A stretch of 64,000 bases of DNA from Blasia pusilla (lineage: Eukaryota): positions 16,740,001-16,804,000 of the forward strand of contig CM114271.1 in assembly GCA_050084515.1 (NCBI GenBank). Direction: 5' to 3'. The notes under the pieces are model-generated. The model was given only the letters and a program-made list of their open reading frames with translations, was not told where the DNA came from and ran no database searches. Shown here piece after piece: positions 1 to 64,000 of the stretch (within the stretch, counting starts at the first letter, position 1; each line of letters opens with the position of its first letter). The translations under genes were made by a program, and so were the position numbers.

Positions 1-1108
1 CCCCATCTCTTGCAATCCATGTCCGTGGACATATCCAAACTTGTCCCTCCATGTCCATCTTAGGGACGGATTTGTTCTTTTTTGTGCAACCATGAAGATG
101 AGCTCCCATCATAAGTAGCTAAGTCTGTGATGCCCACGCCATTAGACACATGGTAAGTTGAGTCATGATTGTGGGTCCAAGGAGGAAAGACCTTGATGTG
201 ATCCACCAAAGTCAAAACCTAGAGTAGCTAGTCACGAGACTAAAAAGGGTGACAGAACAAGTCGTGAGAGTAACATCAGGCGAGGTGTGGACGTGTTTTG
301 TGATTGTCCTTAGGTGAGAAAAGGGTGTAACTACTTGCGAGGATAAAATCAATGCAAGCAAGGTTTGAGACCTTGGAGCCAAGCACCAAATCAAGGGCGA
401 AAAGAAAGGAACATATGAGTAGTCAAGATGGTCGAGACGCCATGCTACTAGTCATGAAACGCAAAGGACAGCAAGACAACCATGAGACGAGGGGAAGTTA
501 AGATGGGCCGTGAGACACATGAAACGCGGGTCCAACCTCCAAGATGCATTTGGAGAACCAAGAGTTGCATAATGTGCAAGAAGCCTTCGCCAAGCCATCT
601 TGATGGATAACTAGTCTATTATCAGTCTACGGATCACAAACCACATTTGGGTTGAGGATCAAAATCAACTGAGGTCTGAGGGGAACAATAGAGAAGGTGA
701 AGTTTCCCGGAGAACCCCAAGAGTACCCAAGGGATGGAAAGGGGGCACTCTCATTCCCTGCCTACACAAGTCCTTGAACTAGGAAGTAACCTTGTGTACT
801 CTAGATTGTTGGTGACCGATTAGGCTAGATGAAGTAGAAGTCGGACTCTACGATGACTCCAAATGAGCATCATTCAATGTATATCCCTCTAGGCATTTCC
901 ATGGGTGATCTGTATACGCAAGTAACATCTTCCTTATAGATCACCAACAACTTGTCCACAAGGTACTAACTCTCTATCAACTATACACATGGTCCTCTTA
1001 CAAGATCAGCTACTATCGAACAACCAACTAACCCTCAAACCCTATGGCCCCAAATAGATCCACACAAAGGACGAGAGGGTTAACCTCTAGGTGACTAGAG
1101 AAGTGGAG

Positions 1109-1248
1109 GATAGTATCAAGGCCTTAGTGGGGTATTTTACTTCTCTATTTTGAGAGGTCATACGTGACCTGCATCCTCCTAAGTGCAGGTCACGTATGAC
1201 CTCTCAAAATAGAGAAGTACAATACCCCACTAAGGCCTTGATACTATC
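1109..1248. repeat. Near-perfect inverted repeat (65-bp arms, 10-nt loop)
   Basis: 1109-1173 (gatagtatcaagg...gtgacctgca) is the reverse complement of 1184-1248 with one mismatch; loop tcctcctaag. Confidence 0.95.
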
Positions 1249-1740
1249 TCGCCCTATGTCTCATATTTCATGACACATTACATAAGGAAAGAAACGACTA
1301 GTTTATACACTAATACTCGGTATGAGGTCTCGAAAACTTACAAAAAGGCTCTAGAACCCATGGAAAGAAGTCATCTCCTTACCACTCCTATAGTTTTTTC
1401 AACTAGTTTTCGCCCCTCATGAAAGAAGATTAAAATGATTTTTAAGGAAAAATTATAGGAAAGTGTACCGTGCTCTTGATATCCATAGTCTAATAAGATT
1501 TACTATGCATGATTTTAAATGATACTAGTAAGGGACTGTGAGATGCATCGATCCTTTATTAATAACTAATGTTTAAACATAACTCTCCTTACCAATTTTT
1601 ATACGACCCCCTTAGAATGACCAAAAGTATTTCTGAAAGACACCTGTCAAAAGCAACAGCGACAGAAAATCGCATCCTCCAATTAGTATATAGTTGTTAG
1701 GAGGTGCTACAAAAAACTACATCCTCCAATAAGTATCTCA

Positions 1741-2006
1741 TGCCTATTTGTCCTCGGGTTTGCTAACCCGAGGTCGAGTTAGTTTACCCTAGCTTCTCCT
1801 TGGAATTATGCTTGAAAGAAAAAGAAAATCTTTGTGTTCCCCATTCTATTGAGCATGAAGCTATAGCACAGTGGACACATCCTTCCATGTGGAACAGCTG
1901 GTTGTGGGTTTGAATCCAGCTGCGCGCACTACATTTTGTCCTTGTGTTGCTCCCCATTTTACCAAAACTCTTACCCTCCTTGACCTAACCCGAGGATGAA
2001 TAAGCG
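1741..2006. mobile_element. MITE-like element with imperfect 20-bp terminal inverted repeats enclosing a degenerate tRNA-like segment
   Basis: tgcctatttgtcctcgggtt (1741-1760) vs aacccgaggatgaataagcg (1987-2006): 16/20 complementary. Internal A-box-like tagcacagtgg (~1864) and B-box-like ggtttgaatcc (~1907). Confidence 0.4.
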
Positions 2007-2792
2007 CAAGGAATTAATCTACATTATTATGGGAGAATGCCCTTATATGGGGTGCCTTCCCTCCTTGTGACATCTATCTTTTCCGACTTCTAATTGATTG
2101 ACAAGTGTTGTTCTCCCCACTAATCTCTTTTGAGACCTGAGCCTCTGTCTTCTCGAACTAATCTTCATTCACCCGTGGAGAGCACGGGCACCAGATAATT
2201 AGGAAATGGGGTTGAGGAGATTCAAAATAAGAGTCCCAAATCCATTAGGTAGTCACATTAAAAATCAATAAAAGCAGTTGTGAAACATACGTGTTACCTC
2301 TAGTAAACAATTAACCTTTTGAACGACTTGAGGCGTCCTATTGGACGCTTAGGCTTAGATCCATTTCCATGATTAAATACCTTGAACCCTACCTGCTTTC
2401 CGTCAGGTCCAGGATGTCAGTACGTACATTAGATCCACCGCCGGACGGACAGATCCAAGACCGGATGGGATTGGATTTACAAGGCGGGCTCAAGGGGAAT
2501 CAAAGGGAGCCATACGGCAGCCCCTGTTAAATTCTATTCCCGTCGTCTTCTTGTACGGGGCGCTGGTCCCACAGCAACGGTCGGGTATGATCCCAACCCC
2601 GTCACTGTTTTTACGGATCCACGTCAAACCAAGCCCCGGGAAACCGTAAAGCCATTCGTCGGCCGACAGTTTCGCTTTGAAGCGCCCTCTTCCGAGAGTC
2701 CGACAGAACCTCCCGTGAGGTGAGAGAGAGAGTGGGTGCTTCCGATGTCAACTGTAATTATCCGTCTGGTGTTTGAAGCAAGAGACATGGAG

Positions 2793-3300
2793 TCGGATTC
2801 ATGAGCGGAGTTCGATGCTTTGCGAAGGAGCGAGCTCAATCGGAGGGCAGTTGTTCCGTTCCTCGCTTGAGGTTTACGGGCGGGAGGAGAGTGGAAGCTG
2901 AATGTTGGAACTGAGGCCCCAGTGATGAAGATGCGAGGTGAGTTCGTTACGAGGTTTTTGGAAGAAGAGAGGTGAAATCGGACTCATGAGGCGGAATTCG
3001 ATGCTTTACGAACGAGCGCGCTCAATGGGAGGGCGGTTCTTGTGTTTCCTCGCTAGAGGTTTGCGGGCGGGAGGGGAGCAGAAGCTGGACGACCGAATCG
3101 AGGGCCCGGTGCTGAATATGTGCAGTAATTTTATCTTTGGGTCTTTGGAAAACGAGACAAGAAATGGGATTCATGAGGTGGAATTCGATGCGGTAAATTG
3201 GAGGGCAGTTATTGCGTTTCCTCGCTTGAAGTTTACGGGGAGAGGAAGGGCATGCTGGACGGCGGAATCGAGGCCCCAGTGCCCAGCGATGAAGATGTGA
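2793..3300. repeat. Three diverged tandem units of ~185 bp
   Basis: Recurring ggattcatgag...gaattcgatgc...ggagggcagtt...ttcctcgcttgaggtttacggg blocks starting at ~2793, ~2978 and ~3166. Confidence 0.75.
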
Positions 3301-3688
3301 GATAATTTCATCATGAGATCTCAGCTTTGAAGTTGCTTTGGCAATCATGCGGGTTCACACATGGCAACAATCATCTTGAAAAAACATCTCGCAAAGCGAG
3401 TAAGAGACGGTGGGGGAGTGTTCTCCAAAACTCAAGGAAGCTAGCCATCTTTGAATGTGCGCGGACGGCACGTGTTTGATGAAGATGTCGGTACGCGAGC
3501 GAGCACTGGCAATACTTTACATTCTTCAAGGCACATGTCTGTAGATGGCCGCACGCGAGCACTGGGAAACACTCGTGAAAAAACTGTACATTCTGCCACC
3601 GCTGTTGAATTCCTGTATGAACTGCGCGAAGGATCTGCAGAGCAACTGACGCACGGGTTCGATGGCAAGAAAGAAAACTGATAGCTAT

Positions 3689-4447
3689 CTACACAAGTTC
3701 CCTGGGCCAATTGCGGTACCAACCAGCCCAAGCTGAAGTGAGCCCGGAGATGCCGAGAGTGATGGCATGGCTGACGAATGGATTCGGGTTGAGATCACCC
3801 AGGTCTATCATGAAATCTGACACATTGGCTGCAATCGCAAGCACACGCATAACCCTTTGAAATCGTATTGCGGCGATGGCAGCCCTCTTCTGCTTTATCT
3901 GGTCGGCCGTGATGGAGTTCCCGGAAGACTCGGATTGGAGCTTACTACTCTTGACGAGCGCTTCCAGCTCTTTCGAGTGCCTCTTCTCAGCGGCCCTCTC
4001 CATCTTCAGCATAACGAGGTCCTGTATGATGAAGAACACATAGCCAAAAGCCTCACCGAAGGCGGAGATGTAGCAGCTCTTGGCTGCAAGCTGGCTGTCA
4101 AGAAGTCCCACCCTAGACATCCAGGTGAAGTGATCGAAGAAAAAATAGACCATCTCTCCGCTGTTGCTGAGAATTCCCAAGAGTTGCCACTTCCAGTTGG
4201 GGTACCGCGTGGTGCGGACCGCATTGAATCCAGTCAAGAATCGCCCTGTGCGGAAACACTTCCTGCTCAGCCCGCACGACACCTCCCAGTTCTTGGCTCG
4301 CGCAGCGAGAGCAGTTTCCCCTTTCTGTTGGAGGTACCAGTGCGCGATTTTTGAAGTGTACTGAAAGGTCTTCACCAGTTTGTCAATGCCATCTCGTTTG
4401 GCAAGAAACACCACCAACCGGTCCAGAGAGTCGTTCTTCCGTGCCAT
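3689..4447 (-). CDS. PEX11: Peroxisomal membrane protein PEX11 (PEX11B-like), intronless, 252 aa
   Basis: Intact ORF with the plant PEX11B-type N-terminus (LVVFLAKRDGIDKLVKTFQY), the SRKxFRTGRFL motif and the C-terminus LGISGLTSAWAGWYRNW. Confidence 0.92.
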   Translation of the reverse strand: MARKNDSLDRLVVFLAKRDGIDKLVKTFQYTSKIAHWYLQQKGETALAARAKNWEVSCGLSRKCFRTGRFLTGFNAVRTTRYPNWKWQLLGILSNSGEMVYFFFDHFTWMSRVGLLDSQLAAKSCYISAFGEAFGYVFFIIQDLVMLKMERAAEKRHSKELEALVKSSKLQSESSGNSITADQIKQKRAAIAAIRFQRVMRVLAIAANVSDFMIDLGDLNPNPFVSHAITLGISGLTSAWAGWYRNWPRELV

Positions 4448-7400
4448 CCTTCCCTCTCCTCAAAAAAGCACGTGTTTCTCTCAGCTACAGGAGAACAACA
4501 GTCCCATCCCAAACATGAACCCTGCCTAACTCACACAGCCATTGCAGTAGAAATTCTTCCTATCTCCTGTCTGGCGATTCCAGGAGGATTTTGTCAGAGA
4601 AGTCCTAACTTCGGGCGAAAGAGGGCCCTACTCCGATTCACTTGAAACTCCAAGACTGGCATTTTGTACCCGAATGCGCAGATCTGGATGGAGTCCAGCA
4701 ATTCAGCTCAGAGTTGATGTCCTCTGCGAATCGAGACTGCGCAAGGCAGTTCGTTGTGTGACCATAGGGAGTAAAGGCAGCGAGTGGTAATTATGGCACA
4801 CACGAGGGCGGTGTGACGTTTCGGGACGTGGTGTGTGAGCGGGAATGACTTCAGCAAGCACGCAAATCGTTTGACAGGAGAGGGCTCGAGCAGTCCTGGT
4901 GTGGATGGATGGCTGGATGCTGGATATGGATCCAATTCCTCTGCAGGAATCCCCACGGGAACGTTGTCAACCCGCTTTGTTGGGACATCCTCTGCATGAT
5001 ACTCCCGCTGCCAGATCTCTCTCTCTCTCTCTCTCTCTGCTAGCACCGTCGAACCAGGGCGTGCGTTCTATGGTCGCAAGGCTATGGCAGGCACTGCTTA
5101 CCGTCTCTCTCTCTCTCTCTCTCCTACTTCGGTAGTGCAGTTCAAGATGCGAGGTGCGCAGTTGCGCAAGGCTACGACGGGCAGTACAGTCTCTCCCGGC
5201 TGCGTGTGGAGCGACTAGAAAATCAAATCAAACCAAATCCTCTCTCTCTCTCTCTCTTCCTCGTTTGTAGAGGCCAATGTCGTGGTCTCTCTGTCCTGCA
5301 ATTTATGTCGTTCAATCTCTGTCTGAAGCGCTATTCTCGAGAGAGCATCTCTCTCTCCCCCTCCAGTGCCGAAACTATGTCGTACAATCTCTCTCTCTGA
5401 AGCAGAAGAAGACGACTCTCTCTCTCTCTCTCTCTCTCCAGATCCTCCGAGAAACTACCGAATAAACATAGGAAGTGGGAAAATCATCATAAACCAATAG
5501 ATACAGCTGACACAATTCCGCACGCCGCAACGATAATAACCACGCTCACGAGACCCGACTCTCTCGCTCCTGAGAGAAACGCTTCCACGACTACAGCTCC
5601 CTCACTGCGACGAATCCCGGACCCATTGAAATTAAGCTCCCCGACAGACGCCTTGAAATCCTGAGACGTCAAGGCCGAGCTCCCGGTCCTCCTCCGCACC
5701 AAAGAGATCGAGAGGACGCCCGCGAGCCACACACTCCGTGCACGGCTCTCCCATATCCTCTGCTTCCGGATATGGACAATTTGCGTCGAATCACGGGGAG
5801 GACAGAGGGCAGGCAGAGACGACTATTCCTGCACTCCATCGCCATTCCCACCACAGCCTCCTCTCCTCCACCTCTCGCCTCTCTCTCTATCCGTCTCTCC
5901 GGAATCCCCACAGGAGCATCTAAAGTGCCTCTTGTCAGCCACTCCCCACTCTCTCTCTCTCGGTCGCTCGCTCATTTCGCTCCGTCGCTCACTGCCGTCC
6001 CCCATCTCGCGCGACTTTCCGTCTCCGTCCTCCCGTGCCACTCCCCTGCGTTTCCCGTGTGCATGGATACATCCCCTGTGCGGACGGATGCCGACGTTCA
6101 TGCACCGGACGTGCGCTCTTTTCCGTTCCTTCGTTCCCTCGGTCGGTGCATCCACTTGCAGATGGGCCGTTCATATCCACAATACAATCTCTACAAATTT
6201 CCACATCTTTTTTTAGGTGTATTATTTTTTGGACAGATGTGAGGCTTATTTTAAAATTTAAAATTTCAATTTCAGTGTGCGGCCCTTTCAGAAGGGTGGG
6301 AGAGAAAATAATTAGTAAAAATGTGTGGAAGATGCATGGATAGCTTAGATGGAAAGGAAAAAAAAAAAGGGGAATATACTTAGGGGGCTTGAATATTTCA
6401 AGATATCTAATTTTTTGTTTTCTACAATTTATAAGCATGCATCGCACAAGCACTCCCTTCTAGTCTGCTCATATTTTATGCCAAAATTCCGCTCTATTAT
6501 GTAGATATACCCAAGAGAGGAACCGACAAAAAATGCAACACCAAATGAGCACCAGCAAAAACGAAATGAGCCGTAGCCTTAAACGAGACGAGTGATTACA
6601 CAACTATAAATCAGCCGAATTGACAAGTCCATAGAGCCGTAATCTACTCACAATTTCACACAAATTTGCTAATGTAGAACTCGCAAAGTAGAGTTTTGCA
6701 CTCGCAATTCGCAAGTCATCGACGAATTGAGAGAGTCTTTTTTCTTACATTCGTAGAACACTCACATAATAGATTAAAATTACTGGATTCGTAGTTGCAA
6801 ATTTTTCGAGCCCAAAACTCTACTTTGGGAGTGAGTCGTGAGTGACATACTGGTAAATTTACGAGAGTATTGCAAGTATAGTATGAGTACTTGGCGAGTA
6901 CTTTTTGACTTTCAGAACTCAAAATTGGTAAATTACGAGTCACAGTCGCCAAGGAATCAAAAAGCACTCGCAAATGTAACTTTTAAATTAGCTTATGGGA
7001 AAGTTCTAAGAGAAAATGATTTGACGATGAACAAGCCAACACTCAATGGAAGAAAATTGAGTCAAATAGTTGGATCACTTATTATTTTTTTATTCAAAAC
7101 TTTGATTTTGTACAACTAGCGAGTGGTGGTTGGTGCACACTTAGTGTGCCATGCAATTATCTATCTAAGCATGCACTTGTTGTATGTGCTCATGGTTCCA
7201 CCAACTCTAATCCTACATATGGACGGGTAGATGGAGAGCCTATCATGACTCGAGAAGGAATCAACCCACACGATTAACTAAGAGAATTCCTCTATCGTGT
7301 GGCAATCGGATCATTGGATGAGCTCGGTCCATCCTTTGCGAGACCTTATAACTACGCTCCAAGGCCTCTAACAATGCACAAGTTATACTCATCTCTTTAT

Positions 7401-7929
7401 TGATTCCGAGTTCCACATTGGCCTCAACGTCCTCTTCCTCTATTTTGTGTGATATGGAGTCTCTATTCGACTCCAATCAGCAAGCCATCCCCAAACACCA
7501 TCTACAACCACATGCTCTAGATGAATGCCATAACAAACATAATGTCATATATCATGTAGAAAAAAGTGTTAGACTATTCTAAATTATAAAGAAATATCCA
7601 AAACAACCAAAAACATGGAAGAGGGGATATACCCAAGAAGGCATGTGTGAATGTCTCAACTCCACCTTGGATGAAGGACTGTGTCCCCTTCCATGTCATG
7701 TGTCACATCATGGTTGGTTGATAGGTAGAATTCTACTCTATCGATGATGTCACTGGTCAACAGGTTGTTCATACATAACTTCATTATGAATGGTCAGATT
7801 AGATTGGTCACAACCCCGTTGCCGTGGGATCAATGTTCTCACAACCCTCTATTTTTCTCGATTTTGATCAAGTGACCTTTTATCGAATCAATGATCCTCC
7901 GAAAACCTAAGTGCACATGTTACCCTTTT

Positions 7930-8845
7930 ACCTATTTGGGGGAGGAGATATTTGGCTCTTCCCAAAAGTATCGGAAGTTGGGGTATGACTCTCACTAGCC
8001 AATTTTCTCATGTTTAGACTAGGGAGCGCTCTTTCTTTTAGGGTTTGGTAGGAGCTAGAGTGATGGAACTCTTTGGAGGGATGAGTATGGGATAAGGTGT
8101 AGTGTTGTAAGCCAACATACATGTGTGTCAATATTTGGATAAGGTGTAGTGTTGCAAGCCAACATACAGAGCGGCAATCTTGGGTAGTAACTAATGATTG
8201 AAGCGACAAACTTAGGTAGTAACCATTCTATCATGTTCAATGGTTAGCACATGTGTATAGAGACAATGGGGGCATTGGTTGGGAGGGCAAGACAAAGATC
8301 CGATATATAGGCACCTATGGATTTCTTGAGACATCGTTTAAGCAAAGTGTATGAAGTGGGCAAGAACAACACGCGTTCTCTTCTCTAATATAGAGTATGA
8401 TGTTAGAGATCAAGGTGGAGTTTCTGTAGTAGAGATGACTAGGGTTGTTAAGTAGTAACCACATATAGAGTTTCTCTTTCTTTTGTGAGTGAGATCACAA
8501 TGGAGGCTTAATTGGGAGTGTATGGTAGATCTTGATTTGATCGGAAGAAATAGATGTTGGAAACGGCAGTTCCAACAAGGGCATAGGAGTTATTATGCCC
8601 TCGACATGAGGGATTTGGGTACTTTGAAGGGTCTTGGTATATAAGTAGATTTGGCCATACACAAATCTTCCATCAACCCTACAAGTATTTAAACTGTATT
8701 TTGACATGGAGGGAGCCTTAATTCAAAGTGGGACTCATGATTTATGGGAGGCAAGACTAGTGAAGGTATCCCATGCAGAATATGCATGTACCACAATCAT
8801 GATCGTGAAGAAGGATATGTATGGAAATTGGACACATAGGTGCCC
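7930..8845 (+). mobile_element. Highly degraded remnant of the methyltransferase-carrying Gypsy family (repeat fragment, MTase-RT linker, RT N-terminus)
   Basis: ~7960-8030 resembles the reverse complement of repeat B (ttggctcttccc...ttttctcatgtt). 8706-8840 translates MEGALIQSGTHDLWEARLVKVSHAEYACTTIMIVKKDMYGNW, matching MERALIQSRSQDLLEAGLVELSHGEYASATVMPAKKDMYGNW at 19668. Confidence 0.7.
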
Positions 8846-8973
8846 ATCATGACCCTCATAACCAAATGTGTACCAACGTAGAACATTAGAACTCTATTGG
8901 GCTGACACAAAGATGGAAGCATATTAGAGTCTCACAAGGGAGACATGAGTTGCAAAAGCAAGTGGCAAGACTT

Positions 8974-9390
8974 TGTTGGATTCTCAACATCCACTTCTTC
9001 GAGCACCATTAATCTGATCGGTCCCCTTGTACGAGGAGAAGCCTAGATTGATGGTTTTGACTTGGACGTCGGAGGAGTCATAGTAATATGACGTAGGTGG
9101 TTTCAGGAGTAGCGTTACTAGGATTATCCAACCTTATATTGCATCAGGGTGCCCCGCACCCTGATGCAAATTTTTCTATTAATAAAAATGAAGAAAAAAA
9201 GGTAAAAAATCCTAGTTTCCCGAGTGAAATATTCAAGAGCCGTAGCAATAGCGCATTCTCGTATGTCGAGTTATCTCCATGTTCAGGTTCCATTGAAGCT
9301 CTTCTATGAGCGCACGGACAGACTAGGCCACTTTGTATCTCTAAGTTTTGTAAAGATTTCAGTGATTTCGTCGCTTTCTGTTTTCTCACA
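8974..9390 (+). repeat. Copia 5' LTR (417 bp)
   Basis: Begins tgttggattctc, ends ttttctcaca, followed by the PBS. Confidence 0.95.
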
Positions 9391-9456
9391 TGGTATTAGA
9401 GCATTAGGTTTTCCAGTATTTTGGCGATCTAGTGTGTTTGCACAAAGTCTTGAGAG

Positions 9457-12400
9457 ATGGCTACTTCTTCGTCAGTTCGTGCTTGCCCTCCCCCGATGGG
9501 TGAAGGGAAGTTAGATGGGTCTAACTATACATTGTGGAAGTTCAAAATGAGAACTGTCCTCAAATTATTTGAGATCTGGGAGACGGCCACAGGGATCGAT
9601 TTGCATCCACAAGCTACTTTGAGTTATGCATGTTCATCTTCATCTAGGGATATCAATCCTGTTGTATTGCTGGAATGGAAACGCACAAAACGTTGATGCT
9701 CTATATGCGATTGTCACGAATATAACTGATTCTATCATAACTCTCATTCAACATACAACCACTGTTGCTGAGGCGTGGAACATTCTGAAGAATCAGTTTG
9801 AAACGAGGAATGAGACCCACATTCAAAATCTGGAGAATCAGCTTACGTCCGAGAAATTTTTCAGAAGGAGAAAGTGCAGAGCAATTTTTTAGAAGGATCA
9901 AAAATCTTCAAGATCACATGGCGTCCGTAGGAATTTCAAAGTCTAGCCAAGATTTGGCACATCGGTGCATAAGGATTTTGCCTCCAAGGTATGACAGTTT
10001 GGTCATTGCATTGAATACTCAAGTTAGACCCACGCCGCTTACTTTTGAACAATTTAGTGCAATGTTGGTAGAAGAGGAAATGCGCTTCAAAGCAAGAGAG
10101 GGAAGTGATGTAGCATTTACTGCCAACATAGAGAGAGGTAGAAATTAGGATTACACTTCAAATATCAAGAAGAAATTTCTAAGGAAAGCCTTCAATTAAT
10201 TTTATTTTGGTAAGCTAGGTCATCTTATCAAAGATTGTAGAAGAGAAGTCAGGATGAGAAGAACAGATGTTTAAGACCTAAGAAGGAGTCTGGAAATTTT
10301 GTAGAACTAGGAGAACATGAAGTAGATGCTTGGGTAGCAATCGAAGATTTTTTCACATAGGTAGAACATTCCACTAAGTCAAAGAGTGAAGATGCATGGA
10401 TGCTCGATCGTGGAGCATCTAAGCATATGACCAATCATAAGGATTGGTATAACTCCTTGCAGTCTCTATAGGAGCCCATCGTTATTATTGTTAGAAATAA
10501 TGCAAAGTGCCTTGTAGAAGGGAAAGGCACAATTTCTTTGGTCTCACAAAAAGGAGATGAAAAGAAGTTAACCGATATACTCTACGTACTAGAGTTGAAG
10601 CGCAATTTGATTTCAGTAGCAATATTATGTGATAGTGACCTAGAAGTTTGTTTCAAGAAAATTGGAGCAGTCATTGAGGATGCCGATGGAAAAGTAGTGG
10701 GTGAAGGTATACAACATGGAAATATCAACAAGTTGTATGCTTTCATGACAAGTGTAGGTACACATCTTAGTAGCAGTAAGTTGTGGCATGAAAGATTTGG
10801 TCACTTAAGCTTTCCCTTACTAAGTCAGATGCAGAAATCTGGCATGGTTGTTGATTTACCAACAATTTCTGGAGTGTCGGATACATATGAAGCTTGTATG
10901 ATGGGCAAGCAACACCGACAATCATTTCCACAAGAGTCCAACAATAGAGTAAAGGCTCCTCTAGAGGTGATTCATGCTGACCTCTATGGTAAAATAAGAA
11001 TAGTGGCATTAGGTGGTTCTTCCTACTTCTTTTTAGTTGTCGATGATTATAGTAGGAAGATGTGGGTGTATTTCCTTTGTGATAAGGGAAGTGCTTTTGG
11101 AAAATTTAAAGTATGGCACAAGCTGGTTGAGAATGAGACAGGAAAGAAGGTACATAAGCTTCGCACTAATCGAGGATTATAATTCTTATCAACAGAATTC
11201 AACAAATATTTGGGGGAGCATGGAATCAAGCGACAATTAACCACGTCACATACACCACAACAAAATGGAGTTGTTGAGTGTCGAAACCGTACAATGGTAG
11301 AGATGGCAAGATGTATGATGAAAGCAAAAGGTTTGACAAAAGGATTTTGGGCTGAAGCAGTTAATACTGCCATTTATATTCTAAATAGAAGTGCTACCAA
11401 GGCATGACTCCTCATCAATCATACTCAAGTAAGGTACCATCAGTCCAACATTTCAGGACTTTTGGTAGTGAGTGCTTTGTACATATTTCTGAAGCATCCA
11501 GAACCAAGCTGGAGTCCAAGAGCAAGAAGTGCATCTTTATGGGATACAGTGATGAGTCTAAAACTTATCGCCTATGGTGTCCTAAGGCAAAGAAGATGCT
11601 TGTGAGTCGTGATGTGGTGTTTCAAGAACATCCTCGTCAAGTGGCGGATATCAATGGTCTGTCCACATTATCATCAAACGAAGAGATAACCCACCAGAGC
11701 ACACCACCAATGTTTACACCAGATCATCAAGAAGAAGAATTTGGTGATGATTACAAAGAGCAGCCTGCTCTTCCACTACGGTCGTCATACCCTAAGTGGA
11801 TAAAGCAACTCTTGGATGGTAAGGATCCACCTGCAACTGATGAAGTTGTTACACATCCAAGGAGATCCAAGAGACTAGAGGAGCAAAATAGAGCTTCCGC
11901 ATATCTTGTCAACATGGACTTGATGATAGAGGTCTTGAAGGTGGAAGAGCCATCATGCTTGGATGAGGCCCTTGCTCATCCTCAATGGAGAGAGGCCATG
12001 CAGATGGAGATGGACGCTATTCAGAGAAATGAAACTTGGACTTTGGTTGAGAAGCCAAAGGACAAGAAGATAATATGCACCAAGTGCGTGTACAAGACCA
12101 AGTACAAGTCGGACGGTACGTTGGATAAATTCAAAGCGAGATTGGTTGCACAAGCATGCTCAGAAATCAAAGGTTTTGACTACTATGAGACTTTTGCTCC
12201 TACAACAAGGATGATAACCATTTGAATTGTTCTAGCGGTTGTAGGAACAAGATGTTGGCCTTTATACCAATACGATGTGAAGTCTTCCTTTCTGAATGGG
12301 AGTCTCGAAGAGGAGGTATATGTATCTCAACCACCAGGTTTTGAGACACCCGGATGAGAAGAGAAAGTGTGTTTACTTCATCGAGCATTATATGGGTTGA

Positions 12401-13430
12401 AGCAAGCCCCAAGGGTATAGTATCAACGAATAGATACATTCTTCCGAGAGAAGGGTCTCATCAAGAGTCCATCAGAAGAAAATTTGTACGTGTTCTGCGA
12501 AGATGGGATGTATATGTTGATAGTCTTGTATGTGGATGATCTGATCATCACATGAGACCACATTAAGAAAATAGAGGAAATGAAGGGAGTGTTGAAATCT
12601 GAGTTTGAAATGTCAGATTTAGGTCTTTTAAACTACTTTATAGGGCTGGAGATTTGGCAACACTCTGATTCTATTTTCTCTCTCAATAAAAATATGCTAG
12701 AGAAATCTTGAAGGCATTCGGGATGACTGAGTGTAAGGCAGTGGTCTCGCCAATGGAGGTAGAGTTGAAACTCTTGATGGAGGATATTTCACCATTGGTA
12801 GATGAAAAGTTGTACAGAAAGCTTGTATGCAGTTTGATATTTTTTTGTAACACTAGACCAGACATTAGCTTTGTTGTGGGAGTGTTGAGTAGGTTCTCAA
12901 CTAAGCCTCGTGAGAACCATTGGAAGGCAGGGAGGCGTGTGTTGAAGTACATCAAAGGCACTATCAAGTACGACATCACCTATGGAGCCGGGAAGGAAAT
13001 GACAGCTTTTTGTGACTCGGATTGGGCAGGAGATTCAAATTCTTGGAGATCAGTTTCGGATTATTACTTCTTGGTAGGATCAGGTATGGTGTTATGGGTC
13101 AGCAAGAAGCAACCTAAAGTGGCTCTTTCTTCTACCAAGGCAGAGTACAAGGCGTCTTTTTATGCTTCTTATGCAGTGTGGTTGAGATGGATATTTGAGG
13201 ACATCGGAGAAGCACCAGAAAGTGCTATTGTAATGTGGTGTGACAATCAGAGTTGCATTGTCACAACACATAATTTTTTGTTTTATGCTCGTGCGAAGCA
13301 CATAGAGATCCAGTATCATTTTATTTGTGAATTGATCAAGAGAGAGGTTTTGAAGTTAATCTATTGTCCAAAAGAGGATAACTGTGCAGACATCTTCACA
13401 AAAGCTTTGAACGGAGATCAGCTTCACTGA
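9457..13430 (+). pseudogene. Copia gag-pol pseudogene (stops and frameshifts)
   Basis: Fragments: gag (KLDGSNYTLWKFKM), GAG-pre-integrase (LWHERFGH), integrase (VVDDYSRKMWVYF, TPQQNGVVE), RT (KYKSDGTLDKFKARLVA), RNase H (FCDSDWAG, KHIEIQYHF, ADIFTK). Confidence 0.93.
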
Positions 13431-13497
13431 CATCTGAAGGGTCTTGGCATAGGTCCAAGACAATAGTCCACATGAGAATGGATATTGAGGGGGGGGG

Positions 13498-13950
13498 TGT
13501 TGGATTCTCAACATCCACTTCTCTGAGCAGCATTAATCTGATCGGTCCCCTTGTATAAGGAAAAGCCTAGATTGATGGTTCCGACTTGGACGTCGAAGGA
13601 GTCATAGTAATATGATGTAGGTGGTTTCAAGAGTAGCGTTACTAGGATTATCCAACCCTATATTGCATCAGGGTGCAGGGCACCCTGATGCGTTGCGGGG
13701 GTCCAAGGGCGCAGCCCTCGGAAAAAAAATTCTATCAATAGAAATGAAGAAAAATAGGTAAAAAAACCCTAGTTTCTCGAGTAGTGAAATAGTCGGGAGC
13801 CGCAACTGTAATGCATTCTCGTATGTCGAGTTATCTCCATGTTGGGGTTCCATCGAAGCTTTTCTGTGAGCACACGGACGGACTAGGCCACTTTGTATCT
13901 CTAAGTTTTGTAAAGATTTTTGTGATTTCGTCACTTTCTGTTTTCTCACA
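13498..13950 (+). repeat. Copia 3' LTR (453 bp)
   Basis: Direct repeat of 8974-9390 with an extra ~35-bp GC-rich segment near 13690-13725. Confidence 0.95.
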
Positions 13951-14184
13951 GACTTGATAGGTGTCTCAAAAAATGGGGGTTATGACCTAGCAGAGCAAGA
14001 CCAAACGTGAAGCAAAACTTCAGGGGACCTCAAGTCTTGCAAGAGTTTGATGCCAAGGGAACTCCAACTTGTCTTGGAACTTGGCTGAGCGTTTGGGGGT
14101 TCTCCATGTTTGAGGTTATAACCGTTAGACCCAAGATGCGTTTGGAATGAATAAGGTGGCTTTTGAAAGCTTGTGAGAAGCTAA

Positions 14185-15950
14185 TTATAACATACTAAAA
14201 ATACGAACAAACCTTAATGCCTTCGAGTTAATCCTATTGAAGCACTCAACACTTGATTGCCTATCAAAGAGGTTATTTGTCCCTAGCCAAGGGTAATAAT
14301 TCTTCACTCTCTTTATTGAGTGCCTAGCAGTCAACACATAGTCCAACTTCCCATCCTTCTTATTCAAATAGAATGGGCACTCCATAACGTAACTTATTAG
14401 TTTGAATATATCCCCTTTCCAATAGTTCTCTCGACCGCTTCTTTAAACTATGCAAGTTTAACTTCATTAAGTGTATATGAAGCTTTTGAAGGCATTTGAG
14501 AATCTAGTACGACCTCAATCTTATGATTGATTTCCCTCTTTGTTGGTAATTAAGTCATTAAAAAGCTCCTTTATCAAGACGTCCCTAAATTCCTCAACTA
14601 GTGTCCAAAGTATTTTGGGGAGTATCACCAAATGTGACTCTTAATCTTGCGTGTTATGTTTGTAGTCCCTAATTCAAGCATCAAGCAGAGAAAATCATCT
14701 TCAAACTCAACTTGGTTTGTCCTTGTAATCACATTTAACTGCAACTCCTCTTTCATATGAATTTCTAGCTCGAACCAAAATCATATGAAACAACTTTCTT
14801 CTCACTAAGATGCTCAACCTTACTGTGAGCCTTAACGGTCTTTTTCTTAGCTCACCTCATACCCATTCACGAAGGTGTTCCCTAAGACCCCTACTATCCC
14901 ATTCATGTTGCAAATGGTGAAATTCTCCTTCAACTTGCACGCCTTGTAGCCAAACATTAACCCTTAGGATAGATCTGATACTATGTAGGATTTACCATTG
15001 GAAAAGCCCACCTAAAGTAGGTTAGTCAACCTTGGTGGTCGACACATCCCACTTCTTCACTAACTACGGGCTCAAGAAGAATTACAAAGCATATGTATCA
15101 ATAAGAAACATAACATTCCTATTAGAGATCTAGGCTATTAGGTACGCATGATTGGATGTCCTCTTGTTAACTTGATGGAATACCTCTACGTCACCTTCCA
15201 ATAAGTGCTTAGTAGCAAACGTAATCATGCTCCAATTACTAATCGTAGGCTTTGGACTTACCTAAGCTTTGTGCTCGGATGTACTCGCTATAATTATAAC
15301 AATCACTCTAGCTCCAATAAACTTCGGGTACAAAGCTTTGCTCTGCCTATTGGCACTCTAGAATAAATAGATCCCCAATCTAAAGTTTGAACTCCTCCGA
15401 ACTCAAAGAGGACACGATGCCTGCATGTTCCTTGTGATGGGATGTCCACCATTGGATTGTATGATCCTTAAAAAATGTTCTTGCAATAATGACATTCTCC
15501 TTGAGCTTGTCCTCCACTATAGCCAATTATGCTTCAAATTACATCTTGATTTTGGTGAGAAACTCCTTAACTCTACATTACCACCCCATTCCTAAAAATG
15601 GAATGGTCAAATTTTTCTTAGAAAGGTTCTTGCTAAATTTTAGATATTCGATCCATCTCCAACTTAGAAATTTTCTTACTCTATTGGATTATTTGTTATA
15701 ATATGATCTTCATTAGGTTCATCATTTGAACATAAATTATTGGGTCATTTAATTTTGGAGCGGATCTTCCAATTGAACGCTTCCAATCTAGGACATTCTA
15801 ATCCCTAGATCTCGTTGGTGTGTCATATTATTCATCAGCACCCAAATACGCATATATTAAACATATTTTTTGGATCAACCAGCCTTGTGTTTCTTGAGTT
15901 TGAGTCTTGGGTCGCCCTTCAAGTTCAATAGACCTAAATAGGGTTAGATA
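14185..15950 (-). mobile_element. Old, heavily decayed Gypsy-like remnant(s)
   Basis: 14185-14385 translates RVKNYYPWLGTNNLFDRQSSVECFNRI, resembling Gypsy RT (KNxYPLPRIDDLFD...FSxID). The rest is poorly resolved and the boundaries are approximate. Confidence 0.45.
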
Positions 15951-15953
15951 CCA

Positions 15954-16091
15954 TGTCGTGCACATACATATCGCTACACAACATACATCGCTCGTCACAT
16001 CTACACCACACAACACCGATCTTCCCCACACACGGGTCCATCCACACATGTACAAAAATAAACTCATACATATACATGGAGATCACACAAC
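15954..16091 (-). repeat. Terminal repeat A (138 bp), copy 1
   Basis: Direct repeat of 16568-16705 with about 5 substitutions. Confidence 0.95.
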
Positions 16092-16565
16092 AAAAATAAA
16101 GAGTAGTAAAAATGGCACACCCGGCCTAAAACTCCACTCCTCAATCTACATCGGCATATCGAGCCTCGTCCACCCTGTGCTATCAAGGAATCCGGACGCT
16201 AGCACCCTAGTCCTAGCTCACACACATACAAGGGAGGTGCTCCAACAGCCCAACATGAGAAAGATGGCTTAGGAAAGCCATCTTCCTCTCTTATATAGGT
16301 TGGGAAGAGCCAAAAGGCTCTTCCCCTAAAAATAGCCCTTCCCTTGGTAACTGCGCAGTTACAGTTCAAAAAGTGTTTGAGTCAACAAGTCACCCGGCTG
16401 TAAAAGACCTCAACATGAAAGTTGTCAGAAACGACATTCCTGACACAATGGACCTATCCTCAACCTCATCTGACACTCTGGGACAAAGTTACACTCAAGA
16501 TAGTCCGCTGGCTCCTACGCCCTATCCACGATAGATCTAGGCCTATCGGCTACCCAGATGTGACA
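16092..16565 (-). repeat. Terminal repeat B (474 bp), 3' copy
   Basis: Direct repeat of 24751-25222. Confidence 0.95.
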
Positions 16566-16567
16566 GT

Positions 16568-16705
16568 TGTCGTGCGCATACATATCGCTACACAACATAC
16601 ATTGCTTGTCACATCTACACCACACAACACCGATCTTCCCCACACACGGGTCGATCCACACATGTACAAAAATCAACTCATACATATACATGGAGATCAC
16701 ACAAC
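16568..16705 (-). repeat. Internal repeat A' (138 bp), preceded by a PPT-like taggggggcg
   Basis: Copy of 15954-16091; separated from B by 2 nt (gt at 16566-16567); cgcccccctag at 16706-16716 is the minus-strand purine tract. Confidence 0.93.
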
Positions 16706-16781
16706 CGCCCCCCTAGCTGGCAGTTGGATCCCCCTAACTCCAAATAGAAAATATCACATCTCTCTGACATGACCTACTACC

Positions 16782-16925
16782 CTATACATATCTCGGACAC
16801 ATCCATCGTCCCGTGGGAACCACATCAAGAGGGGGGTTCAGACATGACATATGCCACCCTCGAGAACAACCATCACATACCAACATGGTGGCTGCACCCC
16901 TCGCAGATCCGCACAACATACACCT
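16782..16925 (-). other. PHD zinc finger at the C-terminus of the integrase
   Basis: CMLC...MLVCDGCSRGWHMSCLNPPLDVVPTGRWMCP: C4HC3 PHD pattern; the last Cys appears mutated to Tyr. Confidence 0.9.
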
Positions 16926-17127
16926 CAAGCCTGCAGGTACCACTGCCAAGCTCGGATCCACCATCCCATTTACATTTGGAAGATGACATGGCGCACAATT
17001 GCGCACATGATCCTTCCAAACCATACCATCCCGTCCCTCCAACATGAGGACTCCGATCGATAATACCTCGCACGCACAGGATCGATGCGCGCAGGTGTGC
17101 GATGACATCTAGCGTCGTGGGTGCCGC

Positions 17128-18303
17128 CTACTGTAAATACACGTAATCTCCAGGATGAAACCTCCTAATCCCTGGACGAAAACCTCCTCCACGAATGGTC
17201 GCGTACCTCAATGTATCTCTATGCTGGGCAATAGCTAAGTTCTCAAAGGCCATAGGCATAACTCTACAAAAAAATTTTGCCCTCTGAGAACATGCTTGCA
17301 CCCACACAATTAGATCATCAAGATCTAACACCTCCGCCATGTCACGTCGAATCGCTGTAGGTAAATCTGGCTCTCTCCCAAAGAGCAAAAAGTATGGTGA
17401 AAATGACGCCAAGGATGCCTGCCGACTAAAGCGATAACCCATAGCCAACCATGGCAACTGTAGGTCCCACTCCCTCAATTGTCCCCGCTGCAAGCCATAC
17501 TTGCGCAATCCTCTCTTCACTGTCTGTACCACTCTCTCTGCCAACCCATCCGCCTCAGGATGATCCCTGGACGTGGTGTGGTGATCTATTAGCGCCTAAT
17601 CACACAAGGCCTGAAACTCTCCCCTGAACTCGGTACCCTGGTCAGTCAACACCTCCGCCGGTGCACCAAAGTGACTAAGCACACGATCTAGAAACGCATA
17701 AGCTGTTCCCTGGCTCGCCTTGTCTGGTAGTGCCACCAACTCTATCCACTTGGAGAAATGCTCCACCATGACCAACACGTACCTATGATGATGCCCTGTC
17801 AATGGCAAAGGTCCCGCAAAGTCTAAACTCCACCGATAACCTAAACCCATAATCGGCAAAGGATATAACTGCGGAGTGGGAGCATTGAAGGATGCTTGCA
17901 CTTTGTCATATACCATACATCTGGCCACAAACTTCTGTACCCCAGTATGCATGCCGCGCCACCAATACTGAACCTAGAGTAAGCTATAAGTACGCTTTAC
18001 TCCGAAATTTCCCAACTCCTCATGGGCATGTCGCACTACACGTGCTCGCTGGGAAGGATGAGGTACCACTAGTATCCTACCATCTCCCCATACCCGTAAA
18101 ATGTGAGTCCCCTCCCACCTGAACCTCTTGGCTCTCTGTAGGATCCGATCCCGCTCCCTAGCACTCACTGTACTCGCAATGACGCCAGTGCGCAAGAACT
18201 CCACAACCTCCATGTCGTCATGGATATCACGACCACTTGTCGCCTCCTCACTAACCTCCGGATCCAAAGACTCATCATCCAATCCCACCACTGGAGTCAT
18301 CAC
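17128..18303 (-). pseudogene. Gypsy integrase (H2C2 + DDE core), with in-frame stops
   Basis: RHAHEELG, RWSLDFAGPLP, VMVEHFSKWIE, LTDQGTEF, AERVVQTVKRGL. Confidence 0.92.
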
Positions 18304-19668
18304 CTATGGCTGACCTGCCATAGTCAACCAACAAAGATAGGCATATGCATGCCAACCGGGCACCATCTCCTCATCACTCTCTCCGTGCCATCGAGCTCCC
18401 GTGACGTCTCTCTGACTCGGACATGGGTTACGACTCAACCCATCCGCATCCTGGTTCAACCAACCTGGCCTATGAACCACCTCAAACTCATACTCCTGTA
18501 GTAATAGAGCCCACCTGGCAAGCTTTCCTGTAAGCTTTTCGGACTCCATCAACCACCTCAACGACTGATGATCAGTGATAAGTGTGAAAGGGTTTCCGAA
18601 TAAATAGCACCTAAAATGTGCCACGGCCCATACGGCAGCCAAGCACTCTCCCTCGTAGGAGCTGTACTTTGCCTCTGTAATGTTGTTCGATCGGCTCGCG
18701 TAAGCCACAACGAACTCCCTCTCCTCGTCATCCCTTTGAGTAAGCACTGCTCCTAGACCCAACATGCTCCAATCCGTATGTAACTGGAATGGGCGACCCC
18801 TAACCGGTCTCTGTAAAATGGGTGAGGACGTCAACCTGTCCTTGAGCTCTTGAAATGCTCGCTCTTGATCATCTCTCCACAACCACACTTGATCAAGTCT
18901 CGTCAACAAGGTCAAAGACTTTGCGATCGCACTAAAATCCTTGACATACCGTCGATAGAACTTTGCCAGTCCAAGAAATGCCCGGACTCGACTCACATCT
19001 GTAGGGAGTGGAATCTGCGCAATAGCCTCTACCTTCGTCTGCTGAACGCCTAACCCACTCGGGTATATGGTGTGTCCCAAGTACTCAATCTGCTCTTGAA
19101 AGAATCTGCACTTGCCTGGATGTAACTTCAGTCCATGTAACTACAATTGCCGAAACACCTCCTCCAAGTGTCGCTCATGCTCCTCAACCGTGGAACTGAA
19201 GATAAGAATATCATCTATGTAACATCGTACAAAATCCAAGCCAGCCAGAATCCTATCCATCACTCTCTGAAACTCCGCAGGCGCGTTCTTCAATCCAAAT
19301 GGTAAGAACCGCCACTGATACAAGCAATCTCTCCCAAACCGATCTATCCCCCAGAATGTTGTCTTCTCCTTGTCCTCCAACCTGATAGGAAGTTGATGAT
19401 AGCCAGCACGGAGATCTAAAGTACAAAAGATCTTTGCATGCCCTACCGCATCAAAGATCTCCTCAGGAGTAGGCATGGCATACCGATCTGACCTCGTCTG
19501 TCGGTTGATAGGACGGTAATCTCCACACATCCACCTATCCCTCCAATTGCCATACATATCCTTCTTCGCCGGCATGACTGTGGCAGATGCATACTCCCCA
19601 TGTGATAACTCCACAAGTCCTGCCTCCAACAAGTCCTGACTCCTGCTCTGAATCAAGGCTCGCTCCAT
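18304..19668 (-). pseudogene. Gypsy reverse transcriptase and RNase H
   Basis: CGDYRPIN, LDLRAGYHQ, LPFGLKNAPAEFQ, YIDDILIFS; RNase H LHTDWS, YSSYEGECLA, TDHQSL, DADGLSR. Confidence 0.95.
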
Positions 19669-20164
19669 ATCACAATACCTGTAGGGTCAACGAAAGATTG
19701 GCGTATCACTAGCCAACTCAATCCGTATCCCGGGACCCTTTAGCATACCCAAGTCTCTCATACTGAAGGAAAAACAATTGACATGCCCTCTCAGAAACCT
19801 ATGAACTCGCCGTCGCTCTCCTCCTATCATCTTGAGACCTATCACAGGCTCCCAAGTCTCCATCGTGACCTCACTCGGAGAGGACGCAACCTCCGGCTTT
19901 GGTTGCTATGTAGCAATCCTAGCCACCTCCGCAACAGCCACTCCACTTTGACCTCCTACACCATGCTCCACATCCGAAAAATGAACATGTGCTACTCTAG
20001 CCGCCTTCGCACTCTCTGATCGAACGACGTCCCAGGAAGTCCATGGGTGCCTATCTCTCCTCGTCTCGCCCCCAGCCAATGCTTGTACAGACCTTGTAGG
20101 CAATGGTCCAGCTCGTGGACGAGACGGCATGGATGACACTCGCATCCGTCTTTGCTCAGCCATA

Positions 20165-21120
20165 CCTAGGCTGACTATCCATGTGAGACAGTTGAGGTCC
20201 ATCGCCTGCCCCAACACCTGTCTCCGTGATGCCTCAGTCATCCCTGGCACCGCCGTAGTACTGGTAGTGAACCCCATGGCGCGCTCGCGCTCATCTGCTG
20301 TAGGCTCCTCCGATAATCCGGTCACCTCATCCCAAATCATGCCTGGCCCTCCCTGACAAAAGGCATGGGATGCTGGGAAGCTCACCAACGTAGGTAAGGC
20401 TGCCCTCAACTCCCCCACCCTATTGGCCGTGGCCAAGGGTGGTCTATCATCGCGTGTCACCACCTGAGATCGACGCCCTGAGTCCAAAATAGCATCCACT
20501 GTGAGATGTAGTGCTCTCTGGACTCCACTGTAGGCTCGACTCAGTACCTCTGATGGCATCAGGTTCGTCCACCATAGTCGTGGATGATGGGCACGTGACC
20601 CAACTCTCGCAGCATCTAATAACACAGGAGGTCCCAACCAAGACCTCACCTGATGTACACTCGTCATCACACGTGCATGAGTATCTCCCAACAACGGCAC
20701 GTTCTCCAAAATGTACGCTGGAGAACATATCTGACTCTGTTGCAAGTGTCGTACTACTCGCGCAAACATCTCCCAAAACATCCCGACCTCGGATCCCGCA
20801 ATCCAAATCCTCGGCCAGCTGATGAATGACCCTGACATGGCCATCCAGCAATCACCAAATGAATGGTGCCAACTCTATCCAGATCCCGCGCCCCCACCAA
20901 AGATATGTCGGCGGGTAGCGTATGCTGGTATCCCCGTACTGCACATACCGACAACAACTCATGATACCTCTGGACCAATCTCGCCACTTGACGTAATGAT
21001 ACTCGCCGCGCGGTCTCATCTCTCTCCACGTAAAGGTACTGATGCACCCATATGCCCGCCTGCAATATGGCAGCCAATCCGGTGCTAATCCCTCCGAAGA
21101 GAACTAACACCCTAACACCC
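20165..21120 (-). pseudogene. C5 cytosine DNA methyltransferase domain (DNMT3-like) within pol; single -1 frameshift at ~20783
   Basis: Motif I VLVLFGGISTG, II YVERD, III DI, IV AGWPCQGHS, VI LENV, VIII RAHHPRLWWTN, IX ERERAMGF, X RRQVLGQAM, all in canonical order across ORFs 20754-21446 and 19906-20844. Confidence 0.92.
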
Positions 21121-21499
21121 TCCTCTGGGCACTGCCACACAACAAGTGTGGTATCTAGTGGGGTCATCGTCTCCACTCCAAGACCCCGATCGCCACGTGA
21201 CTCTCGCTGCTCTGGGATAAAAACATGACTCCACGCCTGCCTCACGAGATCGTCGGCACTCCTCTGTAGCTCTCGAGTCGTACCCCACAATGGTGAAGAG
21301 GCCTCACCAACATGGGAAGAGACACCCGCCATTGCCTGTCTCTCCGTGGGACTATCCGCTACTGGGACATCCTCCGCATGTGCGTTCCCCTCCAACAACT
21401 CTCCTGTCCAGATAACACTACCTCTGAAAGCCGCCAATGTGGCCATAGACTCGCCTCGTGATCAACCACCTCGTCCCGCAAACTACACGGGTAACTGAC

Positions 21500-21862
21500 T
21501 CATCCGGCCGTCACCTGACCGCCATCCTCCCAGAAGTCAAGGATGAATCCTAGGGGATATAACACTGTACTCCCCACCAACACATTGTATGACTCAGCTG
21601 GTGTCGTAATCGCACGTGTGCGCACCATAGCACTATCCGTCGCATGCTCTGGCTGGACTCTGACAACAATCTCTTGTCGAGTCATATACTGAGTGGGTGA
21701 TACGCCCCCAATAGAGGTCTGTATCTGGAAGGGACAAGGCTCAATGTTGGCCTTCCGTAACCCCAACGCTAAACACGCCGCCTTCCCTAACATCAAGGGT
21801 TGCGCTCCCGAATCAAGTAGGACGCGATGCGGGTGGTATACCGTCCCCGTCGGACTAACCAA
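21500..21862 (-). pseudogene. Retropepsin-type aspartic protease
   Basis: RVLLDSGAQ catalytic motif and downstream YNVLVG. Confidence 0.85.
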
Positions 21863-22499
21863 GCGAAATACTCCGGCTCGATTATCGGTAACACTACTCC
21901 AAGTGTCACCATCGCCGCTCTATGGCGGTCGAGTGGCATATCTACCAACTTCACTGCCGCCGCATGCCATGACTCTGTGGGGAACGTCCCAAGCACCGGC
22001 TCTGAGGGCAAGTCCACCACCTCCTCAACTACCTCTGAACAAGAAGCAGTCATCTCTCCACGCTCACACAACGTGGCGGCCAACCAGAACACCTCATCTG
22101 GTCCAACTCCCAACGTCGCCAACTCTAAGGCGGAAAATAGCGGAGTCTGACTCACTCTAGTGGCCACCTCCAACACTATAGTCGACACCGACTCACTCGA
22201 GCCGGCATAGGAGTTGTCACTCCAACTCCTCGTGACGTCGGCGTAGGTGCTCGAATCAGAGGCACCGTTGGTCGCCGAGGCACCATCGATGGTGTGTGTA
22301 GTGCCTCCGACAATGTGAACGACTGTGGAACCCTGGCCTGCCGCCCATCGGTCCCCTCTGGTGGGTCAATCTCAACTCCACCTCTCGATGGCTCGGTGCC
22401 TCTCGCAGCTTCCCGAGTCACCACTGGAGCTGCCTCAACCTGGGCTGCACTACACATGAATCCCATACTGGAGAGATCCTCACCTGGGTCAGGGTAAGA

Positions 22500-23946
22500 G
22501 GTAGAGACTGGAGTCACACTAGTTGCTCGCACTCCGTGCCTTCCTAAGCCGCATCATCGTCATGGCGGCAATCCTCTGCTCAAGCTTCCGATCGATCGTG
22601 AGAGAAGCGCCACTCTACGGTGCTCTGCTCCATCTCCTCGGCTGGTGGTGGTCCTCTACCACCACGTCTAGGAAGAACTCCCGACCTCCCCGGGACGGCC
22701 GCCCCAAGCCCTCGGCCTACCTGCGGACGTGCCCCTCGTCGAAGGTCAAAACATCTATCCCTAGTGTGACCATATCTCGTGGCAATGGTCATATGGTGCC
22801 GTGGTGGGGCCATCCTCTCGTGGCTCTGAGCAATCGGAGGCGCTGGTGGTCCTCTCCCATGTTGTGGGCGATCTCTCGCCTATGAGCCCCTCCACACGTC
22901 CAACAAGACCACATCGGTCCCTGCTGGGCAACATATGTAGGTGCGGGTCGTTGCCTCATAGGCTCACGGTACCCGCCCTGCTCTCTAGGCACACTGGCCC
23001 GCTCCTGTGGTACTGGTGCTTGCTGTGGCACCTGTGGGGTCACCGCCGCTCATGGACCTGTCAACTCTCGAGAAAATCCAACAGTCACTACCTGCTCCTC
23101 ACTCATGTTGAGCTCAATACGCTCAGAAAACTCAAAGACCACCTTCAATGTGGGCTTCGCTGTGTGAATCAGCACCGCATCTCAGACTCTCCTCCGTAGT
23201 TCTCGATCCAGAACCCCGTACCAATACTGGACTGATTGCGCCTTAGTCACTCCAAACGTAGCAATGATCAGCCTCCTCATGCGTGTGAATGCCTCTCTCA
23301 GACTCTCACCCGATCGTCGCTAAAAATCCTGTAGACTCTTCAGCTTGTCGGTGCGTACGCCCTGGTAGCTCTTCCCCAACTTTCGGAAGAACTCCACTGT
23401 GGGGCTGAAGTTGGGTGGCCCTATACCGCCAGAGGTCTCTGCCACATCGCCTGTCTCACTGCCCTCCTCTCCATCTAGTCTCTGGGCTGATGGTGTGGGT
23501 CTCCCTCCTCTCACAATCCCATTATATGCCTCACGACCATTAGTGGACACATACCCTGGAGCCCAATACATCCTCCAGGCATCGATCTCTACTGAATATA
23601 GTGATCGAAACTCCATGTAGTCATCCATCGAAGGACCCTCCAAGTGCTGGAACAACCCCTTCCATGCCATGAAAGGGTTGAACCGTGTCGGGGTCCGTAT
23701 CTCCTGGAAGTCGCACCATGTGTCGAACTCCTGGATGAAATCATCTAAGTCGATGGTACCCACTGCACCCGAGAAACGACGCATGCCCCAGTGGCCCATG
23801 TCGTCCATCTCCGGCCAAGTACTATTGTCTCTGTCGGTGATCTCGTCACCAGACCCAGTGTCCAATGATGACGATCCAGTCACGGATGGATGTCGAGGGA
23901 GCTCCTCACTGGTAAACCCTCGATATCTCACTCCACTCCGTGTCAC
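22500..23946 (-). pseudogene. gag region with zinc knuckle remnant
   Basis: RFSGAVGTIDLDDFIQEFDTW, KLKSLQDF; CWTCGGAH knuckle at ~22880-22910; located upstream of the protease. Confidence 0.75.
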
Positions 23947-24736
23947 ACCACTACCACTGCTCGCACTACCCTGTTCTTTCGAACCCTGGAAGAACGCCGT
24001 GATGACAAACCCTGTCTCACCCGATCAAGCACTCAGACTCATCGAGAGTCTCCCACACGCCTCACTAGCTCACCTATGCTAATGTCAATCCCGTGATGAC
24101 ATACCCGGCCTCACGCACGCTCAACACTCGGGCTCACCATGAGCCTCCCAACTGACTCACCTAACCTAGCGACACTCTCTCGGGTCATACACGCGACTCC
24201 TACTCGGAAACCGCCGTATATCCACCAACATGCTATACATGAAAAGAATCTACACTCGTCACCATCACTGCACCCATCTAGCACCAGCTACTACCCGATA
24301 CCCGGCACTCTCAATCACACACGACAAGTGCGGGAAAAGGGACTCGAATGGGTAACTTGATCACGCCCATCCGCGCCCAGCCCGTCCAGCCCGTCCGCGC
24401 CCGTCCCTTGCCCGTGACCTAACCCTAGACCGGCCGCGACCTAGCTAGCCGTCTTTACTTAACAGCCCCTCGGCGGCTGCAAGACCCAAACTTTCCTTTC
24501 TTCTCTCTCTCGACACCCTCACTTCCGTACACCCGACGCCCCACCACACGCTACACTCGGCTGCTGTCCCCCATCAATCCGCACCAGCAAAATCTGAGAA
24601 AAAAGGACAACGCTTCCGCCCACGGCCTTCCGAACAGAAAAATGACACAAAATGTCACATACACGTCTCCAGGGGCTCCCGACCAAGGCAACTCGCTTGC
24701 CTACCTGCAAACAACGAATTCCCACCGGCCCCCTGA

Positions 24737-24750
24737 CATCTTTCTCATGT
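24737..24750 (-). promoter_or_regulatory. Candidate self-priming primer-binding site
   Basis: catctttctcatgt (24737-24750) abuts repeat B' and is the exact reverse complement of 24912-24925; there is no TGG-type tRNA PBS here. Confidence 0.75.
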
Positions 24751-25222
24751 AAAAATAAAGAGTAGTAAAAACGGCACACCCGGTCTAAAACTCCACTCCT
24801 CAATCTACATCGGCATATCGAGCCTCGTCCACCCTGTGCTATCAAGGAATCCGGACGCTAGCACCCTAGTCCTAGCTCACACACATACAAGGGAGGTGCT
24901 CCAACAGCCCAACATGAGAAAGATGGCTTAGGAAAGCCATCTTCCTCTCTTATATAGGTTGGGAAGAGCCAAAAGGCTCTTCCCCTAAAAATAGCCCTTT
25001 CCTTGGTAACTGGCAAGACAGTTACAGGGGGTGACTGGTCAACAAGTCACTCGGCTGTAAAAGACCTCAACATGAAAGTCGTCAGAAACGACATTCCTGA
25101 CACAATGGACCTATCCTCAACCTCATCCGACACTCTGGGACAAAGTTACACTCAAGATAGTCCGCTGGCTCCTACGCCCTATCCACGATAGATCTCGGCC
25201 TATCGGCTACCCAGATGTGACA
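24751..25222 (-). repeat. Terminal repeat B' (472 bp), 5' copy, with TATA box (tatataa, 24956-24950)
   Basis: Direct repeat of 16092-16565; the element starts tgtcacatctgg at 25222. Confidence 0.95.
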
Positions 25223-27619
25223 ACCAACCTAACCCCTCATGCACAACATAGGAAAGTTATTCAAAACTTGGGACATAATTCTTTGATAGTCTAGGGCTAT
25301 AAAACATCACTCGTACAACTTGTAGTCCCAATTGCCCAATGGATCTCAAATGAGTCTCTAAGAGAAACTCCATATATGAGTAACAGATCAAGGTCCATGT
25401 TAAGGTCCAAAACTATACTACCCAGACTTTGCTTGATATCAAACCCCTAATGCCAACCTCTCAATTCATCCCATACCCTTAGTTCAACCCCCATGCAAAC
25501 CCTACAATATAGTTCCGGAGGAATTTAGCCCCTCCTTCATCCAAAGAAATTGTGTAAGGGCTTCTTATGGCCTTTAACCCAAACTATCATTCCAAAAATT
25601 TTGGGACTTTTTCTAGTGAATTTTTCTAAATCTTTAGTGCCTTGGAATTGACTCCTTACAAGATTTCTAACACCATCTTATCTATGAACAAAAATATATT
25701 GGATGTAATTGTTATCATCTCAAACGTGATGAACCAAAAACTTTCAATTCGGTTCCAAGCTAGGTTGGAGTCTTCTTAGAGTCCAACTCTTGTGGGATGT
25801 GAGATCTTCTCAAGTTTCACCATGTCTTTGGTTATGCTCTTCTTGTTCACAACATCTATCATCATTTGAGATGCTCATTAAGGCTTAGGTCTTGCTTATG
25901 CCAATCATGTCTTGTTGGTGAAACTTTGATGTGTTACCATCATAGTGTTAGCCCACAAGATTTTTATGTTTTGCATTGGCGCATTGGTTGTGAGCGCCAT
26001 GATACTTCCTCCTCCTCCCTCCCCCCCAAGAGGATTAATTAATCCTTTATGACATTTAAGATGAATCAATATATATATATCTTCAACTTCATGTTCCTTG
26101 GAGCTTGGATTGTTATGCTCTCATTCCTTCAATACTTGAGGCACAACAAAACTTGCCCCCTCTCCCTCCCTTCCCCTTCCCCCAAATAATAATGATTCTT
26201 TCTTTCTAGTTGCAAAAATGAAAATTTAGAAACAATTTTAAAGAATTCTTCATTTTCCCATTCACCATTGATACTTTTAAGGGAGGATAGCTTCTTGATT
26301 TCCAAACACCTCTTTGACTAGTGCACGACAATGGATAGCAAGAAATTATTTGGTAGCACGAGCGACAAGAATAAATTTTTTGGAATATTTGGAAACCAAA
26401 ATAATTTCTCTCGCGCATGAAATATGTTGTACATTGGTTTATGGTAATTAACACATTCCTCCCAAATGAGTTCTTCACTTTCCTCATTCCTACTATTTAG
26501 AATGCTAGTTAAATAGCATATGAAAATCACATAAATTTAATTCCCTCTAAAATTTTGTAATTTAATGAAAACAAATATTTGATATAATTTTAAGAAAAGT
26601 ATAACTTGAATAATTTTGACGCTTGGAAAAAAGGACATATGATGTTCATTGAGCTTTCACATTCCTTTCTACTAATAATAGTTCAATTTTTTCACTCATT
26701 ATACATACTTCCACTTGATATTAGCTAATAAAGAATGTACACGGTTGTACAGATTCCATAAGTCCATTATTTCAAATAAAATAAGAATAATCCCTATCAT
26801 TTTCTCATAAATATTTTTTCTAATGTAAGATTTTCCTCCTAAAATTTTTTTCTTCCTATGATCCCTTCATTTTTTTTACTATGTGTTTTATGCATATAAA
26901 GAACCATTAAACTAATAATTATGCAAGAGGATTATGGAAAATATTGTAGGTAATCACTTTCCAAAATTTAAGAGATGCCATAAAGTTTGGCTGTGGTTAA
27001 AGATATTCACCTAAAAATTAATAAAACTATACGATGAATAAATAAAGTGCTAAGAAGTTATCTTTTAAGAATAGGAGGTATCTCTAAGAATAATCATCAA
27101 TTAGGTGATATTTTTAACTTGAGATATGATATCAATTTAAGTAAATAAATTTAAATTTTAAAATTACCTCCAACCATAATATCTTTCATAATTTGAGGAT
27201 GCTTGTAATCCTCATTTATTAGGCAAGAGAATCTATCATTTGAAATCATCTAAATTATTTGGAGAATGATTCCTCCATAAGTTCATTTAGTATAAATACT
27301 TAAGTTATATAGATCCTTCATACCATTTCTTAAGAGTTGTATTAGAATTTCCACCTTTGGATTACGATGAAGTGTACAATGATTCTAATTTTGGGATAAT
27401 AATTTTAGTGTCTTGTTTCAACATTAACTTCCACTATGTTTACAAGTTTCTTTTTAACGAATTATCTTATTTCCACCATTCTCATCATTAGAAGAAAAGT
27501 ATGGGTTTTTTGTGATTTACCAATGAAATACTTTTGAACATAATAAATCAAATTATGACTCTATTATTTTCTTTTCTTTTCTGATAGCTCATTCAAATGA
27601 GATATAAAAAAATTGACTA

Positions 27620-28660
27620 TACCCTCAAGGGCATTCCATCTTTCCTCTTTGGCCTTTTCCAAAGATATCCATCTTGTAGTAGATAGCCATACGCCTTGTG
27701 CCGAATCTCCTTGAAGAACTTTTCTGTCCACCCTCCATCTCTTTGCAGAGTGCTTAAATAGCGCCCAATTTCTTTTAACCTGCCCTCATACAAATCCTCT
27801 TTGAAGGCTAGAACATCCTCTATGCCATCTCGTTCTTGAGATTACACTTGCCACACATGTGCATCATCCTCATCTATCTCAGTTGCCTCCATATCTTCTT
27901 CTTGACTAAATCTAGCTCTAGACAACATGTCAGCTACTGAGTTCTCTTTTCCAGCTATATGCTTCAATTGTGGATTCAAGGATCTAATGTAGGCTATCCA
28001 ACGTAGCATGGCTATATCTGGAGTCGTACAATTCGCAATCATACCTAACAAAGGTAGACAATCAACCTCAAGCAATACATAGGCTCCCATAAGATACTCC
28101 TTCTCAGCTTTCATTGCAGTTACAACTCCCCAAAGCTCCCTCTTTACCTGAGGGTACCTCCTCTCTCGTTCCGTAAGTGTACGAGCTCCAAACCTTGTCG
28201 CAAATCTTCGTCCTTCCGCGTCATCTTGCCCAACTGCCCATCCGATAGCAATAGGGCTAGTGTCCACTGTGATGATAATAGGTCGTCCGCATTCGTAGCT
28301 CATTTGTCGAAGGATCAGATATGTGGCCAAAATGAGGAATCCACACCTGATAGAACACACAAGCTCCTAAAAACCTTTTCACTTCGGTGACGTTTTCGCA
28401 TTCTCGTATCCTCCCAATGACATCAACTTTTTTTTGATTTGGTTTTCGGCCAAACTCTCCACAAAGATGACCTACTACCACGATCTGAGGAACCCCAAAA
28501 CTACACTTTTCTCCAGAAAGAGTAAGACTGACCTCTTCTAGTCTTGTTAGGATCATATCCACATCTCGAATATGATCAGACACAAACTTTCTATACCCAT
28601 CTTTCACAACCCTCTCAATCCTATCTTCTATTGCACACCTCTTTATAGGGATATCATCTA
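27620..28660 (-). mobile_element. Truncated Gypsy RT/RNase H fragment from an unrelated family
   Basis: LSGEKCSFG...VKRFLGAC, TVDTSPIAIGWAVGQ, YPQVKRELWG, EVDCLPL, HIAGKENSVADMLSR; no LTRs seen. Confidence 0.85.
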
Positions 28661-31600
28661 CAAAAGGATACGAAATTTATATCTTTTTGATTTTTTTATG
28701 TTAATAAAAATGAATGGTTCTTTGTCTATTCTAAATGTGAAACCCTATTTCACTAAATAGAGACTCCTAATATATTCTTATAATCCCATATTCCTAAATA
28801 TAAATTCCATTCATTCAGGAGTAAACTCCATACTCTAATCCATTTATGCAAGTCTTTTTAAAAAAAAAATGAAGACGAAAGTAGGTTCTAGAAAGGAGAG
28901 GAACATGTAACTATTTAATAACTTTGGGGCTAGTGATGCAAGTTTGAATCCTACCTTGACAAGTTTTAGAGGATGGGTGGTAAATGGAGGGAAGGTCAAA
29001 CGTGAGCACATAGATGAAGGGAGGATGGATAAAAGGGAAATTTAGTGGTGGATAGATGGAGGATGGATTGCATGACGTTCAAGGGACATATGAAGCGTGG
29101 GTAAAAGGTTGGAGGATGGACGGAAGGAAGGAAGGAAGGAATGAACACAACCGTTAAATGCATATAGTGACGAAAGAAGAGTTTAATGATGGATGGACAA
29201 TGGATGGAGGATGGAAAAAAGGATATTCGAGGGATATATGGAAAAATGAGTAGAGTATTGAAGGAGGAAGGAAGGATTTTTTCATTTAAGGCAAATTATC
29301 TGATGAGGTGGCATGATTCCCATGTCATATATCTAATTGTGAAGTAGTAGTCATGGTAATAATTCTTCTTTTACCTTCCATGCCATCAAACCATTATAGT
29401 TATTTTAGTTATTTACAACATACGACTTGGATTTTGTGTCTATGAGTAACTCTTCATTTTTAATCATGGAATGTGATATATCACTCGTATGAGTCATAAA
29501 ACCAATGATTGTTTTTAGTTAAGTCATTAAATAAGTATTTTTGATCCTACCTCCACACACTACCATATTTTCATAAGATCTTGTGGGTGCTTTTTCGGTA
29601 TTTTTATGTTTGCTACTACTTGAGTGTACTTCTTAAGTGTTCTTTATATGAGTATTTTTCAAGTGCTTTCTAAGATCAACATCAATTAATAACGAGTGAA
29701 GAAAATTTGTGAGTTCTCTGCAAGTATGGGAATGGAGGCTCGCTAACACCAATAAAATACTCGCAAAATGGGCTTACAAAATATCCAATAGTTTACATGT
29801 CATGTATAACTCTCTTGTAAGAAAAGATTGTAACTTCTTACACTCACAAACAACTCGCACAACTAGGATAATAACTTGTAAAAAGGAATCACAAAGATGA
29901 AAACTTGGATAACTTCCCTTTCCCTTGCCACAATCCTTCATTTTTCATTTTCTATCTTAACTTCCAAACTCTACTTGAAGCTCTCCTATTTTAAAGTTAT
30001 TTTTCTCTTAAGCTAGTGGGATTAAGATTTTTTTTTTCTTACCAAATTTTTTTGGGTCATAGGAGAGAATCCATTTGGGAGAGTGCACTCTCCCAAGGAT
30101 TCTCTTCTAACCCTAACCTCACATGAGGTTGGGTTTACTATTCAATTTTATGGTTGTAATGGAAGGAGCATATGCAATGGTATGTCTATCGACTAGAAAC
30201 TAGATAGAAGTGATATAAATCCTATGCCATATGCGTGCACATTTTTGCACAATTTATCAAGATGGAAACCATGCTTAAACACATAAAGATTATACATCTG
30301 ATCATGATTACACACTTGATCATGTATCAAACGATATCCATTAAAAATAGAAAATCAGATCACAAATATACCCCATAGCTTCTCTCTCATCAGCTTATGT
30401 CAAACCCAAACCCAATTTCATAATTAGAGGCATGGGTTACTCACAAAGTAAGAAGCATGATAGCTCAAACATCTAATGGGAGGAGGTTACACAAAGAATG
30501 AATGAGTTCTCCAACATCTCTTTCTTTGGGATATATCCTCTTCCTTTCCTAGGTAATATTTGCGTATACGTTACCTCTCAAAACCTAACCCTCAATACTA
30601 GGTTAAGGAGCCCAATTTGGCCACTAATAAAAAAAACTTACATGATATGATAAATTCCCGTACATAGTCCCAAATAGGCCATAGATTGGGGTGGGACACC
30701 TATATATTCAAGAACCTGTACACATGGGTTGAATTTGGTTCCCCACATCCCCAAACAGTCACCCTCAACCAATTACATATCGACGTCAACCCTCTTTGAG
30801 TATGCCATATAGATATCCTCTAATCTAGTAAACTAACATAACACCTAATTCCATTTTGCTTTAAGATTTAATTGTACTTAATTTCTAACGTGTATTTTTT
30901 GTGTTATACAAAACTTGATGCATCATTCAAGTTAGTAGGGCTACGAGTAGATGCCGCTAGCTTGTGTGCATAAAGTTTCTTCCAATAAAGAGATTGTTTC
31001 TACTAAGGAGACATGTATAGAACATGAAGTCATTATCAATCTCATACATAAGATCATTAAGATATATCTTATTTTGTTTATATTCGAGCATCAATATTGT
31101 ACAAACAAGTTTATGCTTTGCATGAAGTCATTGTATGATGTAGAGTTCCATGAATATATAACAGTTTTTGAAAAAAATTATAGTCCAAGAAATAAATGAA
31201 GATGTAAGGGAATACAAACCCCCCTAACAAGAATAGTATTTTTTGCACTCACAAAGTATTCAAAAATTTGCTATGTGAGTGTAAAACGTTGTTAAGACTC
31301 ATTACTAACTCATAATGGAACCGCATGGTGACCTTTTTTCACAAGTATTTTTTGAGCTAATTACAAGTGTTTGCGTGTGTCAAAAAATGAACCTCTTGAC
31401 TCGTAAAGTACCACCAATTTATGAGTATAAAATCACTAGTTTGAAGTGCTTTGAGAGTATAATACTAAAATATTTATGAGTAGTTTGTGGCTCTTAGGAC
31501 ACATAAGAATTTCGTTAACCTAATAGTAATGCCTATGTTATTTATTCACCTCCAATTGAAATCCTATTTTAGCTGTAGCCGTATGAGTTTATCAGGAAAA

Positions 31601-32027
31601 TTCCCAACTTTTGTTCTGGTCTTACTAGTTTAATGGATTGTGAGATGCACACAAAAAAATTCATAAAATTAGAACTAAAATTATCTTTTAAAGAACTCAA
31701 AAAAAAAGAAAAAAAAAGAAAAATTATAAAACAAGTTTTGAAATTGAAAAGAGACATATAGCATCCAAACAACATATTGTATTGTAAGATACACAAACAT
31801 ATTTAAATCCATCATTGACCAAAATTTGTTTGATAAGTGAGTATAACAACATAAAGACACTGGACTAAAATATCATAATATTCTTAGAGTCATCAAAGAC
31901 TTTTAGTCCATTACCTTTATATCACTACTTCCTACTAGTATTTTGATGCTCATGTGATGCACTAGGCTAGAGAGATGGAGGTGAAAAGCAACGATGAAAA
32001 TTCCCCTTTAAGTATGAAATAAAAATC

Positions 32028-35000
32028 ATCGCTACACAACATACATCGCTGACACCGAACACACACACACAAACACGCACGATCCCAAGCTAACTCATGA
32101 CACCCAAACACAGTGACGAGAAGTACCAAAATATTTCCAATAAAATAAGGTTAAATCTCTCTCACAACACCATAGCTCTCACATATATGCACTCTCACAT
32201 ATCTCTCTCAATGTCAAACCAAACCCACTCTCCTAATGAGAGGCTCGAGTTACACTCACAAGGCAAGGTACCATAGCTCCGCTGCCTCATGCGAAGAGAT
32301 TCAACATAGAGAGAATGAGCTCTCAAACTCTCTCTCCTTGAGGTATACCCCTCCCTTCTCCCAAGCTCTCTCCATGGTAACCTAGGCTCCCAAGTCATCT
32401 CCTTGGCTCTCGACCTGATGTAGGAGGTCAAGGGTCACTTCCCAAAATAGAAATCGACCACAGAGTCAAAATGGCAATTACCCAAAATAGTAAGTTCTTC
32501 AATATGGCTCCAAATGGGCCGAAACGAAGGGGAAACCTGTTATCTCACATTTCTCAGGGCCTCAGTAGGTCATCCTCGACCTCTTGAGTGTGTCCTCCAC
32601 TACTCGCAAAGGCGCTCTACTAGATCTTACCGATCTATCCTAAAAGATGTGACAATTATCGTGTGCATACATATTGCTATACAGCATACTTCGCTCTCAT
32701 CAAACACGCACACAAACACGCACGATCCCATGCTAAATCATGGCATCAAAACATAGAGGTGAGAAGTACCAAAATGTCTCCAATCGCCCCCCTATCTAGT
32801 GGTTAGGTCCCTCTAACTCCATATAATTATCTATCCTTACCTACTATGACATACATCTCTAGGACGCTAAGAGCAAAAAGTTTGGGTGCTTATGTGGCCC
32901 CATCGTTAGTCGTCTTCTTGTCATCCATATTATAGACATAAGTCAAAATCTAGAACTACCTACTCTATGTACATCTGGGATTCATCCATCGTCCATGAGG
33001 AACCCTAGTGAGAGGTGGCGTCAAACATGCCATATGCCATCCTCTCAAACACCCATCATAGACTAGCATAGTGGTTGCACCACGGGCGGAACAACACAAT
33101 AGACATCATAAGCCTATAAGAACTACTGCTAAACTTGGATCAACTTTACCATCAATGTTCGGAAGGTGACATGGCATATATTTATGCACATGTCCTTCCA
33201 AACCATACCATCGCGTTCCTCCAATAAGAAAATACCATATGGTAAAATCTCACACACTCTTAAGATAGTGCGCCCTGCAGTCACATCCAACGTCGTGGGT
33301 GCCGTTTGCTGTAAGTAGACATAGTCTCCCTGATGAAACCTCTGGATAGTAGGTCGATAACCATCTCCCCAAATAGTTGCATACCTCAACGTATCTCGAT
33401 GCTGCGCAATCGCCAAGTTCTCAAACGCCATGGAGATCAATCTCTGAAGCAACTGAGCCCTCTAAGAACATACTTGCAACCATACATCAGGGTCATCAAG
33501 GTTCAACATCTCACCAACGTCTCGACAAATGGCCACAGGTAAATCTGGCTCTTGGCCAAAAAGTAGCAAGTACGGTGAGAAAGACGCTAAGGATGCCTTC
33601 CTGCTGAATCTTAATCCCATGGCCAACCACGGGAACAGGAGGTCCCAATCTCCTATGTGACCTCTCTGCAAGCCATACTTTCCAAATCCTCTCTTCATCG
33701 TCTGAATAACCTTCACCGCTAGTCCATCCCTCTCAGGATGATCTCGCGAAGTGGTGCGATGGTCGATCAGCGCCTCATCACACAAGGCCTGAAACTCCGC
33801 AAGGCTCTGTACCTTGGCCTATCAACACCTCAACTGGTACCCCATAATGACTTGACACTCAATCTAGGAAGGAATACGATACTCCCTCACGCTTTGTCAA
33901 GCAATGCAACCAACTCTATCCATTTTGAGAAGTGCTCAACCATCACCAACACATAACGACTATGGCGCTCTATCAAAGATAACGGTCCGGAAAAATCCAA
34001 ACTCCATCTATAACCTAAACTCATGATCGGAAGTGGATGCAATTGTAGATTTAGAGCATTGAATGATGCCCGGACCTGATCACAAACCATGCACACTCAC
34101 AACAAACTGTTGAATGTCAGTTTGCATCTTTTGCCCCCAATACTATATCTGGAACAAACTATATGTTTGCTTCACTCCAAAATGACCCAACTCCTCGTGG
34201 GCGTGACGCACCAAACGCGCTCTCTGTGAAGGATGAGGCACTACACGCACTCTACCATCCTCCCAAACTCGCAACACATATGTCCCCTCCCACCGGAACC
34301 GTCTGGCTCATTGTAGGATCTGATCCCGCTCTCTAGCACCCATTGTGCTCGCGATGCTGCCAGTACACAGATACTCCAAGACAACTTTATTGTCAAGAAT
34401 GTCTCAGCCACCTGTCGTCTCCTCATCGGCCTTTGGATCCAAGGACTCTCCATTTGACTTCGCCATCGAAGTCTTAGCAATCTAGCTGTCCATAGCCAAC
34501 CAACCTAAATAGGCTAACACGTGCCATCCTGGCACCAACTCCTCATCACTCTCACCATGCCAACAAGCTCTAGTCACATCTCGTTGACTCGAGCATGGAT
34601 TACGACTCAAACCATCTGCATCCTGGTTGAGCGTCCCAGGTCTATCCACCACTTGGAAGTCATACTCTTGCAACAAAAGAGCCCATCTCGCAAGCTTCCC
34701 TATAAGCTTGTCGGACTCCATCAACCACTTAAGTGGCTGATGATCAATAATGATGGTAAAGGGGTTGCCAAATAGATAAAACCTGAAATGTGCCAGCCCA
34801 CACTGTAGCCAAGCACTCACCCTCATATGAGCTATACTTTGCCTCTACAGCATTGTTTGAGCGACTAGTGTAAGCCACCACAAACTCTCTACCATCATCG
34901 TCATGTTGGGTGAGCACAACTCCAAGCCCCAACATGCTCTAATCAATATGCAACTGGAAAGGCCGCCCCGTGATCGGTCTCCTCAATATGGGCGCGGACG

Positions 35001-38000
35001 TCAATCTATCCTTGAGTAGCTGAAATACTCTCTCTTGCTCATCCCCCCAGTACCACTCCTGATCCACCTTGGTCAACAAGGTCAACAACTTCACAATCAA
35101 ACTGAAATCCTTGATGTATCGTCGATAGAAGTTTGCCAATCCCATGAATGCACGAACTCGACTCATATCTGTAGGATGTGGAATGCATGAAATAGCATAT
35201 ACTTTCATCAACTGCACACCAAGGCCCCATGGGTAAATTGTATGACCCGAGTACTCAATCTGGTCGTAGAAGAAGTTGCACTTGCCTAGATGTAGCTTCA
35301 GCCCATGTTACTGCAAGCATCCAAACACCTCCTCTAGTTGTCGCTCATGCTCCTCAACCGTGGCGCTAAAGACTACGATGTCATCAATGTAATACCTAGC
35401 AAAATCCAAACGTGCCAAGATCCTATCCATGACCCTATGAAACTCAATCGGGGCATTCTTTAACCCAAATGGTAAGAACCGCCACTGGTACAAGAAATCC
35501 TTCTTGTGAGGATCGATGCCCCAAAATTCCGTCTTGTGTCTGTCCTCCAATCTGATAGGCAATTGATGGTATCAAGCTCGAAGATCTAACAAATTGAAGA
35601 CCTTCGCATGCCCAATAGCATCAAAGATCTCCTCAGGGGTGGGCATGGTATACCTATCGGACTTTGTCTGCCGATTGATAGGTCGATAATCTCCACACAT
35701 CCGCCTATCCGTCCATGCACATCTTTCTTGGCGGGCATGATAGTGGCAAATGCATACTCTCCATGCGACATCTCTGCTAGTCTTGCTCCAACCAAGTCCT
35801 GGCTTCTACTCTGAATCAAAGCCCTCTCCGTGTCACTGTATCTGTAGGGTCGTCAGAAGATCGGCGTATCACTCAACAACTCAATGCGGATCCTTAGACT
35901 CAACATACCCAAATCATGCATGGTACATGCAAAACAACTCCTATAATTCCTAAGGAACTGGTGTATTGGATGCTACTCTCCTCCTGCCAACTTAGGGCAC
36001 ATATCTAGCTCCCAAGTCTCCATCGTGACTACGGTAGGACTCTTCGGCGCAGTTTTTGGTGGTTGCTATGGTGCAACCCCATCTCGGTCAACAAAACTCG
36101 ACTGCTCCCTTGCAGCCAACTGCAAACTCTGATCTCCATGTGCAGAACCCGGAATCACGCTCGATGATGTGGCTATCATCTCTTGGCAAACTAGCAAAAT
36201 ATCCCAAGAAGTCCAAGGGTGTCTCTCTCGACCACCCTCGGTGTGTTGATCTCCTCGGATCTCGCCCCCAACCACTGCCTCAACCATCGCGATAGGCATG
36301 GGGCTCACCAATGCAATAGTTGTGATCTATCGCATCCTCAAACGACGCTGCTCAGCTACTCCTAAGTTGAAAATCCATGTCAAGCAATTCAGGTCCATCG
36401 CATGAACCAAGATATGACGTCGTGATGCCTTTGATAGTGACGGGACTGTCGTCACTGCTGTGGGCAATCCCATCACTCGCTCTCGCTCATCGGTGTTAGG
36501 CTCCACCAACCGTTGTACTTGGTCATCCTACCCCAAGCAAGGTCCGGCCTCCTTGAATGCATAGGAAGTGAGAAAACTCACGAATGTGGGAAAGACTACT
36601 CGTGGCATGCCAATCTTGTTGACCACAGTCAACAACGGTCGATCATCGTGCCTCATTGCCTATGATCGACAATTAGGATCCACAATAGAATCCACCAAAA
36701 AATTGGAGGGGCGCTCCACTCTCGCATATGCCATTTGCCAAACCTCATGTGGGACCAAGTTGGTCCACCAAAGAGGCGGGCGACATGCACGTGAACCTAT
36801 ACTCGCCGCATCCAACAACACTGCTGAGTCAATCGATGCACGTACCTGATGTGCACTCATCACCACCTGTGACCTCGAATCTCCCAAGATCGACACATTC
36901 TCCAAAATGTATGTTGGAGAACGAGACTAATGCTCCTCCAAGTGCCGCAAAATCCGCATCATCTCCCAAAACAACCTGGACTGAGAGTCAGCTAACCCGC
37001 TACCTCGTCTAGCACTCGATTGGCCCTAACACGGCCAACCAGCAAAGACCAAATCTATGGTCCCTACCCGCTCCAAGTCTTGCGCCCCCAACAATGAAAT
37101 ATCCCTCGGTAGGGAACTCTCGTATTCCTCGACGGAGGATACCAGAGTCTCCTACCGAGGGAACTCTGGTAATTATACCATATGGTGAAGTGAAGCATGC
37201 CTCGCAACATCATCCACCTCAACGTATAGGTAGTGTTGCACGTGCACTCATGGCTGCTAAACAACAACTAAGCTAGTGCTAATTCCTCCAAAGAGATTCA
37301 GCACGTGAATAACCTCCTCTGGGATGCACCACACAATCAGAGTGGTATCCAGAGGGATCATAGTAGCACTCCTTGCTACCTCAGGTTCCTCTGACCGGTC
37401 ACGCTCTAGTGCAAATGTCTCGCTCCAGGTGTGCACATGCTTAGCGGCTAAGCGTCGGAGCTCCTCAGTCGAGCCCCAAAGTGGCACCTCTCCTCCACGA
37501 AATGATGCCGCTACCATGACACTCCTCTCCATAGAAATGTTTGGAACGGGAGTGTCCTCTACATGGATATGTCCCTCAATCAAATCACTAGGCCAAGTGA
37601 TGGGGCTGCTAAATGCTGCTAAGGTCGCCATCTCTCCTCGCCGTTGCTCGATCACTGCACCTATGAATCAAACTGGTAATGAGCTAAGGTGCCTATCACC
37701 TGACTGCCATCTTGGTCTGTAGGATGCTAACTCCTCCCAATAATCTAGGAAAACCCCACCGGATATAATACTGCTCCACCAACCAAGACATCTTAGGACT
37801 CTGCATCGGTCATTATCGCCTTGGCTCGCACCACAGACTCATCTATAGGATGTCTCAGGAGAATCCTCACCACAACCTCATGTCGGGTGATATACTGTGT
37901 GGTACTCGCTCCACCCAAGGATGTTTGTATTCGGAATGGACAACGCTCCACATTGGCTCTCGTTAAGCCCAATCCTCTGAATGTCGCTTTCCCCAACATC

Positions 38001-41000
38001 AGGGGTTGCGCTCTCGAATCCAATAGGACACGTTGCGGACTAAAAACTCTACCTCCTGGACTTACCAAGTGGAAGACCTCTCCCCAGTTATCCAGCAACA
38101 CAACACTACGAGAAGCCATGGCATGCTCTATCAAGGGTCTAGCAGGCATCTCCGCCATCCTAGTAGTCGCGGCCTACCATGAATCTGGCGTGGACGGCCT
38201 GAGCATAATCTCCAAGGGCACATCCATCACCTTCTCTGCAATTACGCCTAAGTGTGACGCGGGAACACCAAGTCCACACTCACATAGCGTAGCGGCCAAC
38301 CCAAAACCTCGACGGGCATACCTCCCAATGTCATGACATCAGAGGCAGAAAATAAAGAAGAGCGGTACACAACAGTGGCCGCCCCCAACAACGGGCTCTA
38401 TACATGCTCCTCCTGAGCATCAAAAATAGGAGTCATCGCTCTTGCTTCTCCCATTGCCCTCCATGCCTACACACCAACAACATCACCAACTCTCCGGGAA
38501 CTCTGATCAAGACCCATTGATGGGATCCTCCTTGCCTCAGACAATATGAAAGATTGAGGAAGTCTAGTCTATTTCTTGGCTTCCCCTCGTTGGGGATCCA
38601 ACCCTACGGTTGTTCCACGCATAACAATTGCAACTGCCTCCATCTAGGCAACCCCGCACATCCAACCAAGATCCTCCATATCTCTGGCTGCTCCATAAGA
38701 CGTCGATGCCACGGATTTGGCATTGGGTAGCCTCAATGCCATAGCGGCAATTTGTTGCTGTAACTATAATCTGAGCAGCCATCCCAACCTCACGCCTAGC
38801 ATCTCCCTCATCACGTCTAGGTGGTGGGACTCTACCTCCTCCATAGGCAACTTCACCATCCCCTCGGGAAAATTCAGCTCCTCTTCCTCCAACGGGATCA
38901 CCTTGTGCACGACCTCTAAGCCCACCCGGACCGGCAACTTGCTGTGGTGCCCTCTCTGGCCCTCGATCCGGACATAACATGAGGTGTAAGCTAAAACACC
39001 TGGCGGATGTGTGACCGTACCTTTGACAATAGTCACACTAATAACTTCTTGGTGCAGCACCATCTCCTCCTCCATGTTGAGGCACGCGTCCATGACCCTG
39101 ACAAGTGCAATCGCGATGGTGATGGGCTCCACCACATGCCCAACAAATAATCATAGGCAATTGTTGCTGAGTCGTATATGAAGGCACAAGTCTATGTGGC
39201 ACAACCACCGAGTATCCTCTATGAGCTTCTGGTGCCACAGACCTATCTCAGAATACACGTTGCTCCAATGGTGGTGTAAGCAATCATGACTACTCTCGCC
39301 CAAAACTCATGGTGGCTACGCTCTCCTCCGCCATGTTGCGCTCAATATTCTTGGTGGTTCCTAAAAAAAACTCTCAACATAGGTGAGGCGTTCATAAGAA
39401 GCACCCCCTCCCGCACCCATGTCCGCAAGGTTCGGTCCAGGATCGCGTACCATGACTAGATAGTCCGGGACTGTATCATCCCCTGAGTGATGTTAATCAA
39501 TTGTTACAAGCGAGTGTAGGCCTAACGGAAACTCTCACCCGGGAACCTCTGAAAGTCGTGGATGCTCCGTAACTTCTCCGTCCGTACCCCCTAGTAGCTC
39601 GTCTGCAACTCAGCGAAGAACTCAACCACGAGGTTGAACCAGGGATGAACCCACCTAGACGGTGCAACTGCTCCAGTATGAGTTAACCCTCCTAAAACAT
39701 CACTGGAGGAAGAGGAAGTAGCCTCTCATGACTTCTCCTCCTCATCTGGTAACGGCTCTGTCCATGACACATAGTGTGGGTCATAGTAGAGTCGCCATAC
39801 CTCTATCTCTTGGGCATATCTGTGGGAGAAGTCATTGTAATCGTCCATGGGTGCCCCCTCTAGGTGCTGGAACATATCGTTCCATGTAAATGGGTTGAAC
39901 TCTCTATAGTTCTTAGCCCAAAATGATGCCGTGATGACTCTCGTGCCCCTCTGACGCGATCACTCTCAACCTCATGAGTTGTCAATCACTCAAACTAACA
40001 TGCGGCACTCAATCTACACTCTCTCTCACTGAGAAGTGTGTTGTGCGGCAACAAGCAGCGTGGTGCGGAAAATCAACTATTGTCCTATCATCTCATGACC
40101 AACACATACCCTTAACTTTGGACATCCCACACACGTCTATGTCCCCTAAACCCATACATCAACGATGCTCTTAGCATCTGCATGAAATCCAATATCCCAC
40201 ATAACTACCCAATATCTGAAATTTCCTAACATGTACAGGCAAAAGACCAGAATGGGTAAACTGGACAAATGTCGATCGCTCCTTAGTAAATGAAAAAATC
40301 CAACTCGATCATGATGAAAAAATCCTCCAATCAGCAAGTCGTACCCCTCTGGTACTGACGATGCTCAAATCTCCTCATTATGTGGTGCGAATCCAGCGAT
40401 ACGGTGCGGCAGTGGCGGCACGGAACGACTACAAAATGGCACGACACTCGATAATGGGATACGACACTCTACGGCATACCCTCCTCAATCAACAATACAC
40501 ACGCTCTACACCTTAGTGAAGGAGTGGCTCTGCGATCGAGACGATGCAATGCGGCCACAAGCGGCACGATGTGGAAATCGGCAGTGCGTTGCGGCTACGG
40601 GCGTCACGGCACGATACTCGATCATCGTCGAGCGGCTACCAATCACAACATAGCAGAATGAAATGAAAACTCTAACGCCATCAACCTGAGGTTACTTGCC
40701 ATCACTAGTTGATGACGAAACTTCGATGACGGCGGCAGCCACAACAAAGTACATGGTGGCGGCTCAAGTCAAAGAATCAATGGTCGTCGTGGAAGACCGT
40801 CTACTCCATAATGGCGGAAATGGAAATGGCAACCAACGGCGAACAACGGCCGAACGCGACTCTAAGCGGCGCTAGACGGCGGCGAGGGCCGACGGTCGAC
40901 GGCGGATGGCGGACAACGATGGCGGACCATCGACGGTGATGGTTAATCGTTGACTACGGACCATTGATGGTGACTATGACGACGACGGCCTCCACCGGTG

Positions 41001-41500
41001 CGGCGGCTAGTCTAGGGTTTGAACAATTTTATCCTAAAAATGGCCTAGCAATGGCAGTTTTGCAAGATCAACCATAACTTTTTGCTCACAGCTCAGAATT
41101 GCGCACCATCTTTCCATAACGTGCCCAACTTCAAGATCTACGACAACCTCTAAATTTTTTTTCATTCGACTTTTCCACAAAAATTGACGGGAACTGTCAC
41201 GTAGTCGTTCAAATCTGCACTCCTATGACAAAATCGGCATGGCTTCCGCGCTAATTTCTTCCACAAAAAATTTCAGACCTGTAAAATCACAAACCAGCAA
41301 GCTACTTGGTGCTCCCGAGCACTAGAATGGGAAAATCCACCCCCAAACTTCATCTCTAAAGAAATTTGGGCAGCGCTTCCGTGCGCCACTCTTCCACACA
41401 AAATCAACCAATTTTTTGTATGGAAGAGTGGCTACCTGTCCTCCACTACTTGCGAAGGCGCTCTAGTAGATCTCACAGATCTATCCTAAAAGACGTGACA
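32028..41500 (-). mobile_element. Second, more decayed MTase+PHD Gypsy element (copy 2, different subfamily)
   Basis: Same domain order: gag knuckle CWACGGAHHHRDC (~39140), protease RVLLDSRAQ (~38020), MTase, RT YYIDD (~35385), RH, integrase WSLDFSGP, PHD (~32965-33108). Repeats A 32028-32141, B 32142-32654, A' 32657-32784, short B' 41437-41500. Confidence 0.9.
36330..37320 (-). pseudogene. C5 DNA methyltransferase domain of copy 2 (disrupted)
   Basis: VLNLFGGISTS, AGWPC*G (37021-37050), ENV, GSRACRPPLWWTN, ERERVMGLP, RRHILVHAMD. Confidence 0.88.
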
Positions 41501-43319
41501 AGATATTTGTTTTAAGGAATTCCTTGCAAAATTAATTTAACACGAAATTTTTTTTGTTTTCCAATCAATCACTTAAAGTATGACATTTAATTTTTTGGGT
41601 TAGAAATATTTGATGATAAATTTTGGACCAAGAAAATGTGACAAGGAAAAATTTTATGAGATGTATGTCTAATTTGAGAAATTTCCTATGATAGTGATTT
41701 GACTTGAGAAAAAAATTGGGTGGATATTCCAAATTAAAATTTAACCTGACATGAATTCTTTTGGTTGGATATTTCTTATGAAAAAAATATGACTGAACAT
41801 TTTACGGTTGGGCGTTGAAGGGGGACTATTCTAGGGATAGATATTTGACACCCAATTTTATTGATTGAATATCTATAGCAAGGAAATGTGAAGTGAATCT
41901 TTTTCTGATCGAAACTTTGTTTGATTAGTACATAATTTTTCCAAATATTCGGATCCGTTTTAAAAATCTCAAAATCTCTTGATTTCTTCACAAATCATGA
42001 AGTTGGTATGAAAATTTGATCATTGATGTCTAATAGTTCATATGTCAAGTGCTAGTTTTGATCTGTCCATACTTTTAACTAGAGCACTGTAAGGATGCAA
42101 AACTACTTCATAACAAGTTAGTTTCAAATTCTCTGATTTTTACACAAAAGAAAAATTCCTCTTGCTCATTAATTTGAGTTGCTTTAAAGTTGAAAGGAAA
42201 AGTGACCCCCCAAAGAATCAAAATAAACTTTCAAATTATGAAATAAATGGAAAAGTCCCAATAATTCGGGTTGGAATTCTTTGAGAGCTAAATTCATAAA
42301 AGCCTAATAAATAAAACATACATCAGATCCTTTGGAAAATACAGCCATTCATTCCTACAGGTTTCTTCCATTTCAATTTTTTTTCCTTTGTTACCATTAT
42401 TATGCACTTGGGTGGAAAGATGGAAAAAGATATGGTAGAGAAAAAGAAAAGGCAATGAAAAAAATCTAATGACATAGTAAGTATATAAAATTTTGGTAAG
42501 GAAAAATGGAAAGAATAAAATGAGGAATTTTTTCCCACATATGAGTATGAAGAAAATTACGAAAGTGTTTGGCTAGATCAAGTGACAATTCTAAGTGAAA
42601 ATTTCTAATTAGAATATTTCTAGAATATGTTCTAATATGTATTTCAAGAAACTATTTTTACTTACAATTTCTAGAGTCCATCCTACACTTGAAATTCCTC
42701 AAATTATTTCCATCCATGAAAATATAATACATGTATATTTTTGCAATTTCAAGTATCTCGTCCAATAAAGTTTGATTATGGAAAATCTTTGGGTTCTGAT
42801 TTTTAATTCTTGTTTTTTGTAATAGCCAAGATTAATGCTGTAATTTATGTTAAAGTAAATACCAAATTTACTTTAACAAAAATTTTCAGTATTTTCTTCA
42901 TTAAAAATATTATTTCTTGAATTTTAGGACTGTTAAAATTTTTTATTTCTTATTTCTCGTGCATGGACCATCAAACTTATCATAAATAATCAAGGAAATT
43001 TTTTCGCATATTTTGGAGCGTCTCAAAAAATTCATTAAAAAATGAGGTTTTCTCTTTAATTTATAAAAATTTCCCAAAAAAGGATGGACAAGATATTTAG
43101 TAGGCTAAAAATAGTCTACCCAGAATAAAACAACTAGTCGATTGATCCTTGATAAAATAATTTATGCGAAAAATATATATATTCTATTATTGGTATTTTT
43201 AATTTTTGATAAAGGTCTCAAATAATGCCACATGGCAAGGCTTTATCCTTATAATTCACAAATTTGACAAAGGATTGCTTCAATTAAAAAAAAGTTCATT
43301 TTTTCTGGTTGAATTATAT

Positions 43320-43930
43320 CGTAAGATCTACAAGCTATCTGCAAATGTATGATCTTATTAGTGGTGTGATCAATAATGACATAAGTTGTAGGAGACACGA
43401 TAACTACAACTTATACCATTGGATGCTGACGACATTGAATGTGATGGCGCAATGCACTATTTTACGAGTACAAGAGGTTTTACCTTCAAAAGTCCTTGTT
43501 TTATAGGGTCATGATGGTATGATTTGGAAAGATTCTATGCTTAATGTTTCACTCTATCATCTTCCAAACATTGATAGGAGTGTTGATCCAATGATTCATG
43601 TGAGTTGGAGATGCATATTGTGTGGGGTTGCTACAGGAGCAACCATAATGCTAGTATATGATGAGTTTTTTCAAGGATGGCATGTGTTGTGTTTAATGCC
43701 AACTCAAGAATGGTTCCTTCGGGATGTTGGGTTTTATTTCTAGATGTAGCTAGGCTTGATAGATGGATTACGAAACGATTTATGATATTATGGATTGCAA
43801 AAAGGTGCTTTACAATGGGGTGATTTAGCATCCAACCTCTTGATCTTAAAACCAAAAAGATACATAGCATTTATATTCATGTCGTAGGCTATTTGGGATT
43901 AGAGGAACCTAATCACCAGCTAGGGGGGTG
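43320..43930 (+). mobile_element. Degraded integrase C-terminus + PHD + PPT of the same family
   Basis: TTLNVMAQCTILRVQEVLP, MIWKD, CILCGVATGATIMLVYDEFFQGWHVLC; ctaggggggtg PPT at ~43920. Confidence 0.75.
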
Positions 43931-44728
43931 ATTAGGATGTGCCCTTATCTATCCTTCAAGTACAGATGTCATAGGATTAATAGTTAGATAGATCTTAGAC
44001 TTGAGCACATGACAAACATTGTATGTTGGCAACAATGGGTATTTGTATGATAACTCTCATTGTAAATAGGACACAATGTTAGATAATATCCACATCTTAG
44101 AGGGATTCCTTTATATCCCTATTTAGAGGGGTAAAATGTGACTTATTCTTATGTGATGATCTATGTGTATAGGTCATCATCCTTTAGAAGTGTCATGTGG
44201 TAGTTCATTGAGCTTTCGCTTTGCATGGTGCTACTTACTACTTAGGCTAGTAGTACAACATTTGATTGGTAATTCATGGACTCTTGCAAATAATTAGTGA
44301 TGCAAGGATCATAATGGAGAGGAATTTTGGAAGAATATTTATTCCATTTATCCCTTCTATTTGCATATGATTATCATGGTTGGGCATTTAATTTGGGAAG
44401 ATATAAAATTTCCTATCATCTATTTTAGGATATCTCAACGAGATCTAGTAGACTGCCTTCGGAGAAACTAGAGGAAAGTTTCAAGAGGTTGAGAATGACC
44501 TATTGAGGCCACGGGTAACATAAGAGAGCAAGTTTCCCCTTCGTTTCGGCTCATTCGGAGCCATATAGAGAAACTTACTATTTTGAGTAAGTTTTGATAT
44601 TGAGTATAGTTGACTTTCCACTTGGGGAAGTGATCCTTGAACGGATAAAATAGGTCAAAAGCCAAGGAGGTGATTTGCGAGCATATGTTACCATTGAGAG
44701 AATTTGGGAGAGGGAAGGGGGTATACCT

Positions 44729-44846
<118 letters not shown>

Positions 44847-44951
44847 AGAGCTCATTCTCTCTTTGTTGAACCTCTTGGCATGAGGGGACGGAGCTATGAT
44901 CCTCCTTGCCTTGTGTGTGTAATCCGAGCCTCTCACTAGGAGAGTGGGTTT

Positions 44952-44955
<4 letters not shown>

Positions 44956-45022
<67 letters not shown>
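44956..45022. repeat. (GA)n microsatellite, ~66 bp
   Basis: Uninterrupted GA dinucleotide run. Confidence 0.98.
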
Positions 45023-45024
<2 letters not shown>

Positions 45025-48000
45025 GTGTGTGCACCATGGAGAACTTGTGTGAGATCTACTTGATGTACAAAGAGATAATGAGCTCTCAAACTCATTCTTT
45101 GAAGAATTTACCATTGGAGATATTTTGGTATTTCTAATCTCGATGTTTGGATGCCATGAGTTAGCATGTGATCGTGTGTGTTTGTGTGTATGTTCGATGA
45201 CAATGATGTATGTTGTGTAGCGATGTATATACGCATAACATTCTGTTTGGTTGGCTTCTACTATGACTATCAATAAGTTTTATGTAAAAAAGATATAACT
45301 AAATTAGATGAGAAGGAAGGCTTCTTCCACCAATGCAGTGCACGGGCACCGACGAGTGTTACCTTATCCCAACAAGGAACAAGAGTTTTCATCCAGAGAA
45401 TGTTGGAAAGTGATGTTTCTCTCCATGTCGAAAACTAAATGTTGTAACCCACAATGCTGTTTATGAAAAAGAAACTTAAATACAAAAATTTCGTATAAAT
45501 ATAATAGCATAATACCCATGCTATGCACATGTGAAGATTTCTTGGCATATGTTAAATTTCGACATGTTGCTATAATCATTCCTTTAATCTAACACATGTC
45601 TAATCTAACATCGGAAGAGAGATTAGAGAAGACATGCGTCAACGCGGGAGGAAGGTTTTTTAACTATGTAGATAACACCAAAACACTTTGCAAAGTAGGG
45701 CACGGTGCCTCTAATTTCTGAAGTTAGTACAGAGTGAACAGGGACGGCAGCAATAGATTTATTTAAAATAAAATAGAATAAAAGAAAAATTTTAATCCGT
45801 TTCGGAGAGGACGGCAGAGACTTGTGCTGTGATTCGTCGTTTGCTACGAGGAGCAGCGATGAATCCCCGACTTTGAACTTCGAAGTTTGAAGGTAAAAAA
45901 GAAGAAGACCGCGTTCGTACCAACCCCATCCGGAACGGAAAGCATGGGACGGTACGTCGTAGGCGAACCAGGACGTCAGGCGCTTGTTGGAAAACTGTCG
46001 TTTTCGGACATCGTCACCGTTAGATGGGACATCGTAGGTCGGGGAAAGCTGCTGCCGCTGGTGTGCTCCCAAGTGTACCGGACGTATAATTCTGTGGGAA
46101 ACGCCGTCCGGGTGTCGCAGGGGGAGGGGAGGGACAAGTAGTCGTGCGAGACGGCTCGTGTCCGGGCGGACGAGCCGGTGGTAAGAGGGCGAAACGCGGA
46201 CAGATGTCCAGAAGCAGAGGGCGAAGGTTCGGGTTTTTCTAGACTTCCAGTCGTGCGCGCACACGCACGAGGACCTGTTACCGTCCGTCAACGTGGAGTC
46301 GCTGCGGTGCTGCTCGTGGGGAGATTTCAGTCGACCGAAGACGAGCCGTCCGATGGAGTATCGGACGTCGCTCACGCCGGCATCTGTCGCGGGGAGCCGA
46401 AGGCCCGCTGGCGTACGCCATCGCAACGGCAGTCACACGCGCCGTCGGCCCCTGACGACGCGTCTCTCGTCCGTGACCCGTCAACGGTACCTGCGGTCGG
46501 GACCGTCGGGGCTCCCGCTGCGACCGGCCCGCGGGAGCCCGACGTGGCGCGCGACGGTGGGGGTCAGCGCGAAGCGAAGCTCCTACCTCATTCCCCGTCG
46601 GATCTGCTGCAGGGGAGCGGCAGAGGAGAGGGCAGAGGAGACAGAGAGAGAGGGAGCCAGAGGATGAAGAGACACTGGTGTTGCTGCCACAGTTGGCGAC
46701 TCGAGGGGAAGGACAAAATCGTTGAGGAGGGAGGCGGATCTGGTGAGGGGAGGCGGAGCGGTGACATCAATTGTAGGCATGCGGAGTTGTTTATTACGAC
46801 AGGAGGAGGAGGAGGAGTAGAAATTCGGGAACGGAAGGTGTCGTGGTAGCGTAGCAGTAGCTGTAATATATGTAGGTTTGGGGAGGGAGTTCTGTGAGGA
46901 GGTGGACAGTACGGATTTCGAATTTCGTCGATTTTGAGGTCGGAAATAGGAGCTGTGGACTTGGAATGGCTGCACGTGGTTTGGGAGTAGCGCGGAGGTC
47001 TTTGGATTGCCGTCACGTTTTGTGATGGGATTTAGGATCGGTTCGTGCAGACCCGTGGAACTGGAAATTGTAGTTTTTGAGAGAGGCTCAGAGAGGATCC
47101 GGGGAGCTGGATGAGTGTGGGGAACTGAATAGAGCTGTAGTAAGAGTTAGAGACTTTTTCAAGGAGCTTGTGGCTCGAATGTCACTGTTCTCTGTTAGAT
47201 TTGCGGTGGCTATTTAGGTTTGATTGCTCTGTGCGCAGAGCGCGTAGGCGCGGATCGCCGGGACAGTGTTTAGGCGCCGGTGACATACCGGTGATTTTTT
47301 CCACCGATTCGTGCACTGCCGAAGTGGTTGCCATGATTCTTCTTGGGTATACCCTCCTACTTGTGATACAAAGTGCATGAGAGCCTCATATGTACCACTT
47401 GTCACCGGTTGGCCTCCCGTAATTTAACGTTACAATAGAAGTTGTCATACGAGGACGGTGTTCGTGTTGCAGACTCCCTACGTGGTTTATCTTATTTCTC
47501 TCGCGGTTTCCTAATTCCGTCTGAATTTTGTGTCGCCTCTTAGCTACTATTTTTCTTCAGTGTTTGCCGCTTGAGAAATCTGAGGGAGCGGAAAGTTTCT
47601 AAGACCTCCAAAGTAAACACTCGTACTTGGAATTTGCAGCTCTGATCACCCTACTTCTCACGATAGACCCTTCTCCTTACCGGACTTATTTGAAAGCTAA
47701 AAAATCTTCGGCGACATCCCGACATTTCGCATGTCTACAAGGTCATTTTGAGCACTTCAGCATTGATCGACGTGGGACGAAGACGTGGTTGAAAGCGGAC
47801 AGTTTTTTTTCGGGTAATGCACGGCCTTTTTGTGGACATTTTTTGTGAGCCTTGCGTTTCAGCTGTGGGCGATTCATGCTTGTGTTTTCCGGATGTTGCT
47901 GGACCAATTCCGTAAATGCGGAAGAGATCGATGGACTTCTTCGCTGGCCCAAAACTGCCGTTGCAGGTTGCGTATGGGTGTGTTACTTGAGCTTACAATT

Positions 48001-48261
48001 CCTACAGAAAATCGTCCTATAAATTAGTCTATGTAATTTCCGGAACTTCATTTTTCTTCCCGTAGGAGTATTTTTTATCCTTCCACATTGAGCAGCTCGT
48101 TAGCGAGTAGCCCCGGATCGTTGAAGATCGCAATTTGAGGGTGGGAACATAAGCTGATTTTTTCAAAAGGAGATGAAGCTGCGACATCGACCGAAGTGGG
48201 AGTTGGAAACTGATTATTGAAACCAATTGGATACTACACGTCACATAGAGTAAGCTACACC

Positions 48262-55533
<7,272 letters not shown>

Positions 55534-58500
55534 GAATGAAAAGATGGAGGGATTTTCATGGTAAAAACTGGAGTATTAAACGACTGTGAAGTCATGGTGG
55601 AACAGATGTGCACACTCCGGGTCTGCGTCGGCAGAATTCCCTACAAGCTCTACTTTCTTGAACTATCTATGAGCTATGTGGAGGCTACTACCCGTGAAAA
55701 ACTTGTAGTTCCAGTCTGGTGGATTATAGTGGGCGATCTGTTGCTATTTCAAAGCAAAAGAGACGAGACCTTCTATACTCTCCACCCTGTGTCTAGTGGT
55801 GGTTGAGAGGAAGGTGCTAGGGCTGTGAAAGATGCGAAGAGTTTCACCTACGACGGCGGAGTGTCTCATCTTTATGGGACAAGCCGGATACAGGGTGTGA
55901 AGTGTTTACCAGAGCCAGCAGGTCCTTTGCAAGGATCGAATATATCCTTGTTTGATAATTGATGTTCCAAAGCGTAAGCAAAGAGAACTCAACCTCAGAT
56001 GCGATTGTCATCGTAGAACATATGACATGAGTGGCTCAGCAGGAGAGCAAAGTAGATCCCAAAGGTTTGTACTTTACGGACAGTCAAATGGAAAAATGAG
56101 AAATAATGTGAATGGCTAGTATGCGGATATTTATTATTGAGACCATGCATGGACAAGACATAGAGCGGAAAGGGGACTTGTATATGATGATGGAGTAACT
56201 TTTTCTTCTGATATTGCCCAACTTTCATCTTTGTTCTCTTAACTTTCCTTACAATTTAGAACTGCTAGATAATTGGAGACACTGACTTTAGTGGTCTCTA
56301 TAGGCAGGTTTACCGGTTTTAGAGAAAGCTCGAGCCTGAGATCACACAAGATAATAAAGTACTGGGGTACATATTCCTGACGGGTACCGCACAGCTGAAA
56401 ACATTGAAACGCATAGACTATCAATTCCTTGTCCAGTCTCTTGTACTTGTACATTAAGAAAATGACCAATGTAACAAGTCTGGTTTGAAGGTCTTGTTCA
56501 CAGTGTATCGATCCATACATCTTTTTGGATGTGAATATCTTCACCCATGTTTCTATATTCGACTTTGCATTCAACTTAATTGCTGTGTTTATCACAGCTG
56601 CTGCAGGGGTGAAATTTCTTGTATTTCAGTGATTGTTATGGATATAGGTCGGCTGTTGCCCAAATTATTTGCTCCTTTTCTTAGTTTCCAAGTGACAGAC
56701 ATCTTACCTTCAGTGGCGTCTCACCAGGACGGACTGAAATTTTGTGTCTATTACAATGGAAGGCTGGAATAGAAGCTTCTTGTAAATAGATTCTCGAAAG
56801 TGAAGGGTATTCCAGAAAATGACCACACTAATGAATCAATACACTCCCTCAATCTAGAAGAGTTTAGATTGTTTTGACATAGGCTTGTAGAGCTTTCAAG
56901 ATTTTCTTAAAGAAACTGTTGGCTACAGGCTTTCTGTCACAGATTACTCCACTTGAAACCTCGGGTGACCTGCCATGGTTGTCGTTTGCCTATGCATAAC
57001 ATGTGCCTTCACTTGGGGCAAAATTTGCCATCACCACCTAAAGATCTCTGCCCACAATCATGCCTCACATTCTCACCACCAATCTTTTCTCAGCAATGGA
57101 GGTTTGGTGCAGTGAAAGTTTCCTCTCAGCCCCTAATGAAGATCACATACCTCCTCAGAAAAACCTAGGGCACCAGATTTCATAATGTAGCAAACGATTC
57201 TTGAATTAAGGAAAACAAGACCTGAATAAAAGTAGATTGGGGAATCCATCGTGGTTAAAAAAAGGGGGACTCGAAAATTTGAATATAGTTGAGACTACAC
57301 ATTAAGGGTAAAGAAAAAGGGGGAGCCCCTACAAGCTAAACTCTCAAGAATGAAGCAATATCATTCTACCTTAAGAGGGTAGAATGAATACTACTACCAT
57401 TAAGAGGGCTTCCAATAGTGGCATCTCTCGTGACCGAGCTTGCCTCATAAGCCCATTAAGAGGGCTTCTAATAGTGGCATCTCTCGTGCCTCATAAGCCC
57501 ATTGCAAAGCTCGAAGCAATGGTGTGCAAGTAATTAATTGTTAACTTGGTGTGGGATGTCCCCCTAATACTCGTGGAGCTAGGTCATTGCCAGGTCCCAT
57601 CTACTTGTACTCACGTTAACGTTGGAATAAAATGCACGTAGATGGGGTGGGTTTGTAGCCTAGTTTGACATAGACTACTTTTCTGGTGCAAATTTTAAAG
57701 AGTTTAACAAAAGAAGAATCTTGCCCTTTATCCAATGACCCTCATCCAAGAACTCTTATCATGAATCTTTCAATTCTTTCCTTGTCCATCATAAGGGTAT
57801 TCTTATCTAGTTTTAATTGTTCGCCTTAGAATACCATGGTGACACAATGTTGAAAATAAAGAATATCAATGGAGAACCATATAATACAAGAAGGTGGAAC
57901 TTGATGGTCCTTGAGGGAATAATGAGCATGTGTTTTGAGGAAAATATGAGAAGATGCATATGGTCTGGGTCGCGACCGCTAACACATGAAACATTCAAAC
58001 TTGCTTGTGTCTCACATCTCATGTCTCCTCCAAGGCACATCCATCCTAGTGTGAGCTTACTAGAGTCATAATGTCCCTACATTAGGGATGAAACTCCAAA
58101 AGACACGGATTCCTTTTTTACTAGCAATCCTATCCTTGCATCGACGCACGTTTGGTTATGAGGCTCGTGACAAATGAGGGTGTGTTTTGGGGAAAGTATG
58201 AGAAGATGCATGAAAGTGCTCAAAAACTTCCATTGCAAAATTGATAAAAAGATTCGTCATATGTCTCGCCTCATAATCGACTCCTAGGGTCTTATTTTGC
58301 CATAAAATTTTCTTGCATATATAGCTCTACATCAAATGTGGACCACATCACTCCAATTAAGAAAACCAGCTCATAGACATAATTAGATATGCTTGCCCAT
58401 CTAAAAACAAACCTGAGTCACCAACAATCTTAGTATTAAAAAAAATGATGTAAAAAAATTTATATTATTATTAGAAAATGATTTTTTGATTTGTAAATAC

Positions 58501-59221
58501 TTCTTCGTTGGTAAGAAAATGTTTCACATGTCATAGACAAACCAAAAAAAGAAGAATTTGTGTATTATATTTTTATTCCTTTCATTATTTCTTATAATTA
58601 TTTCTAATCTCCGCGAGTACCTTAATAGAGATTTAAAAATTCAAAATTAGCTCAATTACCTACCCATAAATACCACTCCCGATGAAAAATCCGAACTTTG
58701 AAACGCCGGAGGAATGACACGTGGCGTGCGTGGGCGTGCGGTGTGTCTCTCTCTCGCGAAAAGAAACGAGCGTTCCCATATCTTTCCCATCTCTCTCTCC
58801 CTCGCGCAGCGCCAATAGCATGCGCCCGCCCGAATGATGGAGAAAGAAAGAGAATCAATCTCACAAACCGCAAAGAGAGAGAGAGAGAAGAATCGCGTTC
58901 GCTCATGGAACGACAGAGAGAGATGTAATGCGGAGGAGGAGGTCCAACAGAATTGAGAAGAAGAAAGAAAAAAGTACAGAGAGAGCGAGAGAGAAGAGAA
59001 TCGAGAGACATCCAATTGAATTGAGAATAAGAAAGAGAGAGAGAGAGAGATTGAATTGAGAGAGTGAGCTAGCGAGCGGGACAGAAGCTCCCACTGAGAG
59101 AGAGAGAGGGAGAGAGGAGAGGAGAAGAGAAGAGAAGCGCTTGCGCACAGAAACGCCTTCTCAGAAAGAGATTGAGCTGAAAGAGAGCGAGTGAGCGAGC
59201 GACACAGAAGCTCACACTCAC

Positions 59222-59225
<4 letters not shown>

Positions 59226-59265
<40 letters not shown>
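59226..59265. repeat. (GA)n tract directly upstream of the start codon
   Basis: GA run abutting the ATG at 59266, within a GA-rich 5' region (58860-59265). Confidence 0.95.
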
Positions 59266-59271
<6 letters not shown>

Positions 59272-61983
59272 GCGCAGACGCTAGCCTGCAGCGCATTCTA
59301 TGGCCACAAGAGCAACTCCTTGGGATTCTCCAGGTCCTCTGTACTTGCGCCAGTAACTCTCCAGTCCAGACCTCTCAAAGACGCATCTCCATCGTCACCA
59401 TCTTCATCTTCTTCTGCCAATTCCAGTTCCAGCCAAGGGCGGAAGGTGAGGAGAGTGGCGGTTAGCAAATCAGAGGAGCAGAGGACACCCCCAACTGCAG
59501 AATCCAGCTTTTTGGTGAAATTGGCGTGGTATGGATCAGAAGCATTCGGTAATGCAGTCTCTGTCTTCCGCCCCAAATCGGATGATAGTGAATCGGCAGA
59601 CGCTCCTGGAGAGCAGAAATTTGAAGGGCGAATCGAGAGGTCAGATGCGGTGGAGCTCATCAGAAAGGACTACGATCGTTCCTATTTCGTCACCGGTGTT
59701 TGTCCCCCTCTGGCTCACTCACAGGGAGAGCGACTGCAATGGACTGCTGTTGGAGAGGGGAATCAGAATTGAGTATAGCATTTGCTGGAGCGAATGACTG
59801 CATGTGAGGAGTTGAAACTTGAATGTTGTTGGTGAGGGACAAGGGCCGAGTAGAGAGATTTCTGGAGTCACATGTGAATGGACTGAATTTGAGAACTTGT
59901 CAAAAAGAGAAGAGCACGAGCGGCTGCATTGACTGCTGTTGAGGAAGGGAATCAGAATTGAGGGCTGGAGTCATCAGCAAGTGACTTCACTTGAGGAGTT
60001 GACTGCTGTTGTGGAGGGCAACGGACTGCGTAGGGGCAGCAGTTAGCTGCTGGATTTGAGAAGTTGTCAATGCGAAGGACACGAGTGCTGGAGTTTAGTG
60101 CTGTTGATGAGGGGAGCGAGTGCATGTGACATGTAGTTAACGAGAGGGGCAAAAGTGCCTGCAATGGAGTGGTGTCGGGCTGTGGGGAGAGTAAACAGAA
60201 GTAGTAGAGACTTCCTGGATTCAGTCAATAAGAGGACCTGAAGAATATGTCGTTGTGCCATTATGCAGGAAAAATGGCGACAGGCATCTATGAGGAGAAC
60301 TGCGAGTTTGCAGATCCATTTGTATCGTTCAAAGGATTGAATCGATTCAGACAGAATGTGAGCAATCTCGGCTCCTTCATGGAAGAGTCATCTCTCAAGC
60401 TCACGGATTGGCAGGAGTATGAGGTGGGTGGACAGGAGAAAAACTTCTTGTTGCACTCTTCAAATTCAGACCAGCTAGTGCCTGGATGAAGCACTTTTCA
60501 GATTCAAGGTCCATACGTGTGAGCACAGTTTTCTAGGCTTCTAGGACACTGGATCAACCACTCTTTACTCACGAGTTCTGCATATTTCAGAGGTTTGGCT
60601 AGCCTGGAAGCTCCCTCCCTTCTGTGAATCTTCTTAGATGCGTTGTCTAGGCTTGTAGGTCCATGGATTAAACACTCTTCAGACATGAGTTGTACATATA
60701 GTAGTGGTTACAATAGCTTGCCTGCTCCCTCCCTCATCTCCGTGTGTTGGCCCAGTAACGTAGGTCTGGTAGACATTGGATCAAATACTTTATAGACACG
60801 ACCTCTACAGATCTCAGTTGTCTCGTCTCGCTACCTTGTCTCTGCCTCGGACCCCAATTATATTGTTTGTGTCTGTCCAATGTTTGAGAATCTGGTTCTT
60901 GGTGGGTTCATCCCAGTTCAGTAAAGTGTTCGACTATATTATCCTTAAGTTGTTATTCTGCCCATCCCCTTTTCATTGCATGAGGAATGCTCTCTCACTG
61001 TCACCCAGGCATGAACTAGGATTCTGGGTTGCAATGTTGCAGGACCGAATTTATGCAAGATGGCGGTTCAACTGTGTACTAGCACTTCCCTGGAAGCCAA
61101 TTTTAGCTGGTGAGTCTTTCACCCACTCGACCCAGAGTGTGTCTCTGCCTCGCTCTGGCTGCCTTCGGGATCGCCAGTCTCTTAAAGCTGTAGACATGAT
61201 GTTTGAGAATGTTTATAATGCCCGTTCCAAAGTTGATCGAATCGTCCTGACTTCAAATCTCAAGTGAGAAACGAGATGGAGATCAGGTTGGCCTGAGAAC
61301 ACAGTGAGGGTTTGTGCTTCACTGCCTGTCCTTCAACTTTTCAATGTGGACTGTTACTTGTGCCGAAAAGCTCTTCGTCTTCTTGATCCCACAGGGCAGC
61401 ACTGCAGCAATTATCGGAGTTTGTGGTGGAAGGTGTAGCTTTAGCTTTGCCCAGATGGTCTTGGTAGATTAGCAGTCGTCGGTGAGTGGTGTTGGAAAGG
61501 ACACTAGGAAAAATGAAGGGTGATTAATCTGGTTGTGTTTGTACTTGATGCAGCCACTGGTAGTACGGAGTACTTCTTCAGCAGCGAATCTGGAAAGATT
61601 TACAAGTACACCATCTCCCTTGGGTTTCTCATGCCATTCTTCTCTCATCCTTCATGAGCTGATTCCCTCCCACTAGAGCTTCAACACTCTGGTGGCTTCA
61701 TATCCAATTTCCGATGTCACAGTGTCGCTCCCCAAAAGGCTTCGCTACCAGAGCTCTAATGTTCTGAATCTTCTACTCCCTCTCGATTCAGCTCTGGAAC
61801 TGGTCAAGCCCCATGTCCGGCTTCAATTTTAGATCTTGCTGTGCTTCCCATGGTTTCCCAAATGTCTAGCTTTAAGAGACCCTCATGCCGTGTCTGTCTG
61901 TGTGTAGGCATGTGGAGTCCTGGGACATTTCTCCAGCAGATGGTGTTCGGCAGCTCTTCAAGCCCAATCCACGACTGAAGTGA
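59266..61983 (+). CDS. Plastid-targeted DUF2358 / NTF2-like family protein, 5 exons
   Basis: Exons 59266-59695, 60269-60423, 61043-61109, 61554-61605, 61908-61983 join in frame. Ser-rich transit peptide, then DYDRSYFVTG..IYEENCEFADPFVSFKGLNRF..RWRFNCVLALPWKP..GSTEYFF..HVESWD. Confidence 0.9.
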
Positions 61984-62084
61984 CAACTGTGGAATGAATT
62001 CTGTCAGTATATGTCTTGTTTCCTGAGTCGCTGCCGTTCCATTGCTTCTGTGGGATCAGTTTAATGACCTGGACTATCTGTGAA

Positions 62085-62285
62085 ATTGAGAATACACCAC
62101 AATGTATTGTGCGGTTACCTTCAGGTGTTGACAAACTAATAGATTCCCAGTGCCGAGCTACTATTGGTATAGTTTCTATCTTAATCATGGTAAACGTAAG
62201 CTTAACAAAGCAGGACAAAGCCGGTGGTTAGGCAGACGCCCCGTTGTTCGGGGTGTTGCTATGAATCCAGTTGATCGTCCTCATT
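62085..62285 (+). pseudogene. rpl2: Organellar (probably mitochondrial) rpl2 fragment inserted in the nucleus (NUMT)
   Basis: [65 protein letters not shown] is the uL2 C-terminal domain; one frameshift at ~62177; no start codon or continuation. Confidence 0.88.
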
Positions 62286-64000
62286 GTGTCCTTCCAAACC
62301 ACTCTAGAGCTGTGCAACTCCATGGCGTTGACTGTGTCATGGCTGTGTGATCAGTTTCATGGCCTTCATGCAGATATAATTGTAATTGTGGAATGAATTC
62401 TCTTAGCGTGTATCTTGTTTCCTCACAGTCTATTCCATTCAATGGCTTTCACATTGCAACTGTGGCATCAGTTTCATGACCTTGACAACAATCTATGGGT
62501 CACTTTGGAGAATGGAGAGGGTTGGAGGAAAGTTGATCTATTCCTCTTCCCTTCCCTTCCCTTATCTCATCTACATTGCTCCAAGAAAACTTTCTTCCCA
62601 AACTCTTTTCACTACTCATATTGGAAATTTATCTTTGGCTATCTTTTGTGCCCTTACCTGATGAAAATTCAATATGAAAATATAATCCTTATGAGAATTG
62701 AATATTGGAAGGAAAGTTTCTCAGTTTCTCTTTTCCCCTCCCTTATTGAAAATTCGACCGTCTCTCTAGCCTGTTAAAGGTAAATGCTTTACAAAGAAAC
62801 TCTGAATTTCATTGAAAATTTATCCTTTTTTTCCTTTCCTATTGAAAAGTTCATCCTTATCTATCTTTCTTCGTCTGTTGAAAATCAAACACTTCAAAAT
62901 AGAATACTTAATGAAGTCCTCTTCTTTCCCTCGTATATTGAAAATAAACACTTACAAAAAAAGCCCTTCCTCATGAAAACTTATCCTATCACGAAAATCT
63001 ATCTCGTCTTGTATTATACGAGGACTTCATAAAAAAATTTAAGGATTTCATTTTCAATAAGGGAAAGGAAGAGATAAATATTTAGAAAAGAGGAAAGTTT
63101 TACTTTTTGTAAGATTGTGTTTGCCTGAATAATAAAATAGAGAATAGAAAGAATGATCAATTTTTTTCTATGAATGGAGTGGGGAGATTTTCCAAATGAC
63201 AGACGAATGCTTATAAAATGGAATATTCGGCTAGATCTAATGAATAAAATTAAACTTCATTAACCACATAAAATGAACTTCTTTGTTGAATTGTGGAATG
63301 GTGAACGAAAATTTCACTCCATAATAACCAATTGTCATACATTCTTTCTACTAGAGTTGCGGAGGACTTGAAAAGAAGTTTTCTGAATTTAAAATCTAGG
63401 GTTATATCCATTATAATTCTTAGAACCAAGGATAAGATGGTCTTGTGCCACACAAATCTTGAAAAGAAGGTATTAATAATCATGCTTGGATGTGTTAACA
63501 TTGGTTAGCTGATTTGAGACTTGTGACAACAGGTACTTCTATATGGGGTTCTGAAATCCTAAAATCCATCTCACAAGTGGATACACTTATCTCCAAACTC
63601 AAGTAAACTTTGGTAGTTCAATGGAATTTTGTTTAGAGTGAAAAATAAAAAGTACCAGTTCTAGGTTCATGTGGCATACATGCACAACTCACTATTTAGG
63701 ATAAGATAATAGATATTTGTGTGGATCGTAAGTACCTTTTGTCCTTATCCATGTTAAGAGTGGAAGATCGGGTTCCCTTATTATTTATGTGCATATTCTC
63801 ATTCTTCCACTCCATGAAAAGTGATTTTTTTCTTGTGTATGTAAGTATCTGATATGGTTAGTAGTTGATATAAGACCAAAAATCCAAATAAAAATATAGC
63901 TGGTTAGATATGGTTGAACTTACTTGGAAATTACTCGTTAGATATTACTTGGAAATCACTCGTTATTGGTTGAACTTACTTGGAAATCTATCGTTGTGAT

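Follow-up and report, generated by a model that had tools for sequence, protein, structure and literature searches.

A permuted repeat layout in a Ty3/gypsy-type retrotransposon family of Blasia pusilla suggests integrase cleavage inside the repeat

The E1 element and its repeats

The 64,000-nucleotide stretch of Blasia pusilla DNA analysed here (the window) contains at 15954-25222, on the minus strand, a decayed Ty3/gypsy-type retrotransposon, E1. This is a dead copy, as judged from seven in-frame stops between RT and integrase and an internal frameshift that breaks the methylase, of a very abundant family of the type gag-PR-DNMT3-RT-RNaseH-integrase-PHD, whose closest named proteins come from liverworts. 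The RT-to-integrase frame matches the Pfam families RVT_1 (1.8e-31), RT_RNaseH (1.5e-34), Integrase_H2C2 (7e-12) and rve (3.7e-14), with the PHD finger lying in a different frame, and the homolog P0004 matches PF00145 at 8e-8, its best PDB matches being DNMT3A/B/C. The features of E1, all on the minus strand, are as follows.

25223-25226, minus: 5' TSD copy, TGGT in element orientation (...aggttggt/tgtcac), equal to 15950-15953
24751-25222, minus: B', the 5' repeat, starting TGTCAC, 96-99% identical to B
24949-24956, minus: TATATAAG box (TATA) in B'; second copy in B at 16290-16297
24912-24925, minus: self-primer CATCTTTCTCATGT at the putative RNA 5' end (start of R), 31 nt past the TATA box; present also at 16253-16266
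24737-24750, minus: putative self-priming primer binding site ACATGAGAAAGATG, directly after B'
22888-22905, minus: remnant of a gag-like CCHC-type knuckle (CWTCGG...), recognised by eye, no Pfam match
21803-21820, minus: aspartic protease motif LLDSGA; PF13650 at the equivalent place in P0004
20269-20909, minus: DNMT3-like cytosine-5 methyltransferase, frameshifted (PF00145, E 0.051, below cut-off)
20823-20846, minus: methylase PCQ motif, in one frame
20689-20706 and 20269-20292, minus: methylase ENV and ERERAMGF motifs, both in a frame other than that of PCQ
19066-19566, minus: reverse transcriptase, RVT_1, with YIDD at 19204-19221
18490-18879, minus: RNase H (Pfam RT_RNaseH / RT_RNaseH_2)
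17896-18057, minus: integrase H2C2 zinc-binding domain (Pfam)
17557-17838, minus: integrase catalytic core (Pfam rve, DDE)
16791-16922, minus: C-terminal PHD finger, shifted frame (Pfam PF00628, E 1.2e-9)
16706-16714, minus: polypurine tract (PPT) AGGGGGGCG, directly 5' of A', not before B
16568-16705, minus: A', ending ...CACGACA, putative start of the reverse-transcribed LTR
16566-16567, minus: spacer AC (2 nt), separating the CA that ends A' from the TG that begins B
16092-16565, minus: B, the 3' copy
15954-16091, minus: A, the terminal copy, fused to the end of B and ending ...CACGACA
15950-15953, minus: 3' TSD copy, TGGT in the minus-strand reading

An earlier note had proposed the order B'-internal-PPT-A'-AC-B-A, and alignment of the repeats and a reading of the minus strand agree upon it: in element orientation E1 is TGGT/TG-B'-internal-PPT-A'-CA-AC-TG-B-A-CA/TGGT. 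B and B' align in two gap-free blocks, 99% and 98% identical (96.0% overall across 475 columns, a 27-nt divergent patch included), and A and A' are 96.4% identical, with 5 differences in 138. The borders on the minus strand read ...TTAGGTTGGT / TGTCACATC... between 5' flank and B', ...CTTTATTTTT / ACATGAGAAAGATG... between B' and the internal region, and ...CTAGGGGGGCG / GTTGTGTG... between the internal region and A', which ends ...GCGCACGACA and is followed by AC and by the TGTCACATC... of B; the B/A joint is ...CTTTATTTTT / GTTGTGTG..., and A meets the 3' flank as ...GTGCACGACA / TGGTATCT. The TG...CA outer ends and the 4-bp TSD (TGGT, or ACCA on the plus strand) that had been claimed can be read at both borders, the chance of a 4-bp match at such fixed positions being 1 in 256, and the internal CA-AC-TG is seen at 16564-16569, with the PPT before A' rather than B. 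E1 and the second copy described below each hold one instance of the junction word CGAYANNTGTCAC, the only two in the window, where 0.08 would be expected; none of 100 shuffles had two.

The layout in other copies and relatives

E2 and E3 are further copies within the window.

32028 to ~41500, minus: E2, same layout, interior 73% identical to E1
41437-41500, minus: 5' B' of E2, cut down by deletion
32657-32784, minus: A' of E2, with PPT AGGGGGGCG(A)
32655-32656, minus: spacer AT of E2
32142-32654, minus: B of E2
32028-32141, minus: terminal A of E2, last ~16 nt absent
43429-45242, plus: E3, a partial third copy, with the end of the internal region and a PPT at ~43925, then ~480 bp of unrelated sequence at the expected place of A'
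44423 to ~45100, plus: B of E3, with (GA)n runs
45113-45242, plus: A of E3, ending ...GCATAACA

The permuted layout is a rule of the family and of its clade, not an accident, since it is shared by E2, by 12 of the 16 distinct metagenome relatives (as internal-PPT-A'-NN-B-A) and by the lineage of locus L017, which has only ~42% amino-acid identity to E1 in RT-integrase. Two loci, L012 and L029, carry the same A'-NN-B junction as E1. The earlier question of whether the layout is general can be answered in the affirmative. Across the 17 copies read, the CA-NN-TG spacer is invariably 2 nt long. Three of the four complete copies combine TG...CA ends with a 4-bp TSD (TGGT in E1, CCTT in L014, AACC in L017), and the fourth, L018, has no TSD. 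Conventional pairs of B+A LTRs with the PPT next to TG, which the earlier note had named as evidence against its reading, are not what the copies contain: B' is followed directly by the internal region at all eight readable 5' ends, none of which has a B+A arrangement, and the PPT never stands next to TG. By contrast, 12 Gypsy loci of more distant relationship, retrieved together with these, are flanked by LTR pairs of the ordinary kind, and the junction word is present in none of them.

Raw reads of the host (~1% of each run) cover the interior at a depth of about 1100-1800. The CA end of A runs into unlike sequence in 777 and 765 reads, beyond which agreement with the consensus is 0.33-0.34, i.e. 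the flanks are diverse; these end counts are among the best-supported loose ends. A further 698 reads span A'-NN into an E2-type B start.

Priming sites and a route to integration

B' consists of the promoter part of U3, followed by R and then U5. The 14 nt at 24912-24925 are the exact complement of 24737-24750, a match reached by 0 of 500 shuffles; in the family the complementarity sits directly after B', its partner lying 30-34 nt past the TATA box. The match extends over 13 nt in L014 (0/500 shuffles) and 10 nt in L017 (10/500), and falls short of significance in L018 (8 nt, 72/500) or L010 (7 nt, 253/500). Because the 14 bases that follow B' in E1 are exactly complementary to a site 31 nt past the TATA box, minus-strand synthesis in this family is probably self-primed, or at least the sequence points to this. 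The PPT adjoins A' in every copy read (E1, E2, E3, L012 and 16 distinct L017-type loci), and a G-run precedes A' in every relative read. Taken with the self-primer site after B', this position of the PPT supports the earlier proposal that the reverse-transcribed LTR is A-NN-B. In L005 the terminal repeat begins ~135 nt early, at a pseudo-PPT (...TGGTGG/ATACCAT, compared with ...GGGGGG/ATACATG), indicating that plus-strand priming sets where the terminal A begins.

We hold it somewhat probable that in the E1 family the ends of the DNA copy are joined and that integrase cuts at CA-NN-TG inside the LTR. The RNA would start in B' ~30 nt past the TATA box and end in the 3' B (step 1); its 5' end would pair with the site just past B' and self-prime the minus strand (step 2), making the end of B the end of U5, and the plus strand would be primed at the PPT (step 3), making the start of A the start of U3. 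These priming positions would yield a DNA copy with ordinary A-NN-B LTRs, inside which the TG...CA ends used by integrase lie head to head as CA-NN-TG (step 4). The ends of the copy, i.e. the end of B and the start of A, would be linked to each other in the manner of a 2-LTR circle, whether ahead of cutting or following it (step 5), and integrase would nick after CA on both strands at the CA-NN-TG of the PBS-side LTR and insert the resulting ends 4 bp apart (step 6), so that the product would be TSD/TG-B'...A'-NN-B-A-CA/TSD (step 7). Steps 2 and 3 and the anatomy are taken from sequence; we infer steps 1 and 4 to 6, and all evidence on intermediates is read from integrated copies.

B/A joints vary by copy, whereas the length of the A'-NN-B spacer never does. 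Of the 12 loci, 3 depart from the regular joint: L005 with ~135 nt added, L015 with ~215 nt of B missing and a TAC microhomology, and L019 with 18 nt added; the copy-specific insertions and deletions predicted as a signature of end-joining are thus present. If the 2-LTR circle is symmetric, however, its two CA-NN-TG sites are identical, and a mirror product, B-A-NN-B'-internal-PPT-A', is predicted to be just as frequent as the standard product. Twelve standard 3' ends compare with at most three mirror candidates (L004, L008 = L009, and L013, in which PPT-A' gives way to unrelated sequence right after ...GACA), both counts being affected by possible chimerism in metagenome contigs of a repeat family, and none of the eight 5' ends is of the mirror type. 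This imbalance means that the circle model needs some asymmetry, of an unexplained kind. Integration of a 2-LTR circle through CA-NN-TG, as the earlier note had it, is therefore upheld in part: the A-NN-B LTR, the DDE integrase with its TSDs and the B/A indels speak for it, but the mirror product was not seen and the circle is one that we infer.

In one contig of run X1, from the host reads, B and A are separated by ~15 PBS-like letters.

Alternative routes and known systems

The same copies might instead arise, though we think this unlikely, by a jump on linear DNA, in which the plus strand of RT, having completed the right LTR, would move to the left end and recopy A with no covalent circle, integrase then acting at two different sites, with TG supplied by the left B and CA by the newly added A. 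The excess of standard over other 3' ends, the lack of mirror types among the 5' ends and the mostly exact B/A joints would all be explained. Template jumps by reverse transcriptases typically leave microhomology and short extra letters, as at L015 and L019 respectively. Nevertheless, a minus-strand jump at the opposite end would generate the mirror product, so that the asymmetry is not automatic, and integrase would need two internal cleavage sites, each remote from any DNA end.

Integration might also come first, which seems to us improbable: integrase would cut the left-LTR CA-NN-TG on linear DNA and insert both ends, and host end-joining would seal the blunt B and A ends. The sequence evidence is the same as for joining of the ends before cutting, from which this order of events is indistinguishable in integrated copies alone, and aberrant B/A joints fit host end-joining equally well; however, the chromosome would be left broken pending repair, and the mirror product would be expected equally often.

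Far less probable is a DIRS/Ngaro-like route, in which the circle would be integrated by a tyrosine recombinase that is either unrecognised or supplied from elsewhere, the split repeats serving as in PAT/Ngaro. The order A1-internal-B1-A2-B2 given for those elements in the relevant passages of PMC8969392 and PMC4157794 does match, and in PAT, Ngaro and VIPER, as in E1, the internal B1/A2 joint mirrors the joint of the termini in the circular form. These elements have a tyrosine recombinase, DIRS-type RT and no TSD (DIRS being without TSDs in the same passages of PMC8969392), whereas E1 has an HHCC/DDE integrase, TG...CA ends, a PPT, Gypsy-type RT-RNaseH and the 4-bp TSD found in three of four complete copies. 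Pfam detects neither Phage_integrase nor tyrosine recombinase in any of the six E1 frames, nor Phage_integrase in the homologs P0004, P0017 and P0001. The route is close to refuted for E1, and the contrast with tyrosine-recombinase elements drawn earlier holds. A one-off accident (nested insertion, local duplication of A, assembly artefact, or a B+A LTR element lacking A in its 5' LTR), two forms of which the earlier note had itself raised, has nothing in its favour beyond the single copy taken alone and is refuted by E2, by the 12 relatives and the ~42%-identical Pol lineage, by the uniform 5' ends and by the hundreds of host reads across A'-NN-B.

In retroviral 2-LTR circles CA/TG ends lie head to head across a short spacer, as they do in E1, and such a junction can be cut by a DDE integrase into two processed ends. 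HIV-1 integrase reportedly cleaves the palindromic LTR-LTR junction. Foamy-virus integrase also does so, according to the relevant part of PMC1180852. Retroviruses carry this junction only in the circle and use linear DNA as the main substrate, whereas in E1 it is built into every LTR, with a 2-nt spacer, and the ends of reverse transcription are not those of integrase. Bacterial insertion sequences of the IS3/IS911 type form a circle in which the two ends abut across a spacer of 2-3 bp, and a DDE enzyme with the retroviral-integrase fold inserts these ends, leaving a short TSD; they are DNA transposons, with a circle made by transposase and a spacer from the donor flank, whilst in E1 the junction is passed on as part of U3 and the ends that are joined would be those of reverse transcription. 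Tf1/Sushi and Tcn1 are self-priming Ty3/gypsy elements that, like E1, have sequence after U5 complementary to the transcript start and no tRNA-type primer site, but the pertinent section of PMC6317226 gives them ordinary LTRs and a chromodomain, in contrast to the PHD finger, DNMT and permuted repeats of the E1 clade.

A precedent is KnitGypsy-Dnmt3 of the charophyte alga Klebsormidium nitens, for which the same repeat layout was printed in 2018 (de Mendoza et al., PMC5890265, Fig. 4c legend) and whose polyprotein likewise combines a Pol of Gypsy type with a Dnmt3-like methylase; the E1 family is from Blasia pusilla, with relatives on metagenome contigs. The layout in a Gypsy element with DNMT is accordingly not new, whereas the passages of that paper on this element give no mechanism and mention no TSD, PPT, primer site or CA-NN-TG, nor a PHD finger, which E1 has (a comparison by description). 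As a rule of the E1 family, the layout suggests that a retrovirus-type integrase may cut inside the repeat once the DNA copy has been joined end to end.

Repeat anatomy and coding content of E1

Sequence comparison recovers, in the element studied (E1, 15954-25222, minus strand), two repeat pairs, B'/B and A'/A, at the positions where an earlier note had placed them. B and B' align in two blocks without gaps, at 99% and 98% identity, and are 96.0% identical overall once a 27-nt divergent patch is included; A and A' are 96.4% identical. Read in element orientation, the parts are as follows.

5' flank, minus strand: ends ...TTGGT
24751-25222, minus strand: B', starts TGTCAC, ends ...TTATTTTT
Internal region, minus strand: starts ACATGAGAAAGATG directly after B', ends CTAGGGGGGCG before A'
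16568-16705, minus strand: A', starts GTTGTGTG, ends ...CACGACA, followed by the spacer AC
16092-16565, minus strand: B, starts TGTCAC after AC, ends ...TTATTTTT, joined to A
15954-16091, minus strand: terminal A, starts GTTGTGTG, ends ...CACGACA, followed by the flank TGGT

The outer ends are TG...CA with a 4-bp target-site duplication (TSD), TGGT; an internal CA-AC-TG lies at 16564-16569, and a polypurine tract (PPT) stands upstream of A'. Two occurrences of the junction word are found in the window, where 0.08 would be expected. E1 does not carry two complete terminal LTRs, its 5' end being B' and its 3' end A'-NN-B-A (where NN is the 2-nt spacer), and TG and CA form its outer ends yet do not bound the unit set by the PPT and primer site. 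In the divergent patch (16354-16380 against 25013-25037) B and B' differ at most positions, the remainder being 98-99% identical. A repeat pair from a single replication cycle is expected to be identical, and this patch may stem from gene conversion or from replacement of a short segment once the element had inserted.

The Pfam matches RVT_1, RT_RNaseH, Integrase_H2C2 and rve follow one another in that order in a single frame of E1, with a DSG protease motif upstream of RT, and the resulting Pol order (PR-RT-RNaseH-integrase, the integrase being of HHCC + DDE (rve) type) is that of Ty3/gypsy elements. Directly downstream of the rve frame Pfam identifies a PHD finger, in a different frame. Also upstream of RT is a cytosine-5 methylase, with PCQ in one frame and ENV/ERERAMGF in another; it is frameshifted in E1, where its Pfam match is below the cut-off (E 0.051), and the homologous proteins P0004 and P0017 match PF00145 at 8e-8 and 2e-8, the methylase part of P0004 finding its best PDB matches in DNMT3A/B/C (1.5e-8). 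No tyrosine recombinase (PF00589) was found in the six frames of E1 or in the homologs P0004, P0017 and P0001. The E1 copy is dead, because seven stops fall between RT and the end of the integrase; the order in its intact relative P0004 is PR-DNMT-RT-RNaseH-integrase-PHD. Two domain orders occur in the clade, with DNMT placed either before RT (E1, P0004 and the L017 type of metagenome locus) or between RNase H and integrase (P0017 and locus L029). The best protein relatives of E1 are metagenome proteins, together with proteins of Calypogeia fissa (75%) and Marchantia polymorpha (57-73%) and one Sphagnum protein, so that the named matches are liverwort and Sphagnum proteins.

Several further observations concern the surroundings of E1. 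A Ty1/copia-type element lies at 8974-13950 (plus strand), with LTRs at 8974-9390 and 13498-13950 that are 89-92% identical and ORFs in the order integrase then RT; its ordinary LTRs contrast with E1 a few kb off. Directly left of the copia LTR, a 570-bp fragment (8272-8842, plus strand) is 67% identical to the E1 methylase region, relative to which it is inverted; it is probably an earlier copy from the E1 clade that the copia insertion disrupted. When reads of runs X15 and X16 were compared with E1 (15700-25500), C>T (973) and G>A (861) dominated the roughly 2850 differing places in X15, the pattern expected when the methylated cytosines of a silenced repeat deaminate.

Distribution of the permuted layout

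The standard layout, B'-internal-PPT-A'-NN-B-A, is general, the point that the earlier note had proposed to check. It recurs in E2, a further copy within the window, and in metagenome contigs, a scan of which yielded 80 loci; 16 distinct loci hold the L017-type 3' end (three pairs being duplicates), of which 12 share the E1 arrangement internal-PPT-A'-NN-B-A, one is rearranged and three show PPT-A' followed by unrelated sequence. E2 (32028-41500), the interior of which is 73% identical to that of E1, reads PPT-A'-GATA-AT-TGTCAC-B-A and has TGTCAC directly after the flank at its 5' end; it is left out of the TSD count, its terminal A being without the last ~16 nt. E3, a third fragment in the window, terminates in B-A-...AACA and says nothing about A', the place of which is taken by ~480 bp of unrelated sequence without other match in the window. 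Long (GA)n microsatellites occur in the B of E3 (44730-44842 and 44958-45022) and at 59230-59265; the B of E2 has short GA-rich stretches only, at places matching the expansions in E3.

Locus L012, which is nearer to E1, reads PPT-A'-GACA-GC-TGTCATG-B, with TGTCATG-B' directly after the flank at its 5' end. In RT-integrase, identity between E1 and the L017 lineage is only ~42%, and the permuted layout is therefore old. Twelve Gypsy loci of greater divergence, taken from the same set as a control, carry plain flanking LTR pairs. The junction word was present in 13 of the 80 metagenome loci, all 13 within the clade and with one match per locus; among these L029 (1400-7480), in which the word is at 9308-9321, has an intact ORF of 2027 codons whose DNMT follows RNase H and precedes integrase, and its terminal A was not found up to the contig end. 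A scan of viral contigs gave nine loci, none of the E1 clade.

Raw reads of the host species, aligned to E1 at 85% likeness from a sample of ~1% of each run, cover the E1 interior at a depth of ~1100-1800, so the family is very abundant in the host. Junctions in these reads were counted from the best ~6 of >7700 loose ends per run: 777 and 765 reads continue beyond the terminal CA of A into dissimilar sequence, with a consensus agreement of 0.33-0.34, and this low agreement reflects many different flanks; 698 reads span A'-NN into an E2-type B start. The read evidence is drawn from runs other than those with small word shares, air metagenomes among the latter.

Ends made by reverse transcription and ends used by the integrase

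In all copies read, a G-rich PPT adjoins A'. No primer site of the tRNA type, which would show TGG... at most a few bases from B', is present in E1 or in loci L014, L017 and L018. The first 14 bases past B' in E1 (24737-24750) are instead the exact complement of 24912-24925, a stretch that lies 31 nt downstream of TATATAAG, and the same relation, with differing sequences, is seen in relatives, each time 30-34 nt past a TATA box. Its length of 14 nt in E1 was reached by 0/500 shuffles, as was that of 13 nt in L014, and 10 nt in L017 by 10/500; in L018 (8 nt) and L010 (7 nt) it was not significant in this test. In Tf1/Sushi and Tcn1 the primer site past U5 is described as the complement of the transcript's 5' start (PMC6317226), and the complementarity past B' is a putative signature of self-priming, the transcript start being a predicted one. 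An inverted repeat, AAGATGGCT...AGCCATCTT (24925-24960 and 16266-16300), spans this predicted start in the interval from TATA box to self-primer word, and may form a hairpin at the RNA 5' end.

With the PPT at A' and the putative self-primer site directly past B', the start of A marks that of U3 and the end of B that of U5, which makes A-NN-B the reverse-transcribed LTR, the form deduced for it previously. In locus L005 the terminal repeat begins ~135 nt early, at ...TGGTGG/ATACCAT, which resembles the normal ...GGGGGG/ATACATG; going by this resemblance, misplaced plus-strand priming would give such an early start.

The ends used by the integrase are different ones. All eight readable 5' ends begin with TG-B' directly after the flank, with the internal region directly past B', and the terminal A ends in CA or its C-to-T decay product. 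A canonical model with B+A LTRs was ruled out in the copies read, in which the PPT is never beside TG and A is at no 5' end. A 4-bp TSD is present in three of the four copies with both ends (E1, TGGT; L014, CCTT; L017, AACC), the fourth, L018, having none; such a short TSD is in keeping with Ty3/gypsy elements, for which 4-5 bp is given in plants (PMC6317226). Inside the element the CA and TG ends face each other 2 nt apart in 17/17 copies, with the spacers AC, GT, GC, AT, AA and TG, and the arms beside the spacer are partly inverted repeats, e.g. ...GTCACGACA / TGTCATGCC... Integration by a DDE enzyme with a TSD and an internal att-like site, the part of the earlier interpretation that drew on anatomy, is supported.

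Whilst the spacer is fixed in length, the B/A joint is aberrant in 3 of 12 loci: L005 has ~135 nt extra, L015 lacks ~215 nt of B and shows TAC microhomology at the joint, and L019 has 18 nt extra. In the remaining loci B ends at slightly different positions, a few bases apart, and in one contig of run X1 ~15 PBS-like letters separate B from A. The copy-specific changes bear out the sloppy joint that had been predicted, and the combination of variable joint and fixed spacer is what one would expect if the joint were remade each cycle from the ends of the DNA copy and A'-NN-B copied via RNA. Separately, locus L002 (9600-17129, = L020) carries an internal inversion with one breakpoint <=15 nt from the B/A joint, the other in the coding region and ~640 nt lost; either a genuine rearrangement at the joint or chimerism of the metagenome contig could account for it.

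Proposed integration route and relation to known elements

On the route proposed, the one arrangement that would fit all these features, the DNA copy would carry LTRs of the form A-NN-B, its two ends would become joined, giving B/A, and the integrase would open the CA-NN-TG of the LTR beside the primer site and insert the ends 4 bp apart. Only the standard product would replicate again, because it keeps the promoter-bearing B' upstream and PPT-A'-NN-U3-R downstream. In published work, as far as consulted, retroviral integrases are reported to cleave a palindromic LTR-LTR junction (PMC1180852; PMC1905944; PMC4372172). We infer a circle as the joined form; judged from integrated copies, ends joined before cutting and ends joined after it would fit equally. 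A live rival is that reverse transcriptase jumps from end to end, adding a third A onto a linear molecule. The 2-LTR circle of the earlier note holds as regards anatomy (LTR of the form A-NN-B, internal site, sloppy joint) and not in the prediction of its simplest version: a symmetric circle with two identical sites predicts the mirror layout (B-A-NN-B'-internal-PPT-A') and the standard one at 1:1, against 12 standard 3' ends, at most three mirror candidates, and mirror-type 5' ends in 0/8. The three candidates (L004 at 2455, L008 at 6364, = L009 at 14102, and L013 at 3490) show PPT-A' and then unrelated, mutually different sequence exactly past ...CACGACA. They may represent the mirror form, a simple form cut from linear DNA or from a 1-LTR circle, or contig chimerism. 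Models that place the primer site where B starts, or that copy a 1-LTR circle by the rolling-circle mode, were rejected, since they would yield a single B only or never generate the B/A joint.

The order of pieces in E1 is that of the split direct repeats (A1-internal-B1-A2-B2) described for PAT/Ngaro in the DIRS order (PMC8969392, PMC4157794, as far as consulted). The DIRS order is defined by a tyrosine recombinase and lacks TSDs, whereas E1 has rve and no tyrosine recombinase was found in it, and three of the four complete copies in its clade have a 4-bp TSD; with the recombinase absent and TSDs present, E1 does not belong to that order. It is Gypsy by its proteins, yet lacks two complete terminal LTRs. 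A 1988 paper on TOC1 reportedly noted an 'unusual arrangement of long terminal repeats'. The closest published description is that of Gypsy-DNMT3 elements of the KnitGypsy-Dnmt3 kind, from Klebsormidium nitens, for which a figure legend records a DIRS-like repeat arrangement (PMC5890265, Fig. 4c); E1, likened to them by that description, shares both the repeats and a Dnmt3-like methylase inside a Gypsy Pol. E1, probably of liverwort origin, belongs to this published kind of element, and the observation is confirmed as a clade-wide trait. In its text, that paper has nothing on a TSD, a PPT, a primer site, the junction or a mechanism, nor on bryophyte members or a PHD finger. A 2026 preprint, in the part consulted, goes no further than the name 'streptophytes (Gypsy-DNMT3)', and neither the mechanism nor bryophyte members were found to be discussed in the literature searched, as far as it was accessible.

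For annotation, LTR finders would pair B' with B, set the 3' end of the element ~140 bp early and miss the TSD, and might call A'/A a separate repeat; since the family is very abundant in its host, such errors would propagate into repeat libraries, into the dating of insertions and into counts of solo LTRs. If B' recombined with B, the solo B-A left behind would resemble an ordinary TG...CA LTR. Split direct repeats serve as a diagnostic of tyrosine-recombinase retroelements; because they occur here with a DDE integrase, in lineages ~42% identical in Pol, the layout does not identify the enzyme.

In retroviruses the LTR-LTR joined form has long been regarded as a dead end, and the features of the E1 clade are relevant to a long-standing question, namely whether a 2-LTR circle may be productive. 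With the PPT at A, the self-primer at B, the 2-nt spacer, the TSDs and the sloppy B/A joint, the clade offers a testable case for a retroviral-type integrase that can, or must, use an internal junction and joined cDNA ends. The boldest reading, held at about even confidence, is that in this whole clade of plant retrotransposons with a DDE integrase the recognition ends have moved to mid-LTR and the LTR-LTR joined form would be the obligatory integration intermediate, the built-in CA-NN-TG being used as by IS3-type transposases and the layout being convergent with that of DIRS/Ngaro.

What the first reader, a model, noticed from the sequence alone, without database searches (positions are those of the whole stretch)
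20165..21120. Gypsy retrotransposon encoding a DNMT3-like cytosine methyltransferase inside its pol polyprotein
Seen: between the protease (DSG, ~21810) and RT (starting ~19668) lies a complete set of C5-MTase motifs in order (FGGIS, E, DI, GWPCQG, ENV, RxxxxRLWWTN, ERERAMGF, RRQVLG). The domain is broken only by a 1-nt frameshift at ~20783. Known: motifs VIII-X resemble DNMT3-type de novo enzymes (AHRARYFWGN, EMERVFGF, RQRLLG), and MTase-carrying retrotransposons have been reported in dinoflagellates and the charophyte Klebsormidium (de Mendoza et al. 2018). Inference: this family occurs in a land plant with the MTase as a protease-processed, probably particle-packaged domain. It could methylate the cDNA before integration or the target locus. 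I cannot confirm from sequence alone whether this lineage is already described.
Basis: partly seen in the sequence, partly recalled or inferred. Interest (0 to 1): 0.92.

Follow-up and report, generated by a model that had tools for sequence, protein, structure and literature searches.

The report
Liverwort retrotransposon carrying DNMT3-like methyltransferase
A dead copy of a jumping gene in a liverwort genome carries its own DNA-methylating enzyme; this kind of element was so far described from a green alga, and its relatives in the model liverwort Marchantia could make the enzyme's purpose testable.

Summary
Window 15954-25222 (minus strand) is a 9.3-kb Gypsy-type retroelement. All C5-methyltransferase motifs lie in canonical order between protease and RT, and the catalytic core is broken only by a one-base frame shift at 20781-20783.

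A profile of the family matches DNMT3A/B/C (E 1e-23), and a modelled relative has the DNMT3 fold.

This copy is dead: six further in-frame stops lie between the RT N-terminal linker and the end of integrase, and there are more frame changes. A diverged second copy (about 32061-41501) and a fragment also carry the domain.

The host is a liverwort, judged from a flanking PEX11 gene. Relatives occur in Marchantia, Calypogeia, Sphagnum, Closterium, Klebsormidium nitens and hundreds of unnamed contigs. I therefore file it as a land-plant member of the Gypsy-DNMT3 kind published for K. nitens (de Mendoza 2018), not a new kind.

The session added three points:
- A positionally conserved in-frame UAG with a leaky context (UAG CAA CCA) separates Gag-PR-MTase from RT-RH-IN-PHD.
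- The integrase carries a C-terminal PHD finger.
- The termini are split direct repeats (A1...B1-A2-B2) with a 4-bp target duplication.

What the enzyme does remains inference.

The parts
25223..25226 (-). Target-site duplication, 5' side (TGGT read on the minus strand)
   Evidence: Sequence and flanks printed. The same 4 bases follow the 3' end at 15953-15950.
24751..25222 (-). Repeat A1 (5' terminal long repeat, 472 nt, begins TGTCAC)
   Evidence: 96.0% identical over 475 columns (4 gaps) to 16092-16565. Ungapped blocks are 98-99% identical.
22200..24024 (-). gag region, with several frame changes and 3 in-frame stops
   Evidence: tblastn with the Marchantia gag-PR-MTase protein P0005 gives pieces in different frames. 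Pfam finds no family.
21500..21919 (-). Aspartic protease piece (DSG at about 21814-21806)
   Evidence: ORF. It is 62% identical to the matching piece of element 2. Pfam finds no family on this copy. Relatives carry Asp_protease_2 / gag-asp_proteas at the same place.
20781..21461 (-). MTase N-terminal linker and motifs I-IV (frame A). The catalytic Cys is in GWPCQG at 20852-20823.
   Evidence: PF00145 scores 17 bits, E 0.004, below the cut-off.
20781..20783 (-). Place where the reading frame shifts by one base inside the MTase core
   Evidence: Frame A ends RDPRSG at 20781 and frame B starts MFWEMF at 20781. Intact relatives run straight through.
19909..20781 (-). MTase motifs VI-X and C-terminal tail of ORF1 (frame B)
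   Evidence: 926 clusters match at E<=1e-3.
19900..19908 (-). Conserved in-frame stop with its context, TAG CAA CCA (matches UAG CAR YYA)
   Evidence: The same codon position holds a stop in 18 of 18 same-frame loci of a sister subfamily, in L047 and L048, in element 2 and in the fragment. The motif definition is from a passage of PMC3542737.
19141..19899 (-). ORF2 N-terminal linker and reverse transcriptase. A private stop lies at 19689-19687.
   Evidence: Pfam RVT_1 E 1.5e-22. Stops.
18304..19140 (-). RNase H
   Evidence: Pfam RT_RNaseH E 1.7e-35
17128..18303 (-). Integrase (zinc-binding H2C2 plus DDE core), in three pieces split by in-frame stops
   Evidence: Pfam rve E 1.7e-13. Integrase_H2C2 is weak, below its cut-off.
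16782..17108 (-). C-terminal PHD finger, in another frame than the integrase
   Evidence: Pfam PHD E 3e-11. Best PDB matches are PHF12, CHD4, DPF3, KDM5B and PHF21A.
16568..16705 (-). Repeat B1 (138 nt, ends CACGACA)
   Evidence: 96% identical to 15954-16091. Junctions are printed.
16092..16565 (-). Repeat A2 (3' copy of the long repeat)
15954..16091 (-). Repeat B2 (3' end of the element, ends ...CACGACA)
15950..15953 (-). Target-site duplication, 3' side (TGGT)
32061..41501 (-). Element 2, a diverged and heavily decayed copy with the same domain order. The MTase is at 36195-37640 in one frame with 9 in-frame stops. The conserved TAG CAACCA is at 36068-36060. The repeat layout is A1...B1-A2-B2.
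8309..8840 (+). Fragment of a third copy (ORF1 tail, TAG at 8453, start of ORF2), riddled with stops

Best explanation
Window 15954-25222 (minus strand) is a dead copy of a streptophyte Gypsy-DNMT3 retroelement sitting in a liverwort genome.

Shown here: layout.
5'-A1 - [gag(CCHC)-PR-DNMT3-like MTase] - UAG - [RT-RNaseH-integrase-PHD] - B1-A2-B2-3'. The termini are TG...CA and there is a 4-bp target duplication.

Shown here: the enzyme.
The MTase is a non-rearranged DNMT3-type catalytic domain. Its catalytic residues are kept across more than 100 diverged relatives.

Inferred from conservation of the stop and its UAG-CAR-YYA-like context.
The main translation product is Gag-PR-MTase. Occasional read-through of the UAG gives the long form that adds RT, RNase H and integrase-PHD. 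The MTase would therefore be made at Gag-like abundance and enter the particle through its Gag part.

Inferred, not tested.
After protease cleavage the enzyme methylates the element's own newly made DNA, and possibly DNA next to the insertion. The PHD finger on the integrase reads the histone H3 tail to steer integration. The gain to the element would be to arrive already carrying the host's mark pattern.

This particular copy can do none of this. Its MTase frame is shifted and its RT-IN frame holds six further stops.
For: Identity of the domain:
- The motifs are in order.
- The family profile hits DNMT3A at E 1.3e-23 over residues 10-286 of 295, DNMT3C at 7e-22, DNMT3B at 2e-21, DRM at only 2.8e-10 and M.HhaI at 6e-7.
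- An AlphaFold model of relative P0014 has pLDDT 79 and pTM 0.80. Every listed Foldseek PDB hit is DNMT3A/B/C, with E about 1e-17 and TM by target 0.41-0.83 (0.76-0.83 for the catalytic-domain-only chains).
- Catalytic Cys 124/124, ENV Glu 127/127, motif VIII second Arg 126/127 and Asn 127/127.

Part of the element, not an accident:
- The same order is seen in element 2 and the fragment.
- Among 206 related proteins, 50 show PR-MT and/or MT-RT and 81 show RH-MT and/or MT-IN.
- Uninterrupted relative L048 has ORF1 with PR + PF00145 (51 bits) and ORF2 with RVT_1, RNase H, rve and PHD.

Same kind as the K. nitens element:
- GAQ93235.1 has CCHC-PR-MTase.
- It lies on the window's side of a branch with SH-aLRT 96 that separates the two architectures.
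[quoted passage not shown] They are seen here in element 1, element 2, L046 and L061.

Leaky stop:
- 18 of 18 same-frame loci have a stop at the same codon, against at most 4 of 18 at any other codon.
- The contexts are TAG CAACCA (elements 1 and 2), TAG CAGTTA (L047, L048) and TAG/TAA CAACCC (18 loci).
- 21 gag-PR-MT and 18 PR-MT proteins show no domain after the MTase, and 29 of the 40 type-A proteins examined end within 180 residues of it.

Constraint: dN/dS is 0.54 for the MTase against 0.35 for RT and RNase H, in mostly decayed copies.

Transcription: RNA reads of the same species label lie on the RT-IN part, almost all with the first mate on +.
Against: - This copy is broken, so nothing about it shows activity.
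- The two halves of the window's domain fail Pfam's cut-off on their own.
- At the first Arg position of motif VIII the window copy has His, shared by only 2 of 127 rows.
- dN/dS of the MTase (0.54) is higher than that of RT or RNase H (0.35). It was measured in a sister subfamily from unnamed contigs, where 77 of 80 copies carry in-frame stops.
- The K. nitens domain gave no detectable methylation in yeast. The authors call this inconclusive because human DNMT3B also failed (passage read).
- Read-through is inferred from conservation alone.
- The 18 sister loci have CAACCC rather than the full CARYYA motif.
- Some subfamilies (L053, L057, L061, L079; protein P0058) have no stop between MTase and RT.
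- RNA reads at 95% likeness are almost absent over gag, PR and the MTase N-half, and most are 95-99% alike, so they come from relatives.
- No PBS or PPT of the usual kind was recognised.
- The tree is the quick search, because the careful one did not finish. It has no outgroup, since no host DNMT3, DRM or bacterial sequences could be added.
Confidence: 0.72

Rival explanations
1. The MTase is a passenger. It was captured from a host gene and is decaying without use to the element.
For: The window copy and 77 of 80 metagenome copies carry stops. dN/dS is higher for the MTase than for RT. No activity was found for the K. nitens domain in yeast.
Against: The domain is found in 926 clusters, in two architectures, and in charophytes, liverworts and a moss. 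Catalytic residues are kept in 124/124 to 127/127 rows. dN/dS is below 1 even though post-insertion decay is included.
Confidence: 0.04
2. The domain is used, but not as a DNA methyltransferase acting on the element's own DNA. It might methylate the RNA genome, act as a chromatin- or DNA-binding module, or methylate host DNA around insertions to make a safe haven.
For: There is no assay of substrate. The 2018 paper raises RNA methylation for its LINE elements and saw no DNA methylation by the K. nitens domain. The PHD finger suggests chromatin contact.
Against: The fold and catalytic set are those of DNA-acting DNMT3 enzymes. A purely structural role would not need the Cys, ENV and Arg residues.
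Confidence: 0.2
3. The conserved stop is a true terminator. RT-RH-IN-PHD is then made by another route, such as a spliced or subgenomic RNA, reinitiation, or supply in trans by other copies, and not by read-through.
For: There is no direct evidence for read-through. 18 loci have CAACCC, one base off the published consensus. RNA reads are denser over RT-IN than over gag-PR-MTase.
Against: ORF2 is in the same frame as ORF1 in 41 of 58 loci and in both full window copies' best-preserved parts. L048 has a single stop between two long same-frame ORFs. The hexamer after the stop is conserved between elements that share only 48% of their MTase residues. The uneven RNA depth fits the 95% likeness filter and the higher conservation of RT-IN.
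Confidence: 0.2
4. It is a DIRS/Ngaro-type element, as its split direct repeats suggest, rather than a Gypsy-type one.
For: The A1...B1-A2-B2 layout is seen in 4 elements. That this layout is typical of DIRS-order elements is partly recalled and partly taken from the legend read.
Against: The pol order is PR-RT-RH-IN with a DDE integrase (Pfam rve, Integrase_H2C2) and no tyrosine recombinase. Termini are TG...CA, and a 4-bp target duplication is present in 2 of 3 elements checked.
Confidence: 0.03

Closest known systems
KnitGypsy-Dnmt3 of Klebsormidium nitens (de Mendoza et al. 2018, PMC5890265; passages read)
   Same: Both have a DNMT3-like, non-rearranged MTase in the coding region of a Gypsy-type element, with a DIRS-like repeat layout. 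K. nitens protein GAQ93235.1 has CCHC-PR-MTase and falls on the window's side of the MTase tree.
   Different: The host here is a liverwort, and close relatives are in Marchantia, Calypogeia and Sphagnum. The paper's main text names no bryophyte element. The PHD finger is not mentioned in its main text (0 occurrences). I could not see its Fig. 4c or supplements, so the ORF split may already be drawn there. I did not verify that GAQ93235.1 is one of the copies the paper used.
SymbioDIRS-Dnmt3 and SymbioLINE-Dnmt of Symbiodinium (same paper)
   Same: These are retroelements that captured a C5-MTase. The DIRS ones methylate CG de novo in yeast.
   Different: They belong to other element classes (tyrosine-recombinase DIRS, LINE), another host lineage, and an independent capture according to the paper.
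Sister architecture RT-RH-MTase-IN-PHD in unnamed contigs (e.g. P0041, P0064)
   Same: They have a related MTase (35-45% identity), a PHD finger after the integrase, and Gypsy-type RT, RNase H and IN.
   Different: The MTase sits between RNase H and integrase. These form the other side of the branch with SH-aLRT 96. Their hosts are unknown.
Chromoviruses (Gypsy elements with a chromodomain on the integrase) and the 'EpiLTRs' of bioRxiv 10.64898/2026.05.21.726589 (passages read)
   Same: A chromatin-reader module is fused to the integrase C-terminus. EpiLTRs combine methyltransferases with a reader domain.
   Different: There is no adenine MTase. The preprint lists streptophyte Gypsy-DNMT3 as a separate, earlier-known case.
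Type I leaky stop UAG-CAR-YYA of tobamoviruses (Firth & Brierley 2012, PMC3542737, passage read), and the gag-UAG-pol of gammaretroviruses (recalled)
   Same: An in-frame UAG lies between an abundant upstream product and the polymerase. The window's context TAG CAA CCA fits the consensus.
   Different: Here the protease and the MTase lie upstream of the stop. Read-through is not demonstrated.

Membership tests
C5 cytosine DNA methyltransferase (Pfam PF00145) | Motifs I, IV (PC catalytic Cys), VI (ENV), VIII, IX and X in canonical order | tested here: met
   Coordinates are and the alignment. In motif VIII the first Arg position is His in this copy (2/127 rows share it), while the second Arg is kept.
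C5 cytosine DNA methyltransferase (Pfam PF00145) | Score above Pfam's gathering cut-off (22 bits) | tested here: inconclusive
   The window halves, tested separately because of the frame shift, give 17 bits and no hit. Intact relatives give 27.7-45.5 bits in 6 of 8, 51 bits for L048 ORF1 and 58 bits for K. nitens P0165.
C5 cytosine DNA methyltransferase (Pfam PF00145) | Methyltransferase fold | tested here: met
   This was tested on relative P0014, not on the window copy: pLDDT 79.3, pTM 0.80. Foldseek hits to DNMT3A/B/C have E about 1e-17.
DNMT3 subfamily | Non-rearranged motif order (unlike DRM) and closest similarity to DNMT3 catalytic domains | tested here: met
   Profile scores are DNMT3A 87 bits, DNMT3B 80, DRM 43 and M.HhaI 32. 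No DNMT1, CMT or DNMT5 chain appears at E<=1e-3.
DNMT3 subfamily | Placement inside DNMT3 in a tree with host DNMT3, DRM, other eukaryotic and bacterial MTases | not tested
DNMT3 subfamily | N-terminal reader domains of host DNMT3 (PWWP, ADD) | tested here: not met
   Pfam finds none upstream of the MTase in the window pieces or in relatives. Gag and PR lie upstream instead.
Ty3/Gypsy LTR retrotransposon (Metaviridae) | pol order PR-RT-RNaseH-IN with DDE integrase | tested here: met
   Pfam RVT_1, RT_RNaseH and rve in that order, with the MTase inserted between PR and RT.
Ty3/Gypsy LTR retrotransposon (Metaviridae) | Two full identical LTRs, one at each end | tested here: not met
   The layout is A1...B1-A2-B2. 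The B segment is absent at the 5' end.
Ty3/Gypsy LTR retrotransposon (Metaviridae) | TG...CA termini and a short target-site duplication | tested here: met
   TGTCAC...CACGACA with TGGT on both sides. L046 has CATA. L061 has none.
Ty3/Gypsy LTR retrotransposon (Metaviridae) | tRNA primer-binding site and polypurine tract | tested here: inconclusive
   Reading by eye found no usual PBS. A G-rich stretch lies upstream of B1. No formal search was done.
KnitGypsy-Dnmt3 kind (de Mendoza 2018) | DNMT3-like domain within the coding region of a Gypsy-type element, related to the K. nitens copies | tested here: met
   K. nitens GAQ93235.1 has CCHC-PR-MTase and lies on the same side of the branch with SH-aLRT 96. 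Whether that accession is one of the published copies was not checked.
KnitGypsy-Dnmt3 kind (de Mendoza 2018) | DIRS-like repeat structure (Fig. 4c legend) | tested here: met
   Split direct repeats are seen in 4 elements. The figure itself was not seen.
KnitGypsy-Dnmt3 kind (de Mendoza 2018) | [quoted passage not shown] | tested here: inconclusive
   The median is 0.54 in 377 pairs of 28 mostly decayed copies of a sister subfamily, against 0.35 for RT. It was not measurable for the window's own subfamily.
DIRS / Ngaro order | Tyrosine recombinase instead of DDE integrase | tested here: not met
   Pfam finds rve and Integrase_H2C2 and no recombinase.

The most novel reading that the evidence does not exclude
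One ancient Gypsy lineage has persisted from charophyte algae (Klebsormidium, Closterium) into liverworts and mosses while carrying its own chromatin toolkit. The toolkit is a DNMT3-type writer made at Gag-level abundance from ORF1 through a conserved leaky UAG, and a PHD reader on the integrase. The element would use them to methylate its own new DNA or its landing site. That would mean part of de novo methylation in early land plants is written by transposons rather than by the host.
Probability: 0.25. Interest if true: 0.8.

Novelty: new member of a known kind. Interest (0 to 1): 0.52.

Why it matters
Why a transposon should carry the enzyme that normally silences transposons has been open since 2018. 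The only streptophyte case in print, as far as my searches reach, is an alga with limited genetics.

Annotated proteins of the model Marchantia polymorpha are among the relatives, so the question can be taken to a system with knock-outs, methylomes and transformation.

The conserved stop, if leaky, also changes the picture of dosage: the MTase would be a major product made together with Gag, not a minor part of Pol. The PHD finger adds a reader to the writer.

For genome annotation, many bryophyte 'DNA (cytosine-5)-methyltransferase' gene models are transposon ORF1s, not host genes.

Tried and rejected
- The genome search 'own': no genome is held for this window. Intact copies in the host genome could therefore not be counted.
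- The look-up of sequencing runs: no RNA holder listed.
- Complex prediction, two copies of the MTase domain of P0014: no verdict, score 0.00.
A closer 6-row alignment worked.
- The careful tree search did not finish in the time allowed, so the quick PMSF tree is reported.
- The protein-atlas search only repeated 'C5 methylase, Streptophyta'.
- Literature. Searches found no paper describing a DNMT-carrying retrotransposon in a bryophyte. Passages were read in PMC5890265, PMC12344493, PMC6453930, PMC11982613, bioRxiv 10.1101/2021.02.12.428880 and bioRxiv 10.64898/2026.05.21.726589. Supplements were closed, and those of PMC5890265 and PMC12344493 may list such copies. PMC12344493 speaks of DNMT3 in 'LTR Copia and DIRS' elements 'in streptophytes and dinoflagellates'.
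- Considered and rejected: a host DNMT3 gene hit by a transposon. The domain order is conserved in more than 100 proteins and L048 has continuous ORFs.
- Considered and rejected: bacterial contamination. Relatives are eukaryotic polyproteins, and there is a flanking plant PEX11 gene.
- Considered and rejected: TAG reassigned as a sense codon. Six of the seven stops that split the MTb-to-integrase frame into its pieces are TAG, one of them the conserved ORF1 stop. They fit the excess of transitions between this copy and its relatives. The host gene PEX11 reads normally.
- CpG observed/expected (0.76 in the element, 0.42-0.51 in AT-rich flanks) gave nothing decisive.
Full report
THE OBSERVATION

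On the minus strand, stop-to-stop ORFs give the order gag (23320-24024), protease (21500-21919), two MTase pieces (20754-21461 and 19906-20874), RT (19141-19686), RNase H (18304-19140), integrase in three pieces (17128-18303), and a PHD finger (16782-17108).

Pfam confirms RVT_1 (E 1.5e-22), RT_RNaseH (1.7e-35), rve (1.7e-13) and PHD (3e-11). It gives only 17 bits for PF00145 on the first MTase piece (cut-off 22) and nothing on the second.

The frame changes by one base at 20781-20783. Intact relatives align straight across that point with no residues missing.

IS IT REALLY A C5-MTASE, AND WHICH KIND?

- Each half alone gives only sub-significant hits to DNMT3A/B in the PDB (E 0.06-0.9).
- An exhaustive HMMER search with the C-terminal half finds 926 clusters at E<=1e-3, 498 at <=1e-10 and 72 at <=1e-30.
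- Six of eight relatives tested pass Pfam's PF00145 cut-off.
- A 19-row alignment (A1) used as a profile hits DNMT3A at 1.3e-23 over nearly the whole catalytic domain. It then hits DNMT3C, DNMT3B, DRM (2.8e-10, part only) and M.HhaI (6e-7). All 47 hits belong to these groups plus M.HaeIII.
- An AlphaFold model of relative P0014 (pLDDT 79.3, pTM 0.80) finds only DNMT3A/B/C among the listed Foldseek PDB hits. E is about 1e-17, and TM by target is 0.76-0.83 for the catalytic-domain-only chains and lower for longer chains.
- Across 127 other rows, the catalytic Cys is kept in 124/124, the ENV Glu in 127/127, the second Arg of motif VIII in 126/127 and its Asn in 127/127.
- The window copy has His at the first Arg position of motif VIII. 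Only 2 of 127 rows share it.

I could not add host DNMT3, DRM or bacterial sequences. 'DNMT3-like' therefore rests on profile and fold ranking, not on a rooted tree.

THE COPY IS DEAD, AND IT IS NOT ALONE

- Beyond the frame shift, the RT-IN frame holds stops at 19689-19687, 19143-19141, 18306-18304, 17976-17974, 17598-17596 and 17130-17128.
- The PHD finger, the PR-to-MTase linker and gag are in shifted frames.
- A second copy at about 32061-41501 has the same order. It shares 48% of residues in the MTase and 76-80% in RT and RNase H.
- That copy's MTase is in one frame with 9 in-frame stops, with its motifs still in register.
- A fragment at 8309-8840 (+) covers the MTase tail and the start of RT.
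- DNA contigs of runs with the same coded species label cover the element in thousands of short pieces, as a high-copy repeat would be.
- RNA raw reads of that label lie mainly on 16710-20200: 159 and 142 reads at 95% likeness or more. Nearly all have the first mate on the + strand, which in the usual stranded libraries means RNA of the element's own strand. Most are only 95-99% alike, so they come from relatives.

HOST AND DISTRIBUTION

- A single-exon PEX11 gene at 3689-4459 (-) (Pfam 4.9e-51) is most like proteins of the liverworts Calypogeia fissa (73%), Marchantia paleacea (72%) and Riccia (71%). Ferns give about 60% and mosses 55-57%. The host is therefore a liverwort with no close proteome in the collection.
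- Named relatives of the MTase region are from Marchantia polymorpha (many), Calypogeia fissa and Sphagnum.
- Look-ups named Closterium sp. NIES-68 (GJP34393.1) and Klebsormidium nitens (GAQ93235.1). Both have CCHC, protease, then MTase.
- A metagenome scan found at least 474 related stretches.

TWO ARCHITECTURES

I mapped 206 related proteins with the window's own pieces.
- 50 show PR-MT and/or MT-RT, as in the window.
- 81 show RH-MT and/or MT-IN, usually with a PHD finger after the integrase.
- 73 show the MTase alone, and 2 fit neither pattern.

In a tree of 62 MTase cores (LG+C20 PMSF, quick search in place of an unfinished careful one), the two sets are the two sides of one branch with SH-aLRT 96. 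In the 128-row LG+G4 tree that branch had 89. The window copy, read with X at the break, lies in a clade with support 100 together with Calypogeia, Marchantia and three unnamed proteins. The K. nitens and Closterium proteins lie on the same side.

A CONSERVED STOP AFTER THE MTASE

- Many gag-PR-MT proteins end shortly after the MTase, at about the same alignment position as the window's ORF.
- Locus L048 has two long ORFs in one frame, 1369 and 1047 codons, split by a single stop. ORF1 carries protease and PF00145. ORF2 carries RVT_1, RNase H, integrase and PHD.
- In 18 of 18 loci of a sister subfamily in which MTase and RT are in one frame with a 400-nt gap, a stop sits at the same codon. No other codon has more than 4 of 18.
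- The window's element 1 has TAG CAA CCA there (19908-19900). Element 2 has TAG CAA CCA (36068-36060). The fragment has TAG TAA CCA. L047 and L048 have TAG CAG TTA. The 18 loci have TAG or TAA followed by CAA CCC.
- UAG-CAR-YYA is the published type I read-through signal of tobamoviruses and other plant viruses (passage of PMC3542737).

I therefore read the first stop (19908-19906) as the element's own ORF1 terminator rather than a lesion, and infer read-through. Two caveats apply. It is not demonstrated, and some subfamilies (L053, L057, L061, L079; P0058) have no stop.

TERMINI

- The 472/474-nt repeat (24751-25222 and 16092-16565; 96% identity over 475 columns) is flanked at the 3' end only by two copies of a 138-nt segment (16568-16705 and 15954-16091, 96% identity).
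- The layout is therefore A1...B1-A2-B2.
- The same layout is seen in element 2, L046 and L061.
- A begins TGTCA and B ends CACGACA in all three elements inspected.
- The window element has TGGT on both sides and L046 has CATA. L061 has no duplication.
- The legend of Fig. [quoted passage not shown] This matches.

SELECTION

Among metagenome copies of the sister subfamily, 77 of 80 have in-frame stops in the MTase. Nei-Gojobori dN/dS medians were as follows:
- MTase: 0.54 (28 sequences, 377 pairs)
- RT: 0.35 (44 sequences, 419 pairs)
- RNase H: 0.35 (25 sequences, 126 pairs)

On the 17 loci that have both domains, the medians are 0.54 (MTase) and 0.35 (RT).

Rows were kept only if a single HSP covered the domain, and pairs only if dS was 0.03-1.5. 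Post-insertion decay pushes all three values towards 1. The MTase is constrained, but less so than RT.

THE PHD FINGER

It is most like PHF12, CHD4, DPF3, KDM5B, PHF21A, AIRE and UHRF1 fingers. From memory, several of these read unmethylated H3K4, but this was not tested.

COMPARISON AND NOVELTY

The kind is known. De Mendoza et al. 2018 describe KnitGypsy-Dnmt3 in K. nitens as an independent capture 'in the K. nitens lineage'. They report Ka/Ks < 0.2 and found no methylation in yeast, which they call inconclusive. Their main text does not mention Marchantia, liverworts, mosses, a PHD finger or a chromodomain.

Later papers speak of 'streptophytes'. Seven full-text searches found no description of bryophyte copies. 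Supplements were closed.

I therefore file this as a new member of a known kind. The leaky-stop layout, the PHD finger and the streptophyte-wide spread are additions that may or may not already be in figures and supplements I could not see.

HOW IT MOST LIKELY WORKS

Shown: the anatomy, the DNMT3-type catalytic set, and the conservation of the stop.

Inferred: Gag-PR-MTase is the abundant product and the read-through product supplies RT, RNase H and IN-PHD. The MTase enters particles through Gag, is freed by the protease, and methylates the new DNA. The PHD finger guides integration.

Rivals are listed separately: action on RNA or on host DNA, another route to ORF2, and a passenger domain.

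Noticed in passing
window 3689-4459 (-): An uninterrupted 256-codon PEX11 gene (Pfam E 4.9e-51). Its best named matches are liverwort proteins (71-73%). It was used here only to place the host.
   Followed up: partly
window 8974-13950 (+): A Copia-type element (gag_pre-integrs, rve, SH3_retrovirus, RVT_2 at 10472-12225) lies between direct repeats 8974-9390 and 13498-13950 (89-92% identical). It lies just beside the Gypsy-DNMT3 fragment at 8309-8840 and may have truncated it.
   Followed up: no
window 27842-28676 (-): An RT/RNase H remnant of another Gypsy-type element, 26-33% identical to element 1's RNase H piece. No MTase was seen next to it.
   Followed up: no
window 43474-43716 (+): A lone PHD-finger match (47% identical to element 1's PHD piece) on the plus strand, with no other element domain found beside it. 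Long ORFs at 44578-47146 have no Pfam family.
   Followed up: no
window 17128-19908 (-): Six of the seven stops that split the MTb-to-integrase frame into its pieces are TAG, one of them the conserved ORF1 stop. The commonest differences between this copy and its relatives in the laid runs are T>C and C>T. This looks like transition-biased decay, as expected for methylated repeats.
   Followed up: partly
window 20575-20583 (-), motif VIII: This copy (and P0014) has His where 125 of 127 relatives do not, at the first Arg position of the motif. It may be a second, silent-looking lesion of the enzyme.
   Followed up: partly
L061:11964-11980 and relatives: Downstream of B2 in L061 the flank repeats part of the B end (ACGTCACGAC) and no target duplication is seen. 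There may be a further partial repeat or a rearranged insertion.
   Followed up: no
proteins P0056, P0206: P0056 (RT-RH, related MTase region) carries a G-patch domain after the MTase region. P0206 pairs a weak match to the MTase profile (E 1.6e-17) with a Copia-type RT (PF07727). These are possibly further architectures.
   Followed up: no

What the first reader, a model, noticed from the sequence alone, without database searches (positions are those of the whole stretch)
24737..24956. Tf1-like self-priming signal in place of a tRNA primer-binding site
Seen: the 14 nt immediately downstream of the 5' repeat (minus strand acatgagaaagatg, 24750-24737) are perfectly complementary to minus-strand 24925-24912. 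That stretch begins 31 nt after the start of a TATATAA box (24956-24950), where a TSS is expected. No TGG-type PBS is present. Known: S. pombe Tf1 and relatives prime minus-strand synthesis with the transcript's own first nucleotides after RNase H cleavage. Inference: this family self-primes, which also places the true U5 end at the end of B and supports the permuted-LTR model.
Basis: partly seen in the sequence, partly recalled or inferred. Interest (0 to 1): 0.78.

Follow-up and report, generated by a model that had tools for sequence, protein, structure and literature searches.

The report
Self-priming site in a split-repeat retrotransposon
A plant retrotransposon carrying its own DNA-methylase gene appears to start copying itself with the first letters of its own RNA rather than a host tRNA, and this also explains its oddly rearranged end repeats.

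Summary
On the minus strand, 24750..24737 lies directly after the 5' repeat B. It is perfectly complementary to 24925..24912, which begins 31 nt after the first T of TATATAA. None of 2000 or 1000 shuffles gave such a match.

The element (25222..15954) is a Ty3/gypsy-type retrotransposon encoding PR, a C5-DNA-methylase-like domain, RT, RNase H, integrase and a PHD finger. Its repeats are laid out B-coding-PPT-A-B-A. This is the layout reported for Klebsormidium KnitGypsy-Dnmt3.

Eighty related metagenome loci show the same layout. Two further subfamilies have quite different sequences at both sites. In each, the letters right after B still pair with a stretch starting +33 from the TATA box. Across the three subfamilies, 4 of 7 alignable pairs changed on both sides.

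Tf1-like self-priming is therefore the best explanation (about 0.75). The transcription start was not mapped; RNA reads showed no start pile-up.

PBS and PPT define a reverse-transcription LTR of A-B. The integrated ends (TGTCA...GACA, 4-bp target duplications) are the start of B and the end of A, so the copy is permuted. How that permutation arises is unresolved.

Verdict: a new variant of a known kind.

The parts
24751..25222 (-). 5' copy of repeat B. It begins TGTCAC and holds the promoter (U3 part), R and U5.
   Evidence: 96% identical to 16092-16565 over 475 columns. The sequence upstream of it is an unrelated flank.
24950..24956 (-). TATATAA box.
   Evidence: Read. TATA boxes sit at the same distance from the primer-like stretch in subfamilies I and II.
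24916..24947 (-). Hairpin between the TATA box and R. The left arm (24947..24934, GAGGAAGATGGCTT) is a near copy of the PBS. The right arm (24929..24916) overlaps the primer-like stretch.
   Evidence: Predicted 14-bp stem in the fold of 24950..24720, z-score -2.75, 0 of 200 shuffles as stable. An analogous hairpin, CTCAAAGAAC-ata-GTTCTTTGAG, occurs in subfamily II.
24912..24925 (-). Putative self-primer: the first 14 nt of the transcript (start of R), catctttctcatgt.
   Evidence: Perfect complement of 24750..24737. It starts +32 counting the first T of TATATAA as 1. The transcription start is inferred, not mapped.
24737..24750 (-). Primer-binding site, acatgagaaagatg, beginning at the first base after repeat B.
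   Evidence: The position is fixed independently by the B|A junction of the 3' copy.
16782..24024 (-). Degenerate gag-pol region: gag-like ORF, protease-like DSG motif, C5-DNA-methylase-like domain, RT, RNase H, integrase (H2C2 + rve) and a C-terminal PHD finger. It is interrupted by several stops and frame changes.
   Evidence: ORF list. Pfam scan: RVT_1 1.5e-22, RT_RNaseH 1.7e-35, rve 1.7e-13, PHD 3e-11, and DNA_methylase 0.0041, which is below its cut-off. The FxGxG-like and PCQ motifs were read by eye.
16706..16714 (-). Polypurine tract aggggggcg, directly before the start of A.
   Evidence: The homologous CTAGGGGGGCG sits before A in element 2 and in L010. A G-run directly precedes the start of A in 25 loci.
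16568..16705 (-). Repeat A, first copy. It ends ...CACGACA and is followed by the 2-nt spacer 'ac' (16567..16566).
   Evidence: 96.4% identical to 15954-16091. The junction reads GACA-ac-TGTC.
16092..16565 (-). 3' copy of repeat B.
15954..16091 (-). Repeat A, second copy. It forms the 3' end of the insertion and ends ...CACGACA.
   Evidence: It is followed by the flank tggt, which repeats 25226..25223.
25223..25226 (-). Target-site duplication TGGT, upstream copy. The downstream copy is 15953..15950.
   Evidence: Read. Of the 7 complete copies examined (this one included), 6 have a perfect 4-bp duplication and 1 has a single mismatch.

Best explanation
Window 25222..15954 (minus strand) is a decayed copy of a streptophyte Ty3/gypsy retrotransposon family. 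The family carries a DNMT-like domain and a PHD finger, and its repeats are laid out B-coding-PPT-A-B-A.

Proposed mechanism: transcription starts about 32 nt after the TATA box inside the 5' B. The first 12-14 nt of that RNA fold back onto the complementary site directly after B. The element's RNase H then cuts behind the duplex, and the freed 3' end primes minus-strand DNA. This is the mechanism demonstrated for Tf1 of fission yeast.

Minus-strand DNA therefore starts at the last base of B, and plus-strand DNA starts at the G-rich tract before A. The LTR made by reverse transcription is thus A-B. The integrated copy begins at B and ends with A, bounded by TGTCA...GACA and a 4-bp target duplication. 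It is a circular permutation of the expected LTR-coding-LTR product.

Shown here: the complementarity, its exact position, its conservation and covariation, the repeat layout, the end sequences and the target duplications.

Inferred: the transcription start, the RNase H cut, and the route to the permuted form.
For: 1. In the window, a 14/14 complement is anchored at the first base after B. No shuffle matched it: 0 of 2000 and 0 of 1000.

2. The B boundary is fixed independently of the complement. The 3' B stops at the same base and abuts A, and A starts right after the polypurine tract.

3. Related elements came from 80 metagenome loci.
- Subfamily I (12 rows, 11 distinct): AGTTTTTCTAGA at +33 from TATAAAA pairs with TCTAGAAAAACT directly after B. 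136 of 144 cells are paired.
- Subfamily II (6 rows): (A)GTTCTTTGAGT at +33/34 from TATAAAG pairs with ACTCAAAGAAC(T) directly after B.
- Of 20 element rows examined, 9 have a perfect complement of 10 nt or more at this homologous site.

4. Across W1 (the window's element 1) and both subfamilies (9 rows), the 7 alignable pairs give 61 of 63 cells paired. 4 of 7 pairs changed on both sides. 0 of 500 shuffles reached the covariation score, and no slid control showed a double change.

5. In subfamilies I and II the complement starts at an A preceded by a pyrimidine. That this is the usual plant initiator context is recalled knowledge.

6. RNAalifold closes R-U5 with the 5'-end:PBS helix in both subfamilies.

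7. The PBS words differ between subfamilies, and none begins with TGG. A conserved host tRNA would not give this pattern.

8. Self-priming is described for Tf1/Tj1 (PMC4600332, passages). It has been predicted for other plant lineages (PMC6317226, passages).
Against: 1. The transcription start is not mapped. On 24400-25300, the RNA raw-read run gave 110 laid reads and no place where molecules begin or end. Sense coverage is similar on both sides of 24925.

2. Within subfamily I there is no compensatory change: 0 pairs changed on both sides, 8 of 144 cells are unpaired, and the shuffles do as well. Conservation there could reflect shared ancestry alone.

3. 10 of the 20 rows lack a perfect complement of 10 nt or more at the site. 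They have G.U pairs, 1-3 mismatches, or a deleted primer region (L010, L015). The remaining row, W3, has only a 9-nt perfect match (13 of 14 overall).

4. In the window's second lineage (unit 44410-45240), the complement of the R start lies inside the repeat unit, 19 nt before A. It belongs to a 46-nt inverted copy of the TATA-to-R region. This does not fit the simple model.

5. The primer-like stretch also forms a strong local hairpin with a U3 arm. If transcription started further upstream, that hairpin would compete with the PBS.

6. No host tRNA set was available, so a host RNA primer is not formally excluded.
Confidence: 0.75

Rival explanations
1. The pairing is a long-range RNA stem closing R-U5 that serves another purpose, such as packaging, dimerisation, strand transfer or translational control. 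Minus-strand synthesis would then be primed by an unidentified host RNA at or near the same place.
For: The stem is the closing helix of the consensus folds. Within subfamily I only conservation is seen, not covariation. The second window lineage carries the complement inside the repeat unit, like a U5 stem.
Against: The right arm starts exactly at the first base after the repeat in three subfamilies. That is where the primer must anneal to give the observed repeat boundary. The left arm starts at the expected transcription start in all three. No TGG-type site lies next to the boundary.
Confidence: 0.12
2. A host tRNA, tRNA fragment or other small RNA is the primer. The match to the element's own R start would be secondary.
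For: Host tRNAs could not be examined: no genome is held and the window has 0 tRNA genes. A conserved GTGGGAATT lies 27 nt (window) and 40 nt (subfamily II) after B.
Against: The three PBS words are unrelated to each other, and each matches its own element. A site 27-40 nt downstream would move the repeat boundary, which is not observed.
Confidence: 0.05
3. The inverted repeat acts at the DNA level. It could form a hairpin or be a recombination site used in making or opening the permuted form, rather than acting in priming.
For: The family has an unusual permuted layout whose origin is unexplained. In W1 and subfamily II a third copy of the motif lies in U3.
Against: The insertion ends and the A|B junction carry their own inverted repeat, TGTCRTG, which is unrelated to the 14-mer. 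Nothing places a breakpoint at the primer-like stretch.
Confidence: 0.05
4. The match is a chance coincidence.
For: None beyond the low-complexity, purine/pyrimidine-rich nature of the words.
Against: 0 of 2000 and 0 of 1000 shuffles matched it. The same arrangement recurs with other sequences in two subfamilies.
Confidence: 0.01

Closest known systems
Tf1 / Tj1 of fission yeasts (self-primed Ty3/gypsy elements)
   Same: The PBS lies directly after the 5' LTR-type repeat and is complementary to the 5' end of the element's own mRNA. No tRNA site is present. (PMC4600332, passages read. The Tf1 details of 11 nt and an RNase H cut are recalled.)
   Different: Here the complement is 12-14 nt. The integrase ends in a PHD finger rather than a chromodomain. 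A DNMT-like domain sits in pol. The repeats are split (B...A-B-A) rather than two equal LTRs. Phylogenetic relation to Tf1/sushi was not tested.
Plant lineages predicted to self-prime: Tcn1 chromoviruses of mosses and clubmosses, and TAR Ty1/copia (Neumann et al. 2019, PMC6317226, passages read)
   Same: A plant host, no tRNA-type PBS, and self-priming predicted from sequence.
   Different: That survey's text has no occurrence of 'PHD' or 'methyltransferase'. The present family is not named there in the passages seen, and its supplementary tables were not read. Those lineages have ordinary LTRs.
KnitGypsy-Dnmt3 of Klebsormidium nitens (de Mendoza et al. 2018, PMC5890265, passages read)
   Same: Gypsy domain order with a DNMT inside pol. 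[quoted passage not shown] Klebsormidium proteins are 49-56% identical to the window's RNase H region.
   Different: The window's nearest relatives are liverwort proteins at 72-77%. The paper has no occurrence of 'primer binding' or 'PHD'. Not described there are the PBS, PPT, self-priming, TG..CA ends, 4-bp target duplications and the GACA-NN-TGTC junction.
DIRS-order elements with split direct repeats: PAT, Ngaro, VIPER (PMC4157794, passages read); TOC1 of Chlamydomonas (recalled)
   Same: The same A1-...-B1-A2-B2 repeat geometry.
   Different: Those elements use a tyrosine recombinase. This one encodes a DDE integrase (rve) and makes 4-bp target duplications. No tyrosine recombinase appeared in the 11 ORFs scanned.

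Membership tests
Self-priming LTR retrotransposons (mechanism class of Tf1) | The PBS directly after the 5' repeat is complementary to a stretch inside that repeat. | tested here: met
   14/14 in the window, and 12/12 and 11-12 in two subfamilies.
Self-priming LTR retrotransposons (mechanism class of Tf1) | The complementary stretch is the very 5' end of the mRNA. | tested here: inconclusive
   It starts +32/+33 from the TATA box in three subfamilies. However, RNA reads gave no start signal.
Self-priming LTR retrotransposons (mechanism class of Tf1) | No tRNA-complementary PBS. | tested here: inconclusive
   There is no TGG at the boundary. Host tRNAs were unavailable. A TGG lies 27 nt downstream.
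Self-priming LTR retrotransposons (mechanism class of Tf1) | An RNase H cut releases the primer, and strong-stop DNA carries it. | not testable with these tools
   This needs biochemical analysis of particles.
Tf1/sushi (Tcn1) lineage of chromoviruses | A chromodomain at the integrase C-terminus. | tested here: not met
   Pfam finds a PHD finger (3e-11) and no chromodomain. Relatives carry PF00628.
Tf1/sushi (Tcn1) lineage of chromoviruses | RT/IN phylogenetic placement within the clade. | not tested
Streptophyte Gypsy-DNMT3 elements (KnitGypsy-Dnmt3) | A C5-DNMT domain inside pol of a Gypsy-order element (RT-RH-IN). | tested here: met
   RT, RNase H and rve were found. The DNA_methylase hit is weak in the decayed window copy (E 0.0041, below cut-off). 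PF00145 is recorded for close relatives P0006, P0014 and P0025.
Streptophyte Gypsy-DNMT3 elements (KnitGypsy-Dnmt3) | Repeats arranged A-coding-B-A-B (in this report's lettering: B-coding-A-B-A). | tested here: met
   Two elements in the window. Also L014, L024, L069, L058 and L010.
DIRS order (PAT/Ngaro type) | A tyrosine recombinase instead of an integrase. | tested here: not met
   The integrase zinc-binding and rve domains are present. No phage-integrase hit appeared in the 11 ORFs scanned.
DIRS order (PAT/Ngaro type) | Split direct repeats. | tested here: met

The most novel reading that the evidence does not exclude
This family makes ordinary retrovirus-style cDNA with A-B LTRs, self-primed at the PBS and primed on the plus strand at the PPT. 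It then joins U5 to U3, as a circle or a concatemer.

Its DDE integrase opens that DNA at an internal palindromic site, GACA-NN-TGTC, at the A|B boundary. Staggered cuts after each CA would leave recessed CA-3'OH ends with 2-nt 5' overhangs. This is the geometry of processed retroviral ends, and it gives B-coding-A-B-A insertions with 4-bp target duplications.

If true, a DIRS-like split-repeat layout can arise without a tyrosine recombinase, and an integrase would naturally use a joined-LTR substrate.

A second new element: the U3 arm that copies the PBS may mask the 3' copy of the primer, so that only the 5' end of the RNA primes.
Probability: 0.3. Interest if true: 0.85.

Novelty: new variant of a known kind. 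Interest (0 to 1): 0.66.

Why it matters
Self-priming is established for Tf1 and has been predicted for a few plant lineages. The family here is a different one: streptophyte Gypsy elements that carry a DNA methylase and a PHD finger. Their DIRS-like repeat layout was noted in one figure legend (PMC5890265) without explanation.

Locating the PBS and PPT shows that the reverse-transcription LTR (A-B) and the integrated ends (start of B, end of A) are out of register. This turns a structural curiosity into a defined question: how does an integrase-bearing element insert a permuted copy?

The same question has long been open for split-repeat elements such as PAT, Ngaro and TOC1. It could be approached here in liverworts or Klebsormidium, with cDNA-intermediate and circle-junction sequencing.

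My searches found no paper describing self-priming or PBS/PPT positions for this family. Supplementary tables of PMC6317226 and PMC5890265 were not read and may bear on this.

Tried and rejected
- **Own-genome search.** No genome is held for this window. Copy census, host tRNAs and intact copies were therefore out of reach.
- **Earlier notes of the scan.** Nothing was found by place, words or sequence.
- **Sequencing runs.** No RNA holder was listed.
- **Read lay.** I laid one RNA raw-read run, one possible-RNA contig run and two DNA contig runs on 24400-25300.
  - No pile-up of read starts or ends appeared.
  - RNA coverage lies on both sides of 24925, so the transcription start is not resolved.
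  - B is far deeper than the leader in the DNA runs.
  - 9 RNA reads run from the end of B into A.
  - None of the 40 listed variant rows falls inside either 14-mer. However, 46 rows were not shown, so this is not evidence of invariance.
- **tRNA check.** Aragorn in a script parsed only 1 tRNA from the window plus loci, and its best complement was 7 nt. The tool found 0 in the window. This is not a meaningful test.
- **Element 2 (41501..about 32020).** Its 5' B is cut after 65 nt. No complement of its R start exists elsewhere in the window.
- **Unit 44410-45240.**
  - I first read it as B-PBS-deletion-A, which would give a 13/14 covarying pair.
  - Alignment with element 2 and inspection suggest instead a 46-nt inverted copy of the TATA-to-R region inside the unit.
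  - It is left ambiguous and was not used as support.
- **Generic inverted-repeat scan.** I scanned 29 loci for perfect inverted repeats of 11 nt or more that follow a TATA box. It found only L069 plus three AT-rich hits elsewhere, so no further subfamilies were gained.
- **Up/downstream repeat search at lower stringency.** This added only L065, which was not followed.
- **Within-subfamily covariation.** None was found.
- **Papers not held.** PMC1369541 and PMC1563812, the primary Tf1 self-priming papers, were unavailable. Tf1 details rest on PMC4600332 and recall.
- **Rejected: the tggtatc after the 3' A as a tRNA-iMet PBS of a downstream element.** It is the 4-bp target duplication TGGT.
- **Rejected: a plain LTR of B-A with a deleted 5' A.** 15 distinct metagenome 5' ends, plus W1, go from B straight into the PBS.

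Full report
**1. The observation**

On the minus strand the 5' repeat, called B here, runs 25222..24751. Its 3' copy runs 16565..16092. The next 14 bases, 24750..24737 (acatgagaaagatg), are the exact reverse complement of 24925..24912 (catctttctcatgt). TATATAA lies at 24956..24950, so the latter stretch starts 31 nt after its first T.

I tested the 25 nt after B against shuffled versions of B. None of 2000 or 1000 shuffles gave a 14-nt match. No TGG-type site touches the boundary; a tgggaattcg starts 27 nt further on.

**2. What the element is**

ORFs and Pfam show a decayed Ty3/gypsy-type element. It has a gag-like ORF, a protease-like motif and a weak C5-DNA-methylase hit (E 0.0041, below cut-off; FxGxG-like and PCQ motifs seen by eye). 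It also has RT, RNase H, an integrase (H2C2 + rve) and a C-terminal PHD finger.

The closest proteins are from liverworts: Calypogeia 77%, Marchantia 72% (those with PF00145 recorded) and Riccia. Next come Klebsormidium at 49-56% and Closterium. Many metagenome proteins share the RT-RH-IN-PHD layout, with or without DNMT.

The 3' end reads polypurine tract (aggggggcg), A (16705..16568), 'ac', B, then A (16091..15954). The whole copy is therefore B-coding-PPT-A-B-A. It is bounded by TGTCAC...CGACA and by TGGT on both sides.

A second element in the window is about 75% identical to the first (41501..about 32020). It has the same PPT-A-B-A 3' end, and its 5' end again starts at B.

De Mendoza et al. 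2018 describe Klebsormidium KnitGypsy-Dnmt3 as having Gypsy domains but 'the structure of repeats ... of a DIRS retrotransposon' (A-coding-B-A-B). The text has no occurrence of 'primer binding' (PMC5890265, passages).

**3. Related copies**

No genome is held for this window. I therefore fetched 80 metagenome loci, using an alignment of ten DNMT-bearing relatives.

Self-comparison shows the same B-coding-A-B-A layout in L014, L024, L069 and L058. B pairs were also found in L066, L010 and L054, and L010's A pair was confirmed.

- **Target duplications.** Seven complete copies were examined. Six have a perfect 4-bp target duplication: W1 (the window's element 1) TGGT, L069 GGTC, L024 CCAA, L066 CCAC, L058 GGTA and L010 TCTC. 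One has a single mismatch: L014, ATTA/ACTA.
- **5' ends.** Fifteen distinct metagenome 5' ends all begin TGTCATG after unrelated flanks. None is preceded by A.
- **A|B junction.** A regex scan gave 31 hits, of which 19 read GACA-NN-TGTC with a 2-nt spacer. These include both window elements. The other 12 were not checked one by one.
- **Polypurine tract.** A G-run directly precedes the start of A in 25 loci.
- **B|A junction.** It is identical in 8 of 12 subfamily I 3' copies. L058 has a substitution, L061 has +1 nt, L033 has -2 nt, and L066 has lost most of A. In subfamily II, L057 is exact and L010 has about 18 extra nt.
- **Caveat.** Some loci are probably the same genomic copy assembled from different samples, for example L068 = L060.

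**4. Test of self-priming in relatives**

Subfamily I (alignment A2, 12 rows) has TATAAAA. At +33 from it lies AGTTTTTCTAGA. Directly after the B end (...CAAT) lies TCTAGAAAAACT.

Subfamily II (A3, 6 rows) has TATAAAG. At +33/34 lies (A)GTTCTTTGAGT, and directly after the B end (...CATTTTC) lies ACTCAAAGAAC(T).

Twenty rows were scored for a perfect complement.
- Nine have 10 nt or more at the homologous site: W1 14; L069, L066 and L022 12; L014 and L054 11; L050, L078 and L021 10.
- W3, the 44410-45240 unit, has 9 perfect and 13 of 14 overall.
- Ten rows have none. In the alignments these carry G.U pairs or 1-3 mismatches, and L010 and L015 have lost the primer region.

Within subfamily I, 136 of 144 cells pair, but no pair changed on both sides and the shuffles do as well.

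Across W1 and both subfamilies (A7, 9 rows), only the first 7 pairs could be aligned. There, 61 of 63 cells pair and 4 of 7 pairs changed on both sides. No shuffle out of 500 reached the covariation score, and no slid control showed a double change.

Consensus folds close R-U5 with this helix.

In short, three unrelated word pairs occupy the same two positions. One position is fixed by the promoter, the other by the repeat boundary.

**5. Why the right arm is the priming site**

In reverse transcription of an LTR element, the downstream edge of U5 in the 3' repeat is set by where minus-strand DNA starts. That point is the base before the PBS (established retroviral model). Here the 3' B ends at exactly the base that precedes the complementary word. 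A primer annealing 27-40 nt downstream would give a longer repeat.

The PBS words differ between subfamilies and each matches its own R start. This argues against a shared host tRNA.

**6. Evidence that does not fit or is missing**

- **RNA reads.** The run gave 110 laid reads at 90% likeness. They cover both sides of 24925, mainly in the sense orientation, with no pile-up of starts. U3 coverage is expected from the 3' repeat of full-length RNA, so this neither supports nor refutes the predicted start.
- **Run listing.** No RNA holder was listed for the stretch (recorded under Tried and rejected).
- **Local hairpin.** The primer-like stretch forms a strong local hairpin with a U3 arm that is a near copy of the PBS (24947..24934 with 24929..24916). 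Subfamily II has the analogous hairpin; subfamily I does not.
  - With the TATA-predicted start, the left arm is absent from the 5' end of the RNA but present in the 3' repeat.
  - I infer that it may mask the 3' copy of the primer. This is untested.
- **Unit 44410-45240.** Here the complement of the R start lies 19 nt before A. It is part of a 46-nt inverted copy of the TATA-to-R region. I could not fit this to the model.

**7. The permutation**

PBS and PPT define a reverse-transcription LTR of A-B. The integrated copy equals LTR-coding-LTR with the left A moved to the right end.

The B|A junction is an exact U5-U3 join, as in a two-LTR circle or a concatemer. The A|B junction, GACA-NN-TGTC, has the inverted-repeat ends of the insertion. 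Staggered cuts after each CA would leave recessed CA-3'OH ends with 2-nt 5' overhangs. This is inference.

One result argues against random opening of either junction of a two-LTR circle: 0 of 16 B-PBS ends are preceded by A. The route therefore remains unresolved.

**8. Comparison and novelty**

The mechanism is that of Tf1/Tj1 (PMC4600332, passages). Self-priming has also been predicted for the plant Tcn1 and TAR lineages (PMC6317226, passages). Membership in the Tf1/sushi lineage is not supported: a PHD finger replaces the chromodomain, and phylogeny was not tested.

The family matches the streptophyte Gypsy-DNMT3 elements. A 2026 preprint mentions these only in passing (10.64898/2026.05.21.726589, passages). 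The repeat geometry is that of PAT/Ngaro elements (PMC4157794, passages), but with an integrase and target duplications.

My searches found no description of PBS, PPT or self-priming for this family. Supplements were not read.

**9. Verdict**

The finding is real. Its interpretation is supported at about 0.75. It is a new variant of a known kind, and it opens a mechanistic question about split-repeat retroelements.

Noticed in passing
window 32020-41501 (minus strand): This is a second element of the same family, about 73-80% identical to the first. Its 3' end has the same PPT-A-B-A layout. Its 5' B is cut after 65 nt and followed by unrelated, AT-rich sequence. Its PBS region is therefore lost.
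   Followed up: partly
window 44410-45240 (plus strand): This is a lone B-A unit of the second lineage. Two long (GA)n expansions lie inside it, between the TATA-like box and R and within U5. A 46-nt inverted copy of the TATA-to-R-start region abuts A. Its flanks, ttcc/ttct, match at 3 of 4 positions.
   Followed up: partly
window 24934-24947 with 24916-24929; subfamily II loci (e.g. L021, L054): A near copy of the PBS lies in U3, between the TATA box and the primer-like stretch, and forms a hairpin with it. Left arm, primer and PBS have all changed together between W1 and subfamily II.
   Followed up: partly
window 24709-24724 (minus strand); subfamily II alignment A3 columns about 375-390: GTGGGAATT is conserved in the leader of W1 (27 nt after B) and of subfamily II (40 nt after B). 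Its function is unknown, and it was not compared with tRNAs.
   Followed up: no
window 25013-25037 versus 16354-16380: A short patch of about 25 nt differs completely between the otherwise 98-99% identical 5' and 3' copies of B. Read depth also dips there in all runs.
   Followed up: no
window 8974-9390 and 13498-13950: This is another pair of direct repeats, 89-92% identical and about 4.5 kb apart, in a G-skewed plus-strand stretch. It is probably a different, smaller LTR element.
   Followed up: no
window 30397-30546: A 150-nt fragment 72% identical to part of B of the second lineage, lying about 1.5 kb beyond element 2.
   Followed up: no
L010 10838-10855; L024 14913-14930; L066 14762-14790: Irregularities occur at repeat junctions. 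L010 has about 18 extra nt between B and A. In L024 the terminal CTACACGTCACGACA motif of A is duplicated. In L066 the last A has lost all but its final 29 nt or so.
   Followed up: no
L065 3905-4447 and 11197-11741: A 549-nt repeat pair (72% identical) flanks a relative's pol. The upstream copy ends only about 460 nt before the DNMT match, so the architecture may differ.
   Followed up: no
one search run list: Several runs labelled air metagenome hold 17-23% of the sampled words of the 5' repeat region.
   Followed up: no
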